The notes below the pieces were generated by a model. That model ran no database searches and had not been told where the DNA came from. It worked only from the letters and a program-made list of their open reading frames with translations. The translations under genes were made by a program, and so were the position numbers. Positions 1 to 64,000 of a stretch of DNA of 64,000 nucleotides are shown piece after piece. Source of the stretch: an uncultured Chromatiales bacterium (GTDB lineage Bacteria > Bacteroidota > Ignavibacteria > SZUA-365); contig CAZWNO010000009.1 in assembly GCA_964635845.1 (NCBI GenBank), forward strand, positions 1,622 through 65,621, given 5' to 3'. The first letter of the stretch is position 1. The number at the start of each line of letters is the position of its first letter.

Positions 1-467
1 TTTTATATTTGGTTCGAGTAGCGCAATGACACCTCCATAATGCTGATGTCGCGCTGCCGTCAGCGATGCGAGGGCAGTCACGATGGAAGGCTTATCCCGC
101 ACGATTCCTTCCCTGACCGCATTTCTCAAACTGCAGAACACGTGTTCATTCCCTGCGAGAAAGACAGCATCCATCTGCGCAACCCATGATCGTATGTCCG
201 TCCTCATCATTCCGGAACAATCGGAAAGGGAACGAACGGTGAGGCTGACGCGATCCACTCCGGAAGCGTATTTCACCACTATCTGCTCGGCGACCATATC
301 ATGCGTGGCGTTCTCGTCATCATGGACCAGGAGAAGGTCCATATCCGAGTACGGCGTTTCCTCTTTCCTCGCCGCGCTTCCTGTGACGCATAAACAGTAG
401 CCATGCGATGTCCATTCGGTCTGCCACAAAGCAAGCGCCGTGCCCATTCTTTCCGGTATTTCCGCCA
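1..467 (-). CDS. Nucleotidyltransferase-domain protein (Pol-beta/MNT-like), 3' end truncated by window edge
   Basis: Minus-strand ORF open from ATG at ~465-467 to the window edge. It is not in the ORF track because it has no stop within the window. Translation MAEIPERMGTALALWQ...CVTGSAARKEETPYSDMDLLLVHDD carries the GS-x10-DxD nucleotidyltransferase motif. Third-position GC is high, like neighbouring genes. The plus ORF 83..400 on the opposite strand has no recognisable features. Confidence 0.45.
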
Positions 468-479
468 TTACCTCGCGCT

Positions 480-760
480 CAACGTTTCAAGTATATGAAC
501 AAGTCTATGATATGAAAATAACACTCATTGTTATTGGAAATGTGGATAAGTGGATAACGGGAATGAAAGCAGGATACATTGTGGAACGAAACAGCTTCCA
601 GGCGATTGTTCTGAAGTTATACTTGATGTTGGGTACTGTTGATACGATGTGCATAAGACGGACCGGGTAGGGAAGATGAATGCCGAAAAATGAAAAAGGG
701 CGATCATCCACAAAAGAGATGTCGCCCAGAGGCTTTGTACCGAACGTTTTCCACAATGGT
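480..760. promoter_or_regulatory. DnaA-box cluster plus AT-rich stretch downstream of dnaA (candidate oriC half / DnaA-titration region)
   Basis: Perfect TGTGGATAA at ~541-549 directly abutting GTGGATAAC at ~550-558. A 60-bp AT-rich segment lies at ~481-540. One-mismatch boxes TCATCCACA (~701-709) and TTTTCCACA (~748-756) follow. Confidence 0.5.
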
Positions 761-767
761 GGATTAT

Positions 768-2183
768 TCAGCGGGTGATGTAGGAAATCTGCTTTTCAAG
801 TTGATCTACCCGGTTGCGAAGGGTGTCGTCATCGGCCATATCGCGTTCGATCGTCTTGCAGGCGTGAATGATGGTGCTGTGATCCCTGCCGCCGAAGTGC
901 AATCCGATCGTTTTGAGAGAGGCCCGGGTCAGGTTCTTTGCCAGGTACATGGCGACCTGGCGCGGCAGGACAATCTCCTGCTTGCGTGTTTTTGCCCGCA
1001 GTGAAGTTTCGGACACCTTAAAGTGATCGGCGACGATTTTTTGAATCTGCTCGACCGTCAGATCCTTCTTGTCCGATGAAATGACGTGCTTGAGTACCCG
1101 TTCGGCGAGCACAACATCGAGAGGTCGCTGTTCAAGCGTATGTCTGGCTATGAGACCGATGTAGCACCCCTCAAGTTCGCGAATGTTGGACTTAACGTTC
1201 GACGCGATGAATTCAATCACGTCCTGTGGAAGATCGATATGATCGCCTTCTGCTTTTTTGCGAAGAATGGCGATGCGGGTTTCCAGGTCCGGCGGTTGCA
1301 CGTCCACTGTCAACCCGCATTGAAATCGTGAAATAAGGCGTTCATCGAGCCCGACGAGGTCCTTCGGCGGCCGGTCTGAAGAGAGAATGATCTGCTTTTT
1401 CAGCTGATGGAGCGTGTTGAAGGTGTGGAAGAACGTATCCTGCGTTCTCTCCTTTCCAGAGAAGAACTGGATGTCGTCGACGATCAGCACGTCCATGTTC
1501 CTGTAGAAATTCGAGAACTCGATGGTGTTGTTGCGCTCGATGGAGTCAACGAAGTCAATCGTGAACTTCTCGCTGCTCACGTAATAGACGCGCTTCTCCG
1601 GATTTACCTGTGAGACATGATTGCCGATCGCCTGAATCAGATGCGTCTTGCCCAGCCCGACTCCTCCATAGAGGACCAGCGGATTGAATGCAGTCTCGCC
1701 CGCGTTGTTGGCGACGTTGAGAGCTGCTGCGCGTGCAAACTGATTTCCATCTCCGCGTATGAAGCTCTCGAAGGTAAATTTCGGATTGAGATTGGTTACG
1801 AACGGTTCTCGTACATAAATCCCCTCGTGCGTCCTCCTTTTTTCCGCTGCCGCGGAAAGGGCGGGCTGACCTGCCGGATAGGGATTTCGTTCCAGGTCCA
1901 GGGCGAACTGATCCTGCTTCGGTACCTTCACCGCATACTGCAGCGAGGCGTTGTCTCCCAGCACTTCACGCAGTGAGCACTGGATGAGTTCGAAGTGGTG
2001 TTCCTCGAGCCATTCATAGAAGTACGTACTCGGTACCTCCACGGTCAGCAGACCGTTTTCGAGGCCGGAGGGTACTATGGGTTCAAACCATGTACTGAAG
2101 GTCAGCGGTTTGACCTGTGGTCGTATCCGCTCGAGGCATTCGCGCCAGACAACGGCAGCAGGCCTGCTGATTTCAACATCCAT
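768..2183 (-). CDS. dnaA: Chromosomal replication initiator protein DnaA
   Basis: 471 aa. AAA+ Walker A GGVGLGKTHL, Walker B LIVDDIQF, sensor/box VII, and a C-terminal DnaA-box-binding HTH (VAMYLAKNLTRASLKTIGLHFGGRDHSTIIHACK). Full-length architecture. Confidence 0.95.
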   Translation of the reverse strand: MDVEISRPAAVVWRECLERIRPQVKPLTFSTWFEPIVPSGLENGLLTVEVPSTYFYEWLEEHHFELIQCSLREVLGDNASLQYAVKVPKQDQFALDLERNPYPAGQPALSAAAEKRRTHEGIYVREPFVTNLNPKFTFESFIRGDGNQFARAAALNVANNAGETAFNPLVLYGGVGLGKTHLIQAIGNHVSQVNPEKRVYYVSSEKFTIDFVDSIERNNTIEFSNFYRNMDVLIVDDIQFFSGKERTQDTFFHTFNTLHQLKKQIILSSDRPPKDLVGLDERLISRFQCGLTVDVQPPDLETRIAILRKKAEGDHIDLPQDVIEFIASNVKSNIRELEGCYIGLIARHTLEQRPLDVVLAERVLKHVISSDKKDLTVEQIQKIVADHFKVSETSLRAKTRKQEIVLPRQVAMYLAKNLTRASLKTIGLHFGGRDHSTIIHACKTIERDMADDDTLRNRVDQLEKQISYITR

Positions 2184-2699
2184 GGGTGTGGGAGTTATTC
2201 ACAAAAAAATTCCAATCGGCCTGTGTAAACTGAAAGCACACGATCATCTGATCGAGAAAAAAAGTCAGCAACGGGCTTTTGACCGGCGAAGGTCAAATCC
2301 TTTGAATATAACAACTTATAAGGAAAGCAACGGGATAAAACTTCAATACTGCGGAAAAACGGCATTCCGCATGATCTCATCAGTACTCGATCGACGTCGA
2401 TGGAGTAATCTTATCCACAACTTGTTCACAGCGCTGCAAAAGGTGGCCGTGCCCGATAGTATAGACAGTGAAAAGATGATTTTCAACAGGCAAAAAGTCC
2501 GCGAGGCACTTGACTTTTCCAAAGTACGGATGCCGTAATGACTTAGCGAGGAAAGATTTTTTCAGAATTTTTTCACGCGTTTTTCCGGCGTCGAAACCCG
2601 TGCATCTTGGTCCGCGCGAACAGCGCGCACGCGGCTTTGACTTGCATTTGAAAGGCGTGGTGCGTAAGATTCCGTTACGTTTGTAGAAAGGAATTTACT
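2184..2699. promoter_or_regulatory. 516-bp non-coding region upstream of dnaA with DnaA boxes (candidate oriC / dnaA autoregulatory region)
   Basis: Perfect TTATCCACA at ~2411-2419, TTATTCACA at ~2203-2211 next to an A7 run, TTGTTCACA at ~2421-2430. No credible ORF. Lower GC than flanks. Confidence 0.5.
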
Positions 2700-3212
2700 G
2701 TGACTGCCAGGTACGCATTTTCGGTTTTGTTCATTCTCCTTGCGCTGTCACTGACGGCGACGGCACAGTTCCGCGGCGAAGAGCCCGGGCTTCCATCCGT
2801 GAGGGATGGCGTGTATCGTAACAGTCAAAACAGCAACATATTGGGATTTATCAATCCTGATAATTTCGAAATGCGGCACAGTGTCTCGGTCAGCTACGGA
2901 TCCTTCGGAGACCAGAGTCTCGGAGTGTCGATGTATACCAACAGTCTGCGCTACCGCATCTCGGAGCCGCTGAGCGTGCGCGCAGACATCGCGATGATGT
3001 TCTCTCCCTTTGGCAGCGCCTCCGCGATGTTCAAGCAGGATCTCTCCGGCATCTTCCTCCGCCGTGCGAGCGTCGACTACCGTCCGAGCAAGGACATGCG
3101 AATCAGTCTGCAGTTCCGCAACGATCCGTATTCGCTGTATGATCCGTACATGAGCCGCGGTCTCAGGGGCGGCATGTTCTTTGACAGCTGGGACGAAGAA
3201 GAGCTTCCCTGA
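2700..3212 (+). CDS. Hypothetical secreted/periplasmic protein
   Basis: N-terminal signal peptide MTARYAFSVLFILLALSLTATAQ. The overlapping minus ORF 2748..3287 is Arg-rich antisense junk. Confidence 0.45.
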   Translation: MTARYAFSVLFILLALSLTATAQFRGEEPGLPSVRDGVYRNSQNSNILGFINPDNFEMRHSVSVSYGSFGDQSLGVSMYTNSLRYRISEPLSVRADIAMMFSPFGSASAMFKQDLSGIFLRRASVDYRPSKDMRISLQFRNDPYSLYDPYMSRGLRGGMFFDSWDEEELP

Positions 3213-3280
3213 CCACGGTCGGCATGTCGTACCAGTGCAAGCCGGGTTACGCGCTCGGCTTTTTTTCGTATATTGACCGC

Positions 3281-3754
3281 ATGGCAAGGGTAAAGACGAA
3301 CAAGCAGCTTCATCCGAAACACCTTTTCCTCAACATCGTGATAGCCCTGCTGGCTATCGTCGTTTTTTTCCTGCTGTACTCGTTCATCACGAACACGATG
3401 ACCGACAAGCCGGTGGACTGGACGACGGAATCGCCGGAGAGCGCGGAGGTGTCGGCGGAGATTATCCAGATAGACGTGCTCAACGGCTGCGGTGCGTCAG
3501 GTGTCGCCCAGCTCTTCACGGACTATTTGCGAAAGAGGAATTTCGACGTGGTCCAGTCGACGAACTACAAGACCTTCGACGTTGAGGAGTCGCTGGTCAT
3601 CGATCGCACGGGCGACCTCGAGACCGCCAGGAAGGTCGCATATGCGCTCGGCATAGAGGAGAAGAATATCGTGCAACAGATCAATCCCGATTACTACCTG
3701 AACGTTTCCGTGGTCATCGGGAGAGACTACGAAAAACTGAAACCGTCGGAATAA
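3281..3754 (+). CDS. LytR_C (LytR/CpsA/Psr C-terminal) domain membrane-anchored protein
   Basis: ORF 3224..3754. Probable start at the internal Met (MARVKTNKQ...). One TM helix (FLNIVIALLAIVVFFLLYSF) is followed by the LytR_C signature IQIDVLNGCGASGVAQLFTDYLRKRNFDVV...VIDRTGDLETARKVAYALG. Confidence 0.6.
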   Translation: MARVKTNKQLHPKHLFLNIVIALLAIVVFFLLYSFITNTMTDKPVDWTTESPESAEVSAEIIQIDVLNGCGASGVAQLFTDYLRKRNFDVVQSTNYKTFDVEESLVIDRTGDLETARKVAYALGIEEKNIVQQINPDYYLNVSVVIGRDYEKLKPSE

Positions 3755-3798
3755 ACGATCATCGGCTCGGAATACTCGATCACAGAAATGGATGCGCA

Positions 3799-4143
3799 TT
3801 GGAAGCAAAGGAACTCGCACAGCTCACCGCGGAACTCGCGCTCTCGAAGAAGGCAAAGGATGTCGTCATCCTCAATCTGTCCGGCCTGTCCGACGTCACC
3901 AATTATTTTGTCGTGTGTACCGGCGAATCGGATACGCAGGTCAAAGCCATTGCAGACGCCATTGACGACGGCAGCCGGGAGCAGGGTTCCCGCGTATGGC
4001 GACGCGAAGGAATGAAGAATCTGCAGTGGGTGCTTCTGGACTTCGTCGACGTCGTCGTGCATGTTTTCCAACCCCGTGTGCGCGATTATTACGATATCGA
4101 ACGCCTCTGGGGCGACGCTCCACGAACTGTCGTCGCGGATTGA
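3799..4143 (+). CDS. rsfS: Ribosomal silencing factor RsfS (Iojap)
   Basis: 114 aa. DVVILNLSGLSDVTNYFVVCTGESDTQVKAIADAI is the typical RsfS/DUF143 core. Confidence 0.8.
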   Translation: MEAKELAQLTAELALSKKAKDVVILNLSGLSDVTNYFVVCTGESDTQVKAIADAIDDGSREQGSRVWRREGMKNLQWVLLDFVDVVVHVFQPRVRDYYDIERLWGDAPRTVVAD

Positions 4144-4191
4144 TTTCAGACCGCCCGCCTCGTTTTCTCCACCACCCATACAGCACGGATC

Positions 4192-5823
4192 ATGAAGGAT
4201 TATCTGAGAGCACAGCTTGCGCTTGCGCTGTCCACTCTGGGACTGGAAGCGCCGGCCGACGATATTCAGTTTGAAAAACCCAAGATTGCCGGCCACGGCG
4301 ACCTTTCGACGAATGTCGCGATGATCCTGGCACGCGCGGCGCGGAAAAATCCTCGTCAGGTCGCGCAGGATATCGTGGACATCCTGCGACTTGATGCACG
4401 GAAAATATCCTCAGTGGATATCGCAGGTCCGGGTTTCATCAACTTCCGGTTTGCCGGCACACACCTTTCCGAAGGACTCAGGGATATCCTCGAGCGAGGC
4501 GACCGATACGGTGCGAGCGACGAGCATGCCGGGAAATCCGTAAACGTCGAATGGGTAAGTGCAAATCCTACCGGTCCGCTGCACGCGGGGCACGGCCGCC
4601 AGGTCTGCATCGGTGCCACGATCTGCTCCCTGCTGGAATGGACCGGATGGAGCGTGACCCGCGAATACTATTTCAACAATGCCGGCAGCCAGATGAACAA
4701 TCTGGCAATAAGCATCCGCGAGCGATATCGCGGCTTGCTTGGTGAGCAGGTGTCGGATGAAAACATCCATTATGCCGGCGACTATATCAGCACGATTGCC
4801 CGGAAAATCCTGGATGAAGAAGGCGATGCGAAGAAGGATGCGCCGCTGGAGTATTTCCGAAAACAAGGCGAAACGCAGTGTTTCGCCATGATACGGCACA
4901 CACTCGATACGCTCAGAGTGCATCACGACATCTTCTATAACGAGGACAGTCTTTATAACGAAGGGAAGATCGAAGCCGTCCTCGCGGCACTGCGCGAAAC
5001 GGACCTGGTCTATGACAAGGATGACGCCATCTGGCTCCGGACCACGGCCTTCGGAGCGGACAAGGATCGCGTTATCGTCAAGAGCAGCGGCGAGCCGACA
5101 TACAGACTGCCTGATATCGCCTACCATCGGGAGAAAGTTCTCCGCAAATACGATCGCATCATCGATATCTTCGGGGCGGATCACATCGCCACGATACCCG
5201 ATGTGCTGGCCGCACTTCGCGCGATTGGTCTTGCGACGGATCATATCGACGTGATCATCCATCAGATGGTGAGCTTCGTGCATGAAGGCGAAGCCGTGAA
5301 GATGAGCAAGCGTTCAGGCAACGTCTACTATCTCGATGATCTTATCGCGGATGTCGGAGCTGATGCCGTACGATATTTTTTCATCATGCGGGGTGCCGCG
5401 TCGCATCTTGAATTCGACATCAAGCTGGCGCAGGAACAGAGCGAGAACAATCCCGTGTACTACCTGCAATACGCCCATGCACGCATCGCGAGTATCTTGC
5501 GCTTCGCTGAAACCGAGGCCGTCGGCGAAGAGAACGTCGCCGACCTCTCCCTGCTGAATCATGAATCGGAAGTGACCTTGATCAAGGAACTCCTGCGTTT
5601 TCCGGAGTGGGTGGTCGTATCCGCGCGTACGTATGAGACGCAGCATCTGTGCACATACTTGAACAACTGCGCGACGGCGTTCCACAAGTTCTACCACGAC
5701 TGTCGCGTCGTGACAGATGACCGGGCGCTGAGCGGAGCGCGGCTCGCCCTGTGCCGTGCGACGAAGCAGGTGCTGCGTAACGGCTTCGCCATCATCGGCA
5801 TAGACGCGCCGGACAAAATGTAA
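4192..5823 (+). CDS. argS: Arginine--tRNA ligase
   Basis: 543 aa. Class I HIGH motif region SANPTGPLHAGHGR and a KMSKS-like MSKRSGN. C-terminal DALR anticodon-binding region. Ends in terminal Met as is typical. Confidence 0.95.
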   Translation: MKDYLRAQLALALSTLGLEAPADDIQFEKPKIAGHGDLSTNVAMILARAARKNPRQVAQDIVDILRLDARKISSVDIAGPGFINFRFAGTHLSEGLRDILERGDRYGASDEHAGKSVNVEWVSANPTGPLHAGHGRQVCIGATICSLLEWTGWSVTREYYFNNAGSQMNNLAISIRERYRGLLGEQVSDENIHYAGDYISTIARKILDEEGDAKKDAPLEYFRKQGETQCFAMIRHTLDTLRVHHDIFYNEDSLYNEGKIEAVLAALRETDLVYDKDDAIWLRTTAFGADKDRVIVKSSGEPTYRLPDIAYHREKVLRKYDRIIDIFGADHIATIPDVLAALRAIGLATDHIDVIIHQMVSFVHEGEAVKMSKRSGNVYYLDDLIADVGADAVRYFFIMRGAASHLEFDIKLAQEQSENNPVYYLQYAHARIASILRFAETEAVGEENVADLSLLNHESEVTLIKELLRFPEWVVVSARTYETQHLCTYLNNCATAFHKFYHDCRVVTDDRALSGARLALCRATKQVLRNGFAIIGIDAPDKM

Positions 5824-5825
5824 CC

Positions 5826-6533
5826 TCAGAAGTAGTACGCCAATCCCGCGCAGTACGCGTTGCCGTTGAGATTGATGTTGGAACGGAAAACGTCGGTCTG
5901 AAGTGGATGGGTCACGCCGGCGGCAGTGACAGATGGCTGGAGGAAACGGTTTTCGACGCTGACCTGCGGATCGCGGAAGAGCAGGTTGAACCGCAAGCCA
6001 ACGTGTTCCAGAACGAGATATTCGGCCCCTATCAGTACGTGAATGCCGATCGCCGGTGTCGCGGAGATGTGTTCCGCTTCGATACCCGCAATCGCATGGA
6101 TCCTCCTGCCGCTGTACACGCCGAGACCACCGCCGACGTACATGTCGAAGCGATCCCCGGAGAACGGCAAGGAGAACAGTGCGCTGCCCTCGAACAGCAT
6201 CATCGTGAAGCCATGCGAAACAGACGAACCGCCGTATTCCTGCTCGACTTCGCGTGTGATGAATTCTCCGCGGAATTCCACCGCGATCGTGGGAAACACC
6301 CTGTAGCGCCAGGATGCCGCCGCGCCGAACGATCCTCCCAATCCCTGGGTCTGCTGCCGCAGTGTCGGATCGGGTGACTGCGGGAACAGGAAAATACGCG
6401 CGTCGTCATTGAAGCTTCCGTACACGGCAACGCTATGATCCGTGCGCTGCCCCATCGCGGCAGCGGACAGCAGCACAAAAAGACACCCCCGAATGAGCGT
6501 TGAGACCAACAGCTGCCTTCGGGGGTGTTTCAT
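5826..6533 (-). CDS. Outer-membrane beta-barrel protein (OmpA-like/porin-type small barrel)
   Basis: Signal peptide (LLVSTLIRGCLFVLLSAAAMGQ), alternating hydrophobic beta-strand pattern, C-terminal aromatic ...AGLAYYF. Confidence 0.55.
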   Translation of the reverse strand: MKHPRRQLLVSTLIRGCLFVLLSAAAMGQRTDHSVAVYGSFNDDARIFLFPQSPDPTLRQQTQGLGGSFGAAASWRYRVFPTIAVEFRGEFITREVEQEYGGSSVSHGFTMMLFEGSALFSLPFSGDRFDMYVGGGLGVYSGRRIHAIAGIEAEHISATPAIGIHVLIGAEYLVLEHVGLRFNLLFRDPQVSVENRFLQPSVTAAGVTHPLQTDVFRSNINLNGNAYCAGLAYYF

Positions 6534-6609
6534 ATGGTTCCTTGCTTTCGTGGTCAGGAAACCCGGCTCATTTCTCTCATGTGACGAATGCGCGTCGATG
6601 TGGTTTCGA

Positions 6610-8712
6610 TCAACGGAAGAACTTATCCCGGTTGTCGACGATGTCGATCTCGTTGCGCCGCTGTTCGATCCACGACTGAATGAATTCGTTCTGAGTCGAA
6701 GACAACAACTGCTGGCGGATTTCGTCCTTTTTCACCTTGTATGCAGTGTCATCGAAGGCGGATTTGCTGTCGAGACGCGCGACATAGACACCGCGCTGAC
6801 CGCGGAATGGCGCGGTGATGCCACCGGGCTTCAATCCGAGCATGCGGCCGATGAATGCCTGGTCGGCACCGACATTAGGTACGCCTGCCTGAATTTTGTA
6901 GGGCGGGGTTGTCGCAACCACGAGTCCCGACCGGGATGCGGCGATCTGCTCGAGGGACTTGCCCTTCGTCGCGATCGACTGTGCTTTCTTGAGGGTGTTC
7001 GCCACCTGGCGATCGTACACGACCTGCGGTTTGATCTGCTCGCGCACTTCGTCAAGGGCGCGGTATCCTGCCGGACGCTCTTCGGCTACCATCGCAACGG
7101 TATATCCAGCGCTCGACTGATGCACTTCGCTGATCTCTCCGACGCCATTCTCAAACGCGAATTTCACAAGAGCGGGATTCGTGCCGAGATTCGGAATGTA
7201 TGAACCGGTCTGCTTCGCAAATTCGGGTGTCTCCATCACTTGAAGCTTCTGTGCGGCGGCTTCGGCTTCGAATCCGTTTTCCGTCGCGAAGTACGCGAAA
7301 TCACGCGCACGCTCAAAAATGGCGTCACGAGTGCCGCTGCCCGAGCGGATATCCATGCGGAGTTCCGCCATCTGGAGTTCGCGGGAGGAACGATCGTGCA
7401 CCTTGATGACATGGTAGCCGAACTGCGTTTTAACGACACCCTTGATATCGCCCGGGCGCGCACCAAAGACGGCGTCTTCGAATTCCTTGACCATGCGATC
7501 CTTTCCAAACCAGGAGAGATCGCCGCCGCGCTCGGCAGCACCCGGCTCTTCGGAATACTGCGCTGCGAGTGCTGCGAAGTCCGCGCCGGACTTGGCCTTT
7601 GCGAGGACCTGTTCCGCTTTCGCCTTCTGTGCAGCATCATCCTGTCCGCCGTCGGTACGGAGGAGGATATGCGAGGCATGATACATGACGTTTTCAGAAG
7701 TACGTTCCCCGAGGATCTTGTAGATGGACAGCCCTGTTTCGTTGGGCACAGGACCCACGATTGAACCGACAGACTGGGAGAAGACCTGTTTTGCGACCTC
7801 GGCACCGACCTGATCGCGCGTAAACCAGCGCGTCGAATCGTAAGGCTGCACGGAGTTGTTGGCGACGAGTTCGAGGAAGTCTTCGCCGCCGACAGCAAGC
7901 TCCTTCAGCGTATTGAGTTCGTTTACGACAGCGCTGGTATCGCCTTTCGAGGGAACATCCGGGAAAACGACATACTTGAGCTTGCGCATGTCCTCTGTCT
8001 TGAAACGCTCCTTGTTCTTCTCGTAGAAGCGCTCGTACTCGGCCTGCGATGGTGCGGCGGTATCGGCACCGGCGAACACGCGCGGATCGAAGAAGACATA
8101 GCTGCTGACGAAATCGATGTTCTGTTCGACGAATTTCGAACGGATGGTTCCTTCGGAAACAAGGACGGACGAAGTGAGGATGTTCGTCAGCTTGGAACGA
8201 AGCAGCTCGGAGCGCAGCTGGGATTCGATCGCCACGAGAGCCTGCTGATTTTCAGGACCGGGATTGCGAAGGAACTGCTGATAGGCATCCCTGTTGAAAC
8301 GACCCGTGGAGTCCGTGAAGTACTGAGCGAGCTGCTGCGGCGGTTCATCGCTGAACACCCAGTCGGTGATCTCCTCATCGGAAACGGTGATTCCGAATTC
8401 CTCGATGGCCTGCTCGACGATCGTCTGCGTCACGAAATCATTCCAGACCTGTTCACGGATCTGCATGTAATCGTTTTCCGTGAGATCACGGCCGTTGTTT
8501 TGTTCCTTGCGCTGTTCGGCGGCACGCTCGACGACGTCCTGGAACTCCTGGTAGGAGATGGCTTTCCCACCAATGCTTCCGATTTCGTTCATCGAGCCCT
8601 GCATGATCGAACCGAGGTCAAGGTCGCTGAAGACCCAGAACGCAACGAAGACGACCGCGAAAGCCATGATGAAGACGTGCGCATTGTCGCGCATTTTGGT
8701 CATCATACCCAT
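6610..8712 (-). CDS. ppiD: Periplasmic chaperone / peptidyl-prolyl cis-trans isomerase, PpiD/SurA-like
   Basis: 700 aa. N-terminal membrane anchor, SurA_N-like region, PpiC-type rotamase domain (ASHILLRTDGG...GDLSWFGKDRMVKEFEDAVFGARPGDIKGVVKTQFGYHVIKV). Confidence 0.75.
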   Translation of the reverse strand: MGMMTKMRDNAHVFIMAFAVVFVAFWVFSDLDLGSIMQGSMNEIGSIGGKAISYQEFQDVVERAAEQRKEQNNGRDLTENDYMQIREQVWNDFVTQTIVEQAIEEFGITVSDEEITDWVFSDEPPQQLAQYFTDSTGRFNRDAYQQFLRNPGPENQQALVAIESQLRSELLRSKLTNILTSSVLVSEGTIRSKFVEQNIDFVSSYVFFDPRVFAGADTAAPSQAEYERFYEKNKERFKTEDMRKLKYVVFPDVPSKGDTSAVVNELNTLKELAVGGEDFLELVANNSVQPYDSTRWFTRDQVGAEVAKQVFSQSVGSIVGPVPNETGLSIYKILGERTSENVMYHASHILLRTDGGQDDAAQKAKAEQVLAKAKSGADFAALAAQYSEEPGAAERGGDLSWFGKDRMVKEFEDAVFGARPGDIKGVVKTQFGYHVIKVHDRSSRELQMAELRMDIRSGSGTRDAIFERARDFAYFATENGFEAEAAAQKLQVMETPEFAKQTGSYIPNLGTNPALVKFAFENGVGEISEVHQSSAGYTVAMVAEERPAGYRALDEVREQIKPQVVYDRQVANTLKKAQSIATKGKSLEQIAASRSGLVVATTPPYKIQAGVPNVGADQAFIGRMLGLKPGGITAPFRGQRGVYVARLDSKSAFDDTAYKVKKDEIRQQLLSSTQNEFIQSWIEQRRNEIDIVDNRDKFFR

Positions 8713-8881
8713 GTCAAACTACTCCACGTATGAAGAACAGATATACAAGCTTACAAATATATGGGAGTTGCCCTTATGATGCAATGCATGCGGCCTTCTC
8801 CCCGGTGCTCTCCGGGTTGGGCAAAAAAAGACCCTGCGGCGCTGGAATCCGCAGGGTCGAAAAATGCCGGACATCGACCCG

Positions 8882-10366
8882 TCAGAAACGGTACACGAGC
8901 CCGAACATAAGGCGCGAGACATCGATTTCCTGGTCAGCGCGGAAGGCCTCGTCGGGTACGTCGATATCCGGATCGGTGTAGTTGTATGAGAAAGTGGTGT
9001 AATTGGACATCGTGTATGCCGCATGAATGGCAAAATTATTCTCGAATTCGTATCCGAGTCCAGCGGAGATGGTTTTGATGTCGTAATCCGCTTTTTCCTC
9101 GTCCGCTTCCCAGGGCGAATACCGGTAGCCGAAGCCACCGCGAAGGACCAGACCGGTTTTGGGGATCGAGAATTCGGCGCCGATGCGGAAATTATTGGTC
9201 GCACGGAAGAGCTTGCGGATGTCGTGGTTGAGCGGACTCGATTCAAAATTGTTGGTATCACCGAATTCCAGATCCGAATAGTCCACGATCTCGAAATCGC
9301 CGCTGACGGTCGCGTACTCGACCGGCGACCAGGAGGCGCCGACGCTGTAGACCGGCGACGTCGTGATATCGTAGTTGTTGTTGTCGATGTTCAGCTCGTA
9401 GCTCAGATTTGCGTCCGCGAATCTGGCGGATCCCGATTTGGTGTAATCTTCGCTGATCGTGATCATATTCGCCGTCTGTACTGCCACGCCGAATCGCGCC
9501 ACATCGTTGAGGTTGTAGAGAAAGCCGAAGCGCATATTCCAACCCGAGATGTCCTGCTCCCAATCTTCATCGAGTTCCAGTCGCTGGAAGTCTGTGCGCG
9601 TGACGTTGTCGATGCCCACAATCGCATCCTGCCAGACGTTATTGACGTCCTCCTCGATGAAAGAGCGTTCATAGCGATAGGACCCGGAGAGGATATTGAG
9701 AGACAAACCTATCATCGCATTGGGAGCGACTTCGAGGCTGCCGCCGAAGCTCCACTGGTTCAGTCCGCCGTCTTCTAACTGCTCGATCGTCTGCTGGACA
9801 CGGTTGGCGACAGGTATGGCAAACCAGCCTGGCTTTCCCTCGTCGATATAGCTCAGCACAAGCGTGTCTTCGAGCCCGAGGTTCCATGCAAAATCCAGTT
9901 CCTCGTCGTCGGCGTTGTAAAGTGAAGACTGGATCGAACTCTGGGGATTGTACACGTCCATCTGCATGGTGCCGGTATAATCGAGGAGTCGATTATAGCC
10001 CGCCGCGACCACAAAGCTGCCACGGGCCACGGGGAAGGGGATCGCCAGGTTCAGGTTGTTGAAGACCGTCCCGTTTTCGCTGCCATTTGCCTGCACACCG
10101 AACATGCTCGCATCGTTGTTCATGCCGATATTCGAGAGTCCGAAGGAAAACTCGCGCATGCGCAGCTGGCCGAGACCAGCCGGATTCCAGTACAGGGCCG
10201 AGGCATCGTTTGCGAGTCCCACGAACGCGTTGCCCATTCCGGCACTGCGGGCACTGACCAGGTCTCCGGTGTGCGAGAGCCGCAGGGCGTCCTCAACGGT
10301 CTGGGCGCGGGCATTGGCTGCAAGGATCATCATCATGAATAGGGAAAGAAATATCGCGCGTTTCAT
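8882..10366 (-). CDS. FadL/PorV/PorQ-like 14-strand outer-membrane beta-barrel protein
   Basis: ORF runs to 10435. Likely start is MKRAIFLSLFMMMILAANARAQ (signal peptide). N-terminal SAGMGNAFVGLANDASALYWNPAGL motif is characteristic of FadL-family/PorV-like barrels. Ends ...GLVYRF. Confidence 0.6.
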   Translation of the reverse strand: MKRAIFLSLFMMMILAANARAQTVEDALRLSHTGDLVSARSAGMGNAFVGLANDASALYWNPAGLGQLRMREFSFGLSNIGMNNDASMFGVQANGSENGTVFNNLNLAIPFPVARGSFVVAAGYNRLLDYTGTMQMDVYNPQSSIQSSLYNADDEELDFAWNLGLEDTLVLSYIDEGKPGWFAIPVANRVQQTIEQLEDGGLNQWSFGGSLEVAPNAMIGLSLNILSGSYRYERSFIEEDVNNVWQDAIVGIDNVTRTDFQRLELDEDWEQDISGWNMRFGFLYNLNDVARFGVAVQTANMITISEDYTKSGSARFADANLSYELNIDNNNYDITTSPVYSVGASWSPVEYATVSGDFEIVDYSDLEFGDTNNFESSPLNHDIRKLFRATNNFRIGAEFSIPKTGLVLRGGFGYRYSPWEADEEKADYDIKTISAGLGYEFENNFAIHAAYTMSNYTTFSYNYTDPDIDVPDEAFRADQEIDVSRLMFGLVYRF

Positions 10367-10480
10367 TATAACCTCCAGATGAACCAGGCCGGCAGGGTGT
10401 GTCGATATTCCACCGGCCTGGGACAGGGTGCTCATGGTGTGTGTATCTGATGGACTCGGTACGGAAATTCTGTGTCGATG

Positions 10481-11461
10481 TTACCGTGACCGGCTGCGGC
10501 TCCCGGAACCCGACGAGCTGGAGGAACCGGAACTTCTGCTCGAGCCGCCGCTGCTCCCTGAACTGCTGCGCGAACCGGAGCTGCCGCTGCTGCTGCGCGA
10601 CGGCGGCGAGTAGCTCGGACTCGAGGACCCGGAGCTGCTGCGGTTGCGTGAAGGCGGCGAATAGCTGCGCTCCGAAGATCCGGATCCGCTGCGTGAACGT
10701 GTGCTCTCTATTGATCTGCTGCTGCCGGAGCTGGAAGAACGCGGCGTGCTGCTTTCGATGCTTCGGGAACGTGTCGATGCATTCTCGTAGGACCGCGAGC
10801 GGCTGTTGTATGATTCGCGAGTCCTCGTGTTCAGACGATCGTATGAGGTTCCGGTCGAGGTCCGCGAACGCGTCGACGACGAGCGGATGGCACCGCCATC
10901 GTTCGTCGATCGGCTGACGCCGCTGCTGCGTGTCACCGAGCGTGTGGCGCCTGACGTGCGGGTCCTTGTATCTAACGTGCGCGTGTTGCCTCCGGTGCGT
11001 ATGCGGGTACCGTCGCTGCGGACGGTGTAGCGGGAGCCTCCGTAGTAATACGGACTGTCCCAGTATCCCGAGTGGCCGTAATGATGGTTGTAATACGAAC
11101 CGCCCCAGTACCAGGAAGGACCGTACCAGAAAGGATTCCAGTAGTGGTTATAGTAACCCCAGTACGGGGGTGCGTAATAGTCGTAATACCATGGATCGTA
11201 ATAGGCGGACCAGACCGAACCGAAGCGCACGGGGTAATAGAAATCGAAATAGGTTCCGGGACGGCCGTAGCCGTCGTAGTAGTAATTGTTGGTGATGTTA
11301 TTGCCGCTGCTGTCCACGTACGACTCGGAATAATCGGCGTAATCGTAGTCCTCGTAACGGGGATAGTCATCGCGCACGGTGAGCTGAGTGTAACAGCCCG
11401 AAGAACCGAGCAGGACGACCGCCGACACCAGGGCAAGCAGAATGATGGAATTTCGTTTCAT
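10481..11461 (-). CDS. Low-complexity lipoprotein: Tyr/Trp-rich block plus Ser/Arg/Thr-rich tail
   Basis: ORF runs to 11500. Probable start MKRNSIILLALVSAVVLLGSSGC (signal peptide plus a Cys consistent with a lipobox). It is followed by ~150 aa extremely Y/W/P/G/D-rich, then ~180 aa of S/R/T low complexity with repeated SYSPPSR-like units. The antisense Cys-rich ORF 10399..10917 is an artefact of the same repeats. Confidence 0.55.
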   Translation of the reverse strand: MKRNSIILLALVSAVVLLGSSGCYTQLTVRDDYPRYEDYDYADYSESYVDSSGNNITNNYYYDGYGRPGTYFDFYYPVRFGSVWSAYYDPWYYDYYAPPYWGYYNHYWNPFWYGPSWYWGGSYYNHHYGHSGYWDSPYYYGGSRYTVRSDGTRIRTGGNTRTLDTRTRTSGATRSVTRSSGVSRSTNDGGAIRSSSTRSRTSTGTSYDRLNTRTRESYNSRSRSYENASTRSRSIESSTPRSSSSGSSRSIESTRSRSGSGSSERSYSPPSRNRSSSGSSSPSYSPPSRSSSGSSGSRSSSGSSGGSSRSSGSSSSSGSGSRSRSR

Positions 11462-11701
11462 GACACACCTCATCGGGTTCTCGTTGTAGCCATATATCAT
11501 ACAACAATTTTCATGCCGTAAAAGAGCCTTTCCACGAGCGCTTCAATTACGAATGTTTCGAGGAATTTCAATTTATGTGCTGCATCTTCCAGAAGAAAGT
11601 CTGCTTCCGGTGACCTCATTTGTGGACACCCTGTGATTAAAAAATCAGACTCCCGGGTTGGGGATCACAGGTCTTTCGAATTGCACTGGAAGACGGGGAC
11701 A

Positions 11702-12478
11702 TCACAGGTATCGCACGTACTGAATCCGAACAGCGCGGATAACCTTATCGTAGGCGAAATCCGAAGCGATGAGATTTTTAAAAAGAATGTCCGCGTTGAA
11801 GCCGATGTTGGTCGATACACGGAAACCGGTGCCCAGCGAACCGTTCCAGAAACCCTTGTTGTCACGATCGTTGTCGAAGGCGAAATTGTATTCGACCAGC
11901 CAGGAAACGATGGGACCGATGGATTTTTCCGCGCCGAGGTAAATGTTCGGATCGAAATCGTCGTCGTTGCGCTCAAGCGTGTAATTCGCGCTTCCGTGGA
12001 AACTGATTGTACCGTGGAAATCGTAATTCTTGCTCGCTGCGATGAAAAATCCGGGACTTTTCATGACATACTGCCGAAGAAACGGAATCCAGCCATCGTG
12101 TCCCTGCGAATCGAAGCCCACGATGATGGCGGGACTGTGCACGTTTTCTTCAAGCACGCGGTAACGCACGGCAATGCCCGGCAGGTTGTTCCAGGTGATT
12201 CCTCCGCTGCCGATCAAGCGGGTGCCACCGAAGGAAACTCCGACATTCAGGTTGGTCATCAGTCCGTACGTCACACCGGCAAGCACGCCGCCATCCGGAT
12301 ACAGGTAGGTCTCGATCGCGCCGGCGGTCGCGGGAATGATACCCGCGACAGGCATGTCGACGAGAAATTGCGGATCGATATTCGCCTTGTCGCCCGCCGA
12401 TCGCTGGCCATGGGCGTGGACGGCGAGCAGGAGCAGCAATGCTGTCAGTATTGTGCGCGCGTGAGAAAAAAGGTTCAT
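11702..12478 (-). CDS. Hypothetical outer-membrane beta-barrel protein
   Basis: Signal peptide MNLFSHARTILTALLLLLAVHAHGQ. Amphipathic beta-strand pattern. 258 aa. Confidence 0.5.
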   Translation of the reverse strand: MNLFSHARTILTALLLLLAVHAHGQRSAGDKANIDPQFLVDMPVAGIIPATAGAIETYLYPDGGVLAGVTYGLMTNLNVGVSFGGTRLIGSGGITWNNLPGIAVRYRVLEENVHSPAIIVGFDSQGHDGWIPFLRQYVMKSPGFFIAASKNYDFHGTISFHGSANYTLERNDDDFDPNIYLGAEKSIGPIVSWLVEYNFAFDNDRDNKGFWNGSLGTGFRVSTNIGFNADILFKNLIASDFAYDKVIRAVRIQYVRYL

Positions 12479-12487
12479 GAGATCTGT

Positions 12488-13519
12488 TTACCGTGTTCCG
12501 GCGATGAACGCCTCAGCCTCGAGCACGTCTTCCTTGCTGCCGAGGATCACCGGGACGCGCTGATGAATGTCATGAGGCTCGATGTCGAGCAGGCGCCGCT
12601 TGCCGTCGCTCGCGCGCCCCCCCGCCTGCTCGATGATGTACGCCATTGGATTGGCTTCGTACATCAGACGCAGTTTGCCGTTGGGATTTTCCCTGTCGGC
12701 CGGATAGGCGAAAATGCCGCCATACAGCAGCGTGCGGTGAACGTCCGCGATCATCGAGCCGACATACCTGGATTTGTACGGACGCCCGCTTTCCTTGTCC
12801 TGCGTCTGCAGGTACTCGATATACCGGCGGAAACCGTCATCCCAGAGCATGCGATTTCCTTCGTTTGTGCTGTAATAGCGGCCGCGCTTTGGTATCGTCA
12901 TGTCCGGGTGCGAAAGCAGGAAGGATCCGATAGTGGGATCGAGCGTGAAGCCCTGCACGCCCTCGCCGGTGGTGAACACCATGATCGTGCTTGATCCGTA
13001 CATGATGTAGCCCGCGGCAATCTGCTTGCGCCCCGTCTGCACGATGTCGGCTTCCGTGCCGGGGCCGCTCTCGGAGACACGGTGAAAAATGGAAAAGATC
13101 GTACCGATGGTGACGTTCACGTCGATATTCGACGAGCCATCGAGGGGATCGAAGAGCATGGCGTAATGGCCGCAGGGAAACTCGTCGGGAATCGGTATGA
13201 TGGACTCGTTTTCTTCCGATGCCATCACACAGAGCTGTCCGCCGCTCTCCATGGAATTGATGATCATCTGGTTCGCGAAGAGGTCCAGTTTTTTGACATC
13301 CTCTCCATGAACGTTTGTCAGCGCGGCGCGTCCGAGAATATTTACCAATCCCGCGCGGCGCACTTCGCGTGACACGATCTTCGCTGCGAGTGCAAGGTTG
13401 CGCAGAAGAGTGGAAAACTCTCCCGTGGCGTCGGGATGGATGCGCTCCATCTGCGCGATGTAGCGCTGTATGGTCATGATCCTGGTTTCATCGCCAGGGA
13501 CGTACGGACGGTCGGGCAT
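12488..13519 (-). CDS. fbp: Fructose-1,6-bisphosphatase class 1
   Basis: 343 aa. Whole-length similarity pattern of FBPase I (…DPLDGSSNIDVNVTIGTIFSI…, …GKLRLMYEANPMAYIIEQAGG…). Confidence 0.9.
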   Translation of the reverse strand: MPDRPYVPGDETRIMTIQRYIAQMERIHPDATGEFSTLLRNLALAAKIVSREVRRAGLVNILGRAALTNVHGEDVKKLDLFANQMIINSMESGGQLCVMASEENESIIPIPDEFPCGHYAMLFDPLDGSSNIDVNVTIGTIFSIFHRVSESGPGTEADIVQTGRKQIAAGYIMYGSSTIMVFTTGEGVQGFTLDPTIGSFLLSHPDMTIPKRGRYYSTNEGNRMLWDDGFRRYIEYLQTQDKESGRPYKSRYVGSMIADVHRTLLYGGIFAYPADRENPNGKLRLMYEANPMAYIIEQAGGRASDGKRRLLDIEPHDIHQRVPVILGSKEDVLEAEAFIAGTR

Positions 13520-13546
13520 GCGGGGTTCGTGAAGTGGAACAGCTGG

Positions 13547-13996
13547 TCACAAAAGTTGAGGATCGCGCCGGATGCTGAGATAGACCTCCATTCCGTGCTC
13601 GCCGTGGCGGAATTCGACGGCGTCCATCATGGACCTGATGATCAGCACGCCACGACCCCCCTCCTTGAGCAGATTGTCTTCCGCAAGCGGATCGGGAAGG
13701 TCGTCGGGGTGAAAGCCGTCGCCTTCGTCGCGCACGATGAAGTCGATGCGATCGTCGTAGCAGATGCAGCTCAGATGCACATGCTTGTCGGCGTTCGATT
13801 TATTTCCGTGGATGATGCCATTGTTGACAACCTCCGTGACGGAAATCATGATGCGGTCGAGCACGGACTCATCCAGATGGAGTGCATCATCAATCTCGAG
13901 CACAAACTCCTCGACGAGTCGAATGTTCGATCGCACGCTTGGAATGCTGATGGTCTTTTTCAGTAGTGCGTCGCTCAGTGTACGAATCTCCTGCAT
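13547..13996 (-). CDS. HATPase_c anti-sigma regulatory factor-like Ser/Thr kinase (RsbW/SpoIIAB family)
   Basis: 149 aa. N-box/G-box residues (EVVNNGIIHGN, DEGDGF, GGRGVLIIRSMMD). No adjacent STAS anti-anti-sigma gene. Confidence 0.65.
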   Translation of the reverse strand: MQEIRTLSDALLKKTISIPSVRSNIRLVEEFVLEIDDALHLDESVLDRIMISVTEVVNNGIIHGNKSNADKHVHLSCICYDDRIDFIVRDEGDGFHPDDLPDPLAEDNLLKEGGRGVLIIRSMMDAVEFRHGEHGMEVYLSIRRDPQLL

Positions 13997-14036
13997 TCAT
14001 ACGGTGGATTCGGGTAAGTAAAGTAGGAAATCCCGC

Positions 14037-15977
14037 TCATAGATTCCAGAAGACACGCAAGGAGACATTCGGGGTCACACGCGAGGCGCGATCGTTTTCC
14101 GAGGTGAACTGGTACCATCCTTCGGCAAGTATTTCGGTCGAAGCAGAGAGACGCAGGCGCATCCCTGCCGTGGGACCGTAACTCCGCAAGGTGCCGGCGG
14201 CTTGCCGGTCGAGTCCGGTATATGCATACCGATGCTGTTCGAAAAAGCGAAAGCCGAGCGAGGCGCGCACGCGTTCGCCGAGATGAAGCAGGGTCAGCGC
14301 GAATGTTCGCTCGTCGAAATACTGCAATGGCCGCAACGTAAACGCCGACCAGCGAAGCTCCCCTCGCTCGTAAAAGCGAAGATGCAGCTGCATCTCCATC
14401 CAGACCGGACCGCCAAACTGAAGAAGCGTCGAATCGCTGAGGGTGAGCTGTCGCAGGGAAAAACTCCGCTGCGACGGACTCACGCTCTCGAAATCGTATA
14501 CCGTGTAGTTCGCGACTACTTCGGCTGCGTTGCGGCTGACGAAGGAAGGACCGAGACGCAATTCCGTCGCCGGTGAAAGACGGATGACCCGGTTCCACGT
14601 ATTGTTCGCGCTCCGCTCCGCGAAGATGAAGACGGTATGCCGGAGATTGACGTCCGCGCTGAGGGAGGACTGGAAAAGCGGACTGAAACGATGCGTCCAG
14701 CGAAGACCGGCGAGGACGAAGAGTTCATCACGATCATCGAAGTTGTCCTCGCTGGGAGTGTCGTATTGCATTTTCACCGTCGAACCGGACATCCACAACG
14801 TGTCATTCGGAGAAAGCGCGTGCGAAAGTACGAGTCCGAGCTGCATCTGCCGTATCGTATTATTCTTCTGCCGTTCGAGCGACTGCTGCCGCGAAAAGAC
14901 AACGGCATTTGCTCCTTCGAAGCTGCTGATCTCGTGAGTTTCATCCCTTTCGTTGAGTTCAACGCGCAGTTGTCCGGATGTTCCGCGGCCGGCATCATAT
15001 GCAAGCTGAATGTTGCCGTTGAGATAGAACTCGCCTATGTCGGCATCGAAGAACGGAAGATCGCTGTCGGGATTTCGCTGCGGGCGAACCCGGGCGATGT
15101 CGCGTTGCGTGAGATCGATGGTCGCGGCAAGGTGCAGCTGGGAAAGCGGCCGGTATTGCATGGTGTTGCTGAGCGTGACTATCCGTTCGTCTCGTGATTC
15201 GATCGGGAAGGCTGTTCCTCCCGATGCTGCCTGTGTCGAATCGTACGACAGATAGAATTCGCGCCTCACGGAACGAAACAGCATTTCCGTACGGTTCAGC
15301 CCGTCCTCAGCGAAGCGCGCCAGAAAATTCGCCGATCCGCGATGTTCCTGCTGAAATCGAGGATCGATGAACTCGGCCGAGGAGAACAGTTCCGCCTGGG
15401 CGGTCGTGCGGCCGATGATGAGATCCTGTATTCGCGCTGCGGCGGTGTACATGAATCCGTTATCCTCGATTCCCTGTTGGTTGTCGAAGCTCACTCCGGC
15501 CATGGGAGTGACCTGGAGTACCGGTATCGGGGTCCACCGGGCACCGACAAGCGCCTTGTTGGCTGACAGGTCGTTGAGGGCGAGTGCGCGGTTGTCGGAG
15601 AAAATGAACGAGGAAAAGGATGCCGTGGCCGCGATGCGTTCGGAAAGATCATGTTCCGCACCCAGGGAGAAGCTCTGTTCATCTTTGACCGTGCTCCGGT
15701 CGGTGCGGATGAGCGTGCGCTGAAACCGCTCATCCGCATTTACCCGCCACGGTCCGCGTCCTGATCGCCAGCTTCCTCCGAAATCCCACAGAAATGTGTT
15801 GACGTTACGTTCAAAACCGAGAGAGAGCACACCGGGCCCCCCTTTCGTGCGGCTGCTGTCGGCAGAGACCGCATCCGGAGGGACGATCTGCGCCTGCAAA
15901 CTACCGGTACAGACGCCGAGGCTCAGTATCAGCAGCGACAGCCTTGCAGGAAGTAATCGCGATGCGCTCCGTATCAA
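14037..15977 (-). CDS. Large hypothetical outer-membrane beta-barrel protein
   Basis: 646 aa. Signal peptide (LSLLILSLGVCTGSLQAQ). Long alternating-strand region. 4-bp ATGA start/stop overlap with the upstream FN3 lipoprotein gene. Confidence 0.5.
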   Translation of the reverse strand: MIRSASRLLPARLSLLILSLGVCTGSLQAQIVPPDAVSADSSRTKGGPGVLSLGFERNVNTFLWDFGGSWRSGRGPWRVNADERFQRTLIRTDRSTVKDEQSFSLGAEHDLSERIAATASFSSFIFSDNRALALNDLSANKALVGARWTPIPVLQVTPMAGVSFDNQQGIEDNGFMYTAAARIQDLIIGRTTAQAELFSSAEFIDPRFQQEHRGSANFLARFAEDGLNRTEMLFRSVRREFYLSYDSTQAASGGTAFPIESRDERIVTLSNTMQYRPLSQLHLAATIDLTQRDIARVRPQRNPDSDLPFFDADIGEFYLNGNIQLAYDAGRGTSGQLRVELNERDETHEISSFEGANAVVFSRQQSLERQKNNTIRQMQLGLVLSHALSPNDTLWMSGSTVKMQYDTPSEDNFDDRDELFVLAGLRWTHRFSPLFQSSLSADVNLRHTVFIFAERSANNTWNRVIRLSPATELRLGPSFVSRNAAEVVANYTVYDFESVSPSQRSFSLRQLTLSDSTLLQFGGPVWMEMQLHLRFYERGELRWSAFTLRPLQYFDERTFALTLLHLGERVRASLGFRFFEQHRYAYTGLDRQAAGTLRSYGPTAGMRLRLSASTEILAEGWYQFTSENDRASRVTPNVSLRVFWNL

Positions 15978-16981
15978 TTGCGTACCTGGAAGCGCCGGGC
16001 GTCTGAGACACCGTTGGGTTTGCCGTTCACCGCAGTCATGGACGAGACGCGCCAGTAATAGAGTTCTCCGGGTGTCAGCGGACTGCCGTCGTAGCGGAAG
16101 GAAAGTGTATCGGAATCATCGGGCAGCATGACACGGGACCAGATTTCCCCCGTGTTTTCAGAAAAGGATACCGACAGCAGATATGCCGCGGCTTCGGGTG
16201 CCCGCTGCCAGCGGAACAGCGGATAGGCTTCAGCGCTGCCATTCTCGGCAGGCGACAGAGGAACGGGAAGGGACGAGATGACATCCGAGACGACTCGTGA
16301 CAGATCGCTCTCCATGCCCCCGCGATCCACGGCCGTCACGGCGTAGAAGTACCTGCGCGCGGTCTGCGTGACGGTAAGATCGTCCAGAAACGCAGAGACT
16401 TGCTCCGCGAGGAGCAGGGAAGAATCGGCCGCTTCAAATGGAACATCGGACCTGTATATGCGATATCCTGCGATGTCGGCTTCATCCACCGCGCTCCACG
16501 CGAGGCGCATCATCCGCCGATCGCCGTCGTTGAATCCATTGACGCTGAATTCAGTGGGTGGATCGGGTGCGTAGCGGTTCATTGCGCGTGCCGATACGGT
16601 GTCGGAAGCAGCGCTTTCGTTACCGCTCTCGTCAAGCGCGGTAATGAAATAGGAATAGGTCGTGTCGTAGCTCCGCTGCTCGTCGATGAAATAGAACTGC
16701 GTTACCGTGTCGACACGCGTGAATCGCGCAGGATCAGATTCTTCCGCGCGATGGACGACGTATCCGCTCAGATCGAGTTCCTTGTTCCGTATCCAACTGA
16801 TGAAAATATACCCGTCGCGCGCGCTCTCGACGAGCAGACCGGCCGGCGGCAGAGGTGCGATGGAGTCGGGACCGGGATCCACGATCCGTTCGCGCTCACA
16901 GGCGGCTCCGAACACGAGCGTGAGCATGAACATGAGCACGATGACGCGGCGAGGCGGTATTTCACAGGGGAGGAATCGCAT
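15974..16981 (-). CDS. Fibronectin type III domain lipoprotein
   Basis: ORF track extends to 17188, but the plausible start is MRFLPCEIPPRRVIVLMFMLTLVFGAAC (lipobox LVFGAAC) at 16979-16981. Two FN3-like repeats follow (…YRIYRSD…, …YYWRVSS…). Confidence 0.6.
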   Translation of the reverse strand: MRFLPCEIPPRRVIVLMFMLTLVFGAACERERIVDPGPDSIAPLPPAGLLVESARDGYIFISWIRNKELDLSGYVVHRAEESDPARFTRVDTVTQFYFIDEQRSYDTTYSYFITALDESGNESAASDTVSARAMNRYAPDPPTEFSVNGFNDGDRRMMRLAWSAVDEADIAGYRIYRSDVPFEAADSSLLLAEQVSAFLDDLTVTQTARRYFYAVTAVDRGGMESDLSRVVSDVISSLPVPLSPAENGSAEAYPLFRWQRAPEAAAYLLSVSFSENTGEIWSRVMLPDDSDTLSFRYDGSPLTPGELYYWRVSSMTAVNGKPNGVSDARRFQVRN

Positions 16982-17021
16982 CCGGGCTGGAATCTTATAT
17001 GCAGATAACATACGTTTCCAA

Positions 17022-17121
17022 GCGGATTTCCGAAAGTGGGAAACACGGGTGCTCTTCTCGGCACGGTACCTCGCGGATATCCGAACGTGGGAAACACGGG
17101 CGCTCTTCTCGGCACAGCACC
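17022..17121. repeat. Near-perfect tandem direct repeat, 2 x ~49 bp (period 51 bp), intergenic
   Basis: Copy 1 is GCGGATTTCCGAAAGTGGGAAACACGGGTGCTCTTCTCGGCACGGTACC (17022-17070). Copy 2 is GCGGATATCCGAACGTGGGAAACACGGGCGCTCTTCTCGGCACAGCACC (17073-17121). There are 4 mismatches. Immediately followed by the palindrome CCCGCCACGGCGGG. Confidence 0.8.
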
Positions 17122-17148
17122 CCGCCACGGCGGGAGACGAGATGCCCG

Positions 17149-18657
17149 CTATCGCATCAGGATCAGTGCGGAGAGCGCGACGGCGCATGCGGTGGCGAGC
17201 AGATTCACCGCGTCATTGCGCAGCCAGGGGAGGCCTCGCAGACGTTCCGAGGGGACACCGCAATGCATCGATTTCTCGGTATCCCCGCCGCATCGCGGAC
17301 AGCGGAACTGCGCCTGCGCGGTGGCACCGAGGACGCTGTCGATAATGCTGCCGACTGCTCCCGAAAGAATGATCAGGACGAACTGCGAAAGGGAAAGTGC
17401 CACGAACGGCAGCGCGGTAAGAGTCACCACTGCGGCGCCGGCGACTCCGCCGAGCGTCCCGGGGAGCGAGATCCCACCCGATGTTCCAGCGGCGACGCGT
17501 TTTCCCGTGATGATGCTGCGCGGCTGACGCTTGGCGAGAACACCGATTTCCGTCCCCCAGGTATCAGCCGTGACCACCGCTACTGCAACGAGAGAAAGCA
17601 GATACAGACGATCGTCGCCGGTCGCATGCCATAGCAATGCGAGCGCACCGATGAGAGCACCGTTTGCCGTTACCTGACCGGCGTCACGATTGCCGCTCTT
17701 TTCAAACATGTTTTCGAAGGACACCTTCCGTGCCTTCCGCCATTTCGACAGCAGGCTTGAAAGCAGGAAGAACGTAAAAATCGGTATCGTCCAGGTCCAA
17801 CCGCCAATTCCGAAGATGAGTGTCGCGAGCAGGAACGTGGCTATCGCACCTGAGGGCTGCAGCATACGTGCGCTGTGCGCGGCGGCGGCGACAGCGAGAC
17901 CGAGTCCCGCACCGAGCGCGAAACGCAGCGCCGCCTCTTCCATGCCGGAGGCAAAGCAGACATGCAGCGCTGCGGCGGTCATAAGTGGAACGGAGAGGTT
18001 GTCGAGTCCGCGCGATGAAGCCGCTTCCCAGCCCGTCGCGAAAAGGGAAACGGCGAGGAGTGCGAGCAGTACTGCCGCGGGATCCCGCGCGATTGCATCG
18101 CCGAAAGCCAATCCGCCATCACCGTGCACAAGCAGTGTGACAAGCAATGCCACGAAGGACGCACCGAACATGGCTGCGGATCCCTGCACGCTCTTCGGAT
18201 CGGAAGTGACGAGATACAGGCGCGGTTCGCGGATGGTCTCTCCCACAATGCCCGCAGCCGCATCACCGATCGCCATGACCATGATGGCGGCCAGCACGAG
18301 ATCGGGATACCGCTCCCAGAACGGAATGGCCAGCAGCAGCAGCGCGAGAGGATAGTACACGGTGCCGAACGATTTCCGCGTCGTGCGATGCACAGCCTTG
18401 AGCCAGCCGCGGGCGTAGGCTGCCGCGTTGACTGCGACGAAAATTGCGGCGATGAGGATGACCGCGCCGGCGCGGGGGAAAAACGGAAGCGCGAAAAAAA
18501 TCACCACACCCGTGCCGATGTGCACGGTCTTGCGCGTCACCTCGTCAGGCCCGCCGAGCACACGGCGCGCAATTTCGCTCATGCCGAGCAGCATGAGGAT
18601 GCACGCGGAGAGAACTCCGAGTCGAAACCAATCTGTCGCAGTGATTTCCGTGTTCAC
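17149..18657 (-). CDS. Polytopic membrane protein: CTP-dependent polyprenol (dolichol/phytol) kinase-like N-domain fused to a DUF92 (TMEM19-like) C-domain with embedded CxxC...HC zinc-ribbon
   Basis: 502 aa. ~12 predicted TM helices. KSVQGSAAMFGASFV matches the CTP_transf_1 kinase motif. The C-half has the DUF92 pattern (…FFLLSSLLSKWRK…QVTANG…ADTWGTEIG…SGGISLPGTLGGVAGA…). FRCPRCGGDTEKSMHCG looks like a zinc ribbon. Confidence 0.6.
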   Translation of the reverse strand: MNTEITATDWFRLGVLSACILMLLGMSEIARRVLGGPDEVTRKTVHIGTGVVIFFALPFFPRAGAVILIAAIFVAVNAAAYARGWLKAVHRTTRKSFGTVYYPLALLLLAIPFWERYPDLVLAAIMVMAIGDAAAGIVGETIREPRLYLVTSDPKSVQGSAAMFGASFVALLVTLLVHGDGGLAFGDAIARDPAAVLLALLAVSLFATGWEAASSRGLDNLSVPLMTAAALHVCFASGMEEAALRFALGAGLGLAVAAAAHSARMLQPSGAIATFLLATLIFGIGGWTWTIPIFTFFLLSSLLSKWRKARKVSFENMFEKSGNRDAGQVTANGALIGALALLWHATGDDRLYLLSLVAVAVVTADTWGTEIGVLAKRQPRSIITGKRVAAGTSGGISLPGTLGGVAGAAVVTLTALPFVALSLSQFVLIILSGAVGSIIDSVLGATAQAQFRCPRCGGDTEKSMHCGVPSERLRGLPWLRNDAVNLLATACAVALSALILMR

Positions 18658-18950
18658 ACACCCGCGATGGGCGTTGCTATCTGATAGGATTTTGCCTTCT
18701 CGGCCTGCCGGTATTCCGCTACGATGTTCCCTCCTTCGGCTTCGATATGGATCGTGCCGTTGGCGACAATCGGCTGTTTGGGAACGTATCCAACGGCGGA
18801 GAGACGCTTGTCTTCGACCTTGCCGAATTTCACGAAGTCGATCTTCGTCTGACCGGCGAGTTCGCCCTGATCACTGTAGAATTCGACATACACCGTGGGA
18901 CCGATTCCCTCCGCATCGGCAACGACGGTCAGAATGGCAGCGGCGGTCAA
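18654..18950 (-). CDS. Small hypothetical protein (98 aa), translationally coupled on both sides
   Basis: Genome-typical GC3 codon usage. 4-bp ATGA overlaps with both the upstream and downstream genes. No motif recognised. Confidence 0.5.
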   Translation of the reverse strand: MTAAAILTVVADAEGIGPTVYVEFYSDQGELAGQTKIDFVKFGKVEDKRLSAVGYVPKQPIVANGTIHIEAEGGNIVAEYRQAEKAKSYQIATPIAGV

Positions 18951-19927
18951 CGCCTCTTTCCCTCGGTGAGCAGCGAACGCATTTCGCGCAGCTCTTCCAT
19001 ACCTTCGGAGAACACCGTTGAGAGTCTGCCGAGAAGCGCGATGAGTTTTTCTGCATCCACCGCGACGAACTGTTCATGGACGAGCGGTGTCTCATCCTGA
19101 CCCTCCCCTGTTGTCGGACGCACTGATACAGCCTCCGGACGCGCCGATGCTCGTGGGGCGTGCTTGGGTGATTGAACCGTTGGAAATGCAGATTTTCCGG
19201 AGGACGGCACGATGCGTCCGGCGTCGGCGTCGGCCTTCATGTTCATCAGTGCGTTGTACACCCGTGTGGAAATCTGCGCGGACTTCCCATTCCTGATGCT
19301 GCCGATTGTCATGGATGTAATGCCCGTGATCCTCGACACCCCGTTTGCCGACCAGCCTGCTTCGAGCAGGGAGCGCAGGGCGGAACGGGCGTCCATCAGC
19401 TTCTCGTCCGCGAGGAGTGCAGGAGCGCTTTTTACATGGACAGGTTTTTGCGGACTGTCGATGCCGGAGTCTGCTTCTATACTCTGCTTCTCCGTCACAG
19501 GCGAAGCTTTCACAGTATCCGTGGCTGCGGCGAGCTGTTTCTCTGCCTGCCGTGCCAGTCCTTCCCGGACGTCGCAATTGAATTTGTGGAAGGAAAAAGA
19601 GTAGAGGTCCGGATTCTGCTGGACAAGGTTTTCCTTGACTATTTCCCTGAACACTCCTTTCTGCGGTACGAAGAAGAGCGTATGGTCGGCGTGCTGGAAC
19701 GCCAGATCGAGAAAATCCGTCCAGTGAAAACCGATATCCGAGTAGCGGAATATGGCCTTCGGCGAGAGCCCTTCGATCAACAGGATTTCATGTGTCCATG
19801 AACGGCTGCCGAAGAGGTTTTTCCCGATATCCCCGGGATCGAAAATGATTCCAGCGGGAGTGAGGACGAACAGGAGGACGGAATCCCGATATTCCGGATC
19901 GCGGAGAAATTGAATGCTCGTATTCAT
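18947..19927 (-). CDS. Hypothetical regulator-like protein with central helix-turn-helix
   Basis: 326 aa. Unknown ~130-aa N-domain. HTH-like segment DARSALRSLLEAGWSANGVSRITGITSMTIGSIRNG. Helical C-terminus. First gene of an apparent three-gene operon. Confidence 0.5.
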   Translation of the reverse strand: MNTSIQFLRDPEYRDSVLLFVLTPAGIIFDPGDIGKNLFGSRSWTHEILLIEGLSPKAIFRYSDIGFHWTDFLDLAFQHADHTLFFVPQKGVFREIVKENLVQQNPDLYSFSFHKFNCDVREGLARQAEKQLAAATDTVKASPVTEKQSIEADSGIDSPQKPVHVKSAPALLADEKLMDARSALRSLLEAGWSANGVSRITGITSMTIGSIRNGKSAQISTRVYNALMNMKADADAGRIVPSSGKSAFPTVQSPKHAPRASARPEAVSVRPTTGEGQDETPLVHEQFVAVDAEKLIALLGRLSTVFSEGMEELREMRSLLTEGKRR

Positions 19928-20059
19928 GGTGACAGACTATGATACCTGGAAGGCGGAACTATGTAAGGACAGCAATATCCAATGTATTATTCTTTCCGGA
20001 ACAGTCAAATGATTTTTGTTCCGCATTTTCAGATTCACCTTCGCGGGTATGACCACCAA

Positions 20060-20100
20060 ACAAAAACGGGGCTGCCCGTCGAAGGGACAGCCCCGAAGAG
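20060..20100 (-). terminator. Rho-independent terminator-like hairpin downstream of the dockerin/T9SS gene
   Basis: CGGGGCTG-N14-CAGCCCCG perfect stem (~20066-20095). On the minus strand it is followed by TTTTTGTTTGG. Confidence 0.5.
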
Positions 20101-20118
20101 TTGGGAAATGAAACAGGT

Positions 20119-21954
20119 CTATCTCGAGAGCGTCATCGAAACCGTCCGGGAATGGCTGATGCCACTCGTAAGTCCGGTCATGACCGATGTCGCCATATAG
20201 GTGCCGCTGGCGAGACCGTTCGCCTGGAAGGCAACGATATGACTTCCAGCCTCCATCTCACCGTTGATCAGCTCGGATACCACGCGTCCAAGCATGTCGC
20301 GGACCACGAGTCGCACCGCCGCGCGTTCCGGAATGTCGATACGCAGTGTTGTCGAAGGATTGAAGGGATTGGGGTAGTTCTGCTGCATCGCGAAGGCCAG
20401 CGGCGGTGCGGCAGGTCCGTTCTTCGGATTCACCGCGCCGGTGCTCCTCATCCAGTTGACTTTGATGGCGACGTAATCGAAGTTGTTGACCACCGCATTG
20501 CCGTCGGCGTCCATGTGACAGCCTTCGGGCGTCAGCCACGGCGCGGCGGCCTGTCCGGTCCATTCGAATTCCGCGAGGGGATCCGGGTAGAGCGGAGCCA
20601 GGCGACCGGGACCGTTGAGCCAGTCATAACGGAGATTTGCCTCGTAAATGTACTGATTGAGCGAGGCGCGATCCGCGTAGTTGACAACTCCATCCTCGTT
20701 CACGTCCCCGGGCCAGACAGTGCAGGGAGTCTGTCCCGGCCGCATGACGAGCACGTTGTTGATTTCTTCGATCTTTTTTATGCCGCATGCCCATGGATCG
20801 TCGACGATCACTTCGACACGGTAAAAGCCTGCCGGGAAATTCACAGGCACATCGATCAGCGCGGTGCCATTCGTCTGTGTTGCCGGGACGGAAGTAAGGA
20901 TGCTCGTAAACAACGCTGTCGAGGGATGCGGACCATAGACATTTATCGTGCAGTTCGAGGTCGTGGGTGGCGCCGTACTGGTGTAGTCGACCGCGACGGT
21001 CAGGTTATCGCCGATATAGAATGCCTTGGAGCTGAACTGCGGATTGTCCTGGACGCTGATGCCGTTGACGTCGAAGACATCAGGCGGTGCAATCACGAGG
21101 GAAGGCAGCAGGTCCGACATCTCCGAGGGAGTCGGGCCGTTGAAGTACGCCGATGAGTTAATCGTCGGCCACTGTGCCTGGATCTGCACCGCGCCGTTGC
21201 CAGGCGGATCATAATATCCCGCGTACCATTGAATCCGCATATTCACCGGAACGCCGCCTGTCAGTTTGAGCGGGCTGTTGATGTAGTTGATCGAAGCTTC
21301 GAGATGCATCTCGGAGCTGCTGAACGCCGTGCGACGGACGGTAATCTGGTCCGTCGGGACGACAACTCCCTGTGTCTGCCAGGGCCGGTGATAGCGAAGG
21401 CGCCCGGTCGGAGTCGTTGTCCATCCGGCGAGATTCGCATACGAAAAAGCGGCGACATCAGGCGGATACTGGTACCCGGGGGCCGGGAGTGCGAGGTTGC
21501 CGTCCAGATTCCCAGTGATATCCCACTGACCGTCTCGATCGAGATCGAACCAGATATTCAGCATCGTCGAATTCCTGCTCGCAAATCCCGATGGAGTTTT
21601 CAGGATGGCCGCGATGGAGAGCTGACATGCGTCGATTTTGAACCATACCTTGTTGCCCGCCGTGGTCACCGCCCAGGGATTGATCTCGACAGCATCACTC
21701 CATTCGCCGGGTGACAGTGTGCCGTCGATCACCGGTGATGTAATGCCTTCAGGAATCGTGATCGGGGCCGTCGCCTTCTGCATGCTCTCGGACGATGGTA
21801 TGATCTTCACACCACGATCCCGATCGGGTATGTGGGTACCCGGAGGAACATACCCGGGTGAATACTCTATGGTAGAGACATTCTGCGCGGTCAAGAGCGC
21901 GGATGTCATGATCATCAGCACTGAAACAGTGCAAATGCGGGAGAGAAATTTCAT
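20119..21954 (-). CDS. Secreted protein with dockerin-like repeats and T9SS type-A C-terminal sorting domain
   Basis: ORF runs to 22053. Likely start MKFLSRICTVSVLMIMTSALLTAQ. Dockerin/EF-hand-like repeats GDVNEDGVVNYADRASL and DADGNAVVNNFDYVAI. C-terminal QNYPNPFNPST...TVSMTLSR is the Por_Secre_tail signature. Confidence 0.65.
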   Translation of the reverse strand: MKFLSRICTVSVLMIMTSALLTAQNVSTIEYSPGYVPPGTHIPDRDRGVKIIPSSESMQKATAPITIPEGITSPVIDGTLSPGEWSDAVEINPWAVTTAGNKVWFKIDACQLSIAAILKTPSGFASRNSTMLNIWFDLDRDGQWDITGNLDGNLALPAPGYQYPPDVAAFSYANLAGWTTTPTGRLRYHRPWQTQGVVVPTDQITVRRTAFSSSEMHLEASINYINSPLKLTGGVPVNMRIQWYAGYYDPPGNGAVQIQAQWPTINSSAYFNGPTPSEMSDLLPSLVIAPPDVFDVNGISVQDNPQFSSKAFYIGDNLTVAVDYTSTAPPTTSNCTINVYGPHPSTALFTSILTSVPATQTNGTALIDVPVNFPAGFYRVEVIVDDPWACGIKKIEEINNVLVMRPGQTPCTVWPGDVNEDGVVNYADRASLNQYIYEANLRYDWLNGPGRLAPLYPDPLAEFEWTGQAAAPWLTPEGCHMDADGNAVVNNFDYVAIKVNWMRSTGAVNPKNGPAAPPLAFAMQQNYPNPFNPSTTLRIDIPERAAVRLVVRDMLGRVVSELINGEMEAGSHIVAFQANGLASGTYMATSVMTGLTSGISHSRTVSMTLSR

Positions 21955-22383
21955 CAAGACCTCCGAAAAAAATGTTGAGGAAAATTGCTTCCACGGAACA
22001 TCCCGTCGACAAGCAGGGCTTGCGACCGGGACAATCAGGATATAACGGATCAACTATGTGTTGTACTGCTGTGAAAATATCACTGTCAATAGCAAAACGC
22101 AATAGATACGTGAATATTTTTCACGCTGAAAAATAGATTGAAAAAGGCTACTTCCTGGATAAAAGGTGAAGAAACCTGGATAGCGTCAGTGAATGCGGCG
22201 GTGCATTTTATTCACTGTATGCAGTGTTCACTATTCGCGCACGCTATCAAGTATGTTCCGGTACGTGGCAGGAGAAGGGAGAGCAGTGTCTTGCGAAAGA
22301 TCGGTTTCGTGCGAAATTGAATCTCCACTCCGGGCGCTGTTCATTCGAAATCACCCGGTGCTGGAAGGAGAAAGGCAGGCAGG

Positions 22384-23760
22384 TCAATCAATCGATGGAG
22401 TGGATTCCCATGTCCAGGGACGCTGGAACATCATCCGGAAAGCGAAAGGAATCATGGGACCGAAGGAAATCGGATGCCGCCAGTGAAAAGCACGGATCCG
22501 CTGTTCGATCCATTTCAGCGGCGTCTCCGGAGAAATATAAAAGGTCGCGTTCCACAGGTCGTCGTCGGCTGAGACCGCGCCTTCGGCGATCGCCCTCTCA
22601 TGCAGCTGTGTCCCCGGCTGCAGGCGCCACCCGATGCCGAAATCCACGAAAAGCGCCTTGAGCGAGGGTGCGCGATGCAGCGTCTCTTCCACTGTCGCGC
22701 GCGTTTCCCCGGGACCCCCGAAAGTGGGCATGAACATGAATCCCAGCCCCTCCTCGCGCATGGTCCGCGCGTCGCGAAAGATTTCCGCGGTTCCGAAGGA
22801 CTTGCCCAGTGCTTCCAGGACAGGATCGGAGAGGCTCTCCGCGAACATGGTGAATCCAACGCCTCCTGCGCGGCGGTACAGGCGGAAAAATTCCCGATCC
22901 GCCTGTCCGGGATCGAAGACCGCGTACAGCCGCAGCTGGGCGCCGCGGCGGATGATCTCGCGCAGTGTCTCCTTGGCGTGATCCAGCGGCCGATTGAAGC
23001 CGGAGTCGACGAGCCATACGGAATGCGCGCCGTGTTTCCGCTTGAGCAGCAGCAGCTCGTCCGCGATGTCCGCCGGATCGCGGAGTGTGAACTCGCGTCC
23101 GAAGCTGCGGTAGGTGTCGCAGTAGGTGCATTTCTCCGGACAGCCCGAACGCGTGATCACCGCGGCCTCCCAGTAGCAGCGGCGGTACCGTTTTCTCTCG
23201 ATGAGATCGTGATAGTCAAAGCGGACGCGTGGATATCCCGTGATCGTGAAAGGACGCTCGATGATTTCGCCACTCTCGCCCCGGAATACGAGGCCGGGCG
23301 TGTCGAGATCGGGCCGCGGCGCGGAGTCACCCTTGCCGTTGATTTCGAGCGAGCGCACGAAATGCGAGATCGCATCGAGCGAATCGCCGGCGATGCCGTA
23401 GTCCGCCTGCATGTAATCCAGCATGCGGCTTGGAAAGGTCGTGAACGCGGTTCCCCCGAGCAGCAGCGGCGCCCGTGTCGCGGCACGCACCGCGGCGAGC
23501 AGCTCGCGGATTCCCGGCAGCGGATCGTCGTATTTCCGCATCCACTGGTTATCGCGGTTGCGGATCGATGCGCAGACGAGGTCCGGCTGCAGGTCGCGCA
23601 GCTCGCGCAGCGCGGCGGCGACGGGATCCCGCTCTCCCATGAGGTCCACGAAGCGGAGATCATGCCCGTCGTGCTGAAGCTGCCGCGCGACCATCGCGGG
23701 ACCGATGGGCAGCGGCACGAGGTAGCGGTTCATGTTGGTCTGGAGAAAAAGGATCTTCAT
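22384..23760 (-). CDS. B12-binding domain radical SAM protein
   Basis: 458 aa. N-terminal cobalamin-binding Rossmann-like domain (MKILFLQTNMNRYLVPLPIGPAMVA...). rSAM cluster motif CPEKCTYC. Confidence 0.8.
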   Translation of the reverse strand: MKILFLQTNMNRYLVPLPIGPAMVARQLQHDGHDLRFVDLMGERDPVAAALRELRDLQPDLVCASIRNRDNQWMRKYDDPLPGIRELLAAVRAATRAPLLLGGTAFTTFPSRMLDYMQADYGIAGDSLDAISHFVRSLEINGKGDSAPRPDLDTPGLVFRGESGEIIERPFTITGYPRVRFDYHDLIERKRYRRCYWEAAVITRSGCPEKCTYCDTYRSFGREFTLRDPADIADELLLLKRKHGAHSVWLVDSGFNRPLDHAKETLREIIRRGAQLRLYAVFDPGQADREFFRLYRRAGGVGFTMFAESLSDPVLEALGKSFGTAEIFRDARTMREEGLGFMFMPTFGGPGETRATVEETLHRAPSLKALFVDFGIGWRLQPGTQLHERAIAEGAVSADDDLWNATFYISPETPLKWIEQRIRAFHWRHPISFGPMIPFAFRMMFQRPWTWESTPSID

Positions 23761-23824
23761 CGGACTGCCTCATGAATCGATCAGGAAATCAGATCACCAG
23801 CTCGGGTATTAAACAGCAGGCCCC

Positions 23825-24568
23825 TTACGTTTCATCGTCTTCGGCAGGCCGCGGCTTGCGGGCGTCCAGTCCTTCGACGACGATGACGAACTCGCCCTTC
23901 GGCGGATGCGTTTCGAAATGCGCGATGACCTCCGCGAAGTCGCCGCGCACGGTTTCCTCGAACTTCTTGGTGATCTCGCGCGAAACCGAGACGCGCCGCT
24001 CTCCCATCGCCGCGTGCAATTCGCGCAGGGTCTTGAGCAGGCGGTGGACCGACTCGTAGAAAATGATCGTGCGCGTCTCCCGGGCGATCTCCGCGATGCG
24101 CGTGTTCCGGCGCTTCTTGATCGGCAGGAAGCCTTCGAAGTGGAAGCGGTCCATCTGAAGCCCGCTCGCCGTCAGGGCCGCGAGCGCAGCCGAGGCGCCG
24201 GGTACGGGAATGACCTCGAGGCCCTCCTCGATCGCCGCGGCGATCAGCAGCGCGGCGGGATCGGAGACTCCCGGCGTGCCGGCGTCCGACACGACGGCCA
24301 GTGCCTGTCCTTCGCGCAGCCGCTCGAGCAGCATCGGAATGCGCTGCCGTTCGTTGCGGGAGAAGTAGCTGATGGTGGGAGTGTCGATGCCGTGATGGCG
24401 GAGAAGATTCCCCGTCGTGCGCGTGTCCTCCGCCGCGATCAGGTCCACGTCGCGCAGGATGCGTATCGCGCGCAGCGTGATGTCGTCCATATTCCCGATG
24501 GGAGTGGAAACGACGTACAGCGTGCCGCCGCGGGGTTCGGGTCGTTCGTTGCTCATGTCTGCATTCAT
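23825..24568 (-). CDS. rsmI: 16S rRNA (cytidine1402-2'-O)-methyltransferase RsmI
   Basis: 247 aa. Tetrapyrrole-methylase fold motifs LYVVSTPIGNMDDITLRAIRIL..LIAAEDTR and ...ESPHRLLKTL-like FYESVHRLLKTL. Confidence 0.85.
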   Translation of the reverse strand: MNADMSNERPEPRGGTLYVVSTPIGNMDDITLRAIRILRDVDLIAAEDTRTTGNLLRHHGIDTPTISYFSRNERQRIPMLLERLREGQALAVVSDAGTPGVSDPAALLIAAAIEEGLEVIPVPGASAALAALTASGLQMDRFHFEGFLPIKKRRNTRIAEIARETRTIIFYESVHRLLKTLRELHAAMGERRVSVSREITKKFEETVRGDFAEVIAHFETHPPKGEFVIVVEGLDARKPRPAEDDET

Positions 24569-24634
24569 ACGAAATTTCTACGCAAGGCGCAATAAGGATT
24601 ATCAGACCGAGTTATCTGATGCGTTGAATGCGGA

Positions 24635-25462
24635 TCAGTACTCGATTTCCACTGGCTCGCCGACGATCTCGTACCAGAAGAAGCCGATACCGTCGCCGGT
24701 GACATTGAAGGGCGGGTTCTTCTGCGGCGGATCGAAGGGGGAGTCGCCGCTGGTCCAGCTCCAGCGCGAATTGATGTAATCCTCGTACGCCTTGTTTCGT
24801 ACGGTGAGCGTGTACCGGATGCGCAGCTTGCTCCCGGAACCGTCGAACAGCCAGATCAAGAATCGCTCCTCGATCATCCCGTTCGGTCGGTTCGCGAGAT
24901 TCGGGAGTGTGTACCGGCTCCACTCGCCCCAATATCCCATCCGGCTGTCGTACTTCTCGACGAGGCACTCGGTGAATATATCGCTCCCCGCGGCCGGGAT
25001 GGTGTACGTGAGTGTGTATTCCTCGGAACCGGTCGGGGATTGCTCGACGTCGATGGTCGTGAAACGCGTGGCGGAGTCTTTCGTCCGGAGCGAGGCGCGA
25101 GCGGTTTTTCCGCCGTGCCGCACAGTGAGTGCGTAGCGTTCGTCTGCGCTCCGCGCTGTGACGGCGCCGTAGTTGAAATCGAACCGAGAGGAACTCTCGT
25201 CTCTGGGCACGATGTAGGAAGCGCCGTCGTTCGCGACGCTCAGGTCCGCGTCGTTCACCATCGCCCGGGCGAAGTCGAACGGTTCGCCCAGCGGCAGGGT
25301 GCGGTTGACGCGCGCGTGGGCGAACACCGAGTCGCGCTCGAGCCGGATGAAGGCTGTGACGACGAGTTTCTCCTGGTACTCAGGCCAGTCGGGTCCCTCG
25401 ACCGTACGCTCGCAGGCAGCGAGAATGAGGAGGGACGATATCGCGATGAGCAGTGTCTTCAT
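24635..25462 (-). CDS. DUF4249-like lipoprotein (partner of TonB-dependent receptor)
   Basis: Lipobox LILAAC. ~275 aa. Sits directly downstream of and co-oriented with the TBDR (2-bp gap), the usual DUF4249/TBDR arrangement in FCB genomes. Confidence 0.55.
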   Translation of the reverse strand: MKTLLIAISSLLILAACERTVEGPDWPEYQEKLVVTAFIRLERDSVFAHARVNRTLPLGEPFDFARAMVNDADLSVANDGASYIVPRDESSSRFDFNYGAVTARSADERYALTVRHGGKTARASLRTKDSATRFTTIDVEQSPTGSEEYTLTYTIPAAGSDIFTECLVEKYDSRMGYWGEWSRYTLPNLANRPNGMIEERFLIWLFDGSGSKLRIRYTLTVRNKAYEDYINSRWSWTSGDSPFDPPQKNPPFNVTGDGIGFFWYEIVGEPVEIEY

Positions 25463-25463
25463 G

Positions 25464-27743
25464 TCAGAACTCGAAGCTGAGACCGAAGGTGGGAAGAAGC
25501 GGGAAGAGAGTGAGCTGCTTCAGCTCCCACGTATCGTCGGAATAGTTGTAATCGAGATACCGGGAGAAAGGATTCATGCGGCTGTACGTGTTGTACACGT
25601 TGATGCTCGCCTTCCAGTCCCAATCGAACCATCGGAACGCATAACTGAAATTCAGATCCAGCCGGTGATACGAGGGCATGCGGTAACCGTTGCGCTCGCT
25701 GTACAGTAGCTTAACCCAATCGTTGAGCCCGAACGAATACTGCGAAACAGGGATGGTGAAGGCCTGTCCTGTGCCATACACCCAGACGGCGGTGAATTCC
25801 CATCGCTCGCCGAGCCGGTAATTCAGCACCAGCGACACGTCGTGCCGGCGGTCATAGCGCGGTGGAAAGGTTTTCCCGTAGTTAAGCTCGGGAAAGGTCC
25901 GGTCGGTCCACGCCAGCGTGTATCCCAGCCAGCCGGTGAAACTGCCCTTGCGTTTCTGCACGAACACTTCCACGCCGTACCCCTTGCCGTTGCCGCGGGT
26001 GAGCTCGTTTTCCAGCGGCGCGAAAATCGAGAAGTACGCGTTGTCGCGGAATTCGAGCAGGTTGTTCATCGTCTTGTAATAGCCCTCGACTGAAACGCTG
26101 TACATGCCCTCGTCGAAATCGCGGCTGGCGCCGAGCACATACTGCAGGGAGTAGGAGGGCGACAGGCTGCCGGTCGAAGGGAACCACATGTCCGTAGGAA
26201 GAGCGAGATCGTTCCGTGAGACGAGATGGAGGAACTGGTTCGCGCCGATGAACGCGGCCTTGAGCGTGATCTCGTTGTCGAGCGTGTAGAACGCGGCGAG
26301 ACGCGGTTCGAGCCGGAAATACGGCCCGCGGTCGAAGTAGAAGGCGCGTCCGCCGAGCTGCGCAGTGAAGCGTTCGCTGACCTTCCATTCGTCCTGGAGA
26401 AAGAGCGAGACATCCGTTCCCCTGTGCGTCGGCAGGAAGGGATCGAAATCGAAGAACTCCTCCTCTTCAGACGAGGCCTCGGAAGTGAAGGTGTGCAGCG
26501 TCATTTCCATGCCGGCCTTGAAGCTGTGCTCGGCGCTGTGGAAGTACTCGGCCTCGGCGCGGAGGGAGTAGTCGAGAATGCCCGACACGGTCTTGAACCG
26601 CGTGTTGTCCCATTCCTCGATCTCGGAACTGAAGCGGTAGTCGCTCACGACCGCGGAAACATTGGTGAAAAGTCTGCTCCCGAAAATGTGCGTCCAGCGC
26701 AGGTTGCCCGCGCTGTTTCCCCAGCTGATGCTGAAGTCGTCGGAGTCGGTCTCTCCCGGCTCGCCCATCACGTCGCGGCCGAAGAAGCCGGAAAAGAACA
26801 GGCGGTCGTTTTCACCGAGACGGATATTGCTCTTGGCGACGAGGTCGTAGAAATAATAGTTCAGCGCGGCCTCGTCGGTCATCAGGTCCACCAGCCAGTC
26901 GAGGTACACGCGGCGCCCCGAGATCATGAAGGTGACGTCCTCGTTGATGGGACCGTCGATGGTCAGGCGCGAATCGATCATGCTGATGCCGCCCGCACCG
27001 TGGAACTTGTCCTGCGCGCCTTCGCGCATCGTCACGTCGACGACGGAGGAGAGGCGTCCGCCGTACTCCGCCGGCATGGCGCCCTTGATCAGCGTGACGT
27101 TGTTGATCGCATCGGCATTGAAGGTCGAGAGAAAGCCGCCGAGATGGGAGGGATTGTAGAGCACCATGCGGTCGAGGAGGACGAGATTCTGATCGGGACT
27201 GCCGCCGCGGATGTACAATCCGCTCGAAAGTTCCGACGCCTCCTGCACGCCCGGCAGCAGCTGCAGCGCGCGGAAGAGATCGACCTCGCCGCCCAGCGAG
27301 GGCAGGCGAAGGATCTGTTCGATGGGAACGTCGACCGCGCTGATCCGTCTCGACTCGCCTTGCCGCTCGGCCTCGACGCTGACCTCGCCCAGCTCGATCA
27401 CGGATTCCCGCAGATCGATGCGCAGGCGCAGTTCGTCGCTGTTGCTGATGGCCAGCGGTCGCGTCTCGGTCTGGTAGCCGACAGCGGATATTCGGAGGGA
27501 ATATTCTCCCGGCGCGAGTCCCGCGATGGCGAAGTATCCGTAGCGATTCGTCGCCGCACCCTTGCCCGTGCCGACGAGCAGGACATTCGCGCCGATCACG
27601 GCTTCTCCCGTGCCTGCTTCCTGCACCGTGCCGGAGATCACGGCCTGGGCGTACGTGACCGCAGGAAGCAGGAGGCTGGAAGCAGGAAGAAGGAGCAGGA
27701 AAAGTAACAGTCGATCCGTGATAATCCGTTGCATCCAATTCAT
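25464..27743 (-). CDS. TonB-dependent outer-membrane receptor with N-terminal carboxypeptidase-regulatory-like domain
   Basis: 759 aa. Signal peptide. CarbopepD_reg-like VISGTVQEAGTGEAVIGANVLLVGT...YSLRISAVGYQ. Plug and TonB box region. 22-strand barrel ending LSFEF. Confidence 0.85.
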   Translation of the reverse strand: MNWMQRIITDRLLLFLLLLPASSLLLPAVTYAQAVISGTVQEAGTGEAVIGANVLLVGTGKGAATNRYGYFAIAGLAPGEYSLRISAVGYQTETRPLAISNSDELRLRIDLRESVIELGEVSVEAERQGESRRISAVDVPIEQILRLPSLGGEVDLFRALQLLPGVQEASELSSGLYIRGGSPDQNLVLLDRMVLYNPSHLGGFLSTFNADAINNVTLIKGAMPAEYGGRLSSVVDVTMREGAQDKFHGAGGISMIDSRLTIDGPINEDVTFMISGRRVYLDWLVDLMTDEAALNYYFYDLVAKSNIRLGENDRLFFSGFFGRDVMGEPGETDSDDFSISWGNSAGNLRWTHIFGSRLFTNVSAVVSDYRFSSEIEEWDNTRFKTVSGILDYSLRAEAEYFHSAEHSFKAGMEMTLHTFTSEASSEEEEFFDFDPFLPTHRGTDVSLFLQDEWKVSERFTAQLGGRAFYFDRGPYFRLEPRLAAFYTLDNEITLKAAFIGANQFLHLVSRNDLALPTDMWFPSTGSLSPSYSLQYVLGASRDFDEGMYSVSVEGYYKTMNNLLEFRDNAYFSIFAPLENELTRGNGKGYGVEVFVQKRKGSFTGWLGYTLAWTDRTFPELNYGKTFPPRYDRRHDVSLVLNYRLGERWEFTAVWVYGTGQAFTIPVSQYSFGLNDWVKLLYSERNGYRMPSYHRLDLNFSYAFRWFDWDWKASINVYNTYSRMNPFSRYLDYNYSDDTWELKQLTLFPLLPTFGLSFEF

Positions 27744-27758
27744 CCGTGTTCCCCCTGG

Positions 27759-29216
27759 TCAGACGATGGTGAGGCGGTCGGCGTACTGTTTCAGCAGCCG
27801 CTGCTCGATATCGGGCGGAATGATGCAGCGGATGCGGATGTGATCCTCCTCGTAGTTTTCCCCGGTGATGCGCGCGACGCGGTGGAATTCGGCGCGCAGA
27901 CCGAAATCAGGAGGACGGATCTCGAATTCCTTTTCGCGGTGCTGTTCTTCGGCCATGAGCAGGATCGCCGCCCGCAGTTCGCCGATGTTCATTCCCCGCG
28001 ACGCGGAGATGAAGACCGAGTACGGGTACTCGTTCTTGAGTCCCGCCATCGTACCGGGATTCTCGACACTGTCTATCTTGTTGAAGACCATGATCGTCGG
28101 CTTTCCCTCGGCATGCAGTTCCTTGAGCGTGTCGCGAACGACCTCGATCTGCTCCTTGAAATACGGATGCGCAATATCCACCACATGAAGGATGATGTCG
28201 GCTTCGACGACTTCGTCGAGCGTGCTCTTGAAAGAGGCGATCAGGCGCGTCGGGAGCTTGCGGATGAAGCCGACGGTGTCGGAGACAAGCAGCGCGCGTC
28301 CCTCGATTTCGACCGAGCGCACGGTCGAGTCGAGCGTGGCGAAGAGCATGTCCTCAACCAGCACGTCCGATCCGGTGAGCATGTTGAGCAGGGTGGATTT
28401 CCCGACGTTTGTGTAGCCGACGAGCGACACGCGCGTGATGTCCTTGCGTCCCTTGCGCTGCGTGGCCCTCTGCCGGTCGATGCGGTCGAGTTTCTCCTTC
28501 AGATGCGCGATGCGGTCGCGCACGATGCGGCGATCCGTCTCGATCTGGGTTTCGCCCGGGCCCTTCGTGCCGATGCCGCCGTACTGCTTCGACAGGTGCG
28601 TCCACAGGCGCGTGAGCCGCGGCAGCATGTACTGCAGCTGCGCGAGTTCCACCTGTGTTTTCGCGGCGTTGGAACGCGCGTGCATGGCGAAGATGTCGAG
28701 AATCAATGCCGTGCGATCGAGCACCTTTCGGTTGAGCGAGCGCTCGAGATTGCGCTGCTGCACGGGTGAAAGATCGTCGTCGAAAATCACCGTCTGCACG
28801 TCGAGATCCTCGCAGCGCTGGGCGAGATACTCCGCCTTGCCTTTGCCTATGAAAGTCGTCACGCTGATCGACGAGCGGTTCTGGAAGATCTTCTCCACCA
28901 CATCCGCTCCCGCGGTTTCAGTCAAGAGCTCCAGTTCGTCGAGATGCTCGTCGGTCTCATAGCGCAGCTGCGAAGGGGGACGCGTCACGCCCACGAGAAT
29001 CACGCGTTCGGTTTTCCGCGCGGTATCGAACACCCGTTCGGACGGCTTGACGTATTTTTTCCCTTCCGCCTCGCCATCTCCGGATTCGACAGGTTCCTCG
29101 CGGTAGGGTGCGAAATCACGAAAGCCGTCGTCGTACTCCTCGCCGGATGGGGGGAATTCGTCGGGATCGGAGAGATCCTCGTCCTCTGCGTCGTATCTGT
29201 CGGGTACCCTGGTCAT
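27759..29216 (-). CDS. hflX: GTPase HflX
   Basis: HflX N-domain plus G-domain (G1 GYTNVGKST, G3 DTVGF, G4 NKID). ORF track start 29321 would overlap the upstream gene by ~109 bp. Start at the Met of MTRVPDRY gives a 4-bp ATGA overlap instead (29213-29216). Confidence 0.85.
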   Translation of the reverse strand: MTRVPDRYDAEDEDLSDPDEFPPSGEEYDDGFRDFAPYREEPVESGDGEAEGKKYVKPSERVFDTARKTERVILVGVTRPPSQLRYETDEHLDELELLTETAGADVVEKIFQNRSSISVTTFIGKGKAEYLAQRCEDLDVQTVIFDDDLSPVQQRNLERSLNRKVLDRTALILDIFAMHARSNAAKTQVELAQLQYMLPRLTRLWTHLSKQYGGIGTKGPGETQIETDRRIVRDRIAHLKEKLDRIDRQRATQRKGRKDITRVSLVGYTNVGKSTLLNMLTGSDVLVEDMLFATLDSTVRSVEIEGRALLVSDTVGFIRKLPTRLIASFKSTLDEVVEADIILHVVDIAHPYFKEQIEVVRDTLKELHAEGKPTIMVFNKIDSVENPGTMAGLKNEYPYSVFISASRGMNIGELRAAILLMAEEQHREKEFEIRPPDFGLRAEFHRVARITGENYEEDHIRIRCIIPPDIEQRLLKQYADRLTIV

Positions 29217-31381
29217 TCGTCCTTCTTTTGTTCCTTCGGTGCTTCGGGACTCTTTCTCTCCCGCGAGATCAGCATTTCCAGGACCGCGCACAGGATCGCG
29301 AGCGCCAGCATGTATTTCCACAGCTCGACACCGAAGCGCAGCTGTGTGACGGCCTGCCGCACATTGGCCTCGTGATCGAGTTCGGAGATCTGTGTGATCC
29401 CGAGACGCGCGAAGAAATCCTTGCGCAACTGATCGTCTGCGCGCGCGAGATCGGACTCGACGGGATCGGTATTCACGGCGATCGCGCGCAGGACGTCCTT
29501 CCCGCCATTGAGTGTGTAGAGGCCGGGGGTGGCCGGGGATTCGATCGGAAAGACGAGTCCCGAGGGAAGCGTCTTCGGAACGATGCGCGACATGGAGTCG
29601 TCCGGCCCGCGCAATTCGTACAGATGGTCGCCGGTGCCCGTGTTCGCGATGGTCAGCTCGGTGTTCGCTCCCACCGTGAGTTCGACGGCGTTGTCCTCCC
29701 GCGCGGCGAGGTAGAACATCGCGCGATTCAGTAACGGGAGAAAAAGACCCTTGAAGGGGAAATCCGACCAGCGCAGATCCGGCGAAACCGCGAACGCGAG
29801 CACGCGTCCTTTCTCCACGCGCGCATCGAGCAGGAAGGCGTCGCCCGCACGCGTCGTGATCACCTGACGGGCGTTCTCGTCACCACGAAGGCGCACGCTG
29901 GCATAGAGGCGCGGGGACTCGACCTCGGGCTGCTTTCCTTCAGGCAGGTTTTCGAACATTCCGGCGAACAGCGGATGATCGAAATCGACTGCGCCGAAGC
30001 TGATGAAGGATGCATTGTTCGTGAGCGACCCGGTCATGCCGGATGCGGCGGCGAGTCCGAGCCGCGGAAGCAGGGTCTTCGACCAGGCGTCCACGCTGCC
30101 GCTCGCGTCTGGAAACAGCATGACGCTGCCGCCGCCGCGCACCCAGGCGGCGAGGCGCTGCATGAACGCGTCGGACAGCGACTGCGCGCCGAGCAGCACG
30201 ACGACATCGTAGCGCGAGAGATTGGCCGAGAGAAGTTGTCCGCTGCCCAGGGCGTCAACGGCGAAACTCTTCACGGTTTCGGGATCGGCGGCCGCGGGAT
30301 TGAGCGCGAGGCCGATGAGCCGGGCGTCCTGTCCCCCCGCCGGACCCAGCAGCACGTTCAGCGTCTGCGGGATATGGAAACCGAAGTAGCGGCGGTTGTC
30401 CTCGGGCAGCGCGTCGTCCTCGAGTTCGACAAAACCCGGAACCCAGCCGGACTGTTTCGGAAGCACGGTGAACTCCACTTCCTGGCTGCCTCCGGCGGGC
30501 ACGTCGACGGTTTTCTGCGCGACACGCTCGCCTCCGAGGAACACCGACACGATCGCATTCGACAGCGGTGACTCGGACGCGTTGCGCACCGTCGCGGCAA
30601 CATCCACCGGCTTCCCGCTCTCGAACACGCTGTTCCGCACCTCGACGGTGCTGATGGACGAGTTACCTTCATCACTGTCGCCGACGGGAAGCATGAAGAG
30701 CTTCACGTTCGCATCGAAGAGTTGTTGCGGTACATTCCCATCGTCGAACGCGAATTGCGTGCGCTGTCGATCGGTGATGAAATAGACTTCCTTGTTGAAA
30801 TTGCTGCTGGAGGAGAGCAGCGCGCTGGCAGCGGTGAGCGCCTGCCGGTAGTCGCCGTGCGCGTACGAGACACCGACTCCGTCGATCTCGTTGCGAACGG
30901 CATTCAGCGCCGCGGTGAGTTCGTTGGATTTCGCGGGAGCGGTGGTGAGAACCAGCGCCGCGTCGTCGCCCGCCTGCAGAAGGTTCAGGAGTTCAGCCGC
31001 CTTTGTCCGCGCCTGCTTCAGCAGCTGTCCGTGCTCGTCCGACATCAGCATGCTGAAGGAATTGTCGAGCACGATGACCACGGAACTCTTCGCCGCGGTA
31101 CCGGGCAGGAAGCCGAAGCCGCTGCGGAGGGCGGGGCGCGTGAACGCCAGGACAACGAAAATGATGATCAGCGTGCGCAGCGCCAGCAGCAGCCACTGCT
31201 TCAGCTTGAGTTTCCGAATCCTGCTTCGCTGCAGTTCCTTGAGGAAGGTCAGCGTGCTGAAATCGATCACACGCGTCTTGCGGAGGTTCAGCAGATGCAG
31301 GATAATGGGAATCGCAGCCGCGGCAAGCGCGATGAGATACAGCGGATTGAGAAAGGTCATAGGCGGGGAGCCGGTCTCCAA
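29213..31381 (-). CDS. BatA-like membrane protein: N-terminal double-transmembrane domain plus vWA-like domain
   Basis: 722 aa. N-terminus FLNPLYLIALAAAAIPIILHLLN...WLLLALRTLIIIFVVLAF matches the TIGR02226 'N-terminal double-TM' family. vWA-like MIDAS start VVIVLDNSFSM. Confidence 0.6.
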   Translation of the reverse strand: METGSPPMTFLNPLYLIALAAAAIPIILHLLNLRKTRVIDFSTLTFLKELQRSRIRKLKLKQWLLLALRTLIIIFVVLAFTRPALRSGFGFLPGTAAKSSVVIVLDNSFSMLMSDEHGQLLKQARTKAAELLNLLQAGDDAALVLTTAPAKSNELTAALNAVRNEIDGVGVSYAHGDYRQALTAASALLSSSSNFNKEVYFITDRQRTQFAFDDGNVPQQLFDANVKLFMLPVGDSDEGNSSISTVEVRNSVFESGKPVDVAATVRNASESPLSNAIVSVFLGGERVAQKTVDVPAGGSQEVEFTVLPKQSGWVPGFVELEDDALPEDNRRYFGFHIPQTLNVLLGPAGGQDARLIGLALNPAAADPETVKSFAVDALGSGQLLSANLSRYDVVVLLGAQSLSDAFMQRLAAWVRGGGSVMLFPDASGSVDAWSKTLLPRLGLAAASGMTGSLTNNASFISFGAVDFDHPLFAGMFENLPEGKQPEVESPRLYASVRLRGDENARQVITTRAGDAFLLDARVEKGRVLAFAVSPDLRWSDFPFKGLFLPLLNRAMFYLAAREDNAVELTVGANTELTIANTGTGDHLYELRGPDDSMSRIVPKTLPSGLVFPIESPATPGLYTLNGGKDVLRAIAVNTDPVESDLARADDQLRKDFFARLGITQISELDHEANVRQAVTQLRFGVELWKYMLALAILCAVLEMLISRERKSPEAPKEQKKDE

Positions 31382-31567
31382 CGGTAAGAAGCATCGTAAT
31401 CAATCAATTTATCGGGAGGGGCGGTGGGAAACAAGGAAGAAGGGGAGTACCGGGAGGAGGAAGAATAACCACGGATTACACGGATTTCACAGATTGATTT
31501 TTTTATGGATTTTGTCGGACGAGTTGCTCATGTTCTCCGTTACGAGAGAGAAGCGTCGAGGTGGCCT

Positions 31568-34321
31568 ATGCGGTGGTTGATGCTGTGTGTATTCATGCTG
31601 TGTCTGAACGTTGGACAGGCACTGGCGCAGACGGATTTTTCACTTCTGCAGCCGCAGCCACGGCAGGCGTACTATCGGTTCTCCAGCGCGGTGTACGAGC
31701 CGAACCCGGGACAGCACATTTTCCTCGATCCCGCGCAGCCGATGTACGGCGCGGCGGCGGTGATCAATGCGTTTTTGCGGGAGAAGGGGATTGACACGCT
31801 CGCTGTGAAGCTCTATGAGGAAGCGGATTCGATGGAGACCGGAATCGTGCTCGGCGTGCGATCCGCGGTGGTCAACCGCATGCTGGCGCGATTCGATGAT
31901 CAATTTGTGCAGGTGACGACCGATTTTCCGGGTTCGGAAGGATATGTCCTGGACGCCATCCCCTGGCGCGTTCTGATCAGCGGATCGGATGAGGCCGGCC
32001 TGTACTACGGAGTGGATACGTTTCTCAAACTGCTCTATCCCACGCAACAGTGGTGGGGACTCGAGGCCTGCCGCATCATCGACAAACCGGAGTTCCCGGT
32101 CCGCTGGTTCTACCATTCCACGAACATCCTCGTGGGAGACAACGTCACCGCGGCGAAAGCGCTCTGGGACCGCGCCGCCGCTGTCAGGCTCAACGGCGTG
32201 CATCTGAACGATTCGAAATTCTCGCGTCCCACTACCCTGCCGCAACGCTATCTCGACTCCCTCGCCGCGCTGCGCGACTACGCGCGCGACCGGCGGCTGG
32301 AAATCATCCCGGGCGTCATGCCCATCGGGTATTCGAACAGCCTGCTTTTCCACAATCCGAACCTGGCATCGGGACTGCCCGTCCGGCAGCAGAAATTCGT
32401 GATCGAGGCGGATACCGCGCGCCTGGTTCCCACGGTCGACGTCACTCTCCCGAACGGTGGCTTCGAGCAGCACAACGGCAATAATTTCCCGGGCTTCCGC
32501 TTCATCGATTCGCCCGGACAGCTGAGCTTCGCCGACACACAGATCAGGCACTCCGGCGCGGCGAGTGTGCGATTCGAAAATTTCGCGCAATACTCCCCGC
32601 AGTATGGCAATGGACGCGTGTCGTACTGGACGCGCGTGCGGCCGTTCACCGAGTACCATGTAAGCGCCTGGGTGAGGACGGAGAGCCTGCAGCCGGCGTC
32701 GTCGGCGAACATTTCCGTGCTGAGCAACGCGGACTACAACCTCGCATTCAACGATCTTTCCATTCCCGCGACGACGGAATGGAGAAAAATCGATTTCACC
32801 TTCAATTCGCTCGAGGCCGATACCGTCGGCATCTACTGGGGCGTCTGGGGCGCGAAATCCGGCCGCATCTGGTGGGACGACCTGATCCTCGAAGAAACGG
32901 CTTTCGTCAATCTCATCCGCCGCGATGGGGCGCCGCTCACGCTGGCGCCGCCGCTCCTCACGATCGTCTACACCGAGGGACGCGACTTCGACACGCTGCG
33001 CGACGCGCGCATGGGCATGCTCTCCTACGCGGGCAACTACGACATGTGGCACACGCCGCCGACGCTGCGGGCACGCGCGGGCGGCATGCTGAAGAACGGC
33101 GACACCGTCTTCGCCTCCTACTGCCATGCGGTCCTCATCCACGGCGACCAGGTGACATGCACGATGTCGGATCCGGAGGTGTACGATATCCTCGACCGGG
33201 AATTCCGCGTGCTCGACAGCGTGCTGCAGGCAAGGACCTGGTTCATGCAGCACGATGAAATCCGCACGATGAACTGGGATGCCGGTGACGAGGTGCGCGC
33301 GCTTTCTCCCGCCGCGATCCTTGCGGACAACGTCGCCCGCTGCCGCGCGATCATCGAGAAGTATCGTCCCGGCGCCGATGTCTGGGTGTGGACCGACATG
33401 TTCGATGAATATCACAACGCGGTGAAGGGTCCGTATTACCTGGTCCGCGGCGACCTGCGGGGCAGCGCGGACCTCATCGCGAAGGATCTCGGCATGGTCA
33501 ACTGGAACGGCCGCGACGGGATCGTGCAGAACAGTCTCGGGTTCTTCGCCGCCCGCGGCTTCCGGCAGATCTCCGCGCCGTATTACGACAATGACGAACA
33601 GAATATCCGGCGTTGGAAGGAGTGGACGCGCGACACCCCGGATTTCCGCGGGATGATGTACACGACATGGGCGCAGCAGTACGATCATCTCGAACCCTTC
33701 GGCGAGTACGCGTGGAACCACGCGCCGTACATCTATCACACGCCGCCTTACGCAATCCGGGCGGGCGAGGAGATGAATTTCATCGTCATCATCCGCGGCG
33801 ACGCATGGGATCCGGATTGGGCGCTGCTCGACGCCAGGATTCATTTCCGCACGCGGCCGGGAGAAGCATTCACCGAGCACGCATTCACGGTCGAAACGGG
33901 ACAGTACACGGATGTGCCGGTGCCGATACCTGCCGGCGCGACCTGGCTGCAGTGGTATGTAACGGCACGCGACAATCGCGGCTGGACCACGCGCATTCCC
34001 TTCGCGGACACGCTGTACTACGAACTCGGCGATGTCGCCACGGCGGTCGGCGATCCGCCGGCGCCGTCCTCCGCGGTGCTCGAATTCTTTCCACAGCCCG
34101 CAACTTCCAGCGCGCCGCTGCAGCTGCGGTGGCACATTCCCGGCACCAGCGATGCCGTGCTGCGGATCTGCGATCTTCTCGGGCGCGAGGTGTATGCGCA
34201 GACATTGCGCGCATCCACAACCGGACTCAGCACATCCATCGTGCGCTTCCCGCCGGGATTGCATGGGACCTTCGTCGCGAGGCTTGGAGACAGCGCGCGA
34301 AGGTTCGTGATCATCCGGTGA
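31568..34321 (+). CDS. Secreted glycoside-hydrolase-like protein (GH20-like N-terminal region and carbohydrate-binding-like domain) with T9SS C-terminal sorting domain
   Basis: ORF from 31505. Signal peptide MRWLMLCVFMLCLNVGQALAQ. YYGVDTFLKLLYP...RIIDKPEFPVRWFYH resembles the GH20 domain-2/catalytic junction. The catalytic pair is not confidently identified. C-terminal LEFFPQPATSS...FVIIR T9SS CTD. The 907-aa antisense ORF 31640..34363 is an artefact. Confidence 0.5.
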   Translation: MRWLMLCVFMLCLNVGQALAQTDFSLLQPQPRQAYYRFSSAVYEPNPGQHIFLDPAQPMYGAAAVINAFLREKGIDTLAVKLYEEADSMETGIVLGVRSAVVNRMLARFDDQFVQVTTDFPGSEGYVLDAIPWRVLISGSDEAGLYYGVDTFLKLLYPTQQWWGLEACRIIDKPEFPVRWFYHSTNILVGDNVTAAKALWDRAAAVRLNGVHLNDSKFSRPTTLPQRYLDSLAALRDYARDRRLEIIPGVMPIGYSNSLLFHNPNLASGLPVRQQKFVIEADTARLVPTVDVTLPNGGFEQHNGNNFPGFRFIDSPGQLSFADTQIRHSGAASVRFENFAQYSPQYGNGRVSYWTRVRPFTEYHVSAWVRTESLQPASSANISVLSNADYNLAFNDLSIPATTEWRKIDFTFNSLEADTVGIYWGVWGAKSGRIWWDDLILEETAFVNLIRRDGAPLTLAPPLLTIVYTEGRDFDTLRDARMGMLSYAGNYDMWHTPPTLRARAGGMLKNGDTVFASYCHAVLIHGDQVTCTMSDPEVYDILDREFRVLDSVLQARTWFMQHDEIRTMNWDAGDEVRALSPAAILADNVARCRAIIEKYRPGADVWVWTDMFDEYHNAVKGPYYLVRGDLRGSADLIAKDLGMVNWNGRDGIVQNSLGFFAARGFRQISAPYYDNDEQNIRRWKEWTRDTPDFRGMMYTTWAQQYDHLEPFGEYAWNHAPYIYHTPPYAIRAGEEMNFIVIIRGDAWDPDWALLDARIHFRTRPGEAFTEHAFTVETGQYTDVPVPIPAGATWLQWYVTARDNRGWTTRIPFADTLYYELGDVATAVGDPPAPSSAVLEFFPQPATSSAPLQLRWHIPGTSDAVLRICDLLGREVYAQTLRASTTGLSTSIVRFPPGLHGTFVARLGDSARRFVIIR

Positions 34322-34459
34322 GACGGGAATCGAGCACCGGCGGCCATCGCTCGCCGACGTCACGGACCGGATTTCACTCTTGTTGCTCTGTTTTTCCCTT
34401 TATTCTTTCGCGGGAATCGTGTAACATGCATGTCGTATTCATCCCGATCAGAGGTTGAT

Positions 34460-34975
34460 ATGCTCAAACGGAATGCTGTCGCCGCTCTCGTCTTCATGCT
34501 CGCCCTCGCATGCATCGGCTGTGAAGAGGAAGAATCGGATCCGATCGTAGCCGACCCGGAAATCTCCGGCAATCTCGTAAACGTGGTCGGATGCAAGACG
34601 GGCTTCTCGAAGGCCCCGGCAGACAGGAACAAGGGGTGCGTGCAGTTCACCTATGACGCTCCGGCGCAGAAACTGACCCTTCTGCATGTGAATGCCGGGT
34701 TCAACTGTTGTCCCGAGGAGATCAAGGCCGAAGTATCCGTGGACAGCGGCATCATCCGCATCATCGAATCGCAGCGCGGACCAAACTGCCGTTGCGACTG
34801 TCTGTTCGACCTGAGCATCGTTGTCGAGAACGTTCCCCCGCGGACCTTCGGCATCGTCGTGGAGGAACCCCTCCGCAACGCACAGGATGTTCCGATCGAT
34901 TTCACCATCGATCTCGCGAAGGACACGCAGGGCGAGCATTGCGTGGCCCGAAATTTCTATCCGTGGGGAATGTAG
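34460..34975 (+). CDS. Cys-rich hypothetical lipoprotein
   Basis: ORF from 34430. MLKRNAVAALVFMLALACIGC lipobox. 10 Cys in ~170 aa. Confidence 0.45.
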   Translation: MLKRNAVAALVFMLALACIGCEEEESDPIVADPEISGNLVNVVGCKTGFSKAPADRNKGCVQFTYDAPAQKLTLLHVNAGFNCCPEEIKAEVSVDSGIIRIIESQRGPNCRCDCLFDLSIVVENVPPRTFGIVVEEPLRNAQDVPIDFTIDLAKDTQGEHCVARNFYPWGM

Positions 34976-35018
34976 AAGAAGGGAAGAGGGGAAGAGGGGT
35001 AGGGGGCGGAAGAGATTC

Positions 35019-35056
35019 GGAAGAAGCCGGCCCACCTGTCGCGGACCGGCTTCTTC
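35019..35056. terminator. Perfect 11-bp-stem hairpin between convergent genes (bidirectional terminator candidate) preceded by a ~40-nt polypurine tract
   Basis: GAAGAAGCCGG-N15-CCGGCTTCTTC. Polypurine run AAGAAGGGAAGAGGGGAAGAGGGGTAGGGGGCGGAAGAG at ~34976-35014. Confidence 0.55.
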
Positions 35057-35123
35057 AAGGACCCACCCTCAATTTCCTTCACCAACGCTGCTGCGTCGTA
35101 ATAACACATCAGCGAATGGTTTG

Positions 35124-37217
35124 TTACCGGACGACGGTGATTCGGATGGTCGCCGTCGCTCCCGCCGAATGCAGCCGCACGAAGTAAAGGCCAGGAACGA
35201 CAAAGGCACCGGAGGCATCACGCCCATCCCATCGGACGGTATGGCGGCCGGCGGAACGCTCGGTTTCCTCGAGCACGCGCACGACGCGGCCGAGGAGGTC
35301 CGTGACGACGATCTGCACCGGGGCTCCGGATTTCAGTTCATAGGGGATCGTCGTGGAGACGGCGGACGAAGGTGAAAAAGGATTCGGATAATTCTGTCCG
35401 ACACTGATCTGATCGGTGACGACGGGCGGTACTTCGCCCACCGCGGTAGGATCGATCTGATTGGTTTCCAGCACGAGGAACGCCGTGAAGGGTGTCAGGA
35501 TCGAATGCTTGATGCTCAGGTCGATAATGCTCTGCTTGTCTTCCTCGATCCTGTCTTTTTCGTAACGCTTGATCAGCATGTCGATGTGGGCGGCGGCCCA
35601 GTACGAGGCGACCTGCTTGACGTCGACGCGCGTCGCATTGAACGGCACTGAACGCACCAGGTTGACCGGTGCACCTGCCGCGTCACGATAATTGAGGCGG
35701 ACGTCCGTCGGTCCGAAATCCGTCAGACGGCCTGTGGTCACCAGCTTGTCGAGACTGATGACGGAGCTGAAGTCCTGCGGATACACGAAATAGGCATTTC
35801 CGTCGTCGTAATGCACCGAGGGCGACGATATTCCGCCGATATTCAGTTCGAGCATGATGCGCGAAATCACCGTCTGCAGATTATCCCCTGTCTCGACCAT
35901 CGTCACCTTGCCGCCGCGGTCCTCGGCGATGTCATACAGCTGCTCGATGCGGTCACTGTAGATGATCACCGGAAATATTCCAACGCCGAGAGGATCGTTG
36001 TCATGGATGACCTGCAGCAGCCCCTGCGTCGTTGTCACACCGCTGTTCGGCATGCCGTCGGTGAGAAAGAGCATGCGCCGCACGGCGTCGGGACGGAAAT
36101 CCGCACTCAGCGCGGAGCGGAATGCGGTCTCGTAATTCGTCGATCCGCTCGCAATGTACATACGCTCGATGAAGTCGATTCCCTCGGCGATGTTTTCCGC
36201 CGTCGCCTCGATCAGCGCATTCTCGCTTGGATGGCTGACCGCGAAATTGCTGAAGAGCACGATGCGGAAACGGTCGGTTTCGTTCAGTTGCAGGAGAATG
36301 CCGGTGACCGCATCCGCCACCGTTTTACGCCGATCCTCATACATGCTGCCGGAGGCGTCGAGCACGAATACCAGGTCGCGCGGCTGTGTCACGGTTTCAT
36401 TGAGTCGCACCGGATGCCAGCAGATGAAATACGGACGTTCTGATCCGTCTTCCTCGAGATAGGTGAGGGAGGGAAAGATGGAAAAGGCGTCCTGCGGTTT
36501 GTACGCCACCTCGAAATCCTGGGTGTACATCTGCTGCTCGAGGCCGAAATCCACCCGGTAGGCAAAATCCCCCAGGCGCTGCGCTCGGCAGAGCAGCGGA
36601 TTACTGTCGAAATTGGTTGTCAGCTCCTCGATACGCTGGTGAGAAGACACGTTCACGCGCAGCTCCGTGCATTCCACCGGCACGGACTGATACCCCTGCA
36701 GGTTGAGCGGGTAGCGGTAATGCACGTTTCCGTCGGGAGTCATCGGCAATGTGTGGAAGTAGCGGATCTCGATACGGCGGGAACTGCGCGGATTGATGGG
36801 AAACACTTTCAGCTGGAAGCGGTTGTTGCCCAGTGATTCCAGGATGGCTGGATCGCGCCGCTGTCCGACCACGACGCTGTCGTACATGCGCTGCGCATCT
36901 TCCTTTTTCTTGACGATGAAGATGAGGCGGTTGCCGTCCACCCACAGCCAGAGACCGTCGACTTTCGCACCTTCGGGGAGCTGGAAGGCATAGAATCCTT
37001 CGAGTGTGATGTTGTTCTCGTTGTAGAACTCTTCGTCCACATGTGTGACCGCCAGCTGTCCAGTGATGTTCACCGTGGTGCGGATGTTGCTGATGCGCAG
37101 GTTGTACACCGGGGTATCGGTGCCCGGCCGACGCGCGTACAGCACGCCGGCTTCGGCCGCAGCAGTGCCCAGCAGGAAGAGCAGCAGTGGGAGAAGGATC
37201 CGTGTAGCCCGTGTCAT
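35124..37217 (-). CDS. VIT domain plus von Willebrand factor A domain protein with T9SS C-terminal sorting domain
   Basis: 697 aa. Signal peptide. VIT-like N-domain. vWA MIDAS DASGSM. C-terminal QNYPNPFSPSS...RITVVR. Confidence 0.7.
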   Translation of the reverse strand: MTRATRILLPLLLFLLGTAAAEAGVLYARRPGTDTPVYNLRISNIRTTVNITGQLAVTHVDEEFYNENNITLEGFYAFQLPEGAKVDGLWLWVDGNRLIFIVKKKEDAQRMYDSVVVGQRRDPAILESLGNNRFQLKVFPINPRSSRRIEIRYFHTLPMTPDGNVHYRYPLNLQGYQSVPVECTELRVNVSSHQRIEELTTNFDSNPLLCRAQRLGDFAYRVDFGLEQQMYTQDFEVAYKPQDAFSIFPSLTYLEEDGSERPYFICWHPVRLNETVTQPRDLVFVLDASGSMYEDRRKTVADAVTGILLQLNETDRFRIVLFSNFAVSHPSENALIEATAENIAEGIDFIERMYIASGSTNYETAFRSALSADFRPDAVRRMLFLTDGMPNSGVTTTQGLLQVIHDNDPLGVGIFPVIIYSDRIEQLYDIAEDRGGKVTMVETGDNLQTVISRIMLELNIGGISSPSVHYDDGNAYFVYPQDFSSVISLDKLVTTGRLTDFGPTDVRLNYRDAAGAPVNLVRSVPFNATRVDVKQVASYWAAAHIDMLIKRYEKDRIEEDKQSIIDLSIKHSILTPFTAFLVLETNQIDPTAVGEVPPVVTDQISVGQNYPNPFSPSSAVSTTIPYELKSGAPVQIVVTDLLGRVVRVLEETERSAGRHTVRWDGRDASGAFVVPGLYFVRLHSAGATATIRITVVR

Positions 37218-37652
37218 GATAGTACCTCCGGCTCCGTGTGAGTGAAACGACTACTTCAGGACAGACGCACTCTAGACACATGAAATGCGGGATCGTTCCC
37301 ATGCATCGTGAGAAAGTGGCACCCGTGATTGAGGTGACGGCGCATGCGCCGCAACGGTTTCGTATGACAATGTGATGTTCCGCGATGTGGCGGCCTGTAG
37401 GCATGTGTTCCCGTCAACCGAGGCAGGGAATGGATCGCAGAATCTCCCAAACCATGATATTCCTTCCTACAGTAGTTGACATTGATATCTCCTTTCTATA
37501 GTTTTGCGGGAAAAGTTCCCGCCCGGGCCGGAGGAGGACGCGCCTGACCCCGCGGAAGACGATTCGTTCGAAATAGATGACGCAAATGTGTCTCCGGTCC
37601 CCGTGTTCGCGGGGGTCTGATGCTGTTTTCATTCACAACACAGGAGGTTTCG

Positions 37653-39410
37653 ATGAGAAAACGATTTTCCGTCTTCCGACCGCCGGGTCTGACAGTTCCG
37701 TCGGCCGCGATGACGGGCGCTGGAATCGGTGAGCGATGGCTGTGGCTTTTCATGCTGCTCGCCTTTGCGGACGTAGCCCGTGCGCAGGTCGAGAGGGATT
37801 GGCTGCCGACAGCGGCGCAATCCGCCGATCACACGCAGATCCTCGAGTGGCAGACGGTCACGCATATCGCACACCCAGGACTCTCGAAATGGTGTCTCGC
37901 ACTCGGGGACATCGATGCCGACGGCTTCGACGATTTCGCGATGGGTTCGGAGTATGACACGACATTCATCTTCCGGGGAGGCGATCCCTTCGATCACGAG
38001 CCCGCGTTTTTTCTCTCCGGCGGATCGAGCGGACTGGCATGCGCGGATTTCAACGGCGACGGAAGGAAGGATCTCGTCACCGGTGTCGCCATGACAAACC
38101 GGGATCTGGATCCTGAGACACGCGGGCGGATCTTTATGTATTTCGGGAAGGACACAGCCCCATTCCTTGGACCAGATCCGGACCTCGTGATTCGGGGGGA
38201 TACGACGCAGTATTGGGGTTCGGCGAGTTTTCCCGAAGGCGGGGATCATCGCAGCGGTTTCCAAGTGCTAGATTTCAACGGGGACGGCTATGATGATCTA
38301 CTCACGCAGACACGTACCGGTCGACTTCCATTGATGTATTACCCGATCATCTTTTTCGGTGGTCCGGATATCGACACCATCCCCGATGTCGAAATTCTCG
38401 CGGTTGATCGTGGCAGCAGCAACCGTTTCCCGATGGATATTCTGATCGGTGACTTGAATGGTGACGGATGCGACGATATCCTGTTGGAAGGCAGCTATCT
38501 CGAAACAGGCTCTCGTGTCAATTACTGGGATCTGTTTCTCGGCAACCGTTCGGCGATGGCGTCGCTCCCAGACAGGACACTGCGCTCGGACATCGGTTGG
38601 AGCCCTGCGAGATCCGGACTCTCAGCGGTATTTGATGTCAACGGCGATGGGATCGACGACATCGTCGATGCCGCCGTCCACAGGGAATATGGCGATCCCC
38701 TGGTTTTTCTGGGTTCGCGTGAGCTGCCTGAAAACATCGAACCGAACGATTCCATCCCGAATCCCTGGCCGACGCTGGGTGGCATCGTCGGTGCATGGAG
38801 CATCAATCCCGTCGGCGACATGAACGGTGACGGCACGCGCGATCTGCTCATCAGTTGGGCCACCTATTTCATGCGCGACGGAAGTCTGTATTACCTGTAC
38901 CCCATGCGACCGGGCGGACTCGTGCGCGAACATACCGGGCATATCGGCATGATCGAATCGGAGGATCACGTGGTCGATGGAGCATTTGATATCGGCGATG
39001 TCAACGGCGACGGTTACGATGACTTCGCGGTCCGCGGCCGAGGTTTATCGGAGCCGCCAACGATAGGATGGCAGCGTATGCGGCGATTCATAATCTGCCT
39101 TGGCGCTGACAACCTGCGAACCGATGTTCTGCCACTCGCTTTGTCATCGACGTTTGAAATGCAACTGTATCCGAACCCCGTATTCGGCGGCACCGCCACG
39201 GTGAATCTGCGAACGCACGGCGTCACACCAGGACAGGTCACGATAGAGATCATCGACGCGCTTGGCCGTGTCGTATCGCGGCAGGAGGAACTGATCCCAG
39301 CGACAACCGCCGATTTATCCGTATCGGTTTCCGGACTCCGTCCGGGTAACTACCACGTATTCCTGCGTCGGGGAAACGCCGTGACGCAGTCGGTGCTCAC
39401 CATTTTATAA
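37653..39410 (+). CDS. FG-GAP/VCBS-repeat beta-propeller protein with T9SS C-terminal sorting domain
   Basis: ORF from 37620. Start taken at MRKRFSVF, which is preceded by AGGAGG. Repeated DxDxDGxxD FG-GAP-like motifs (GDIDADGFDD, FNGDGRKDL, FNGDGYDDL, NGDGCDD, NGDGIDD, NGDGTRD, NGDGYDD). C-terminal LYPNPVFGG...LTIL CTD. Confidence 0.6.
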   Translation: MRKRFSVFRPPGLTVPSAAMTGAGIGERWLWLFMLLAFADVARAQVERDWLPTAAQSADHTQILEWQTVTHIAHPGLSKWCLALGDIDADGFDDFAMGSEYDTTFIFRGGDPFDHEPAFFLSGGSSGLACADFNGDGRKDLVTGVAMTNRDLDPETRGRIFMYFGKDTAPFLGPDPDLVIRGDTTQYWGSASFPEGGDHRSGFQVLDFNGDGYDDLLTQTRTGRLPLMYYPIIFFGGPDIDTIPDVEILAVDRGSSNRFPMDILIGDLNGDGCDDILLEGSYLETGSRVNYWDLFLGNRSAMASLPDRTLRSDIGWSPARSGLSAVFDVNGDGIDDIVDAAVHREYGDPLVFLGSRELPENIEPNDSIPNPWPTLGGIVGAWSINPVGDMNGDGTRDLLISWATYFMRDGSLYYLYPMRPGGLVREHTGHIGMIESEDHVVDGAFDIGDVNGDGYDDFAVRGRGLSEPPTIGWQRMRRFIICLGADNLRTDVLPLALSSTFEMQLYPNPVFGGTATVNLRTHGVTPGQVTIEIIDALGRVVSRQEELIPATTADLSVSVSGLRPGNYHVFLRRGNAVTQSVLTIL

Positions 39411-39429
39411 ACGTACCTCGGGAGGTTTT

Positions 39430-39609
39430 ATGAAGCACACCATCTTCCTTTTTCTGCTCTGCTGCTGCACGGCTCAGGCCCAGGATCCGGAATTCTGGAT
39501 CGGGTCCTGGGGTGTCACACCCCAATGGGATGCCACCGTACGCAATGTCTGGCCGGTCCGCGGCATGTTGAACCCATTAATCCTACCCCCCCCCCGATCA
39601 AGGCGCTGA
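39430..39609 (+). other. Orphan 59-aa signal-peptide ORF; probably the displaced N-terminus of the downstream 1299-aa gene
   Basis: GGAGG then ATG. MKHTIFLFLLCCCTAQAQ signal peptide. Reading continues through the C10 tract and stops at 39607-39609. The downstream gene's reading frame is open (no stop) from 39581 with no start codon until GTG 39782. Confidence 0.55.
39586..39595. repeat. Homopolymeric C10 tract at the junction of two out-of-frame ORF segments
   Basis: tcctaCCCCCCCCCCgatca. Removing 1 C (or adding 2) fuses the signal-peptide ORF to the 1299-aa ORF. Confidence 0.8.
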
Positions 39610-39781
39610 AGCCCGCACTCTCCTGAACTGTCTCTCCGACAGCATCCTACCGCATGCTAATTGGCTCGGGCTCAATCTCGTCGGCTTCACCGTTCGCGCC
39701 GATGAGGATCCACTGAATCTCTTTCATGGCGACCATGTCATTCCGGATGAGAATTTCTGGAATAACAATGCGGTCGATGAG

Positions 39782-42700
39782 GTGTGCCGCAGCGCGGATC
39801 CTCTCGATCTGCAAGTCCTCGTCCGTGACGCACAATTGAGCAGGCGGTTCATGGGAGAACGGATAATACTGCATCCTGAATCGAGCGATGACTTCACAAC
39901 GGATGGCGGATACGATCCGGATGATCCCACCGAATTCCGACAATTCGTTCACGATCCCAGCCCCTTCACGACGACACTGAGACAGCGCACCGGCGGCTTC
40001 AACTCCATTTACATGTCCGGCAATTCGGGCACGGTCAGTGGTATGACGCTCGAGCGTCTTCAGGAGATGTCGGCGTATCGCGACGGAGATACGGAGGACC
40101 CGAACCGCCTCTCCGGTCTGTACCAGGTTTCCGTGATCATTCTGCCGCGGTACGACACGGGCTATCCCCTGCCTAACGACGATGCAACGCATGTACTCAA
40201 TGTGCGGTTCAGGTATACCTATCCAATCACTGGTGCGACCGTGTACCTCAACTGTCCCTTGGAGGGCCGGCAGTTATGGGAAGGCGATCCCGGTGCGAGG
40301 ACGCGCCGAACGGGTGTGCAGGAGATCGTCATCGGTCAGGTCGAAGTGCAACAGACCGACGGTCGTCAAGGAGGCGACGTGATTTTCGTCGACCAGGGCG
40401 ATCTTGTCAATCACGGAGGGTGGACAAGAACAGGAATGGACGATGTGCGCGGCCCGCGCCGTCTTCGGGAGCACGGGGAGTTTCATCTCCAGGAAATCCG
40501 TGGCGATTTCGACGTTCAGATTTTCTATGGCGACGATGACGTCCATCTCTGGTTGGATGCGGTATGTCTCACGAATCCCGCGACCTTCGGGCTCTGGCAT
40601 CCGGACAATCCGGGCACCCTACCCGTCCATACCGGATATCGTGCCGCGATGGACAACCGCATGGCTTTCCTGTTGCGCAACAATGATCCGAATCTCGCCG
40701 GTGTCGGCGGCATACCTGGATTGCGGTTCGTCATGGGCGAGGAACAGGTATTCAACAACGGGACGTACTGGACCACGTTTCTCCTGAGTCGCCTGATCGC
40801 GGATGAGACGGATGACCATGTGCAGATGTTTTCCACTTACGGCTCATGGACGAACACGGAGCTGACTCCTGTACTCGCAGCCGAGATGATCACCGGACCG
40901 TACAATTATCCTCTCCTCACCGATCATCCGCGTCCGACCCTGCAGGGAATGACTGCACAGAACTACCTCACACCGCTCTATGATGTGAACACCTGGCCGG
41001 ACGGTTTTCGCGGCATGTGGGGTTTGTTCCTCGCCAATATGCATACGAGGTCACTTTTCGCACCTGATCAGCCTTGGATCCCGTTCATCCAGAATCACAC
41101 GAATCTCGCTGTAACCAATCCTCCAGCGGGCTGGTGGGATGGAGTCCCGAACCGTGAGCCTTCGGCTTCCGAGCTGCGCTTCGAATGCAATACCGCGCTG
41201 GCATTTGGGGCAAGCGGTGTGCTGTTCTATGCCTTCTCGAGCATTCCGTACATGCCCGATCAACCGACAATACCACCAACCGTTTTCGCTGCCGACCGCA
41301 TCCTGCCGAATCCCGCGGCAGGTGTCGATTGGTTCGATCCCATTGACATGAATGCTGGAACAATGGGATTCCTGGGGAGCGAAGGCGTGGAGGACGTCCG
41401 GAGAATTCTGGACTGGAATGGCGAAAATAAATGGGATTCGACGCAGGCCTATATCCACGATTTTCTTGAACCGGTCGGATCCTATATATCGCAGCATTTA
41501 CGCTGGCAGACGGGACTGCAGTGGTATTGCCGTGGTGATGCCGATGCCGGATCTTGCGATCTCGTGTCCATGATTGTCAGTCGCAGGCAGGATATCCCGG
41601 ACGGCATCGATCCCCAGGAGCAGACCTTTGTCATGGTCAGCGAATTCGAACGCAACGCCGCATCCCCTCCACCGGAGAGTTCTCCTGCGAGTCGTTTTCT
41701 GTTCGTCGTGAACGGCAACACATTTGACGGTCCCCTCCATGCAGGTGTTGAGGCCGTCGGACAACGGCACATCACTGTCAAGCTGGGCACCGATGGCGGA
41801 CTTGTCGATGAATGGCGCGTGACGAATGTACTGTCCGGCGATATCCATGTCGTGCGGGCGAGCGACGCACCAGACGAAACTTCGTACGCGAACGGTTTCA
41901 CCGAGTACTTCGCGCCCGGGGCTGCGGCACTGTATCGGTTGGATCCCATGGTCGGCGAGACGATCGACTTCAATCCGGTCGTCGATCCTCCGCCACCCTG
42001 TCCGATGCGCTCCATCTACATTGAACCAGCGGCGATGCTGCGCCTGAAATCCACGGATGACGTTTCGTTCGGCTTGGGAAAAGGACTATTCTGTGATGGA
42101 ACACTGATCGCGGATCACAGCACATTCCGATCCTGCGATCTTGAGGTGCAGTGGGATGGGATCATTGCACGTAATGGCGGTTCGGTGTCACTCGAGGGAG
42201 CGACGCTGTACAATGCGGGAGTGGTCGCAGGCTCGGGAGGCTCGGTCACGCTCGACGAGAGTTGCGCGATCCACGGTGCGAACGTCGCGATGTTCAATTG
42301 TGATGCTACCCTTACCAGCACCGCGACGCAATCCACCAGCGTCTACTATCATCTTTCGTCCGTCGGGTACGGGTGTTCGAACCTGCAATACGATATCGCG
42401 ACAGGCAACGGGCTCCACGGATCCACGGCAATTATTACCGCATTTACGACCGACCCGTATCCGGTGCAAATCGATGAATGCACGTTCTCCGGTTTCTGGC
42501 GGGGTGTACACGCGTACGAGAGTGTGGTCCGCGGCGATGTCGATTGGACATTCCCTCCTGATTGTGGAAACAACAGCATCCGATGCAAGGCTATCGGCCT
42601 ACACGCGCTCGAGAACAGCCTGATTGATCTCGGTGATGGCACATACGATTTCATGCCGGAATCCTACAATGAAATCATTTATTCGGATCCGCAGGGATTC

Positions 42701-43681
42701 AGTGCGGTGACGGATGCCACCTCCGGGATTGACGCCGTCTGGAACTGGTGGGAACCCACCCTGCGCTACAGCGGAAATCTGGGGTATGATCCGACCTGCA
42801 TCTTAGATCCCATACCATTGACTAGATCGGGCGGTGAAACGGTTAATTCCCCACAGCAGCTGGTCGCGTATACTCCTCCTCCTCCGCCCGGCATCCGCGG
42901 TCAGGTAAAAGCCGCGCTTCGGCAGCATGATCACGGGGCCGCGCGACACATCATCGGGCAGTTCCTGCAGTCATCTGCCGCCCTTGACGCGGATTTCAAA
43001 ATGTTGCGGTTCATCCACGGAGCGCTGCGGTTCATCGCCGCACCCGCCGCGATCGACAGTCTTCTCACGCTCTGTCTGGCGCGATCGGATCTCGATTCCA
43101 AGCTGCTCGCCGCCGACATCGCGGCAGCGGACAGTCTCTACGTCGATGCGCTCGCGGTGCTCAACGCCTACAGCTTCGCCGGTTCACCGGCATTGCTCAA
43201 GCGCGCGCTGATCCGCAAGTCGCTTCTCTATCCGCGGGCGAAACAAGGCGGATATCGAGACGGCGTGCTTGCGCTCGATTCGCTTCGCGGAATGAACGAC
43301 AGCCTGCTGCTGCGTTTCATCGATCTCTATCCGCTCCTGTACAGCCGACTCTCCCGTCCGCTATCCTCATCGATCCCGAAACGAGCGGCGCAGCCCCTGA
43401 TCGAGAGGGCGCTCCCCGTGGGCATCGAGGTCTGGCCGAACTACCCGAATCCCTTCACCGATGTCACCTCCTTCACATTCAAGCTCGGGGAGGCGACGCA
43501 CGTGCGGCTCGCGATCTACGATGCGATGGGCAGGGAAGTGGCGGTGGTCACGAACGCGGATTACGACCGTGGTGTGCATTCGGCGGTGCTGCGCGCGGGC
43601 GCGCTGCCGAGCGGACTGTATTTCTCCCGCCTCACCACGGATAAAGGAGTAACACAGCGGAAGATGATGTTGATGCGGTGA
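39782..43681 (+). CDS. Very large secreted protein (probable beta-helix/adhesin-like) with T9SS C-terminal sorting domain; N-terminus apparently frameshifted
   Basis: 1299 aa from a GTG start with no signal peptide of its own. Gly/Ser/Thr/Asn-rich repeat region (…ATLYNAGVVAGSGGSVTLDESCAIHGANVAMFNCDATLTSTATQ…) suggests a parallel beta-helix. C-terminal VWPNYPNPFTDVT...KMMLMR CTD. Confidence 0.65.
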   Translation: MCRSADPLDLQVLVRDAQLSRRFMGERIILHPESSDDFTTDGGYDPDDPTEFRQFVHDPSPFTTTLRQRTGGFNSIYMSGNSGTVSGMTLERLQEMSAYRDGDTEDPNRLSGLYQVSVIILPRYDTGYPLPNDDATHVLNVRFRYTYPITGATVYLNCPLEGRQLWEGDPGARTRRTGVQEIVIGQVEVQQTDGRQGGDVIFVDQGDLVNHGGWTRTGMDDVRGPRRLREHGEFHLQEIRGDFDVQIFYGDDDVHLWLDAVCLTNPATFGLWHPDNPGTLPVHTGYRAAMDNRMAFLLRNNDPNLAGVGGIPGLRFVMGEEQVFNNGTYWTTFLLSRLIADETDDHVQMFSTYGSWTNTELTPVLAAEMITGPYNYPLLTDHPRPTLQGMTAQNYLTPLYDVNTWPDGFRGMWGLFLANMHTRSLFAPDQPWIPFIQNHTNLAVTNPPAGWWDGVPNREPSASELRFECNTALAFGASGVLFYAFSSIPYMPDQPTIPPTVFAADRILPNPAAGVDWFDPIDMNAGTMGFLGSEGVEDVRRILDWNGENKWDSTQAYIHDFLEPVGSYISQHLRWQTGLQWYCRGDADAGSCDLVSMIVSRRQDIPDGIDPQEQTFVMVSEFERNAASPPPESSPASRFLFVVNGNTFDGPLHAGVEAVGQRHITVKLGTDGGLVDEWRVTNVLSGDIHVVRASDAPDETSYANGFTEYFAPGAAALYRLDPMVGETIDFNPVVDPPPPCPMRSIYIEPAAMLRLKSTDDVSFGLGKGLFCDGTLIADHSTFRSCDLEVQWDGIIARNGGSVSLEGATLYNAGVVAGSGGSVTLDESCAIHGANVAMFNCDATLTSTATQSTSVYYHLSSVGYGCSNLQYDIATGNGLHGSTAIITAFTTDPYPVQIDECTFSGFWRGVHAYESVVRGDVDWTFPPDCGNNSIRCKAIGLHALENSLIDLGDGTYDFMPESYNEIIYSDPQGFSAVTDATSGIDAVWNWWEPTLRYSGNLGYDPTCILDPIPLTRSGGETVNSPQQLVAYTPPPPPGIRGQVKAALRQHDHGAARHIIGQFLQSSAALDADFKMLRFIHGALRFIAAPAAIDSLLTLCLARSDLDSKLLAADIAAADSLYVDALAVLNAYSFAGSPALLKRALIRKSLLYPRAKQGGYRDGVLALDSLRGMNDSLLLRFIDLYPLLYSRLSRPLSSSIPKRAAQPLIERALPVGIEVWPNYPNPFTDVTSFTFKLGEATHVRLAIYDAMGREVAVVTNADYDRGVHSAVLRAGALPSGLYFSRLTTDKGVTQRKMMLMR

Positions 43682-43870
43682 GGACTTCCGCTCCAGTTTA
43701 CATGTTCGTCCGGTTATTATTTTCGTCCAGTACGACGCTGAGCCCGGTGCATCGCCGATGCGCTGGGCTCTCGATGTAAACCGCACGACGTGGCAGCGGG
43801 CAAGAGCGCCCCCACCGTCTGTTGTCTGTCGGAAGCGTGAAAAACTACGGGCGGTACTCGCCTACTCCGA

Positions 43871-45070
43871 CTACTCGATCACCGTCAGTTTTCCTGTGCG
43901 GAATTCGGCGCCGCTTGAGAGGCGATAGATGTAGAAACCGGGCTCGAGGGTTGAGGGAGAGTACTCCGCGGCATGCGTGCCCGGGGGAAGGTCGGTGTCG
44001 AGCACGGTGGCGACGCGGCGTCCGAGCACGTCGAAGAGTTCGAGTCGGACGCTGCCCTGTGCCGCGAGGGAGAAGCTGAAATGCACTCGGGCGGTTCGGA
44101 GAACAGGATTCGGATAGCTCTGACCGAGTTCGATGCTCACGGGAGACGGCGTGGGTGCCACGCCGGTGACAAAGGGATTGAACAGGCGATCGACCCATAC
44201 GCTGTCGTCGCAGGCCTCGAGACGCACGCGTATGTACAGATTTTCCATGATCACGGCCTTGGTCCGCCGCGTGATACGGTGCTCGTCGTATTCGCGCTGG
44301 ATGAATCCGGCGAAGCGCTGGTACATGGGCACGAGTTCGGCGGTCCCGCCGAGCCGGTAGAAGACACCGCCGCTCTCCTTGCAGAGCCTGCGCAACTGCG
44401 TTTCGTCGATGGACGCGCCCAGAGCGACGATGAATACACGCACGCCGTGCCGGTGCGCATCCTCGATCAGATCATCGATATGCACGCTGCTGCTGTTGTC
44501 GTTGCCGGTGGTGAAGGCCAGCACGGCCTGCACGCGCGCAGTACCCGAAGTGTAGAGTGTCGTGATGCCCGAGCTGATGCCGTCATACAGCGCGCGCCTT
44601 CCACTCACACTCATGGCGTCAACGGCGCCGCGCAGCTCGCCACGGTCATTGCTGAGAAAGGTTCGAATCGTCGGACGGTCATCGAAGGAGACGATCGCTG
44701 CGTAGTCGCAGGTCTTGGACATGGTATCGATGAAGGCGCGCCCCGCCTCGATCACTGTCGGAAGGTCCGCTCCCACGGTGCTCGAATTGTCGAATGCCAG
44801 CACGAGTTCGTAGCAGGAATTTCTTTCCCGCGACGCCAGTCGGTCGATCTGGAAATCGTTGGTGTCGACGCGTCCGATCTGCTCCTCGTAGATCAACTGC
44901 CGCCTGTCCAGCTCATAAATCACGCTGTCGCCGCAGTACGTGGCGAAGTACAGCTGGTAGTAGTAGTAGTCCGGCGTGTTGGACTTCAGCAGCCGAAGTT
45001 CGAGGCGCGGCTGAGCGGATACGCCCGCGGCGGTGATGAGGAGGATCAGGAAGAAGAACATTCGTTTCAT
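43871..45070 (-). CDS. vWA domain protein with T9SS C-terminal sorting domain
   Basis: 399 aa. Signal peptide MKRMFFFLILLITAAGVSAQ. vWA (LAFDNSSTV MIDAS). C-terminal QSYPNPVLRTA...LTVIE. Confidence 0.65.
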   Translation of the reverse strand: MKRMFFFLILLITAAGVSAQPRLELRLLKSNTPDYYYYQLYFATYCGDSVIYELDRRQLIYEEQIGRVDTNDFQIDRLASRERNSCYELVLAFDNSSTVGADLPTVIEAGRAFIDTMSKTCDYAAIVSFDDRPTIRTFLSNDRGELRGAVDAMSVSGRRALYDGISSGITTLYTSGTARVQAVLAFTTGNDNSSSVHIDDLIEDAHRHGVRVFIVALGASIDETQLRRLCKESGGVFYRLGGTAELVPMYQRFAGFIQREYDEHRITRRTKAVIMENLYIRVRLEACDDSVWVDRLFNPFVTGVAPTPSPVSIELGQSYPNPVLRTARVHFSFSLAAQGSVRLELFDVLGRRVATVLDTDLPPGTHAAEYSPSTLEPGFYIYRLSSGAEFRTGKLTVIE

Positions 45071-45091
45071 GGTGTCAGCTCCTTGGTTCCG

Positions 45092-45862
45092 TCACGGGAA
45101 CAGCGGAGACGATACGTACCAGGGGTACGGGATGTTGTAGCGGTTCTGGTCGCCTCGCACGTTGATGATGAAGATGGTGGCGAGGTAATCCGGTGACGAT
45201 TGGAATTGCGGCACGGTCGACTGATCGAGACGGATCATGACGTTCGACCCGGCGGCGGAAAATTTATACTGCGGCGGCACGGTGTTCAGGTCTCCCTGCA
45301 CGAACGCATAGAGACTCTGCTCGCCTGCCCCGACCACGGCCTCGCCCTGGTCGAAGCGCCTGTTCTCATTGTCGTCATGGTACACGACGATCATGGCCAC
45401 GGCGAGCCGCGCGCAGCTGAAATCGCGGAAATATCCGGGCGGGATTTCCGCCTTGAACGGCAGGCCTGTCGCGGGAATATCGAGGAAGTTGGCGGAGACC
45501 GAGTAGATATCCATCCATGGAAGTCTGTTCGAATCGGGGATTCCGCTCGAATCCGGCGGGACGCAGATGAGGCTGACGCGGAGTCCGCTGCCGGAAAAGC
45601 GCTTCAACGGAAAGAGGAAGGTGTCCACGATGGCCTCAAATCGAATGATGGTATCGATGCGCGCCGTATCGCCGCGCCATTCGGCGTCGCACTTCACCGG
45701 AGGAATCACGATGCCACCATCATCGTCGGGGGGAGAACAGGATGCGGCGAGCACGGCGAGCAGGACGAGAGCGGCGCTGAGCAGCGCTCCCGTGGAAAAA
45801 TCGCGGCGGCGGAGAAATCGCCTGCCGCCGCGTGTTCCGTACGCATGTGTCTCTTTTCTCAA
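45092..45862 (-). CDS. Hypothetical lipoprotein
   Basis: Lipobox LLAVLAASC. 256 aa. No recognised domain. Confidence 0.45.
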   Translation of the reverse strand: MRKETHAYGTRGGRRFLRRRDFSTGALLSAALVLLAVLAASCSPPDDDGGIVIPPVKCDAEWRGDTARIDTIIRFEAIVDTFLFPLKRFSGSGLRVSLICVPPDSSGIPDSNRLPWMDIYSVSANFLDIPATGLPFKAEIPPGYFRDFSCARLAVAMIVVYHDDNENRRFDQGEAVVGAGEQSLYAFVQGDLNTVPPQYKFSAAGSNVMIRLDQSTVPQFQSSPDYLATIFIINVRGDQNRYNIPYPWYVSSPLFP

Positions 45863-45870
45863 CGGAACGT

Positions 45871-47145
45871 TCAGAATCGGTAACGGATGCCGTATGATAT
45901 GCCGAGGCTGTGACTGGTGAAGAGATTGTCCTTGTACTGGTATGCGAGAAGCGCGCCGTTGGCGCCGATGAGCATGCTGAAACGCTCGAGCGGGTCGAAG
46001 CGCAGGGCCAGGCGGGCGCCGAAGACGGGACCATAATCGCAGCCGCCGAGCTGCAGTGTGAGTTCGGGCGTGACGCCGGGCAGCAGCGGCTGCGAGAAAC
46101 GGTAGAAGCCGGCGCCGTAGAACAGCGCGGGCTGCCGCTGGAAGAGGAAGAGCGAGTCGTTCTCGACGCGGTAGTACTCCATCGCGAAGGACTTCTCGCC
46201 TGCCGTGATGCCGGCCGTGTGATGGTCGTCGAACACGTATCCGACCGATGCGGCGAACTGCTGCTGCGCGCGATCCACGCCGATGCGGCCGTAGTCAATA
46301 TACGGGTAGGTCGTCAGATGTTCACGCTGAACCTCGACCTCGAAACGTCCGGGCAAGGATACCGGCGCCGGAATCGTACGCTGTTCGATGATCGTGATCG
46401 GCCGTTGATCGGGCACGGTCTGCATGAGCGCGACGAATACCGTGTCGAAGCGCTCGATGACGCGCGGCTCGTCCTTTGCTGCGAGCACCGGCGCGGCTTC
46501 CTTCCGGGGAATGAAGACCGTGTCCACGCGCGTCACGTACACATCGCGATACACGATGCGCGGAGCGGTCTGCGCAACAGCGCGAGGATCGGAGGGAGTC
46601 GCCGGACCGGTCGGATCGGTGGTGGCGGGGACAGCCGTACCCGGTGAATCCGCAGGTGACGGAGGATTCTGTTGTGCCGCGGGATCCACTCGGTCCGGTA
46701 CAGGGGTAATGGCATCGTTCAGGAAGTAGCCGCCCGTAAACAGTGAAAGCCCCAGAAGGATAGCCGTAAGAGTGCGGCCTGCCGTCCAGAATGCGGCTCC
46801 GCCCGCGGCAGCTGCTCCCGCCCCTGTCGTCCCTCCCGCGCCGATTGTTCCAAGCGTCCCGGCGGCACCGAGAGTACCTCCCGCAGCCGCTCCCACGGAG
46901 GCAGCTCCGCCGGCAGCTCCGCCGGCAGCTCCGATCACTCCGGCTGCGCCCAGTATGGCCGCATCCAGTTGCGATGGCACCGAAGAGCTGCGCGCACTGG
47001 AGACGAACGCCGCCCTGACGCCCTGGTACGAATGGAGCAGCGCGCGTTTTTCGGGCGAAACCGAGAGGATGTGGAGAAACTCCGTCTCCTCCTGCGGCGT
47101 GAGCGCGCCGTCCATGAAAGCCGATATCTGTTCTTCGAAGTTCAT
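45871..47145 (-). CDS. RseA-like anti-sigma factor (N-terminal RseA_N-type sigma-binding domain, Gly/Ala low-complexity, one TM, Pro-rich linker, C-terminal beta-rich domain)
   Basis: N-terminus ISAFMDGALTPQEETEFLHILSVSPEKRALLHSYQ resembles RseA_N (LSALMDGE...W..Y.LI). TM helix LTAILLGLSLFTGGYFL. C-terminus ends YGIRYRF (barrel-like). 4-bp ATGA overlap with the sigma gene. Confidence 0.6.
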   Translation of the reverse strand: MNFEEQISAFMDGALTPQEETEFLHILSVSPEKRALLHSYQGVRAAFVSSARSSSVPSQLDAAILGAAGVIGAAGGAAGGAASVGAAAGGTLGAAGTLGTIGAGGTTGAGAAAAGGAAFWTAGRTLTAILLGLSLFTGGYFLNDAITPVPDRVDPAAQQNPPSPADSPGTAVPATTDPTGPATPSDPRAVAQTAPRIVYRDVYVTRVDTVFIPRKEAAPVLAAKDEPRVIERFDTVFVALMQTVPDQRPITIIEQRTIPAPVSLPGRFEVEVQREHLTTYPYIDYGRIGVDRAQQQFAASVGYVFDDHHTAGITAGEKSFAMEYYRVENDSLFLFQRQPALFYGAGFYRFSQPLLPGVTPELTLQLGGCDYGPVFGARLALRFDPLERFSMLIGANGALLAYQYKDNLFTSHSLGISYGIRYRF

Positions 47146-47846
47146 CGTTCTTCAGTCCGATTCTTGTCCGGGGAAAGTAACTGGCGCAGCCTTAGCCGCG
47201 CCCGGAAAATGCGTTTGCGCACCGTCGTCACCGGGACTTCCGTCATCCGTGCGATCTCGTCATAGCTGTAGCCCTGGTACTCGCAGAGCAGGAGGGCCTC
47301 GCGGTTGACCGCGGGCAGTTCCTGCAGCGCGCGTTCGAGGTCGTCATACTCCCCCGGCACCACATTCTCGCCGCCGGGGAGGAATTCTTCGAGTTCGCTC
47401 ACGTCCTTCGGGTACTTCCGGTCGCGGATCACGTTGAGGCAGCGGTTTCGCGCCGACCGCAGCAGGTAATGCTGCACATTCTCGATCTCGCCGCCGCCGC
47501 GCACGCGTTCGAGAAGATTGAGGAAGACCTCCTGGAAGATGTCCTCCGCCGCGGGCTGGTCACCGAGGAAGCGGGTGCAGTAAAGGTACACCCCCTGCTT
47601 GTAGCCGGCGTAGAGTTCCGCAAACGCCGCATTGTCTCCTTGACGGATACGCTGCTGCAGCTGCAGGTCCTGTGAGACGCTCTGACTCACTTCTTCAAGC
47701 ACATCGTTCCTGTAACCGTGACTGACACCGAAGCACCGCGGTCGCCCGAATGACACATCAACAGGGGAAAAATTCCCTCGCGAGAAAAAAAAGGAATCGG
47801 ACTGGGCTGTCCGCAGAAACATAGATGAAAGCGGGGGGAAAAGCAA
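47142..47846 (-). CDS. ECF-type RNA polymerase sigma-70 factor
   Basis: Region 2 (LQQRIRQGDNAAFAELYAGYKQGVYLYCTRFL...DIFQEVFLNLL) and region 4 HTH (EALLLCEYQGYSYDEIARMTEVPVTTVRKRIFRAR). The true start is probably downstream of the ORF-track start, for example GTG giving VLEEV at ~47702, since the track start abuts the next gene with no gap. Confidence 0.8.
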   Translation of the reverse strand: MLFPPLSSMFLRTAQSDSFFFSRGNFSPVDVSFGRPRCFGVSHGYRNDVLEEVSQSVSQDLQLQQRIRQGDNAAFAELYAGYKQGVYLYCTRFLGDQPAAEDIFQEVFLNLLERVRGGGEIENVQHYLLRSARNRCLNVIRDRKYPKDVSELEEFLPGGENVVPGEYDDLERALQELPAVNREALLLCEYQGYSYDEIARMTEVPVTTVRKRIFRARLRLRQLLSPDKNRTEER

Positions 47847-49820
47847 TTATTCTTCGAATTCCCGATCGATGGCATCGATCTCCGCCTGGACGTTTTCCCA
47901 TTCGGCGAAGGCGGAATCGAGCTGGACGGACAGGTCGCGGTACTGCTGTGTGAGAATTTTCGCCTTCTGCTCGTCGCGATAGGTCGCTTCGTCGGCGAGT
48001 GCGTTCTCGACGTCGGTCTTCTTCGACTCCAGATCGGCGACGAGCTTTTCGGCGCGGTCGAGGCGGTTCTTCAGGGGTTTGATGCGTTTGTAGCGATCCT
48101 GCCGGCGCGCGGCTTCCTCGCGCTTGCGGTCGCGGTCGCTGTGCACGGCGGACTTCCGCTCGACGACCTGTCCGGCGGCGTCGCGCCGGCGATGCTCTTC
48201 GAGTTCCTCGGCGCGCTTGCGCTGATAGTCGCTGACGCTGCCGAGCGTCATGCGGAGATGTCCGTCGCGGAAGTCGATGCACTTGTTCACCAGCGGCTCG
48301 AGGAAATCGCGGTCGTGCGAGACGATGACGAAGGACCCCTCGTAGCGCGAGAGGGCGTCCTGCAGAACGGCTTTCGAGCGCATGTCGAGATGGTTGGTGG
48401 GCTCATCGAGGATGAGCAGGTTCGAAGGTGTGAGCAGCATTTTCGCGAGCGCGAGGCGGCTTTTCTCTCCGCCGCTCAGCACGGAGACGAGCTTGTCGAC
48501 ATCGCTTCCGGAGAACATGAAGCAGCCGAGCAGCGTGCGCAGACGTTTGCGCACTTCTCCCGCGGCCACGAGGTCGAGGGTCTGGAGCACGGTGTTCTGC
48601 GGTACCAGTTCCTCCGCCTGGTTCTGTGCGTAGTACCCGATCGCGAGGTTGTGGCCGGGTTTGCGGATGCCCTCCTGAAAGGACTCGATGCCGGCGATGA
48701 TGCGCGCGAGCGTGGATTTCCCCGCACCGTTGACTCCGAGAAATGCAATCCGGTCGCCGCGCTCGATCGTCAGATCGAGGCCGCTGAACAGATGCAGGTT
48801 GCCGTAGGACTTCGCGATTCCCTGCAGTTCCATCAGGTAGCGCCCGGGCTGCGGCGGCTCGGGAAAATCGAAGGAGATGCCGCGCTCTTCGTCCTCGAGT
48901 TCGATCGGCTCGAGCTTCTCGAGCATGCGCAGCCGGCTCTGCACCTGCCGCGCCTTGGTGGACTTGTAGCGGAAGCGGTCGACGAACTGCCGGGTCTGCT
49001 TGATCTGCTGCTGCTGATTGTCGTAGGCCGCGCGCTGCTGCTCCATGCGCAGCACTTTCTGTTCGACAAAAAAGCTGTAGTTGCCGCTGTACTCGGTGAG
49101 CTTGCCGAGCGAGATCTCGATCGTCCGCCTCGTGAGATTGTCGAGAAACCGCCGGTCGTGGGAAATCAGGACAATCGAATTTTCATATCCGAGAAGGTAT
49201 TCCTCGAGCCACTGCAGGGCATCGAGATCAAGGTGGTTGGTGGGCTCATCGAGCAGCAGGATGGTGGGCTCGCGGAGCAGCAGCTTCACGAGGGCGATGC
49301 GCATCTGCCAGCCGCCGCTGAACTCCTCGGTGGCGCGCTGGAAGTCGCGTTCGGCAAAGCCGAGCCCCGTCAGTACCTGTGCGACTTTTGTCTGGATGTT
49401 GTACCCCTCGCGATGCTCGAGCACATGCTGCACCTCGCCGAGTTCCTCCACCTTGCGATGCAGGATTTCGTCGTCGGGATGGACCTCCTGCGAAAGCCGC
49501 GAAATCTCTTCGCTGAGGATGTCGACACGGTCGTGCATGGCGATGATGTCATCGAAGGCGGTGGAGGCCTCGTCGAAGAGCGTTCGTCCGCTGTGCAGGA
49601 TGCCCTCCTGCGGGAGGTAGCCGACGGTGTTGCTGCGCGACTGCGCGATCTCCCCGCTGTCGGGTTCCATCTCCCCCGTGATGATCTTCATCAGCGTGGA
49701 TTTGCCGGTGCCGTTCGAACCGACAATGGAAACACGCTCGTTGTCGCCTATGCGCAGCGAAACGTCCTTGAACAGGACCTTGCCGGGATACTCCTTCGTG
49801 ATGCTGTTGAGAGAGATCAT
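47847..49820 (-). CDS. ABC-F family ATPase (Uup/YbiT-like; two ABC domains, no TMD, C-terminal coiled coil)
   Basis: 657 aa. Two Walker A motifs (GSNGTGKST, GVNGAGKST). Two signature LSGG motifs. Charged coiled-coil C-terminus. Confidence 0.85.
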   Translation of the reverse strand: MISLNSITKEYPGKVLFKDVSLRIGDNERVSIVGSNGTGKSTLMKIITGEMEPDSGEIAQSRSNTVGYLPQEGILHSGRTLFDEASTAFDDIIAMHDRVDILSEEISRLSQEVHPDDEILHRKVEELGEVQHVLEHREGYNIQTKVAQVLTGLGFAERDFQRATEEFSGGWQMRIALVKLLLREPTILLLDEPTNHLDLDALQWLEEYLLGYENSIVLISHDRRFLDNLTRRTIEISLGKLTEYSGNYSFFVEQKVLRMEQQRAAYDNQQQQIKQTRQFVDRFRYKSTKARQVQSRLRMLEKLEPIELEDEERGISFDFPEPPQPGRYLMELQGIAKSYGNLHLFSGLDLTIERGDRIAFLGVNGAGKSTLARIIAGIESFQEGIRKPGHNLAIGYYAQNQAEELVPQNTVLQTLDLVAAGEVRKRLRTLLGCFMFSGSDVDKLVSVLSGGEKSRLALAKMLLTPSNLLILDEPTNHLDMRSKAVLQDALSRYEGSFVIVSHDRDFLEPLVNKCIDFRDGHLRMTLGSVSDYQRKRAEELEEHRRRDAAGQVVERKSAVHSDRDRKREEAARRQDRYKRIKPLKNRLDRAEKLVADLESKKTDVENALADEATYRDEQKAKILTQQYRDLSVQLDSAFAEWENVQAEIDAIDREFEE

Positions 49821-49827
49821 CCGGCGG

Positions 49828-51954
49828 TCAATTCATCAGATGCTTCTTGAACCACGCGTGGAACTCGCTGTACCACAACTGCGCGTTGCGGGGTTTGAGC
49901 ACGAGATGGCCTTCGTCGGGGAAATACAGGAACTTGCTCTCGATGCCGCGGCGCTGCAGCGCCGTGAACAGCTGCATGCCCTGCTCGACAGGGACGCGGA
50001 AGTCCTGCTGTCCATGAACGACATACGTCGGGGTGTTGAAATTCGCCGCCTTGCGGCTGGGAGACCATTTGTCGTACATCTTCTGGTTGGTCCAGGGCGT
50101 GCCCTTGAATTCCCATTCGGTGAACCACAGTTCCTCGGTGCCGCCGTACATGCTCGTGAGGTCGTACACGCCGTCATGGCAGAAGATGGCCTTGAAGCGG
50201 TTCGTGTTGCCGAGGAACCAGTTCATCATGTAGCCGCCGTAGGACGCGCCCGCCGCGCCGATGCGGTCCTTGTCGATGAAAGGATATTTCTTCAACACGA
50301 AGTCGAGACCCTTCATCAGGTCCTTGTACGGTGCGCCGCCCCAGTCACCGTTGACGCCGTCGGTGAACGCCTGGCCGAAGCCCTGCGAGCCGCGGCAGTT
50401 GACGGCGACGACCACGAAGCCCGGCGCGGAGAAGAGCGCGGTATTCCAGCGGTAATGGAAGTTGTCCGCCCAGACGCCCTGGGGACCTCCATGCACGAGG
50501 TAGATCATCGGATATTTTTTCTTCGCATCGAAATCGGGAGGGACGATGATCCATCCCTGCACTTCGGCGCCGTCGAAGCTCTTGAAGGTGAAGGTTTCCG
50601 GTGCGGGCATGGCAATGCTGTCGAGGAGCGCCTCGTTCGTCGTCGTGAGCTGCCGGATGTCGAAGAGACGCTTCCCGTCATAGCGGATGCTCATCACCTC
50701 CGTGGGATAGTTCTGCCGCTCACCGAGAAACACCAGCTGCTCGCCGTCGGGATGGAGGCGGAAACCATGCCGGTAGGTGCCGAGCTCCAGGATCTGGACG
50801 GTGTCCAGGTGCGCATACTGCAGCTCGAGCATGCCCTTCATCACGCGCAGAACGTCTCCGCCCATGGCGGGGACTTCGAACAGCGAGATGTAGGGACCAT
50901 CCTGCGCGGTGAAGAGCAGCCGCTTGCCATCCTTCGTCCACAGGATCTCATCCACCGAGCGGTCGACGCCCTCTGTGAGCAGTGTGGTGTTCCCGCTCTG
51001 ACGATCGAACACCTTGAGATCGTATTTATCAGCCTCGTAGCCCGCACGCGCCATGCTGCGGTAGGCGATGTAGCGGCCGTCGGGCGAATACACAGGCTGA
51101 TTGTCATTGCCCTTGTTCGTCGTGGTGATGCAGCGCGCATTGCTTCCTTCCAGGTTCACGAGCCAGATGTCGTTGTTCGTGCTCGCGGCGACCATCGGAT
51201 CGGTGTTCTTCACGAACGCCATTTCCCTGCCGTCGGGCGAGGCGACGAAATCCTGTCCGCCGCCGATGTCGATGGGCGGAGTGTCGAAAGGCCCGGGTGT
51301 GAGGTCGCGCGGAATGCCGCCCGCGGCGGGAATGACAAAGACGTGGCTGTACTTGTCATCCTTCCAGCTGTTCCACACACGGTAGGGCAGCTTCTCGATG
51401 ATCCGTGCCTTGACGGGATTCCTTTCCTTCTCCTCGTCGCGGATGCGGTTGCACGCGTCATCCTTGCAGTCAGGATAGACGCTCGACGAGTACAGGAAAT
51501 GCGTGCCGGGGGGAGTCCACTCGAACGCGTCTATGCCGGTCGAAATATTCGTCATTCGCTTCTGTCCCGAACCATCGGGATTCATCGCCCAGATCTGCGA
51601 ACCGTTTTCGCGGGAGGAGATGAACGCGATGCTCTTGCCGTCGGGTGACCAGCGGGGACGCGAATCACCCGCGGGTGCATCGGTCAGGCGCGTGGCGTTC
51701 TTGCCGTCGACGTCCACTCGCCAGATGTCACTGTTCGGCTTGTTCGTCTCGAGGCTGTAGAATGTGACGACGTACAGGATGTGCTGCCCGTCGGGCGCGA
51801 TCTGGGGATCGCTCACCCTGCCCAGCGCATACATGTCCTCGAAGGTGAACGGCCGCTGCGGCGTCTCCTGCATCAGCTGGATTTTCTCGATCTGCTGCGC
51901 CTGCATGGCGATCGACAGAAACATCAAGAGCGCGACAAAACGGAATCGTGACAT
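49828..51954 (-). CDS. S9 family serine peptidase (prolyl oligopeptidase/acylaminoacyl-peptidase type) with N-terminal beta-propeller
   Basis: ORF runs to 52137. Likely start MSRFRFVALLMFLSIAMQAQQ (signal peptide). TolB-like propeller repeats (PDG..I.Y). Catalytic-domain GxSxGG motif GASYGGYM. Confidence 0.8.
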   Translation of the reverse strand: MSRFRFVALLMFLSIAMQAQQIEKIQLMQETPQRPFTFEDMYALGRVSDPQIAPDGQHILYVVTFYSLETNKPNSDIWRVDVDGKNATRLTDAPAGDSRPRWSPDGKSIAFISSRENGSQIWAMNPDGSGQKRMTNISTGIDAFEWTPPGTHFLYSSSVYPDCKDDACNRIRDEEKERNPVKARIIEKLPYRVWNSWKDDKYSHVFVIPAAGGIPRDLTPGPFDTPPIDIGGGQDFVASPDGREMAFVKNTDPMVAASTNNDIWLVNLEGSNARCITTTNKGNDNQPVYSPDGRYIAYRSMARAGYEADKYDLKVFDRQSGNTTLLTEGVDRSVDEILWTKDGKRLLFTAQDGPYISLFEVPAMGGDVLRVMKGMLELQYAHLDTVQILELGTYRHGFRLHPDGEQLVFLGERQNYPTEVMSIRYDGKRLFDIRQLTTTNEALLDSIAMPAPETFTFKSFDGAEVQGWIIVPPDFDAKKKYPMIYLVHGGPQGVWADNFHYRWNTALFSAPGFVVVAVNCRGSQGFGQAFTDGVNGDWGGAPYKDLMKGLDFVLKKYPFIDKDRIGAAGASYGGYMMNWFLGNTNRFKAIFCHDGVYDLTSMYGGTEELWFTEWEFKGTPWTNQKMYDKWSPSRKAANFNTPTYVVHGQQDFRVPVEQGMQLFTALQRRGIESKFLYFPDEGHLVLKPRNAQLWYSEFHAWFKKHLMN

Positions 51955-52012
51955 TCTCTTCTCCAAAATAATCTTCGTGTCTACTTCGTGCCTTCGCGTT
52001 TTCGTGGTTTTC

Positions 52013-52984
52013 CTATTTCTTTCGCGACACGACGAAATCCGCCAATTGAAGCAGCGATTGCTTCGCATCGCTTTCGGGCAAAACCTCGATCTGTGCCTTG
52101 GCGCGGTCGCGGAATTCCCCTGCCGTCTTCCGGGCATATTCGATACCGCCGAATTCCTCGACGAACCGCACGATATTATCTATGTCCTTCCGCTTGACGC
52201 CGCTTTTCAACCTGCGCAGGACTTCCCTTCTCCGTGCGGAAGGCGCGTTCGCGAAGGCGTGGATGAGCGGCAGGGTGAATTTCTTTTCCTTCAGGTCGCC
52301 GCCCACGGGCTTGCCGATCGCGGCTTCCGTACCGGTGAAATCGAGAATATCGTCGCGTATCTGGAAGGCGATACCGATGTTTTCGCCGTACTCGCGCATG
52401 CGGTCCACGATGCCGGTGTCGCGCGTCGCGCTCAACGCGCCGATCTCGCAACAGGTCGCCAGCAGCGAGGCGGTCTTGTCGCCGATGATATGGAAATACG
52501 TCTCCTCGTCGTTGCGCAGCTGCCGCGATTTCTGAATCTGCAGCAGTTCGCCCTCGCTCATGCGCTTGACGGCGGTGGAGGTGCAGCGGAGGAAAGCGAT
52601 GTCGTCGTGCTCGAGCGAAAGAAGGAGACCGCGCGAGAGCACGTAATCACCCAGGAGCACGGCGATCTTGTTCTTCCATATGGCGTTGATGGAGGGCCAG
52701 TTGCGGCGTGTCTCGGCGTCGTCGACCACATCGTCGTGAATCAACGTTGCGGTGTGGAGCAATTCGACCAGCGCCGCGCCGCGGAACGTGGCCTCGCGGA
52801 TGCCGCCACAGGCCGCGGCCGAGAGCATGACGAGGGCGGGACGAATGCGCTTGCCCTTGCGCTTGATGACATAACGGACGGCTGTATCCACAAGTCCGAC
52901 GTTCGATTTCAGCGCCAGGCGGAAATGCGCTTCGAAACTCCTGAGATCTCCCTGCACCGGTGCGATGATCGTGTCGAGATTCAC
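52013..52984 (-). CDS. Polyprenyl diphosphate synthase (IspB-like, trans-isoprenyl diphosphate synthase family)
   Basis: 323 aa. First and second Asp-rich motifs LIHDDVVDD and FQIRDDILD. Confidence 0.85.
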   Translation of the reverse strand: MNLDTIIAPVQGDLRSFEAHFRLALKSNVGLVDTAVRYVIKRKGKRIRPALVMLSAAACGGIREATFRGAALVELLHTATLIHDDVVDDAETRRNWPSINAIWKNKIAVLLGDYVLSRGLLLSLEHDDIAFLRCTSTAVKRMSEGELLQIQKSRQLRNDEETYFHIIGDKTASLLATCCEIGALSATRDTGIVDRMREYGENIGIAFQIRDDILDFTGTEAAIGKPVGGDLKEKKFTLPLIHAFANAPSARRREVLRRLKSGVKRKDIDNIVRFVEEFGGIEYARKTAGEFRDRAKAQIEVLPESDAKQSLLQLADFVVSRKK

Positions 52985-53697
52985 TCGGCCACCCTCCCGC
53001 CCTTCTTCTGACTGAACTTGCTGATCCAGATACTGATCTCGTAGAGAAAAACCAGCGGAATCGCCATCATGAGCATGCTGACCGGATCGGGTCCGGGTGA
53101 GATCAGCGCAGCGACGAAGGCGCTCACCACCATGGCGTGGCGCCAGAACTTGCGCATGATCTTCGGGGAAAGGATGCCCAGCCGCGAGAGAAAGAAGGAG
53201 AGCATCGGCAGCTCGAACACGAGTCCCGCGCCGATCATGAGGGTGAGAATGAAATCGAAATAGTACTCGACCGAAATGATGTTGTCGATGGCCGGCGTGC
53301 CGAAGGTCACGAAGAACCGGAGCGCCGCGGGGAGGATGAAGAAATACGCGAATGCGACGCCTATGAGAAAACAGATCGAGGTGAAAATGACGATGGAACT
53401 GATGTAGCGGCGTTCGCGGGGATAGAGGCCTGGCGCGATGAATTTCCAGATCTGGTAGACGATGTTCGGGATGCTCAGGACGATGCCGCCGAATACGGCG
53501 ACCTGCATATAGATCAAGACCTGTCCGAAGGGACGCAGGTTCTGCAGATGCATCTTGTACTGTGTGGCCGGAGCCAGCAGCACGTACTGCATCAGCGGAT
53601 CGATGAAAAACCAGAGTCCCACCGCGCAGACCACGATACCGATCATGCTGTAGATGATGCGCCAGCGCAACTCCTCGAGATGGTCAAGAAAAGACAT
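52981..53697 (-). CDS. tatC: Twin-arginine translocase subunit TatC
   Basis: ORF track extends to 53853 with a Glu/Gly/Lys-rich N-terminal extension. The conserved TatC core begins at MSFLDHLEELRWRII. Six TM helices. 4-bp overlap with the downstream polyprenyl synthase gene. Confidence 0.8.
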   Translation of the reverse strand: MSFLDHLEELRWRIIYSMIGIVVCAVGLWFFIDPLMQYVLLAPATQYKMHLQNLRPFGQVLIYMQVAVFGGIVLSIPNIVYQIWKFIAPGLYPRERRYISSIVIFTSICFLIGVAFAYFFILPAALRFFVTFGTPAIDNIISVEYYFDFILTLMIGAGLVFELPMLSFFLSRLGILSPKIMRKFWRHAMVVSAFVAALISPGPDPVSMLMMAIPLVFLYEISIWISKFSQKKGGRVAE

Positions 53698-54060
53698 CTC
53701 CTTCCCTTCTCCCGCTTTCTCTTTTCCCTTTTCCGTTCCGCGGCTCTCTCCATCCGTCTCATCACCGGCAGGGGAATGTCCGCCGAAGCCCGGTTCTTCG
53801 GGATGCCCGGCCTCACGGACGTTGTAAGGAATATCTTCGCGTTCTTCTTTCATCGTTTTCCGGTGCGCAACGAACGGTCTGCGTGTAATTTTCTAAAATA
53901 CGAAAATTACGTAAAGGAGGTAAGGGCGGGAAACGTCCACGTCCTGAGCCCGGTGTGGAGCGGCCCTGCGCGTGCTGCTTCCCCGGCGGCGGCGGCGCCG
54001 CACGCTTTGCTGTTTGGCATTGCGCGTGTAAATTCAAAGTTATTTCCATGTCGCGATAAG

Positions 54061-56253
54061 ATGGGACGCATGACTGAACACCGCATCGAGTACACGAGGA
54101 GATATGTTCTCCTGATCTCCGCAATCTCCGTCGTCGGTCTGCGCATCGCGGCGCTTGTCATCGACGATCAGCGTACGTGGGGACTGGATATGTTCCGCTA
54201 CCTCGACGGCTGGTGGTTGATCGCGTTCTCCGTGCTACCCCTGCTGGCAGCCCTTCCCGCGGCGGAGGCGCTGTTCGCGCGGTTGTTCGCCAGGCGCAGC
54301 CTGAACTGGACATATGCGGCGTGGGGAGGGATCGCGATGCTGCTGCTCGCGGCCGTGCTTTCTCCCATGCAGACCTTCTTCTACGGCGACGGAGGACCGC
54401 TGGTCGCGGAGGTCTACAAAATCGGCTCGCAGGAGCAATATACGAGCACGATGCTTCTGAATGTGCAGTCCGCTCCCCTCGCGGGTGCGTTCCTTCATCT
54501 TTTTGCCGTCGCGATTCCCACTGTCATGTATTCGATCGGACTTTCCTTGCCGAAGACGCCGCTGTTTCCTTTCTTCTGCATCTCATTGCTGGGCGTCGTG
54601 CTATTGGGTGTCGTGCTGCATATGGAAAAGGACCGGCGCCTGCGGCTTCCGCTGCTGCTGCTCCTCATCGGTACCGGTGGAGGATTGTTCTTCTTCAGTT
54701 ACGCGGAAATGTACCTCCCTGTTTTTCTCGCCGTGACCGCCTATCTGTTCGCCGGTGCCTCCGCGCTGCGCGGCGGGCGTCCCGTCTGGCCCGCGGTGCT
54801 TCTCTTCATCGTCGCCGTTGCTGCCCATTACATGGCGGTCGCGCTGCTGCCCTCGGTGCTGTACCTGCTCCTGCACAGGAATGCATTGGTGCGGAGGCAC
54901 ACAGCCTCGCCCCGCGCCCTCGCAATCAGTTTTGCCGGGCTCTGCATACTGGCGCTCGCTGCGTATTTCGCTCTGGGTTTCCATCAATCCGACAGTCGCG
55001 TGATCATGCCACTTCTGCCGGTACACACGCCCGCGGGCACGCTTTCCTACACGCTGCTCTCGTCCTATCATCTCCTGGACCTGGTGAACCTGCTGCTGCT
55101 CCTGGGCGCGTTCCCCTTGATTCTCCTGCTGCTCCAGGGAGCGCGTATGCGCGGCGGGAAGCGGAACGAGAAAGCCGAATCGCGGAAACCGGTCAACGGG
55201 AGCGGGGAGGCGCTGCGGTTCCATCTGATTGCCGGATTTTCATTTCTTCTATTCCTTTTCTTCGCGAACACCTCGCTCGGGCTCGCGCGGGACTGGGACA
55301 TCGCCGCTCCGCTGGGCGTGCTGGTCGTCACGACGCTGGTCGAGGTGCTGCGGGGAAACCTGCGCGGTGCGATGCGCGACCCGCAAGCTGCGTACTTCCT
55401 GCAAGCGGGCGTCGTTGCCGCGCTGTTCGTCGTGCCGTGGATCGCGGTGAACGTGAATGTCGACGCTTCGACGGCGCGATTCGCGGAAATCATGACGCTC
55501 GACGACGAGCACATGTACGGCGATTATGCGCTGAGCGGGTACGAGGCGCTGCGCAAGCAGGCCGTGCATGCGGGCGACGCAGATTGGGAGGGGGAGATTC
55601 TGCAGCGCATGGTCGAAATCGTCGGATACACCGAGCAGTACCGCTTGCTCATCGCCAACGCTCTGTATCATGCCGAAAGTCAGCCGGAGAAGTACATGCT
55701 GCTTAACAACTGGGTACTCGACAGATTGGAGCGCACCGCCGCGGAACTGCGGTCGCGCGGGCGGCAGGGCAATTACGCGATCAATCTCAAGCAGATCGAT
55801 TCACTCGCGGCGGTGATGGCGATCGAATCGGTCACCTATGGAAATATGCAGAACATGTCGCCGCGCATCGACACCTTCGCGGAACGGTCCGGATGCCTGA
55901 CGGCGCGAAATATCCTGCGCGGTACCGGGCAATACCTCAAGCAGGATTTCTCCGCGGCAATTCCTTTTTTCGCGGAAGTGCGCGCAGCGGATTTCCGCGA
56001 TCGCCGTGTCGACGGCATGTACGGAACAAGCCTGTATCTCGGGGGAGACAAAATTTCCGGGGAGACGGAGTTCCATGACGGCCTGCAGCGCTATGACAAG
56101 AATCCCCAGTACCTGTTCATAGTCGCGACCAGCTACCTGCACATGAAGGAGCACATAGAGGAGGCGCGCGCACTGTTGGAAAGAGCACTGGCGCTGAATC
56201 CTCCGGCCGATGCGCGGGCGAAGATCGAGAACATCCTCGGACAGCTGGACTGA
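54061..56253 (+). CDS. Polytopic membrane protein with C-terminal TPR-like helical domain (function unknown; possibly glycosyltransferase-39/DUF2723-like)
   Basis: The ORF-track ORF 53137..56253 (1038 aa) has its first ~900 nt antisense to tatC. The in-frame ATG at 54061 (MGRMTEHRIEY) follows an AT-rich promoter-like region. More than 12 hydrophobic helices, then a soluble helical C-domain. Confidence 0.5.
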   Translation: MGRMTEHRIEYTRRYVLLISAISVVGLRIAALVIDDQRTWGLDMFRYLDGWWLIAFSVLPLLAALPAAEALFARLFARRSLNWTYAAWGGIAMLLLAAVLSPMQTFFYGDGGPLVAEVYKIGSQEQYTSTMLLNVQSAPLAGAFLHLFAVAIPTVMYSIGLSLPKTPLFPFFCISLLGVVLLGVVLHMEKDRRLRLPLLLLLIGTGGGLFFFSYAEMYLPVFLAVTAYLFAGASALRGGRPVWPAVLLFIVAVAAHYMAVALLPSVLYLLLHRNALVRRHTASPRALAISFAGLCILALAAYFALGFHQSDSRVIMPLLPVHTPAGTLSYTLLSSYHLLDLVNLLLLLGAFPLILLLLQGARMRGGKRNEKAESRKPVNGSGEALRFHLIAGFSFLLFLFFANTSLGLARDWDIAAPLGVLVVTTLVEVLRGNLRGAMRDPQAAYFLQAGVVAALFVVPWIAVNVNVDASTARFAEIMTLDDEHMYGDYALSGYEALRKQAVHAGDADWEGEILQRMVEIVGYTEQYRLLIANALYHAESQPEKYMLLNNWVLDRLERTAAELRSRGRQGNYAINLKQIDSLAAVMAIESVTYGNMQNMSPRIDTFAERSGCLTARNILRGTGQYLKQDFSAAIPFFAEVRAADFRDRRVDGMYGTSLYLGGDKISGETEFHDGLQRYDKNPQYLFIVATSYLHMKEHIEEARALLERALALNPPADARAKIENILGQLD

Positions 56254-56430
56254 TCTCCGCACATCGTGGCGATCGGTGGACCCACGGGCGAAGGAGAGCC
56301 GGACGGCTATGTCTCTGTCAGCGCTTCCGGCAGTAATCTCACCGTGTGAACTGTTTTGCTCCAAGCGGACGTTTCTCCATTTTAGAAGATTGAAATCACG
56401 GTAGCGGAATCGACGGCTTCACACAGAGCG

Positions 56431-59376
56431 ATGGAACAGGACTTCATCACCATCCGCGGCGCGCGGGAACACAATCTCAAGAATATCGACGTCGACATCC
56501 CACGGAAGCAGCTGGTCGTCATCACCGGCCTGTCGGGATCCGGCAAGTCGAGCCTGGCCTTCGACACCATTTACGCCGAAGGCCAGCGGCGCTACGTGGA
56601 AAGTCTTTCCGCTTACGCCAGGCAGTTCCTCGGGAGCATGGAACGTCCGGATGTGGACAACATCGACGGACTGAGCCCGGCGATTTCAATCGAGCAGAAA
56701 ACCGTCAGCCGGAATCCCCGTTCCACCGTCGGTACGGTAACGGAGATCTACGATTATCTCCGTCTGCTCTTCGCGCGGGCAGGGATCCAATATTGTCACA
56801 GGGACGGTTCCCCGGTGCAGCGGCAGAGTCTCGACCAGATGGTCGACCGGGTGCTCGGGTATGAGAAAGGAACGCGCATCGTCATTCTCGCGCCGGTCGT
56901 GCGCGGCAGAAAGGGACATTATCGGGAGCTGTTCGAGGAGATCCAGAAAGACGGATTCACCAAGGTCCGGGTGGACAGAGAACTTCGGGAGATCGAGGAC
57001 GGAATGAAAGTGGATCGCTACAAGATCCACAACATCGAAATCGTCGTCGATCGCCTTGTCGTCAATGCCGACGCGCGCGCGCGCCTGACAGATTCGCTCG
57101 AGATCGCATTGAAATTCGGCGAAGGCGTGGTGATCGTGGACGTCAACGGCGAGGATATTCTGATGAGTCAGAAGAATTCCTGTCCCGTCTGCGGCACCAG
57201 CTACGAGGAACCCGCGCCGAACTCCTTCTCGTTCAACTCGCCCTACGGAGCCTGCAGCACCTGCGACGGCCTTGGCGAGTCGCGCGAATTCGATCTCGAC
57301 TTGATCATTCCCGACGTCGCGAAGTCGCTGAATCAGGAAGGTCTCGTGCCCCTCGGTAAACCGCGGCGCACATGGTGGTGGGCGCAGATCAAGGCGGTGG
57401 CCGACAAATTCGGCTTCGATCTCGATACCCCGCTCAGTGATATCAGCGAGGAAGCGATGCAGATACTGCTCCACGGCAGCGGCAAGGTAAAGTACCGCAT
57501 CGAATACACGCATCCCGACGGACGGGTCTCGCAGTACAATCACAGCGTTGCGGGCGTGCTCGCGAGCCTCAAGCAGTACTACGAAAACACCACGTCCAAC
57601 AGCATCAGGGAATGGTCTGAATCGTTCATGAGCACGAGAGAATGTCCGTCGTGTCTCGGCGGCCGTCTGCGCCCTGAAAGTCTGTCCGTGCTGATCGACG
57701 GCCATTCGATCCACCACGTATCCCGCGCTTCGGTAAAGGAGGCGCTGACACTCTTTCAATCGCTCTCCCTGACTCCCAGGCAGAAGGAGATCGGTACACA
57801 GATCCTCAAGGAGATCACGTCGCGATTGGGATTCCTGTCGAATGTCGGACTCGATTACCTGACGCTGGACCGCTCCGCGCGTTCACTGTCCGGTGGCGAG
57901 GCACAGCGCATCCGTCTCGCGACCCAGATCGGAACGCAGCTGGTCGGCGTGCTCTACATCCTCGACGAGCCGTCGATCGGCCTGCATCAGCGCGATAACG
58001 CGCGCCTGATCGAATCGCTCAAGCAGCTGCGCGATCTTGGGAATTCCGTCATCGTCGTCGAGCACGACCGTGAAATGATCGAAAACGCGGATTATGTCAT
58101 CGACCTGGGACCCGCCGCGGGAGAATTCGGTGGTGAAGTCGTGGCCGAGGGTACGGTCAAGGAGCTGCTCAGCCGCAACAGGAACGGCAGCCCCAACGGG
58201 AACGGCAGACGCAACGGGAACGGAAACTCCAGTACCAACGGTATCGCGTCACGCAAGGCGAACAGCCTGACCGAGGAAGCGATGCTGCGGCGTATCACCA
58301 CCAAGGGTTCGCTCACGGCAGCCTATCTGAGCGGGAAGAGCAGGATCGCCGTACCGGCTCGGCGGCGGCCGGGCAATGGTCGCAGTCTGCTGCTGCGCGG
58401 GGCACGGGGACATAATCTCAAGAACGTGGATCTGCGCCTTCCGCTCGGAACCTTCGTCTGCGTCACCGGCGTCAGCGGTTCGGGCAAGTCGAGTCTCATC
58501 AACGAGACCCTGTATCCGCTGCTCGCGAAAAGGTACTACCGGAGTACGATGGCAACGCTGCCGTATACGTCCATCGAGGGACTCGAGCACATCGACAAAG
58601 TCATCGACATCGACCAGACGCCGATCGGCCGCACGCCGCGGTCTAATCCGGCTACCTACACCGGACTCTTCACCTTCATCCGTGACCTGTTCACCAATCT
58701 TCCCGAGGCGAAAATCCGCGGCTACAACGCCGGACGCTTCAGCTTCAACGTGGAGGGCGGGCGCTGTGACGCCTGCGGCGGTGACGGCGTGCGGAAAATC
58801 GAAATGAATTTCCTGCCCGACGTGTACGTGCTGTGCGAAGTCTGCAGAGGGAAGCGCTACAATCGAGAGACCATGGAAGTGCGCTTTCACGGGAAATCCA
58901 TCGCCGATGTGCTGGATATGTCTGTCGCCGAAGCTCTGGATTTCTTCAGCGAGATTCCTCGCATCCGTCGCAAGCTGCAGACCCTGCACGACGTGGGTCT
59001 CGGCTACATCCGTCTCGGCCAGCAGGCGACGACGCTGTCCGGCGGCGAGGCCCAGCGCGTCAAGCTCTCGACCGAACTTTCGAAGGTGGGAACGGGAAGC
59101 ACGCTGTACATTCTCGACGAACCTACGACGGGACTGCATTTCGAGGATGTCCGCATGTTGCTGAACGTGCTCGGACAGCTGGTCGAGAAGGGCAATACCG
59201 TGGTCGTGATCGAACACAATCTCGATGTCATCAAGACCGCGGACTGGATCATCGATCTGGGGCCGGAAGGTGGCGGCGAAGGCGGCTACGTCGTCGCGGA
59301 GTGCACTCCCGAGGACCTTGTGCGCTGCGAGGCCAGCTTCACCGGGCAGTATTTGAAAGACGAGTTGAACCTGTAA
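56431..59376 (+). CDS. uvrA: Excinuclease ABC subunit A
   Basis: 981 aa. Two ABC ATPase modules, zinc fingers (CPVCGTSYEE..CSTCDG; CDACGGDG...CEVCRGKRY). It contains an extra N/G-rich low-complexity insertion at ~58174-58232. Confidence 0.95.
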   Translation: MEQDFITIRGAREHNLKNIDVDIPRKQLVVITGLSGSGKSSLAFDTIYAEGQRRYVESLSAYARQFLGSMERPDVDNIDGLSPAISIEQKTVSRNPRSTVGTVTEIYDYLRLLFARAGIQYCHRDGSPVQRQSLDQMVDRVLGYEKGTRIVILAPVVRGRKGHYRELFEEIQKDGFTKVRVDRELREIEDGMKVDRYKIHNIEIVVDRLVVNADARARLTDSLEIALKFGEGVVIVDVNGEDILMSQKNSCPVCGTSYEEPAPNSFSFNSPYGACSTCDGLGESREFDLDLIIPDVAKSLNQEGLVPLGKPRRTWWWAQIKAVADKFGFDLDTPLSDISEEAMQILLHGSGKVKYRIEYTHPDGRVSQYNHSVAGVLASLKQYYENTTSNSIREWSESFMSTRECPSCLGGRLRPESLSVLIDGHSIHHVSRASVKEALTLFQSLSLTPRQKEIGTQILKEITSRLGFLSNVGLDYLTLDRSARSLSGGEAQRIRLATQIGTQLVGVLYILDEPSIGLHQRDNARLIESLKQLRDLGNSVIVVEHDREMIENADYVIDLGPAAGEFGGEVVAEGTVKELLSRNRNGSPNGNGRRNGNGNSSTNGIASRKANSLTEEAMLRRITTKGSLTAAYLSGKSRIAVPARRRPGNGRSLLLRGARGHNLKNVDLRLPLGTFVCVTGVSGSGKSSLINETLYPLLAKRYYRSTMATLPYTSIEGLEHIDKVIDIDQTPIGRTPRSNPATYTGLFTFIRDLFTNLPEAKIRGYNAGRFSFNVEGGRCDACGGDGVRKIEMNFLPDVYVLCEVCRGKRYNRETMEVRFHGKSIADVLDMSVAEALDFFSEIPRIRRKLQTLHDVGLGYIRLGQQATTLSGGEAQRVKLSTELSKVGTGSTLYILDEPTTGLHFEDVRMLLNVLGQLVEKGNTVVVIEHNLDVIKTADWIIDLGPEGGGEGGYVVAECTPEDLVRCEASFTGQYLKDELNL

Positions 59377-59559
59377 CATGCGAACTCCGGCCCGCGGAAT
59401 CGCATCGCACCGATCAGAGCGCGGAGCCGGGGCATATCCTCCGTGACAACGCCGGAGCTCTTGATTCCGGTCAGCGATACATACCGATCCGTGTCATTCA
59501 CTGTTACTCTTTGTCCCACCCCGTGTCTATCGTGCATCTCACACATACCGGGTTCGACC

Positions 59560-60141
59560 ATGAGCATGCGAATTATTTTTCCGATCATCGTCCCGCTGCT
59601 GATCCTCAGCGCATGCAGTGACGATGATCCGGTGGTGGTTCCCTCGAACGATCTCGAAGATGAGGAATATGCCGTGTGGTCCGCGACTCTCGACTCGATG
59701 GCCGTATGGGAAAAGGACGATATCCTCGTTTTGTGCAGCGAGACCGCCGGATACCCAATCACTGATTCCGCGACGGCCGCATACCTGCGCGGACAGTTGA
59801 AAGTGCCCGATGATGCACTGCAGGATTACGAGACGCGAAACGCCCGCAAGGCGACGATCGAGAGGAAGCTCGTCATCGACGCAGAATACGTCCTGCTCAC
59901 CGGGCAGCAGATCGAGGGCATCCTCTCGGCCGGCGGGTATGACGAGCTCTACCGCCTCTACCCGCACTGCACAGGCGTGACGACGCTCTCGCGCGTCGGA
60001 TTCAATTCCACCCGCACCTCGGCCGTCGTGTACTTCTCGGCGATTCCGGATTCTCTCGCCGGCGTCGGCTGGGCAGTGTTCCTGCGCAAACTCGGCGGGA
60101 AGTGGCAGGTGCAGACGAGCGCCATCGTCTGGGTGTCGTAG
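59560..60141 (+). CDS. Hypothetical lipoprotein
   Basis: ORF from 59443. Probable start MSMRIIFPIIVPLLILSAC (lipobox LILSAC). Confidence 0.45.
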   Translation: MSMRIIFPIIVPLLILSACSDDDPVVVPSNDLEDEEYAVWSATLDSMAVWEKDDILVLCSETAGYPITDSATAAYLRGQLKVPDDALQDYETRNARKATIERKLVIDAEYVLLTGQQIEGILSAGGYDELYRLYPHCTGVTTLSRVGFNSTRTSAVVYFSAIPDSLAGVGWAVFLRKLGGKWQVQTSAIVWVS

Positions 60142-60275
60142 CCAATCACCAGAAGAATCACGGACCCGGGACAAAACACCGATATCGATCTCCGATGCTT
60201 CGTATCTTTGGGAGAAATCACACTGAGCATACAATCAGTGCCATGCAAAACCAATCTGTGCAATCCGTGTAATCT

Positions 60276-61556
60276 GTGGTTACTCTTCAAGGTGAGAACG
60301 CGACGCCTCCCCGCGTCGCCATCATCGGCGCCGGTGCGGCCGGACTGATGGCCGCGGTGTTCGCCGCGCGCTCCGGCGCGGAAACGCTGCTGCTCGAGCG
60401 CACGGCGGAGGGTGGCCGCAAGGTGCTCATCAGCGGCGGTGGCCGCTGCAACATCCTTCCCTCGGAAGTGGACACATCGCGTTTCGTGACGGATTCCTCA
60501 GCGAACTCGCTGAAGAAAATGCTCCGATCCTGGCCGCTGCGCGAACAAATCGATTTCTTCGAAAGGGAGATTCGCCTGCCCCTCGTGAAGGAAGCTGAGA
60601 CGGGCAAGTTTTTCCCCGCATCGCAGCGGGCGCGGGACGTGCGCGACGGACTGCTCGAGGTAGCCCGCGTTCGCGGGGCGAAGCTGTACGATCATGCACT
60701 GGTGACCGGGATCGCTCCGCTCGACGGAGGATGGACGATAGAACTTGCCGCTGCGCCGGCGCTGCGGGTCGATGCTGTCGTGGTCGCGACAGGCGGTCTT
60801 TCCGTTCCCGGGACCGGAAGCGATGGCAGCGGTTTCATCTTCGCCCGGAAACTCGGCCTGAAAGTGAATCCGACCTACGCCGCCCTGACGCCGGTGACCG
60901 CGGATGCCGCGCGTTTCAATGCGCTCGCCGGCATCGCGCTGCCGGTGGAAATCACCGCGCGCGACAGTGCACGATCGGCAACCGCGCGGGACGCCTTTCT
61001 GTTCACGCATCGCGGATACAGCGGTCCCGCCGTGCTCGATGTCTCGCATGTACTCGTGCGTGCGTTGGATGAAGGCCGCCGCGATGCACGGCTGCTCGTA
61101 CGCTGGACGGACATTTCCGAGGAAGAATGGACACGCCGTCTCGGCAACGCACAGGCGGGAACGGTGCTGGGCGCGCTTCGGAAAGAGCTGCCGGAGCGGC
61201 TCGCAGCCGCGCTATGCGAACATTCCGGCGTGGAATACTCACGCCCCTTGCCGCAGCTGCGGAAGGACGAACGCCGGCGCTTGCTCGACGTGCTGCTGCG
61301 CTGTCCGCTGCCCTGGTCAGGCCACGAAGGTTACCGCGTCGCGGAAGTCACGGGCGGCGGCGTGGACCTTGCCGAAGTCGATCCGCATACGATGCAAAGC
61401 CGGAAACATCCGGGGCTGTTTTTCTGCGGTGAAGTGCTCGACGTGTTCGGTCCCATCGGCGGCTACAACTTTCTCTGGGCCTGGGTAACAGGCCGTGCCG
61501 CCGGGCTTGGCGCAGCGAGCGTTGAAGCACGGAAGCGCGAAGACAGCGGGACATGA
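60276..61556 (+). CDS. NAD(P)/FAD-dependent oxidoreductase, HI0933/BaiN-like flavoprotein family
   Basis: Dinucleotide-binding GxGxxG at VAIIGAGAAGLMAA. GGGRCN and C-terminal GEVLDVFGPIGGYNFLWAWVTG motifs are typical of the HI0933 family. Confidence 0.75.
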   Translation: MVTLQGENATPPRVAIIGAGAAGLMAAVFAARSGAETLLLERTAEGGRKVLISGGGRCNILPSEVDTSRFVTDSSANSLKKMLRSWPLREQIDFFEREIRLPLVKEAETGKFFPASQRARDVRDGLLEVARVRGAKLYDHALVTGIAPLDGGWTIELAAAPALRVDAVVVATGGLSVPGTGSDGSGFIFARKLGLKVNPTYAALTPVTADAARFNALAGIALPVEITARDSARSATARDAFLFTHRGYSGPAVLDVSHVLVRALDEGRRDARLLVRWTDISEEEWTRRLGNAQAGTVLGALRKELPERLAAALCEHSGVEYSRPLPQLRKDERRRLLDVLLRCPLPWSGHEGYRVAEVTGGGVDLAEVDPHTMQSRKHPGLFFCGEVLDVFGPIGGYNFLWAWVTGRAAGLGAASVEARKREDSGT

Positions 61557-61612
61557 CATATATTGTGAAGTCCGCACTCTCGGGTCCGTTTATTCCAATA
61601 ACGGAGATTCTC

Positions 61613-64000
61613 ATGCGCTGCTCCGTATTGACCGTCCTGTCTCTCGCCCTGCTCTCCGCCATGTTGTCCGCGCAGCCCGCGGGCTATACGTCGCGCGGGG
61701 TGCGTGCCTACCTGGTGAACTACAACGCCGTGCACGGTGACCGCTTCCTGGCGGAGTTCGCCGCGCGGCGATTCGTTCTCATCGACGAAGCGGGCAGCGC
61801 CGACATACCCATGATGCGCGCGGTCGCGCCCGATATCCCGATACTGCGCTATCGCGACATGGTGGCGATATATCCTTACTTTCCGGAATTCGCTGCAGTG
61901 GACCGTGACGAGGCGGCGTTCATGCATTCCACGGAGCCATCGGGACTGTCGGTCACGATCAGCGGCGACACTGCGACGATAGCCTGGATCCCGGACCGGC
62001 GATCGCTGCCGGTGAAGGGCTACCGACTGCGTTCGAGTCTCGATTCGCTCGGAAGCGCGCACGCGTTGATCGATTCGCTCATCACCACGGTGCCGGTGCG
62101 CGTGCGTCTTCCGAAGTCGACGGTCTTCCTCCGTGTCGACGCAGAGCTTGAAGACGGTTCACTGCTGAACTATGGTTTCCCTGTACGGTGGTACAGCGCG
62201 CAGACGCCGATGGTCGTCTGGCCGTCCGCCGTCAGCGAATCGCGATCCGCGACCGCGGTTGAAAATCACATCGAACTCCGCACGGCCGGGAGCATGCGTC
62301 CGGATTCCATCTTCATCGTCGCGGATACCGATCGCAGCAACACGCTCAACCATTCCCGTGAAAGGATGCCCGCTTCGTGGAACGGCGAAAGCTGGACCAG
62401 CGATTTCTCCGTCGACATCACGGGACTGCGCAGCAACTGCGGGTACGAGTACAAGGCGGAAATATGGTCCGGAGGCGTACGCACGATATATCCCGCGCAG
62501 GGGACGTGGCATACGAACGTGAACAATCGCGTGAAAAACGATACGTACGGCTTTTATGTCATGAACGTCGGCAGCAGCACATGGCGGCAGGAGACGATAG
62601 CGCAGATTCTCCAAGCCTTCTCGCGGCAAGGCTACAGCGGTCTGTTCGAGGACGACACCTGGTATCGTATCGCAAGCTACGGAGGCGACGCATATCCTCC
62701 GGTGCCATATGACGAACTGCAGTGGCGCGCTGATCTGTATGGGATGCTCGACAGCATCCGCCTTGCGATCGCGCCGCGTCCAGCATACTTCAACGGACTC
62801 TACACCGACGTCTCCGACAGTCTGCTCGCGCACACCGAGGGTGGGATGACGGAGGGATTCGCCTACACGCACTGGTCCGGACTCGTGCGCGGCGCGAGCT
62901 GGCGCAACAGCTGCAACCGCGGCCTCTCCGCCGCGCATGCCTATCGCAAGACCTGGATGTCGCTCGGCGGCGCTCCCTTCGATGACATTCCCGGCCGGCT
63001 GTACACACTCGCCAGCTACCTGATGGTCGCCGACAGCCTCTCGATGTTCGCCAACGCGACGAGCTACCAGGAGCTTTCGCATTTTCCGGAATTCGATATT
63101 CCACTCGGCGCGTCGTTGGAGTCCGCCGCGCTCGACGTCGATACCCTCGCGCATGTCAACGGAAGCGGACGCTATCACCGCCGCGAGTTCGAGCACGGCA
63201 CGGTCGTGGTGAACGCCGGCACCGTCCCGGTTGTGTATCCCGATGCGCGTGGAAGAAAAAGCGTCACCGCTCTCGGAAGCATCACCACGGACGGCGGCCG
63301 CATCGAAGCGGTCCATGAAAGCGACACCCTCGCATCAGGCACGGCGCGCATCTACCTGAACATGAATCCTGACGAAACGCTGTCCTCTCCCGTGATCGAT
63401 TCGACGAGAGTGGAGCCGGAGCGCATTCCTTCCGATGGCACGACGCCCTGCACGGTGCGCATCCTGGCGCATGATCCGTCCGCGCCGCGATGGCGCAGCG
63501 ATGCCGCACTGCCGCTGCATGTCGTGCTCGATGCGGGCGCGATCGGGGGACCGCGCGAACTGCCGCTGCAGCCCGCCTCGGCGGGGAGTCCCGAGCAGCC
63601 CGTCTGGTTCGAAGCGGCGTTCACGATTCCCGTCGGCGCTCCCCCCGACAGCGCGCGGCTGCCGGTGAGCGTGTACGCCGCCACGGGGCTCGTCACCATC
63701 GGACATGTCACGGTTACGATAGAAAGCGGCGACGCGGGGAACCTGCTGCTGAACTACAGCTTCGAAATCGATAACAACGACGACGGCACGCCGGATTACT
63801 GGCGTGGGTATTCGAAAGGATTCGACTACGACGTCAGCGGCATGCATGCGCGCAGCGGCAGCCGCTCGGTGCATGTCCTCAACGACAGCCTGAGCGATTT
63901 CCGCGGGGTGTACGTGCGGGTGGATCTGAAACAGGACAGCGCCCGGGCGCTGGAAATATCGGGATGGTCGAAATGCATCGACGTGAGTGGAAACCCGGAC
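61613..64000 (+). CDS. Secreted hypothetical glycoside-hydrolase-like protein with C-terminal CBM4/9-like domain (3' end beyond window)
   Basis: Not in the ORF track because there is no stop in the window. ATG at ~61613. Signal peptide MRCSVLTVLSLALLSAMLSAQ. The frame is open with genome-typical GC3 to the window end. Final segment NLLLNYSFEIDNNDDGTPDYWRGY...SVHVLND resembles a CBM4_9 start. Antisense ORFs 62159..63316 and 63335..63874 are artefacts. Confidence 0.55.
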   Translation, partial: MRCSVLTVLSLALLSAMLSAQPAGYTSRGVRAYLVNYNAVHGDRFLAEFAARRFVLIDEAGSADIPMMRAVAPDIPILRYRDMVAIYPYFPEFAAVDRDEAAFMHSTEPSGLSVTISGDTATIAWIPDRRSLPVKGYRLRSSLDSLGSAHALIDSLITTVPVRVRLPKSTVFLRVDAELEDGSLLNYGFPVRWYSAQTPMVVWPSAVSESRSATAVENHIELRTAGSMRPDSIFIVADTDRSNTLNHSRERMPASWNGESWTSDFSVDITGLRSNCGYEYKAEIWSGGVRTIYPAQGTWHTNVNNRVKNDTYGFYVMNVGSSTWRQETIAQILQAFSRQGYSGLFEDDTWYRIASYGGDAYPPVPYDELQWRADLYGMLDSIRLAIAPRPAYFNGLYTDVSDSLLAHTEGGMTEGFAYTHWSGLVRGASWRNSCNRGLSAAHAYRKTWMSLGGAPFDDIPGRLYTLASYLMVADSLSMFANATSYQELSHFPEFDIPLGASLESAALDVDTLAHVNGSGRYHRREFEHGTVVVNAGTVPVVYPDARGRKSVTALGSITTDGGRIEAVHESDTLASGTARIYLNMNPDETLSSPVIDSTRVEPERIPSDGTTPCTVRILAHDPSAPRWRSDAALPLHVVLDAGAIGGPRELPLQPASAGSPEQPVWFEAAFTIPVGAPPDSARLPVSVYAATGLVTIGHVTVTIESGDAGNLLLNYSFEIDNNDDGTPDYWRGYSKGFDYDVSGMHARSGSRSVHVLNDSLSDFRGVYVRVDLKQDSARALEISGWSKCIDVSGNPD

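Follow-up and report, generated by a model that had tools for sequence, protein, structure and literature searches.

The minus-strand gene at 10481..11461 of the window, the whole 64,000-nucleotide stretch of DNA that was analysed, is a genuine, conserved and uncharacterised bacterial lipoprotein gene, and it lies between two genes for outer-membrane beta-barrels. The reading that we prefer, at a probability of roughly 40%, is that it encodes a lipid-anchored unfolded envelope protein, docked and/or exported by the two partner barrels and forming a cationic, aromatic, cohesive layer. Outer-membrane sorting of the lipoprotein, contact with the barrels, export, surface exposure and a matrix or adhesive role are what we infer for it. 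Fap and Gfc/Yjb represent a type of system that pairs an unfolded, secreted protein with a barrel dedicated to it, and the present one would be a novel variant of this type; fully disordered extracytoplasmic proteins are rare in bacteria. Members of the family number in the hundreds, and their operon is strictly conserved in Ignavibacteria-, Kryptonia- and related Bacteroidota-type genomes. The genes concerned and the putative ribosome-binding site are:

11702..12478, minus strand: upstream partner, a 258-aa outer-membrane beta-barrel (AF2 pLDDT 84.5; Foldseek; PF06082 in relatives)
11468..11471, minus strand: GAGG, Shine-Dalgarno-like, 6 nt upstream of the ATG at 11461, read from the sequence
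10481..11461, minus strand: lipoprotein coding sequence, a 326-aa precursor (ORF list and translation), with the stop codon at 10481..10483
8882..10366, minus strand: downstream partner, a FadL-family 14-strand-type outer-membrane barrel (PF03349; conserved synteny); the ORF extends to 10435, with the signal peptide from 10366

The reading frame offers a longer alternative start, an ATG at 11500, but the MKRNS start is favoured because of the GAGG 6 nt upstream of it and because homologues use the same start, all of those compared beginning with MKR. A sequence search with the lipoprotein retrieves 32 homologues at E<=1e-3, and an N-terminal profile search extends these to 607 cluster representatives that share the two-block design. 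Loci in related genomes were located with an alignment of six close lipoprotein sequences. Wherever a related locus spans the whole gene the ORF is intact, and 17 such loci come from the genomes of other species. Relative to eight relatives the substitutions fall mostly at third codon positions in both halves of the gene, which indicates purifying selection on the lipoprotein frame. The initial annotation had named absence or frameshifting of the ORF in close relatives, together with a lack of expression evidence, as what would turn the region into a non-genic repeat; the opposite is found, and intact relatives, family size and third-position bias together rule that reading out. That the ORF is spurious, an accident of GC-rich repetitive DNA and no gene, therefore has a vanishing probability. 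The window is indeed 59% GC with many long overlapping ORFs on both strands, and the region contains degenerate repeats, but such an accident would not recur with the same architecture in all complete loci and in hundreds of representatives, nor would it come with an invariant lipobox and a Shine-Dalgarno-like GAGG. Searches of Pfam, NCBIfam and PDB sequences with the lipoprotein return no match, family cluster look-ups give no functional names, and a literature search yields nothing specific on lipoproteins combining a Tyr/Trp block with a Ser/Arg block. Rfam families and tRNAs are absent from the window, where a scan for promoters and terminators stays at background level.

The N-terminus of the precursor carries the following feature:

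11393..11461, minus strand: signal peptide and lipobox, residues 1-23 (...LLGSSG-C23; AF2 helix, lipobox invariance)

The signal peptide has a hydrophobic core (MKRNSIILLALVSAVVLLG...) and is modelled by AF2 as a helix over residues 2-24 with pLDDT >90. It ends in a lipobox of the [LVI][ASTVI][GAS]-C type with an invariant Cys, which reads S-S-G-C in the window protein and L/F-S-G-C in the family consensus. Residues G22, C23, Y24 and T25 (G-C-Y-T) are invariant in 19/19 aligned homologues and C-[YFW]-T is found in 149/151 full-length members, with L-S-G-C-Y-T-Q among the commonest contexts across the family. These counts uphold the earlier proposal of a lipoprotein precursor: a lipoprotein signal is present, and lipidation is predicted at Cys23. 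The window holds no second GCYT lipoprotein gene. The export signal of Bacteroidota lipoproteins is acidic, and the Y-T-Q that follows the cysteine is unlike it, an observation that runs against the export reading.

The mature chain is built from the following segments:

11276..11392, minus strand: residues 24-62, a strand-like post-Cys segment (YTQLTVRD) and an acidic Tyr-rich segment up to NNYYY (composition, conserved motifs)
11012..11275, minus strand: residues 63-150, aromatic block (composition, invariant residues in the family alignment)
10484..11011, minus strand: residues 151-326, Ser/Arg/Thr/Gly tail that ends in SRSRSR (composition; pLDDT <50)
10583..10684, minus strand: 51-nt tandem duplication that encodes both SYSPPSR units (TRF and repeat finder, 75-77% identity)

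Residues 24-150 are acidic and aromatic, with 36% Y/W/F. The first part of this block, residues 24-62, is 25% Tyr with a net charge of -6 and keeps the motifs Y[PA][DE]Y[ST]E[TSA]Y.D and NNYY, while residues 63-150 contain 27% Tyr, 9% Trp, 5% Phe, 14% Gly and 9% Pro (Y+W+F = 41%), arranged as a conserved core R..YF.FYYP.R.G..WS.YYDPWY and then a variable Y/W/G/P/H low-complexity stretch. The tail of 176 aa is composed of 40% Ser, 18% Arg, 11% Gly and 11% Thr, and has a net charge of +23 without any Lys. Against a background of nine ordinary window genes, with means of 9.9% YWF and 12.9% S+R, the binomial tail is 3e-15 for the enrichment of the aromatic block and 5e-44 for that of S+R in the tail. 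Overall, the mature chain contains 39 Tyr, 8 Trp, 37 Arg and no Lys. Among 149 members the N block has a median of 30% aromatic residues and a net charge of -7; the median tail of the family has 162 aa and a net charge of +18, and its last residue is Arg in 110/149 members. The two compositional blocks described in the initial annotation are thus real in the window protein and kept across the family.

Tail length and the number of repeat units differ freely among relatives. All six Ser codons are used in the tail, so that its low complexity is kept at the protein level and not by DNA slippage. The DNA, previously described as internally repetitive, is so to a weak degree, with the one 51-nt duplication, short degenerate repeats and nothing beyond these. 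SYSPPSR occurs exactly twice, at residues 266-272 (nt 10646..10666) and 283-289 (nt 10595..10615), 17 residues apart. Relatives have 1-3 copies, and the shorter SYSPP is present in 72/149 members, about 37 residues before the C-terminus. A likeness of these units to the heptads of the RNA polymerase II CTD had been suggested and does not hold: tandem Y-S-P-T-S-P-S with a 7-residue period is absent, the two copies sit inside the 51-nt duplication with a period of 17 residues, and the resemblance is superficial. The general O-glycosylation system of Bacteroidota recognises the sequon D-(S/T)-(A/I/L/V/M/T); the window protein contains none, which rules out this modification as the reason for the Ser/Thr richness.

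The AF2 model of the lipoprotein, made with a 31-sequence alignment, has a mean pLDDT of 46.8, is confident for the signal helix only and shows no beta structure. Since this alignment is shallow, the aromatic core could still fold, alone or on binding. The predictions suggest that the whole mature chain may be an intrinsically disordered two-block polymer, a component of the preferred reading that shares its tentative standing. Across the family, composition and charge pattern are kept while the sequence drifts, and identity to the closest relatives (loci L004-L008) amounts to 60-75% for the lipoprotein versus 70-85% for both barrel genes there.

The most informative feature of the locus, the conserved two-barrel operon, had been overlooked in the initial annotation. 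In every locus with enough flank, including distant loci with different outer flanks, the gene order is barrel, lipoprotein, FadL-like gene, and in L021 and L023 genes overlap by 4 bp. In many lineages the cluster also includes a paralogous lipoprotein that is shorter than the first, and the gene numbers tend to pair, two lipoproteins going with two barrels in numerous lineages. By this synteny, their one tie, the lipoprotein and both flanking barrels may constitute a single module, which we hold as tentatively as the joint reading to which it belongs. One further gene lies downstream:

6610..8712, minus strand: PpiD/SurA-like periplasmic chaperone (Pfam SurA_N and Rotamase domains)

This gene is present downstream in loci L003-L020 and absent in L001 and L021-L026. 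Following the cluster in the window's clade only, it is regarded as context and not as part of the core.

The 258-aa barrel belongs to a family of about 255 aa that adjoins the lipoprotein gene in all loci examined. By DSSP its AF2 model has 14 strand elements, FapF being a 12-stranded barrel, with no helix in the mature protein and about 25 residues before the first strand. In a Foldseek search of the PDB with this model the top 14 matches are all FapF, with TM-scores of 0.41-0.53, other 12-14-strand barrels following close behind and similar-sized barrels matching one another generically. A coiled coil and helical plug of the FapF type are absent from the model, and a profile of the barrel family against the PDB gives no sequence link to FapF, its best match being OmpA (E=0.007). 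The low TM-scores, the lack of a sequence link and the missing coiled coil and plug speak against a FapF-type reading of this barrel. PF06082 (YjbH) is matched by 22/40 aligned relatives at E<=0.01; in a rescan, 5/6 relatives (P0097, P0100, P0101, P0102, P0105) score 25.8-30.4 bits at a cut-off of 24, always at profile positions 10-127 of 658, and the window's own protein has no PF06082 match at E<=0.1. Together, sequence and model suggest kinship of the 258-aa barrel, a stand-alone form, with the FapF-like barrel at the N-terminus of YjbH/GfcD. A crude strand-phase estimate gives the lumen of the 258-aa barrel a polar Gly/Ser/Asn lining with a net charge of about -1, which is not strongly acidic.

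FapF secretes unfolded polypeptides and has an N-terminal periplasmic coiled coil and a helical plug (PMC5557850). The window cluster resembles the Fap system of Pseudomonas in that a small outer-membrane barrel stands beside a secreted protein that is unfolded in the periplasm (FapF with FapB/C/E), and in that FapF is the best PDB match of the modelled barrel. It differs from Fap in the missing coiled coil and plug, in the lack of a sequence-level FapF match and in the client, here a lipoprotein made of a Tyr/Trp block and a Ser/Arg tail and in Fap a Q/N/G/A repeat amyloid. Equivalents of FapA, FapD and FapE are absent from the window cluster, and a FadL-like barrel is added. A second parallel may be drawn with gfcABCD/yjbEFGH of E. 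coli, where the genes for a FapF-like barrel of the YjbH type and for the Ser/Thr-rich GfcA/YjbE, an exported protein that is hydroxyl-rich and natively unstructured, likewise occur together (PMC8346858; PMC8592465). Two papers have independently assigned the N-barrel of YjbH/GfcD to the FapF family, and GfcA is natively unstructured and possibly exported via GfcD (PMC8346858; PMC9603273; PMC8592465). It is at this N-terminal barrel that relatives of the 258-aa protein match PF06082; GfcD and YjbH, however, are 12-12 double barrels with a middle domain, whereas a single barrel of 258 aa is found here. Homologues of GfcB/YjbF and GfcC/YjbG and OPX/Wza genes are absent from the window cluster, whose neighbours are the disordered lipoprotein and the FadL-like barrel, and the window protein is three to four times longer than GfcA/YjbE, lipidated, aromatic and polycationic. 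Since a minimal single-barrel relative of YjbH/GfcD-N is here paired with a natively unstructured client, the cluster would be a simple system in which to ask if unfolded proteins are exported by FapF-like barrels in bacteria other than Pseudomonas, an idea raised for GfcA/GfcD of the group 4 capsule.

The structural match to FapF also invites the view that the lipoprotein is the subunit of a functional-amyloid fibre, whose aromatic block (YYDPWYYDYY...) would form cross-beta fibrils after export via the FapF-like barrel, with the lipid anchor and basic tail tying the fibres to the cell, as a Fap- or curli-like system in another phylum. We give this view little credence, although no PDB structure matches the partner barrel better than FapF and the block is very high in aromatic residues. 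The AF2 model lacks beta structure, FapC- or CsgA-like imperfect repeats and Pfam amyloid-family matches are missing, and the cluster of three or four genes contains neither a FapD-like protease nor a nucleator. Moreover, Pro, Gly and Asp disfavour cross-beta structure, and the aromatic block is high in all three. The FapF-like N-barrels of GfcD/YjbH have been proposed to export amyloidogenic polypeptides (PMC9603273).

The downstream barrel matches PF03349 (FadL/Toluene_X) with 59.2 bits at a cut-off of 29.7 (E=3.2e-16). A profile made from an alignment of the translated loci finds TbuX (1.9e-7), FadL (2e-3) and PorV (6e-3) in the PDB, and matches TodX structures too. Of the NCBIfam models, BamG is reached with 56.1 bits against a cut-off of 250 and PorV_fam with 47 against 90, and the PorV-like similarity is limited to the N-terminal ~67 residues. 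The barrel is a FadL-family protein, with an N-terminus that weakly resembles PorV/PorQ/BamG at the sequence level. Scores so far under the BamG and PorV cut-offs speak against an anchor-type reading of this barrel.

PorV and PorQ anchor PorU and PorZ in the T9SS. BamG, which belongs to the FadL-family barrels in the FCB group, binds BamH at its lipidated tail (PMC12611786). In both cases a FadL-family barrel serves as docking platform for another protein, and the window barrel has weak BamG and PorV-family similarity; it differs in lying far under the curated cut-offs, in that BamH is a folded two-domain protein and in that the cluster contains no BamA or T9SS genes. The lipoprotein of the RcsF-OmpA/C/F complexes, whose linker is disordered and positively charged, associates with a barrel or is threaded through it. 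RcsF shares with the window protein this combination of lipid anchor and disordered positive stretch, but has a folded signalling domain and a short linker, and it lacks an aromatic block and a barrel of its own encoded beside it. If it docks on the downstream barrel, the lipoprotein adds to an emerging theme of FadL-family barrels of the FCB group as protein anchors.

Under the preferred reading, the precursor would be exported by Sec and lipidated at Cys23, and its invariant C-Y-T-Q strand and conserved aromatic core would dock on the FadL/PorV/BamG-like barrel, just as the lipidated N-tail of BamH is held by BamG. The YjbH-N/FapF-like barrel would let through or hold the unfolded chain, probably its basic tail, in which a terminal G-R-x-R is conserved, as FapF conducts unfolded FapC. 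Exposed chains would then form a cohesive, cationic and aromatic coat that binds anionic glycans (LPS, exopolysaccharide, eDNA), with chain-chain contacts between Tyr/Trp and Arg and between acidic and basic blocks. A partial analogue is the Neisserial heparin-binding antigen NHBA, a lipoprotein of the cell surface that contains a long region of disorder and binds polyanions by a stretch high in Arg (PMC6104945). It shares with the window protein the lipid anchor, the long disorder and the Arg-rich stretch, but ends in a folded beta-barrel domain, has a short Arg-rich region and bears no sequence relation to it.

The same arrangement of genes could serve a gate. The disordered chain would then be an accessory subunit that sits in the FadL-like and/or FapF-like channel as a lining or plug, or covers its mouth with a selective aromatic mesh, while a different cargo is transported, for instance a polysaccharide or a hydrophobic substrate. 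LptE-LptD and RcsF-OMP, lipoprotein-barrel pairs with threaded or plugging segments, provide precedents for it, as does the BamP loop inside BamA (PMC12611786), and the strict conservation of the operon and the tendency of lipoprotein and barrel counts to pair are in line with it. Some 300 low-complexity residues are far beyond the needs of a plug, however, and the free variation in the length of the tail and in the number of repeats is easier to reconcile with a bulk-property function than with a fitted plug, so that we consider this role improbable.

A doubtful but sizeable alternative is that the lipoprotein is not exported at all and stays periplasmic, anchored either in the inner membrane or in the outer membrane's inner leaflet, as a tether or spacer analogous to Lpp, OmpA, Pal or TonB-like linkers. 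Its tail and aromatic block would bind peptidoglycan or the periplasmic faces of the barrels non-covalently and set the spacing or stiffness of the envelope. A lipid anchor with about 300 disordered residues could span the periplasm, a polycationic tail could bind anionic peptidoglycan, and the residues after Cys+1 include no acidic ones of the export-signal kind. In the window's clade the cluster also lies beside the PpiD/SurA-like chaperone and other envelope genes, but this chaperone neighbour is not kept outside that one clade, and a tether leaves the invariable co-encoding of FapF/YjbH-N-type and PorV/BamG-type barrels unexplained. A covalent peptidoglycan tether of the Lpp type is excluded for the window member by its C-terminal Arg (...SRSRSR) and the Lys-free mature chain, since Lpp is linked by L,D-transpeptidase through a C-terminal Lys; nor is any helix predicted that could build the coiled-coil trimer of Lpp.

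The "sticky" Tyr/Arg composition noted at the outset is real, with the 39 Tyr and 37 Arg in separate low-complexity blocks, and fits the grammar of phase-separating or sticky proteins as far as sequence can tell. A sticker grammar of Tyr and Arg has reportedly been described by Wang et al. in Cell in 2018. The lipoprotein resembles the FUS family in its many Tyr and Arg in separate blocks and, unlike that family, contains neither RGG motifs, of which the window protein has none, nor an RNA-binding domain, and is lipid-anchored and extracytoplasmic. In galectin-3, extracellular phase separation is driven by the N-terminal domain, which is disordered, aromatic and high in Pro and Gly (PMC7060198); the window protein shares an aromatic Pro/Gly-rich disordered region with it, but has no lectin domain and is lipid-anchored. 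It would be a long shot, but the operon might be a dedicated system that equips the outer membrane with a FUS-like block copolymer of Tyr/Arg type, attached by its lipid, so that neighbouring acidic-aromatic and polycationic blocks coacervate there into a two-dimensional protein gel, a condensate as envelope layer, with the YjbH-N/FapF-like barrel as conduit for the unfolded chain. The job of the FapF-like barrel in GfcD/YjbH would then be the export of natively unstructured proteins, and a chain that condenses or gels on the membrane would place phase-separation grammar at work in the bacterial envelope.

The lipoprotein is a member of a large family that lacks annotation and shares an unusual, conserved design, and its gene forms part of a conserved outer-membrane module of three or four genes.

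Features of the lipoprotein and its gene neighbourhood in the window
10481-11461, minus strand: lipoprotein ORF, 326 aa (ORF list and translation)
residues 1-23, minus strand: signal peptide ending ...LLGSSG-C (translation and composition)
residues 24-62: short strand-like YTQLTVRD, then an acidic Tyr-rich stretch ending NNYYY (25% Tyr, net charge -6)
residues 63-150: aromatic block (Y 27%, W 9%, F 5%, G 14%, P 9%)
residues 151-326: tail ending SRSRSR (S 40%, R 18%, G 11%, T 11%; net charge +23)
11702-12478, minus strand: 258-aa protein, upstream of the lipoprotein gene
8882-10366/10435, minus strand: FadL-like protein, 494-517 aa, downstream of the lipoprotein gene
6610-8712, minus strand: PpiD/SurA-like chaperone, 700 aa, downstream of the cluster and conserved only in the window's clade

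The start at 11461 is favored over an in-frame ATG at 11500, which would add 13 residues, because all homologues start at the MKR... position and a GAGG, read from the sequence, precedes the 11461 ATG by 6 nt. The lipoprotein signal described in the initial annotation is borne out by the signal peptide and by G-C-Y-T, which is invariant in the alignments. The mature protein (10484-11392, minus strand) contains 39 Tyr, 8 Trp and 37 Arg residues but no Lys. Since its last residue is Arg and Lys is absent, a covalent Lpp-like link is excluded for the window lipoprotein. The aromatic-rich block and Ser/Arg-rich tail reported earlier are likewise confirmed: compared with nine ordinary genes of the window, averaging 9.9% Y+W+F and 12.9% S+R, the binomial tails are 3e-15 for the Y+W+F bias and 5e-44 for the S+R bias.

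A word-indexed search returned 32 homologues of 290-375 aa, all without a name or called "hypothetical", encoded in metagenome-assembled genomes of Bacteroidota, Ignavibacteria and Melioribacteraceae. When a profile of the N-terminal 165 residues was searched exhaustively, this grew to 607 representatives of 50%-identity clusters at E<=1e-3 (224 at E<=1e-10), nearly all aligned from residue 1 and 290-370 aa long, and a scan of one genome per species yielded 17 loci carrying the gene. The ORF, which would have been taken for a non-genic repetitive region had it been absent or frameshifted in close relatives and shown no sign of expression, is unbroken (310-351 aa) in every locus complete across it. 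In comparisons with eight relatives, changes in either half of the gene cluster at the third codon position (for L006, one of the closest relatives, the counts by position are 16/14/69 for the N block and 38/20/88 for the tail), so the reading frame is under purifying selection. The intact homologues, third-position bias and 607 representatives together refute a spurious ORF. A few database members appear frameshifted in the tail, and the gene is split in one long-read contig; sequencing error is the likelier cause, as such breaks are rare and neighbouring genes show them too. On a 3.35-Mb ENA contig (L022), the lipoprotein gene (5970-6981) and the FadL-like gene (7493-8927) each lie in two pieces, reflecting either assembly indels or pseudogenization of the module in that genome. 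Long ORFs also overlie the real genes of the window, either on the opposite strand or in alternative frames (11633-12994, plus; 10399-10917, plus; 10972-11436, minus), among them one of 453 aa across the barrel gene and the FBPase gene; given the 59% GC content, these are by-products and not genes.

Across 149 full-length members, two blocks of opposite charge are conserved: an N block (median 134 aa, 30% aromatic residues, net charge -7) and a tail (median 162 aa, 66% S/R/T/G/N/K, net charge +18). Recurring motifs are Q26 with a segment after it in which hydrophobic and polar residues alternate, Y[PA][DE]Y[ST]E.Y.D, NNYY, the aromatic core R..YF.FYYP.R.G..WS.YYDPWY.D, TR.RT.G.TR, YDR(I/L)(S/N)TR, SYSPP and a terminal SSGSS...G-R-x-R. 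The C-terminal residue is Arg in 110 of the 149 members, and 72 carry a SYSPP-like motif, with its last copy 31-44 residues before the C-terminus. The lipoprotein drifts faster than its neighbours (60-75% identity in the closest relatives, L004-L008, versus 70-85% for the two barrel genes), and the number of repeat units differs among relatives, the variation for which a check had been proposed. No relative of the lipoprotein was found in Pfam, NCBIfam or the PDB. Its AlphaFold2 model, built from a 31-sequence alignment, has a mean pLDDT of 46.8 and is confident in the signal helix only. The tail is read as intrinsically disordered, and the aromatic N block has no autonomous predicted fold. 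This block may still fold on partner binding, given how shallow the alignment is and how well the core motif is conserved.

While the observations of the initial annotation on the blocks, lipobox and gene stand, its interpretation holds only in part. SYSPPSR, likened there to Pol II CTD heptads, occurs in two copies spaced 17 residues apart, so that the analogy is rejected on both copy number and periodicity. Both copies lie within a 51-nt tandem duplication (75-77% identity); elsewhere the DNA, described as internally repetitive, contains only short degenerate repeats. All six Ser codons are used in the tail (AGC 27, TCG 18, TCC 12, TCA 8, AGT 3, TCT 2), which makes its low complexity a property of the protein and not of a slippage array.

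In tblastn comparisons of window proteins with the loci, the order 258-aa protein, lipoprotein, FadL-like protein was found wherever a locus had enough sequence. It is kept as well in distant loci that have other genes on their outer flanks (CysS/RsgA, ExbBD, DegP) and that were reached through either a remote homologue of the lipoprotein or remote homologues of the 258-aa protein. The operon with both barrels is strictly conserved, and 4-bp gene overlaps in two of these loci (L021 and L023) fit the expectation for an operon. In five distant lineages the gene of a second, shorter lipoprotein of 117-189 aa separates that of the long one from the FadL-like gene (L021:6805-7356, L022:6986-7492, L023:7045-7542, L024:7116-7469, L026:6230-6799). 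This paralogue of the long lipoprotein has a GC[YF]T lipobox, the motifs PWW and PPPPTR, and a basic tail that closes with G.RR; many Ignavibacteria- and Kryptonia-type loci carry it, but the window, L001 and L025 do not. The Kryptonium-like copies (L021:6805-7356 and L023:7045-7542) share a conserved C-x-x-C-H motif (SDCFKCHS / SDCASCHS) to which haem c might be attached; the rest of this lipoprotein is of low complexity. At L001, the distant locus of the homologue P0007, a 701-aa MtrC-like multihaem cytochrome with a T9SS C-terminal domain (2260-4365) lies a few kb upstream of the module on the opposite strand, a proximity that is probably coincidental. Just downstream of the window cluster is a further small outer-membrane barrel gene (5826-6533, minus; 235 aa, weak OMP_b-brl match), which, with the PpiD/SurA-like chaperone, makes this neighbourhood rich in envelope-biogenesis genes in the clade of the window.

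The downstream partner is a FadL-family barrel (PF03349, 59 bits, E 3e-16). Its family profile matches TbuX (1.9e-7) and FadL with the C-terminal half and PorV with the N-terminal 67 residues. PorV and PorQ anchor T9SS surface proteins. Similarity to the BamG and PorV/PorQ models is weak and sub-threshold, and scores far below both the BamG and PorV cut-offs place the module outside these systems. The 258-aa protein has no direct Pfam match, but its family numbers 248 homologues at E<=1e-5, and of 40 members that were aligned, 22 match PF06082 (YjbH), always at profile positions 10-127 of 658, the N-terminal end, and five of six rescanned relatives exceed the gathering score. AlphaFold2 models the 258-aa protein with confidence (pLDDT 84.5) as a beta-barrel, helical in the signal peptide only. 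The best 14 Foldseek matches in the PDB are all FapF (E 6e-6, at a modest TM of 0.41-0.53), followed by OmpG, Omp33, KdgM and intimin barrels.

FapF is the Pseudomonas channel for unfolded amyloid subunits (PMC5557850), and the N-terminal barrel of YjbH/GfcD was independently placed in the FapF family (PMC8346858; PMC9603273). The first gene of the Gfc operon, gfcA, encodes a natively unstructured Ser/Thr-rich product that may be exported through GfcD (PMC8592465; PMC8346858). However, the 258-aa family profile detects no sequence similarity to FapF, and the model lacks the coiled coil and plug helix of FapF (PMC5557850), which sets the module apart from Fap; the lack of a double barrel and of GfcB/C partners separates it from Gfc/Yjb. 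By analogy, its proposed working would be nearest to these pairings of an unfolded secreted protein with a dedicated barrel, and it also resembles FCB-group pairs in which a FadL barrel anchors a lipoprotein, as BamG does with the lipidated BamH tail (PMC12611786). The module is classed as a putative unfolded envelope protein with dedicated barrels. That the lipoprotein itself is a Fap-like amyloid subunit is less likely, because Pro, Gly and Asp are abundant in it and both repeats and accessory genes are missing. A role as plug or gate subunit of the barrels is also less likely, as the tail is long and freely variable.

In the preferred model, the lipoprotein would be sorted to the outer membrane, where the FadL-like barrel may dock its invariant C-Y-T-Q strand and aromatic core while the FapF-like barrel conducts or holds the unfolded basic tail. 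The exposed chains could then build a cationic, aromatic, self-adhesive layer, binding one another and anionic envelope polymers. We give all these steps jointly a probability of roughly 0.4. The main rival, a purely periplasmic tether or spacer binding peptidoglycan or the periplasmic faces of the barrels, is rather unlikely, and it appears improbable that a minimal FapF-like exporter installs a condensate or gel layer of membrane-anchored protein.

Tyr and Arg form the sticker grammar of FUS-type proteins, which the lipoprotein parallels in composition, although RGG motifs are absent from it. A parallel also exists with the aromatic, Pro/Gly-rich disordered domain of extracellular galectin-3 (abstract of PMC7060198). 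Among surface lipoproteins, NHBA (PMC6104945) is an earlier example of one that is disordered, rich in Arg and able to bind polyanions, but its C-terminal domain is folded.

With a DnaA gene at 768-2183 (minus), the window is probably close to the chromosomal origin of replication. ArgRS is encoded at 4192-5823 (plus) and a B12-binding radical SAM protein at 22384-23760 (minus). A 644-aa protein (20119-22053, minus) with weak dockerin and Por_Secre_tail matches is a likely type IX secretion cargo, so that the organism probably has a T9SS.

Follow-up and report, generated by a model that had tools for sequence, protein, structure and literature searches.

A poly-C tract as a probable on/off switch in a T9SS cargo protein of an uncultured Bacteroidota

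Results

A candidate slippage switch between a signal peptide and its cargo

A run of ten cytosines (CCCCCCCCCC; positions 39586-39595, forward strand) in a 64-kb stretch of DNA from an uncultured Bacteroidota (hereafter, the window) probably serves as a slippage-driven on/off switch, a hypermutable contingency tract, in the gene for a 1416-aa T9SS protein. This putative slipped-strand switch is located 52 codons from the ATG, between the signal-peptide region and the body of the gene, and the first-pass annotation had correctly seen that it separates a 59-aa signal-peptide ORF from a 1299-aa ORF. That annotation set phase variation against a homopolymer error; comparison with orthologs favors the switch, because a homologous C run has been kept at varying length (9 to 16) in relatives, which is less easily reconciled with a one-off sequencing error.

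In the mechanism that we propose, slipped-strand mispairing during replication would add one C to the run or take one away. At 9, 12 or 15 C the gene would be ON, with the signal peptide joined to the body and the product consequently exported through Sec and subsequently the T9SS. At any other length it would be OFF, in which case translation would end after 59 aa and the body would be left without a signal peptide and without a start codon for 186 nt. The reading frames agree with this scheme: the window gene is in frame at C9, C12 and C15 (1416-1418 aa) and yields 59 aa at C10, and deleting one C in silico gives a 1416-aa fused product with the junction peptide GMLNPLILPPPDQGAEAR. The window allele would thus be OFF and one deletion from ON, and it is possible that its length was miscalled (C10 for C9). 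Length changes would occur reversibly and at a high rate within populations, and the switch may be maintained by selection on surface exposure through phage, grazers or substrate availability.

Anatomy of the locus

The upstream ORF has the features of a genuine gene start. A strong Shine-Dalgarno sequence, GGGAGG, can be read at 39420-39425 (forward strand), 4 nt upstream of the ATG, and marks the real translation start; GGGAGG, GGAGG or GGTGG is found at the equivalent position in 8/8 orthologous loci compared. The 59-aa ORF opens with MKHTIFLFLLCCCTAQAQDPEF and encodes a predicted Sec/SPase I signal peptide (MKHTIFLFLLCCCTAQA; 39430-39480, forward strand) with cleavage between AQA and Q, and the end of the signal peptide, (A/H/N/S)-A-Q, is conserved among orthologs. 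With Gln at +1, the predicted cleavage agrees with the Bacteroidetes Q-rule, which concerns Gln at this position (PMC5837995). A lipoprotein signal was considered and rejected in our judgement, as the conserved Cys (residue 11-12) is too N-terminal, its -1 residue is Leu, and AQA followed by Q suits SPase I.

The C10 (OFF) allele yields a truncated product (39430-39609, forward strand), to which the protein recorded as P0012 is identical: the signal peptide is followed by 34 conserved mature residues, then PPP, an out-of-frame RSRR and the stop. This premature TGA (39607-39609, forward strand) is the stop noted in the first-pass annotation, although 11 nt, not 12, intervene between it and the tract. 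The cargo gene body (1361 codons; 39596-43681, forward strand) is in the +1 frame relative to the ATG and open directly after the tract. As had been claimed, its frame is open back to the tract (from 39581, with a TAA at 39578-39580) and contains no start before 39782, where a GTG, 186 nt past the tract, is the earliest ATG, GTG or TTG and would give 1299 aa. The accompanying claim that the large ORF has no signal peptide of its own also stood, since products starting at 39782 have no hydrophobic N-terminus. None of the orthologs showed a separate start and signal peptide downstream of the tract; they have the same signal peptide upstream of it and, from the tract to the body, no start codon. 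The stretch between tract and first start is moreover kept as protein (DxGAEARTLLNCLSDSILP..LGLNLVG). We rejected the downstream-start reading because the first start is 186 nt on, the intervening stretch is conserved and a hydrophobic N-terminus is lacking.

No C/G run of at least 8 other than the C10 occurs in the window, and dinucleotide-preserving shuffles give an expectation of 0.03 for the C10. Across the 208 kb of window and loci, C/G runs of at least 8 were confined to the homologous site, a paralog and scaffold-gap junk. CCC accounts for 28% of Pro codons in the long open frames of the window, and the three other Pro runs in the switch gene (PPP, PPPP and PPPPP) are encoded by mixed codons; judged by codon composition, poly-proline coding does not account for the tract. 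Further tandem repeats of the window were considered as switches and discarded, for example an imperfect 7-mer at 27661-27701 in another signal peptide, which is only 77% matched. A scan for promoters and terminators around the locus gave no signal above shuffles.

The cargo and its genomic setting

A T9SS type A C-terminal sorting domain (CTD) is encoded at 43442-43669 (forward strand; fused residues 1338-1413), where both profile matches exceed their cut-offs (TIGR04183, E=7.2e-10, 38.7 bits against 23; PF18962, E=2.9e-7, 31.1 bits against 27), bearing out the T9SS assignment made at first pass. A profile match to PDB 8glj, a Por CTD, was also obtained, and Por_Secre_tail is present in 18/39 family members. 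Signal peptide and CTD fall on one polypeptide in the C9/C12 allele (1416/1417 aa, as anticipated at first pass) and in tract-less orthologs; in the C10 allele as written they do not, because they are in two reading frames. With both signals in place, the product of in-frame alleles is predicted to be secreted or surface-exposed.

The region from 39596 to 41950 (forward strand) encodes a module that belongs to no Pfam family and combines a glycoside-hydrolase-like (beta/alpha)8 barrel with beta-sandwich domains. By fold only, the barrel module resembles clan GH-A (GH42-like); no Pfam or PDB sequence match was found in it that would place it in a GH family. The cargo looks like a glycoside-hydrolase-type enzyme and not like a demonstrated adhesin, the class suggested at first pass. 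It has an invariant N-R-E-P motif. The family comprises 47 representatives among 1.84 billion proteins, and a profile search of 5.8 billion added little to it. The N-terminal ~60 residues, including the signal peptide, are in frame in distant family members. A single-sequence AlphaFold model had a pLDDT of 34 and was discarded.

Directly upstream, with only 19 nt between it and the switch-gene ATG, is a gene for an FG-GAP repeat protein with a T9SS CTD (37620-39410, forward strand; Pfam FG-GAP, E=5e-25, and Por_Secre_tail); the two are probably co-transcribed because the gap is so short. The same FG-GAP gene is directly upstream in L001-L007, L024 and L025. CTDs also occur on genes neighboring the switch gene, and a protein at 8882-10435 gave PorV/PorQ-family and BamG-family matches below curated cut-offs. 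Core T9SS genes such as porK, porL, porM, porN and sov are absent from the 64-kb window.

The tract recurs at variable length in orthologs

Five further lineages, at 49-75% aa identity and with saturated synonymous sites, carry poly-C at the homologous site. Over the six lineages the tract ranges from C9 to C16 at the homologous codon, with C10 in the window and in L003, C13 in L002, C12 in L004/L013, C11 in L016 and L007, C9 in L024 and C16 in L025. All tract alleles for which DNA is available are shifted out of frame, either +1 or -1 (7/7 OFF), an outcome with a chance of ~0.06-0.09; when the ON relative P0017 is added, P rises to ~0.26, which is not significant, but odd. The shift needed for full-length translation is +1 in 5/7 alleles from 4/6 lineages (window, L002, L003 and L016/L007) and opposite in L004 (C12), L024 (C9) and L025 (C16). 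L024 and L016, which come from different samples, are 99.9-100% identical over a 2.7-kb flank in which the tract, C9 in one and C11 in the other, is the sole gap. These are low-coverage assemblies (4.3x, 7.5x) with scaffold gaps adjoining the tract, and the difference could be technical. In L007, L024, L009/L011, L012 and L020 the contig or scaffold is broken at the tract; such breaks and the C9/C11 difference hint indirectly at length heterogeneity within populations.

The contiguous ORF that the first-pass annotation proposed to seek in relatives exists, as interrupted or tract-less orthologs and the close relative P0017 read through. P0017, a relative of L003, is contiguous and hence ON (..NPVPAPPRIDATLL..), and aligns without gaps at 91% identity to an in-silico C9 version of L003; it is known from protein alone and may carry an interrupted tract. 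The tract of L001 is interrupted (CCCCAACCCC) and L005 has none, and both are in frame at the tract site; L001 has an in-frame TAG, and L005 has a TAG and a frameshift near residue 1104. The tract-less ortholog L006 instead carries (CTCTT)x9.4 inside its signal-peptide coding region, with the ATG out of frame, and the removal of one CTCTT unit produces a 1434-aa ORF. In a paralog, L020, a C12 directly precedes the mature N-terminus. SSRs in this 5' region have arisen independently. Titles of the metagenome assemblies that yielded the MAGs (Microflora Danica, Zodletone) suggest environmental samples.

Both halves of the gene are conserved. Relative to orthologs, the body has a dN/dS of ~0.12-0.17; pS is saturated at 0.6-0.85, and pN is 0.08-0.36 in the 50-codon upstream segment and ~0.10-0.40 downstream. 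The body is intact for 1342-1363 codons in the five loci in which the stop is reached, and L025 runs off the locus end. By these estimates, purifying selection is acting on both halves, although the sampled tract alleles are OFF. Given saturated pS, low pN and intact bodies, both halves have therefore long been translated as one protein. The ortholog comparison shows the fused architecture to be ancestral, and from the constrained OFF halves together with an ON relative at 91% identity we infer that the change is reversible (ON/OFF/ON).

Discussion

That every tract allele with DNA is out of frame while both halves remain under purifying selection might also be expected if the OFF genotype were normal and a low, roughly constant full-length output came from ribosomal frameshifting or RNA polymerase slippage, which we consider unlikely. 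The same +1 shift would restore the frame in most of them (5/7 alleles, 4/6 lineages). Poly-proline (PPP) stalls ribosomes, and we infer that runs of at least 10 are longer than the 8-9 bp RNA:DNA hybrid. CCC-C is known as a +1-prone site for tRNAPro, a tendency restrained by m1G37 and EF-P (e.g. PMC7577736). However, the direction of the shift differs, being opposite in L004, L024 and L025; no conserved RNA structure was detected 3' of the tract (-6.3 kcal/mol, covariation term near zero in RNAalifold); and there is neither an SD-like stimulator upstream nor an adjacent 0-frame stop. A hairpin 33 nt past the tract (CTGTC-TCTCC-GACAG) was dismissed, since L016, L003 and L002 lack it and it lies too far off. 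G/C runs have been reported to be free of RNA polymerase slippage, with transcriptome-wide slippage insertions at A/T runs only (PMC5574713), and relatives that are in frame are known. With both shift directions needed and stimulators lacking, we reject programmed +1 frameshifting as the main mechanism. The 7/7 out-of-frame alleles could still be taken as a selected resting state, from which +1/-1 tRNAPro slippage on CCC-C while ribosomes stall at poly-proline, or RNA polymerase slippage on runs of at least 10 nt, would continuously leak a little full-length enzyme, with DNA length only tuning the leak; we regard this arrangement as improbable. If true, free-living Bacteroidota would control the dosage of this costly secreted enzyme at three levels (replication, transcription and translation).

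Two further readings involve no switch. Long poly-C/G runs are difficult to sequence, several contigs terminate at the tract, some assemblies have low coverage, and poly-G junk, N10 gaps and error-laden duplicates accompany the tract in L007 and L024, so that the run lengths might simply be miscalled in an ordinary, constitutive gene that is truly in frame. This is very unlikely: 7/7 independent assemblies from different pipelines (SPAdes, MEGAHIT, JGI and Logan) would have to be wrong, in both directions and never right, the CTCTT repeat of L006 would be left unexplained, and an uninterrupted run of at least 9 C persists at one codon even though synonymous sites have diverged to saturation and the other Pro runs have mixed codons. 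Even with a wrong length call, the tract itself would be real. The tract could also be an accidental mutation hotspot that repeatedly and irreversibly, whether adaptively or neutrally, knocks out a dispensable gene heading to loss, which we think quite unlikely. All tract alleles with DNA are OFF, the tract-less L001 and L005 bear lesions too, the family is tiny (47 representatives per 1.84 billion proteins), and a review of phase variation cautions against counting every homopolymer indel as such, some being 'mutation-prone adaptive variation' (PMC11868660). Against this, bodies of 1342-1363 codons are stop-free in five lineages with 25-50% protein divergence, at a dN/dS of 0.12-0.17, and the short upstream segment is constrained too; irreversible pseudogenes would have decayed by now, and an accidental tract would erode synonymously, as in L001, L005 and L006, and not lengthen to C16.

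The slippage switch that we favor has its closest precedent in nanH3 of Gardnerella, an experimentally studied locus of near-identical layout in which a poly-C of 8-14 closely follows the signal peptide and C9/C12 are the ON lengths (bioRxiv 10.1101/2020.09.16.300947). In both genes an intra-ORF poly-C lies ~100-160 nt from the start, past the signal-peptide coding region; lengths of 8-14 in nanH3 compare with 9-16 here, C9 or C12 giving the full-length protein and other lengths peptides of ~40-60 aa. Both lose the signal peptide in automated annotation, and both have as cargo an extracellular glycosidase-type enzyme. The nanH3 product is a cell-wall or membrane anchored protein of a vaginal actinobacterium, in contrast to a T9SS substrate of an uncultured Bacteroidota, and within-colony heterogeneity was sequenced there, whereas length variation here comes from comparing assemblies. 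The window tract also lies 34 codons past the predicted cleavage, unlike that of the paralog L020, which follows directly, as in nanH3. The L006 repeat, (CTCTT/TTCTC)x9.4, codes for the hydrophobic stretch at the core of its signal peptide, and whether the ATG is in frame depends on how many units there are, much as for Neisseria opa, whose CTCTT pentamers in the signal-peptide coding region are outlined in the nanH3 report (bioRxiv 10.1101/2020.09.16.300947). This likeness concerns L006 and not the window, L006 is known by sequence, and the protein family and secretion route are different.

Other contingency systems share parts of the design. The poly-G/C loci that make up the phasomes of Campylobacter, Neisseria, Haemophilus and Helicobacter (e.g. 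PMC6321876, PMC5084427) have intragenic G/C tracts of ~8-13 nt near the 5' end, surface or secreted products and translational ON/OFF control, with tract position conserved and length varying among strains. They belong to host-adapted Proteobacteria/Campylobacterota with many loci per genome, unlike the one such tract in the 64 kb here. Within the same phylum, Bacteroides stochastically switches surface and glycan-utilization functions ON and OFF (capsules, SusC/SusD and the S-layer) by means of invertases (PMC11868660); there promoters are inverted, whereas the present locus involves repeat slippage and implicates no inverted repeats or invertase. Recoding of the prfB-type +1 kind, or of the dnaX, IS and endosymbiont poly-A realignment kind, likewise has a conserved frame transition at a slippery homopolymer with both halves selected; here the shift direction is variable, the run is of C and not A/T, and a stimulatory SD, stop or RNA structure is missing.

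Repeat-slippage phase variation is a textbook trait of host-adapted pathogens. The apparent environmental source of the MAGs weighs against such a switch. SSR phase variation has been documented mostly in host-adapted bacteria, and the phase variation known in Bacteroidota relies on DNA invertases (PMC11868660). If the sample names hold, these lineages are free-living and host adaptive immunity cannot be the driver. A search of full-text literature for T9SS together with phase variation, in which co-mentions were judged by titles and abstracts, found no SSR switch described on a T9SS cargo. What we report is most likely SSR phase variation of an already known type, here in a T9SS cargo of environmental Bacteroidota.

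Annotation pipelines record the locus as a 59-aa orphan (P0012) and an N-terminally truncated protein without a signal peptide (P0001), and most orthologs likewise; secretome predictions for such MAGs therefore miss the switch gene. Counts of tract length in metagenomic reads could give a field readout of the ON/OFF state. The tract kept at one codon across deeply diverged, uncultured Bacteroidota and the independent CTCTT repeat of L006 suggest that bacteria outside hosts, too, hedge their bets on secreted or surface proteins, with phage, grazers and patchy substrates as possible drivers.

A poly-C tract between signal peptide and cargo

The switch gene opens with an ATG at 39430 (+), 19 nt past the stop of the upstream gene and 4 nt downstream of a strong Shine–Dalgarno sequence (GGGAGG, 39420–39425, +). 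Its first ORF translates to MKHTIFLFLLCCCTAQA, with predicted cleavage before QDPEFWIGSWGV..., reads into CCCCCCCCCC at a C10 tract (39586–39595, +) and ends after 59 aa at a premature TGA (39607–39609, +). From 39581 the reading frame of the large ORF is open, and immediately past the tract it encodes DQGAEARTLLNCLSDSILPH...; this open frame has no ATG, GTG or TTG upstream of a GTG at 39782. Deleting one C in silico yields a single 1416-aa protein, and C12 yields one of 1417 aa, with a type A sorting domain of the type IX secretion system (T9SS) at the C-terminus that exceeds the curated cut-offs of both TIGR04183 (38.7 bits) and PF18962 (31.1 bits). The first-pass annotation had described a C10 tract parting a signal-peptide ORF from a giant ORF with no start codon before 39782, a fusion of ~1416 aa at C9 or C12, and a T9SS C-terminal domain (CTD); all of these were confirmed, the last by the HMM check. 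The 64-kb window has no G/C run of 8 or more besides C10, which is expected 0.03 times in shuffles of the window.

Tract length in orthologs

With the in-silico fused N-terminus as query, 11 relatives were found, all metagenomic or unclassified Bacteroidota MAGs. Because their gene calls mostly start just past the tract position, without a signal peptide, we examined the DNA. Signal-peptide ORF and body lay in differing frames (OFF) in all tract-bearing loci: the window (C10), L002 (C13) and L003 (C10), with 73% and 75% aa identity to the window, L004 (the same locus as L013; 59%, C12), L016 and L007 (49%; one species in two assemblies, C11), L024 (that species in a third sample, C9) and L025 (a new lineage, C16). 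The frame is restored at 9/12 C in the window, L002 and L003, at 10/13 in L004, L016 and L024, and at 14/17 in L025; five alleles have one C too many and three have one too few. Across a 2.7-kb flank, L024 and L016 differ by zero mismatches, the sole gap being the tract itself (C9 versus C11). The excess of OFF states (7/7 alleles with DNA, or 7/8 counting the protein record P0017) is not significant (P ~0.06 to 0.26).

The comparison with orthologous loci that the first-pass annotation had proposed also found contiguous ORFs beside these C9–C16 tracts. The site reads CTCCCCAACCCCGAC in L001, the closest relative (86% identity), and CACCTCCAACCCCGG in L005, while in L008/P0011 (38%), as in the distant paralogs L018, L019 and L021–L023, the signal peptide shares one frame with a FY[IV]G..G..P motif. 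The partial protein P0017, taken from a Logan assembly, has the sequence ..NPVPAPPRIDATLLNCL... and aligns gap-free at 91% identity with L003 repaired to C9; at the protein level it is a predicted ON allele beside the OFF allele L003. With L008 as outgroup, a neighbour-joining tree has the tract-bearing L016 branching first and other lineages with a tract throughout, so the simplest history would be an old tract lost through interruption in L001, L005 and L006. L001 carries an in-frame TAG in place of Gln (~3437, LQGMTA*NYL), and L005 a TAG at a Gln position (~6310) plus a frameshift near residue 1104 that cuts off the CTD; these lesions may reflect true inactivation or mistakes of assembly.

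Constraint on both halves and alternative explanations

Synonymous sites are saturated between lineages (pS 0.6–0.85), with pN at 0.08–0.36 in the 50-codon upstream segment versus 0.10–0.40 in the body; dN/dS, where computable, is ~0.08–0.38 upstream and 0.12–0.17 downstream. The body remains stop-free over 1342–1363 codons, and the 62 codons separating the tract from the earliest possible start codon show conservation at the protein level. This constraint indicates that the selected product is the fusion and rules out the frameshifted state as a long-fixed lesion. Since CCC makes up only 28% of Pro codons and three further poly-Pro runs of the gene use mixed codons, an uninterrupted run of at least 9 C would not outlast such synonymous turnover by chance.

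A decaying gene does not fit ORFs that are intact and constrained. On the other hand, the nonsense and frameshift lesions elsewhere in the gene of the tract-less L001 and L005 suggest that it is often selected against. A pure sequencing or assembly artefact would mean that 7/7 assemblies, made by several pipelines, are wrong and that the errors go both ways, and it would leave the conservation of the tract unexplained. Contigs or scaffolds do break at the tract in L007, L024, L009/L011, L012 and the paralog L020, and in the SPAdes scaffolds of L007 (2890–2953) and L024 (~2726–2735) a poly-G42, a no-signal artefact of two-colour chemistry, adjoins the poly-C directly together with N10 gaps and degraded duplicates, indicating that the site defeats short-read assembly.

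Programmed frameshifting as a designed mechanism is unlikely, as the required direction of shift varies among orthologs and the tract has neither a conserved structure 3' of it nor a Shine–Dalgarno-like or stop-codon stimulator. Transcriptional slippage on the C run could also join the halves, but in transcriptome-wide data it is confined to A/T runs (PMC5574713). Some leak by +1 slippage of tRNAPro on CCC-C at a PPP stall, which we in part infer, is plausible.

We consider it fairly probable, from sequence comparison, that the poly-C is a contingency locus, that is, a putative phase-variation switch. The closest precedent is Gardnerella nanH3, whose poly-C of 8–14 lies just past the signal peptide and gives the ON state at C9/C12; the gene is annotated without a signal peptide, and its tract length is heterogeneous within colonies (bioRxiv 10.1101/2020.09.16.300947). 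In a recent review, that case extends the phenomenon to a new organism, and phase variation in Bacteroides is given as invertase-based (PMC11868660). Full-text searches pairing T9SS with phase variation, with co-mentions judged by title or abstract, yielded no account of a simple sequence repeat (SSR) switch on a T9SS cargo. The putative SSR switch is therefore of a known kind, yet undescribed so far in this phylum, habitat and secretion system.

The cargo and its neighbourhood

The first 785 residues past the tract (39596–41950) have no sequence match in Pfam or PDB. AlphaFold2 with a 39-sequence alignment gave a confident GH42-like model of this N-terminal module (pLDDT 88, pTM 0.89), which bears the invariant motifs DAVCLTNPAT, IQNH[ST]NL and NREPSA.ELR; downstream of the barrel, the window protein has a helical stretch and then the CTD. 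Two relatives matched a Pfam right-handed beta-helix model in whole-protein scans. An exhaustive HMM search recovered only 47 family representatives, and most full-length members have ~60 residues ahead of the profile start. This very rare module, for which Pfam has no model, is a candidate for a new family of glycoside hydrolases, and by fold only we interpret the cargo as a glycoside-hydrolase-type enzyme, secreted or attached to the surface, whose family is undescribed, rather than as an established adhesin. Separate contigs of GCA_049663345.1 (MFD10475 bin42; L006/L014, L009/L011, L013, L015, L017) carry at least four or five divergent family copies, some identical to contigs of GCA_049289355.1; either the family has several paralogs or the bin is mixed.

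An FG-GAP/VCBS-repeat gene with a T9SS CTD (37620–39410) precedes the switch gene by 16–19 nt wherever both are called intact, as judged from the gene upstream in L001–L007, L024 and L025. The two genes probably form one operon and, given this conserved pairing, their proteins may work together. Two further T9SS cargo genes flank the locus (35124–37217, −, VIT + VWA with a FlgD-Ig-like/CTD tail; 43871–45070, −, VWA-CTD), placing it within a cluster of secreted or surface proteins. The window is otherwise ordinary chromosome, with dnaA, argS, hflX, uvrA, an ABC-F gene, a Dpp5-like peptidase and several further T9SS-CTD genes; dnaA lies near its start (768–2183, −; TIGR00362, E=1e-161), so that ~38 kb separate the locus from the region where the replication origin probably lies.

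Other repeats at the 5' end of the family

Elsewhere in the window, a gene for a SusC/RagA-like outer-membrane protein (25464–27743, −) has an imperfect heptanucleotide repeat, GCAGGAA x6 (27661–27701; 77% matches), where it encodes the signal peptide; we rejected this repeat as a slippage switch because it is too imperfect, and it translates to a Leu-rich h-region.

Within the family, L006 (the same locus as L014; GCA_049663345.1, contig JBATDG010000094) has no poly-C and carries a perfect (TTCTC/CTCTT)x9.4 repeat (2856–2902) in the hydrophobic core of the signal peptide, with an ATG whose frame differs from that of the mature protein. Removing one unit or adding two in silico gives a 1434/1439-aa ORF starting MKRRIFLFSSLLFSSLLFSLTAQAQ, with DPDFW past the cleavage site. 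Repeat unit and position match those of Neisseria opa genes, as described in bioRxiv 10.1101/2020.09.16.300947. The contig of paralog L020 (28% identity; MAG20, JACZJN010000103) opens on a C12 (1–12) directly before the mature N-terminus EPFYIGVHGF, a putative second poly-C site of the family at the signal-peptide boundary. Such convergence of differing repeats on the 5' end of one gene family is hard to explain except by selection for switchability.

Follow-up and report, generated by a model that had tools for sequence, protein, structure and literature searches.

Four minus-strand genes in a 64-kb window (the whole stretch of DNA that was analysed) are headed by an ECF sigma factor gene, and they raise the question of whether they form a regulatory unit and, if so, what kind of regulator the anti-sigma factor encoded beside the sigma factor is. 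The features that bear on the answer are collected in Table 1.

Table 1. Coordinates, strand and basis of the features discussed (window positions)
Feature	Position	Strand	Basis
P_sigma, ECF-type promoter motif GGAATTTTTCCCCTGTTGATGTGTC, -35 GGAAT, -10 GTGTC (predicted)	47752..47776	-	conserved 5' of sigma gene
ECF sigma factor, 186 aa from GTG (most likely start)	47142..47702	-	Sigma70_r2, Sigma70_r4_2, TIGR02937 above cut-offs; homologue lengths
Anti-sigma residues 1-73, predicted cytoplasmic four-helix anti-sigma domain	46927..47145	-	AF2, RseA_N/zf-HC2
Anti-sigma residues 114-146, single predicted inner-membrane helix	46708..46806	-	AF2 helix; conserved hydrophobic stretch
Anti-sigma residues 147-266, predicted disordered Pro-rich periplasmic linker	46348..46707	-	low pLDDT, composition
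Anti-sigma residues 267-424, predicted 8-stranded outer-membrane-type beta-barrel	45874..46347	-	AF2, Foldseek, beta-signal
Lipoprotein, unknown fold, 256 aa	45092..45862	-	lipobox LAAS/C, Cys42
Secreted vWA protein, 399 aa, Sec signal peptide and T9SS type A C-terminal sorting domain	43871..45070	-	VWA, TIGR04183
P_VIT, second motif copy GGAACGATCCCGCATTTCATGTGTC (predicted)	37275..37299	-	57 nt 5' of VIT-vWA start codon
VIT-vWA protein, 697 aa, T9SS type A sorting domain	35124..37217	-	VIT, VWA, FlgD_ig, TIGR04183

Four tightly linked genes are conserved as a module

The ORF list of the window places ORFs 47142-47846, 45871-47145, 45092-45862 and 43871-45070 on the minus strand, in the order ECF sigma, anti-sigma, lipoprotein and vWA/T9SS cargo. 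The junctions between them measure, 5' to 3', -4, 8 and 21 nt, the stop of the sigma gene overlapping the start of the anti-sigma gene by 4 nt. An earlier note on this DNA had given the same genes and gaps and read them as a four-gene operon; coordinates and junctions were recovered unchanged, and synteny supported the operon reading. The anti-sigma/lipoprotein/vWA-CTD order held without exception in the 16 testable related loci, at anti-sigma identities of 39-77%, and the sigma gene adjoined the anti-sigma gene in 15 of 15, while the genes flanking the operon varied. Linkage of the genes is far beyond chance, and the four, all in one orientation and closely spaced, form a module conserved in evolution. 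Its homologues all fell within one group of uncultured Bacteroidota/Ignavibacteria-labelled genomes. Upstream of the operon, a terminator-like hairpin follows an ABC-F gene. A sigma-70-type consensus scan also returned a few weak promoter-like sites inside the operon.

The identities that the earlier note had assigned to the sigma factor, the lipoprotein and the secreted vWA protein with its T9SS domain were likewise upheld. The sigma protein exceeded the Pfam cut-offs for Sigma70_r2 (40.8 bits) and Sigma70_r4_2 (66.8 bits), and scored 85.2 against a cut-off of 42.9 for TIGR02937. Its listed ORF opens at TTG 47846, abutting the stop of the ABC-F gene. However, the true gene most likely starts at the in-frame GTG at 47702, because homologues are 180-191 aa long, tblastn alignments begin at this codon and AGGAA lies just 5' of it; a 144-nt promoter region therefore remains. 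In the lipoprotein, the lipobox Cys42 was invariant among 22 homologues and is followed by SPPDD. TTG 45862 is the sole usable in-frame start ahead of the signal peptide, and the 8-nt gap to the anti-sigma gene therefore stands. The lipoprotein gene always lay between the anti-sigma and vWA genes in testable loci. Its AF2 model is beta-rich (pLDDT 75.9, pTM 0.70), and neither Pfam, NCBIfam, PDB sequences nor Foldseek returned a match. The vWA protein scored 43.1 bits for VWA and 28.7 for TIGR04183 (cut-off 23), and its MIDAS is degenerate (D-N-S-S-x). In every testable locus its orthologue comes after the lipoprotein gene.

The anti-sigma factor is predicted to reach both membranes

We analyzed the architecture of the anti-sigma factor with an AF2 model, which rested on an alignment of only 25 sequences. 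The model placed helices at residues 3-11, 17-29, 31-54 and 58-73, with pLDDT of 85-93 over residues 1-40, and residues 1-73 were the best-conserved part of the protein in the family alignment. The earlier note had called the protein an RseA-like anti-sigma factor. This description survived in part: there is an RseA_N match, but it is weak (E 0.0047, 17.9 bits, under the cut-off of 24) and restricted to the N-terminal ~50 residues, whereas RseA_C was absent in domain searches and the C-terminus is a predicted barrel. Among the 25 family members, RseA_N was matched in 19 and zf-HC2 in 20. Between the anti-sigma domain and the membrane helix, residues 55-113 form a hydrophobic stretch rich in Gly and Ala; we assign residues 58-73 to the domain as its fourth helix, and membrane embedding of 55-113 would alter the predicted topology.

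The hydrophobic stretch TLTAILLGLSLFTGGYFL of the predicted membrane helix is conserved across the family, with W120 and R124 on the predicted cytoplasmic side. Beyond it, pLDDT in the linker was mostly <50, and Pro made up 17% of its 120 residues. Two DTV motifs in the linker are conserved in the family alignment, D208/T209 being invariant and D234/T235 nearly so. With ~120 residues, the linker is predicted to be long enough to cross the periplasm.

The C-terminal 158 residues, which end at the stop codon at 45871-45873, were modeled as eight long strands, with pLDDT means over 10-residue blocks reaching 94 and with low confidence in two loops, and hydrophobic and polar residues alternate in most strands. 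With the barrel as the Foldseek query, all 20 matches at E <= 0.001 were outer-membrane or designed transmembrane barrels, among them OprF-N, NspA, OmpA and Ail, and none was a soluble fold; target TM-scores for the small-barrel targets were 0.6-0.8. Furthermore, the C-terminus S-Y-G-I-R-Y-R-F is a canonical terminal BAM beta-signal with the pattern polar-x-G-x-x-aromatic-x-aromatic, in which G419, Y422 and F424 are invariant in the family. The barrel matched no outer-membrane family in Pfam or NCBIfam, and none of the 25 members matched a Pfam barrel family. Based on the model from 25 sequences, the Foldseek matches and the beta-signal, the C-terminus is confidently predicted to be an eight-stranded outer-membrane barrel, and the anti-sigma factor is predicted to bridge the inner and outer membranes.

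A profile search with the barrel retrieved 1061 further cluster representatives. In the best 142 of these the barrel was C-terminal in 141, and a membrane helix preceded it in 112 of the 125 full-length proteins among them. The N-termini of the anti-sigma family and of a remote barrel-bearing group are homologous (hhalign 98.7%, E 2e-16), and in all three remote members sampled the gene immediately follows one for an ECF sigma factor. A lipoprotein gene adjoins the anti-sigma gene in remote relatives as well, non-homologous to that of the operon.

A shared putative promoter motif links the operon to a second vWA gene

The 25-nt motif GGAAY-N15-GTGTC precedes the sigma gene as an exact pattern in 14 of 15 related loci, and the remaining locus (L008) carries a GGAAG variant. 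Classic ECF promoters have GGAAC at -35 and GTC-type boxes at -10, and the motif fits both boxes and spacing. A further copy precedes a gene for a VIT-vWA protein in 10 of the 10 loci in which this gene follows the operon. The window's VIT-vWA protein scored 70.5 bits for VIT, 52.2 bits for VWA, 39.9 bits for FlgD_ig and 33.6 for TIGR04183 (cut-off 23), and its MIDAS is intact (DASGS). Its orthologues (53-83% identity) lie immediately 3' of the operon in 10 loci (L003, L005, L007, L009, L010, L013, L014, L017, L018 and L019) and are non-adjacent in 4 relatives; in the window, 6.6 kb separate the gene from the operon.

The window was scanned with a hold-out matrix, derived exclusively from 24 sites that lie in other loci. 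P_sigma scored 35.9 bits and P_VIT, the sole other copy, 32.6 bits, with no further site of at least 14 bits in the 64 kb. Across 362 kb (window plus loci), matches of at least 19 bits occurred only 5' of sigma genes, VIT-vWA genes and two T9SS-cargo paralogues in L011, and the short intergenic gaps of the operon contained no motif copy. The VIT-vWA gene is thus predicted to be a second transcription unit of the sigma regulon, a prediction drawn solely from the motif, as the gene lies apart from the operon in the window and in 4 relatives. The module would then reach past 43871-47846, taking in the promoter at 47752-47776 and, at 35124-37299, the VIT-vWA gene with its promoter. It appears to activate two secreted proteins of the vWA (adhesion) type. 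The earlier note had left the operon vWA protein as either output or sensor of the module. That a second vWA/T9SS gene carries the sigma gene's promoter motif favors the former, and the protein is plausibly an output.

A probable self-regulating module and its alternatives

Taken together, sequence, structure prediction and synteny make it likely that the locus encodes a self-regulating ECF sigma/anti-sigma module whose anti-sigma factor has the dual membrane-spanning architecture of the Dma type. By analogy with Dma1/Das1 of Bacteroides, the barrel would reside in the outer membrane and, at rest, the cytoplasmic domain would keep the sigma factor bound at the inner membrane. A ligand or disturbance at the outer membrane or cell surface could then trigger proteolytic cleavage of the tether and the membrane segment and release the sigma factor. 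The latter would guide RNA polymerase to P_sigma, from which the sigma factor's operon (sigma, anti-sigma, lipoprotein and vWA cargo) would be transcribed, and to P_VIT, for transcription of the VIT-vWA cargo gene. New anti-sigma factor would be produced as well, and this would reset the switch.

The anti-sigma factor could instead be a conventional single-membrane, RseA-like protein whose C-terminal domain is a soluble periplasmic sensor fed by the lipoprotein or the vWA protein, without outer-membrane insertion. The RseA_N and zf-HC2 matches at its N-terminus and the lack of Pfam outer-membrane barrel matches among the 25 members fit this picture, and periplasmic sensor domains occur in canonical anti-sigma factors (PMC10927553). 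We nevertheless consider it quite improbable, since the confidently modeled long strands with their hydrophobic/polar alternation, the exclusively membrane-barrel Foldseek matches and the last eight residues with invariant G, Y and terminal F all argue against a soluble domain; RseA_C is absent, and the long disordered Pro-rich linker suits outer-membrane reach and parallels Dma1. It is highly improbable that the genes are adjacent merely by shared ancestry in a narrow clade, with no functional unit and a motif that is not this sigma factor's promoter. The confinement of homologues to one group of genomes and the weak internal promoter-like sites could be read this way, but the order persists down to 39% anti-sigma identity though both flanks change, and genes overlap or are separated by very short gaps. 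Moreover, the motif has classic ECF boxes and spacing, stays with the VIT-vWA gene whether adjacent or 6.6 kb away, and is missing from the remainder of the 362 kb.

The lipoprotein and/or the vWA/T9SS cargo might also act in sensing, instead of or besides being outputs, in the role of co-receptor or ligand; the cargo CTD or the lipoprotein could, for instance, bind the DTV motifs of the linker or the barrel and report T9SS traffic or surface occupancy as feedback. Lipoprotein and anti-sigma factor strictly co-occur in the same clade (34 and 32 clusters, the latter of full-length homologues), the otherwise disordered linker contains conserved motifs, remote relatives too have a lipoprotein gene beside the anti-sigma gene, and there is a precedent in the T9SS cargo PorA, whose CTD binds the sensor PorY and activates the PorXY-SigP cascade (PMC12152298). 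A shared autoregulated operon, however, suffices to explain the co-occurrence, and we regard a sensing role as unlikely, albeit compatible with the self-regulating Dma-type module rather than exclusive of it.

Comparison with known systems

The earlier note had considered the combination of genes undescribed. For the regulator this does not hold: Dma-type regulators were first described in 2024 by Pardue et al. (PMC10927553), and the predicted architecture of the anti-sigma factor is that of the Dma family. Our literature search, in turn, found no description of a link to vWA cargo of the T9SS or of the Pfam-invisible barrel clade. Dma1 of Bacteroides spans both membranes, binds Das1 through its N-terminal 40 residues, and its C-terminal fragments accumulate in outer-membrane vesicles (PMC10927553). 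It shares with the anti-sigma factor here the predicted domain order (N-terminal sigma-binding region, one inner-membrane helix, long disordered tether, C-terminal eight-stranded barrel), a match of architecture, as well as an operon with an ECF sigma gene and a host within Bacteroidota in the broad sense. A lipoprotein gene adjoins the pair in both cases: NigD2 (BT_4719), a member of the Dma1 regulon, has a locus number adjoining das1/dma1 (BT_4720/BT_4721) (PMC10927553). In contrast, the Dma1 barrel is annotated OMP_b-brl_2 whereas the barrel here has no Pfam family, and the operon lipoprotein does not resemble NigD. The regulon predicted here is made up of vWA proteins exported by the T9SS, whereas the phenotype in B. 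thetaiotaomicron is vesiculation via NigD1. The module occurs in uncultured lineages from the environment, some of which carry an Ignavibacteria label. In Reo/EcfO of Bacteroides fragilis and M0N98_03760 of Phocaeicola vulgatus, cited in PMC10927553 as Dma1 orthologues, an anti-sigma factor with a barrel predicted at its C-terminus likewise sequesters the ECF sigma factor through its N-terminus; what that article relays of them concerns oxidative-stress tolerance and BcpT toxin resistance and, to that extent, reports no vWA/T9SS output.

With RseA/sigma-E of Enterobacteria the module shares a weak RseA_N-type domain, a single membrane helix and, probably, both autoregulation of the ECF operon and sigma release by regulated proteolysis. 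However, RseA_C and an RseB partner are lacking here, and the periplasmic part is a predicted disordered tether plus barrel. The RseA system senses outer-membrane status indirectly, through DegS binding unfolded porin C-termini, whereas the anti-sigma factor here would itself be an outer-membrane protein. Signaling from an outer-membrane barrel via an inner-membrane anti-sigma factor to an ECF sigma factor is also found in FecA/FecR/FecI, but there receptor and anti-sigma factor are separate and TonB-dependent, whereas here they would be one polypeptide; domain searches and inspection of the loci found neither a FecR domain nor a TonB-dependent transducer in the four-gene module. Finally, PorXY-SigP-PorA of Porphyromonas gingivalis (PMC12152298, PMC7712824) also links an ECF sigma factor to type IX secretion, with a T9SS cargo within the regulatory loop, but SigP is under a two-component system and regulates secretion-machinery genes, whereas the sigma factor here would be under anti-sigma control and its predicted targets are cargo genes.

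Operon layout and conservation of the four-gene module

The four open reading frames proposed in the earlier note were recovered together with their junctions of -4, 8 and 21 nt, the first of these being a 4-nt overlap of the sigma and anti-sigma genes. The first gene encodes an ECF sigma factor, as had been claimed: Sigma70_r2 (40.8 bits) and Sigma70_r4_2 (66.8 bits) both matched above their Pfam cut-offs and TIGR02937 scored 85.2 vs. 42.9. Only sigma-2 and sigma-4 regions were detected with Pfam and NCBIfam, which places the protein among the ECF (group 4) sigma-70 factors; the top NCBIfam models, Sig70_bacteroi1 (101.9, cut-off 126.4) and the GFO_1088/PG0214 family (83.8, cut-off 130), both remained under cut-off. 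As listed, the sigma reading frame begins at a TTG immediately next to the stop codon of the upstream ABC-F gene. Because sigma homologues are 180-191 aa long and their alignments start at an in-frame GTG at 47702, ahead of which lies AGGAA, we placed the gene start at this GTG, leaving a region of 144 nt 5' of the sigma gene.

Homologues of the anti-sigma factor were found in only 32 clusters among 5.8 billion proteins, and those of the lipoprotein in 34; depositors labeled the source genomes Bacteroidetes/Bacteroidota or Ignavibacteria. We gathered 17 independent related loci (handles from the series L002-L022 below) and mapped the window proteins onto them. The linkage described in the earlier note held up in this comparison: in all 15 loci where this could be tested, the sigma gene lay immediately 5' of the anti-sigma gene, and the order anti-sigma, lipoprotein, vWA-CTD (the vWA protein with a T9SS sorting domain) was kept in 16 of 16, with anti-sigma identity as low as 39%. 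The flanks vary, with a gene of ABC-F, GH20-like or CarboxypepD_reg type upstream and BipA, the VIT-vWA gene or other genes downstream.

Features of the operon and its surroundings (window positions)
Feature	Position	Strand	Remarks
BatA_N and vWA protein, 722 aa	29213-31381	-	
GH20b/CBM_4_9 protein, 938 aa	31505-34321	+	in L002, L005 and L011 the module is likewise flanked by genes of GH20b type
VIT-vWA gene, 697 aa	35124-37217	-	VIT; vWA with intact DxSxS MIDAS; T9SS type A sorting domain
Motif 5' of VIT-vWA gene	37275-37299	-	57 nt upstream of the gene
FG-GAP repeats and CTD, T9SS cargo gene	37620-39410	+	between vWA-CTD and VIT-vWA genes
1299-aa protein, T9SS cargo gene	39782-43681	+	CTD is the only recognizable domain; between vWA-CTD and VIT-vWA genes
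vWA-CTD gene	43871-45070	-	
Lipoprotein gene	45092-45862	-	TTG 45862 is the sole usable in-frame start before the signal peptide
S-P-P-D-D after lipobox	45722-45739	-	lipoprotein residues 42-47
Anti-sigma gene	45871-47145	-	
Tether motif R-x-DTV-x-[IV]AL	46441-46455	-	anti-sigma residues 231-235; D234 and T235 nearly invariant
Tether motif VTRVDTV	46519-46533	-	anti-sigma residues 205-209; D208 and T209 invariant
Sigma reading frame as listed	47142-47846	-	
Sigma gene as placed here	47142-47702	-	
GTGTCA-N7-9-(G/T)GACA	47731-47756	-	right after the -10 box
Motif 5' of sigma gene	47752-47776	-	
Terminator-like hairpin	47798-47813	-	between ABC-F gene and sigma promoter
ABC-F ATPase gene	47847-49820	-	directly upstream of sigma gene; syntenic in 8 relatives (L005-L008, L014, L016, L017, L020)

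The anti-sigma factor ends in a predicted outer-membrane barrel

The earlier note had described the anti-sigma factor as having an RseA_N-type N-terminus. This N-terminal resemblance stood but is weak (RseA_N, E 0.0047, 17.9 bits, below 24), and the defining feature of the protein, a predicted C-terminal barrel, had been missed. Pfam gave no match to RseA_C, the RseB-binding domain, so that the protein falls outside the RseA family as defined by RseA_N above its gathering score together with RseA_C; besides the weak RseA_N hit it returned no credible domain. A DUF4719 match was disregarded, as it falls in low-complexity sequence.

In the family alignment five parts could be told apart: ~70 very conserved residues at the N-terminus, then Gly/Ala-rich sequence, a hydrophobic segment, a variable part rich in Pro and bearing two conserved DTV motifs, and a conserved C-terminal part of ~160 residues with an invariant Phe at its end. 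The N-terminal helical domain matched RseA_N or zf-HC2 in 19-20 of 25 family members, and AlphaFold2, run on the family alignment, predicted four N-terminal helices there (pLDDT 85-93 across residues 1-40). A helix at 114-146, coinciding with a conserved hydrophobic stretch and carrying R124 toward its N-terminus, is the predicted single inner-membrane segment. Residues 147-266 follow, with pLDDT mostly below 50, 17% Pro, and a length and sequence that differ between homologues; at 120 residues this linker is ample for crossing a periplasm. Its two tether motifs, lying in an otherwise disordered region, are candidate cleavage or partner-binding sites. In one MAG (MFD10475 bin42; L009/L020) the anti-sigma gene is divided over two contig ends inside the Gly/Ala-rich low-complexity region, which seems to break assemblies, several database homologues also being truncated there.

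Residues 267-423 were modeled as eight long antiparallel strands, for which the block-mean pLDDT reached values of up to 94. A Foldseek search of the PDB returned 20 matches with E <= 0.001, all of them membrane barrels, among them OmpA (full-length and as its transmembrane domain), the N-terminal barrel of OprF, NspA, Ail and designed transmembrane barrels. The best matches (the OmpA, OprF-N, NspA and Ail barrels) had E values of 3e-6 to 1e-4, and target-normalized TM-scores were 0.6-0.8 for the small barrels. Most barrel strands show hydrophobic/polar alternation. Furthermore, the C-terminal octet S-Y-G-I-R-Y-R-F fits the outer-membrane insertion signal (polar-x-G-x-x-aromatic-x-aromatic), and the G, Y and F of this beta-signal are invariant across all 25 sequences. 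None of the 25 family members matched an outer-membrane-protein Pfam family at E <= 1, and a profile search of PDB sequences with the anti-sigma alignment gave noise only (E >= 0.12).

A shared promoter motif predicts a two-unit regulon

The motif GGAAY-N15-GTGTC is conserved 5' of the sigma gene, both in the window and among its relatives, and we take it to be an ECF promoter with a GGAAC-like -35 box and a -10 box containing GTC. The window holds a single further match to this 25-nt pattern, upstream of the VIT-vWA gene. An orthologue of that gene (53-83% identity) lies directly 3' of the operon in 10 related loci, and all 10 carry their own copy of the motif in the short gap before it. A position matrix trained on 24 sites from other loci, with the window sites left out, scored the two window sites at 35.9 and 32.6 bits, while the rest of the 64 kb stayed below 14 bits. 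Across 362 kb of window and related loci, matches of at least 19 bits occurred only 5' of sigma genes, of VIT-vWA genes and of two BNR/sortilin-like T9SS cargo paralogues in L011. From this distribution the sigma factor most likely drives transcription of the operon in which it is encoded and of the VIT-vWA gene. Loose-pattern matches at 3427 (+) and 60471 (-) were set aside as chance, having the wrong spacing and less than 14 bits on the matrix.

In L011 the two cargo paralogues, each of ~715 aa, are encoded at 934-6144 (-), each behind a near-identical copy of the promoter of the L011 sigma gene, which suggests that the regulon has been widened to further T9SS cargo in this lineage. The conserved inverted repeat GTGTCA-N7-9-(G/T)GACA at the sigma promoter, which is not found in the VIT-vWA promoter, also occurs at equivalent sites in L002, L006, L007, L010-L012, L015 and L020 and could act as an operator or as a 5'-UTR hairpin.

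The lipoprotein and the vWA proteins

In the lipoprotein the lipobox cysteine is invariant and a conserved S-P-P-D-D comes right behind it; with its acidic residues, this patch resembles the signal by which Bacteroidota lipoproteins are exported to the cell surface. The lipoprotein is predicted to adopt a beta-rich fold (pLDDT 75.9, pTM 0.70). Searches of Pfam, including the NigD domains, and of NCBIfam gave no match at E <= 0.1, a PDB-sequence profile search with the lipoprotein alignment returned noise only (E >= 0.12), and Foldseek found nothing at E <= 0.001; its top matches (C2-like, MD-1 and antibody folds) were disregarded at probabilities below 0.25. A possible twin-arginine signal in the long N-region was dropped, as it is not conserved in orthologues.

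The fourth gene does encode a secreted vWA protein with a T9SS sorting domain, as the earlier note had it: a vWA domain was found and TIGR04183 scored 28.7 against a cut-off of 23, compared with 33.6 for the VIT-vWA protein. Both proteins have hydrophobic N-terminal signal sequences and so carry the features of T9SS type A cargo; T9SS machinery genes are absent from the window. The vWA-CTD protein keeps D-N-S-S-x and a downstream Asp. Because no third MIDAS serine is conserved in it and the usual Thr is missing, it may have a degenerate metal site.

Between the two predicted transcription units lie two plus-strand cargo genes. As the vWA-CTD and VIT-vWA genes adjoin each other in the close relatives L007, L009 and L010, this block (37620-43681) looks like a 6.6-kb insertion. 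Five CTD proteins are encoded within ~15 kb and, together with the BatA_N-vWA and GH20b genes, give this region an abundance of surface and secreted proteins. A gene for a PrsW-family protease is found just 3' of the VIT-vWA gene in L003 (13488-14504, -) and L004. In Bacillus, PrsW acts on an anti-sigma factor as its site-1 protease, which made the gene a candidate for this role; we rejected it as a component of the module, since no homologue is present in the window or in any locus beyond these two.

The barrel belongs to a wider family

Searching 1.84 billion representatives of 50%-identity clusters with an HMM of the barrel domain yielded 1061 proteins at E <= 0.001, of which 313 also passed E <= 1e-10. 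Among 142 of the best matches that we analyzed, the barrel sat at the extreme C-terminus in 141 and the last residue was aromatic in 120; a hydrophobic helix preceded the barrel in 112 of 125 full-length members. Ten sampled remote members gave no Pfam match, the OMP families being checked at E <= 0.01. By hhalign (98.7%, E 2e-16), remote members and the window family have homologous N-termini, and an ECF sigma gene 34-44% identical to that of the window lies directly 5' in all three sampled remote contexts. Two of these three have a lipoprotein-like gene next downstream, followed in one by a BNR/T9SS cargo gene; hhalign detected no homology between these two lipoprotein-like genes and the window lipoprotein family beyond the lipobox. 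Named remote members come from genomes labeled Bacteroidota or Ignavibacteria, and a single Patescibacteria label is probably a binning error. A protein search with a diverse barrel alignment, aimed at Bacteroides Dma1-like proteins, gave only 4 matches.

One genome (GCA_016928515.1) contains both a window-family member (L013) and a remote paralogue (L022). The paralogue, of 501 aa and the same architecture, lies beside an ECF sigma gene of its own; next come the gene of an uncharacterized 414-aa protein and two glycosyltransferase genes.

Proposed mechanism and alternatives

The architecture, the synteny and the sharing of the promoter rest on sequence, structure prediction and gene order. 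We consider the following mechanism, taken as a whole, to be probable. The outer membrane would house the barrel, and the sigma factor would be held at the inner membrane by the anti-sigma domain. A cue at the outer membrane or the surface would lead to cleavage of the tether and the membrane segment, and the released sigma factor would transcribe both units, its own operon and the VIT-vWA gene, so that the cell would display the lipoprotein and two T9SS-exported vWA proteins. For the membrane localization, the proteolytic release and the signal, we infer from Dma1, an anti-sigma factor of Bacteroides that spans both membranes.

The C-terminal domain might instead be a soluble periplasmic sensor, a reading that the structural matches to membrane barrels and the beta-signal make quite unlikely. 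Sensing could also be shared, with the lipoprotein or the cargo serving as a co-sensor. This has a precedent in the T9SS cargo PorA, whose C-terminal domain binds PorY (PMC12152298), and it is compatible with the barrel-tether mechanism; as an explanation we rate it as rather unlikely. That the conserved gene order was merely inherited and carries no function seems to us very improbable.

Beyond the barrel-tether mechanism at this locus, we tentatively suggest that the barrel branch, with at least ~1000 clusters, might be spread through environmental Bacteroidota-like bacteria, some with Ignavibacteria-labeled genomes, and make the output of surface vWA adhesin-like proteins depend directly on outer-membrane state or T9SS traffic, with the co-encoded lipoprotein or cargo providing co-sensor feedback; we hold this possible while leaning slightly against it. 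If true, dual-membrane signaling would be a general and ancient form of surface control in this group, and not a Bacteroides speciality tied to vesiculation.

Comparison with known systems

The closest described counterpart is the Dma family, reported as confined to Bacteroidota and with regulons that are partly understood (Pardue et al. 2024, PMC10927553). The N-terminal cytoplasmic region of Dma proteins binds the partner ECF sigma factor. Presence in both membranes was shown for Dma1 by dual tagging and fractionation (Fig. 5 in PMC10927553); full-length Dma1 was found in total membranes and C-terminal fragments in outer-membrane vesicles, and Pardue et al. proposed that sensing of the outer membrane or the exterior falls to the barrel and that the sigma factor is freed by proteolysis (PMC10927553). 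Common to Dma and the window anti-sigma factor are a predicted single inner-membrane helix after the anti-sigma region, a long disordered region joining this helix to the barrel, and, at the C-terminus, an outer-membrane-type barrel of eight strands, predicted here. Dma genes lie beside, or in one operon with, an ECF sigma gene of group ECF21, and the window anti-sigma gene also adjoins an ECF sigma gene. However, Dma1 is annotated with OMP_b-brl_2, whereas the window barrel matches no Pfam OMP family. Because the predicted architecture is shared and recognition by OMP_b-brl_2 failed, we conclude that the window protein would function in the manner of a Dma and most probably represents a divergent member, likened by architecture and with no claim of orthology. 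The interpretation in the earlier note was thus right in part, having overlooked the barrel and the existing Dma literature.

Among the members of the Dma1 regulon is the lipoprotein NigD2 (BT_4719), whose locus number makes it a neighbor of das1/dma1, das1 encoding the sigma partner of Dma1 (PMC10927553). In contrast to such NigD-like lipoproteins, the window lipoprotein is without NigD Pfam domains. The module also differs from FecR/TonB-dependent transducer signaling in that its anti-sigma factor has no FecR match; a TonB-dependent-receptor Pfam domain was found in no called gene of eight annotated related loci. Our literature search returned no paper tying Dma-type regulators to type IX secretion or vWA proteins, and the two vWA proteins would be the first, predicted, link of such a regulator to T9SS cargo.

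The locus adds a clade of divergent sequence that goes unrecognized in current domain libraries, and it suggests that genome annotation overlooks a widespread class of envelope sensors. It also adds a clean promoter motif with a two-unit predicted regulon and, with one sigma factor, two promoters and three surface proteins, offers a compact system for probing what such a sensor detects. Altogether, what is known is the Dma-type architecture, and what is added here is a Pfam-invisible barrel, a defined promoter and a predicted regulon of T9SS vWA cargo.
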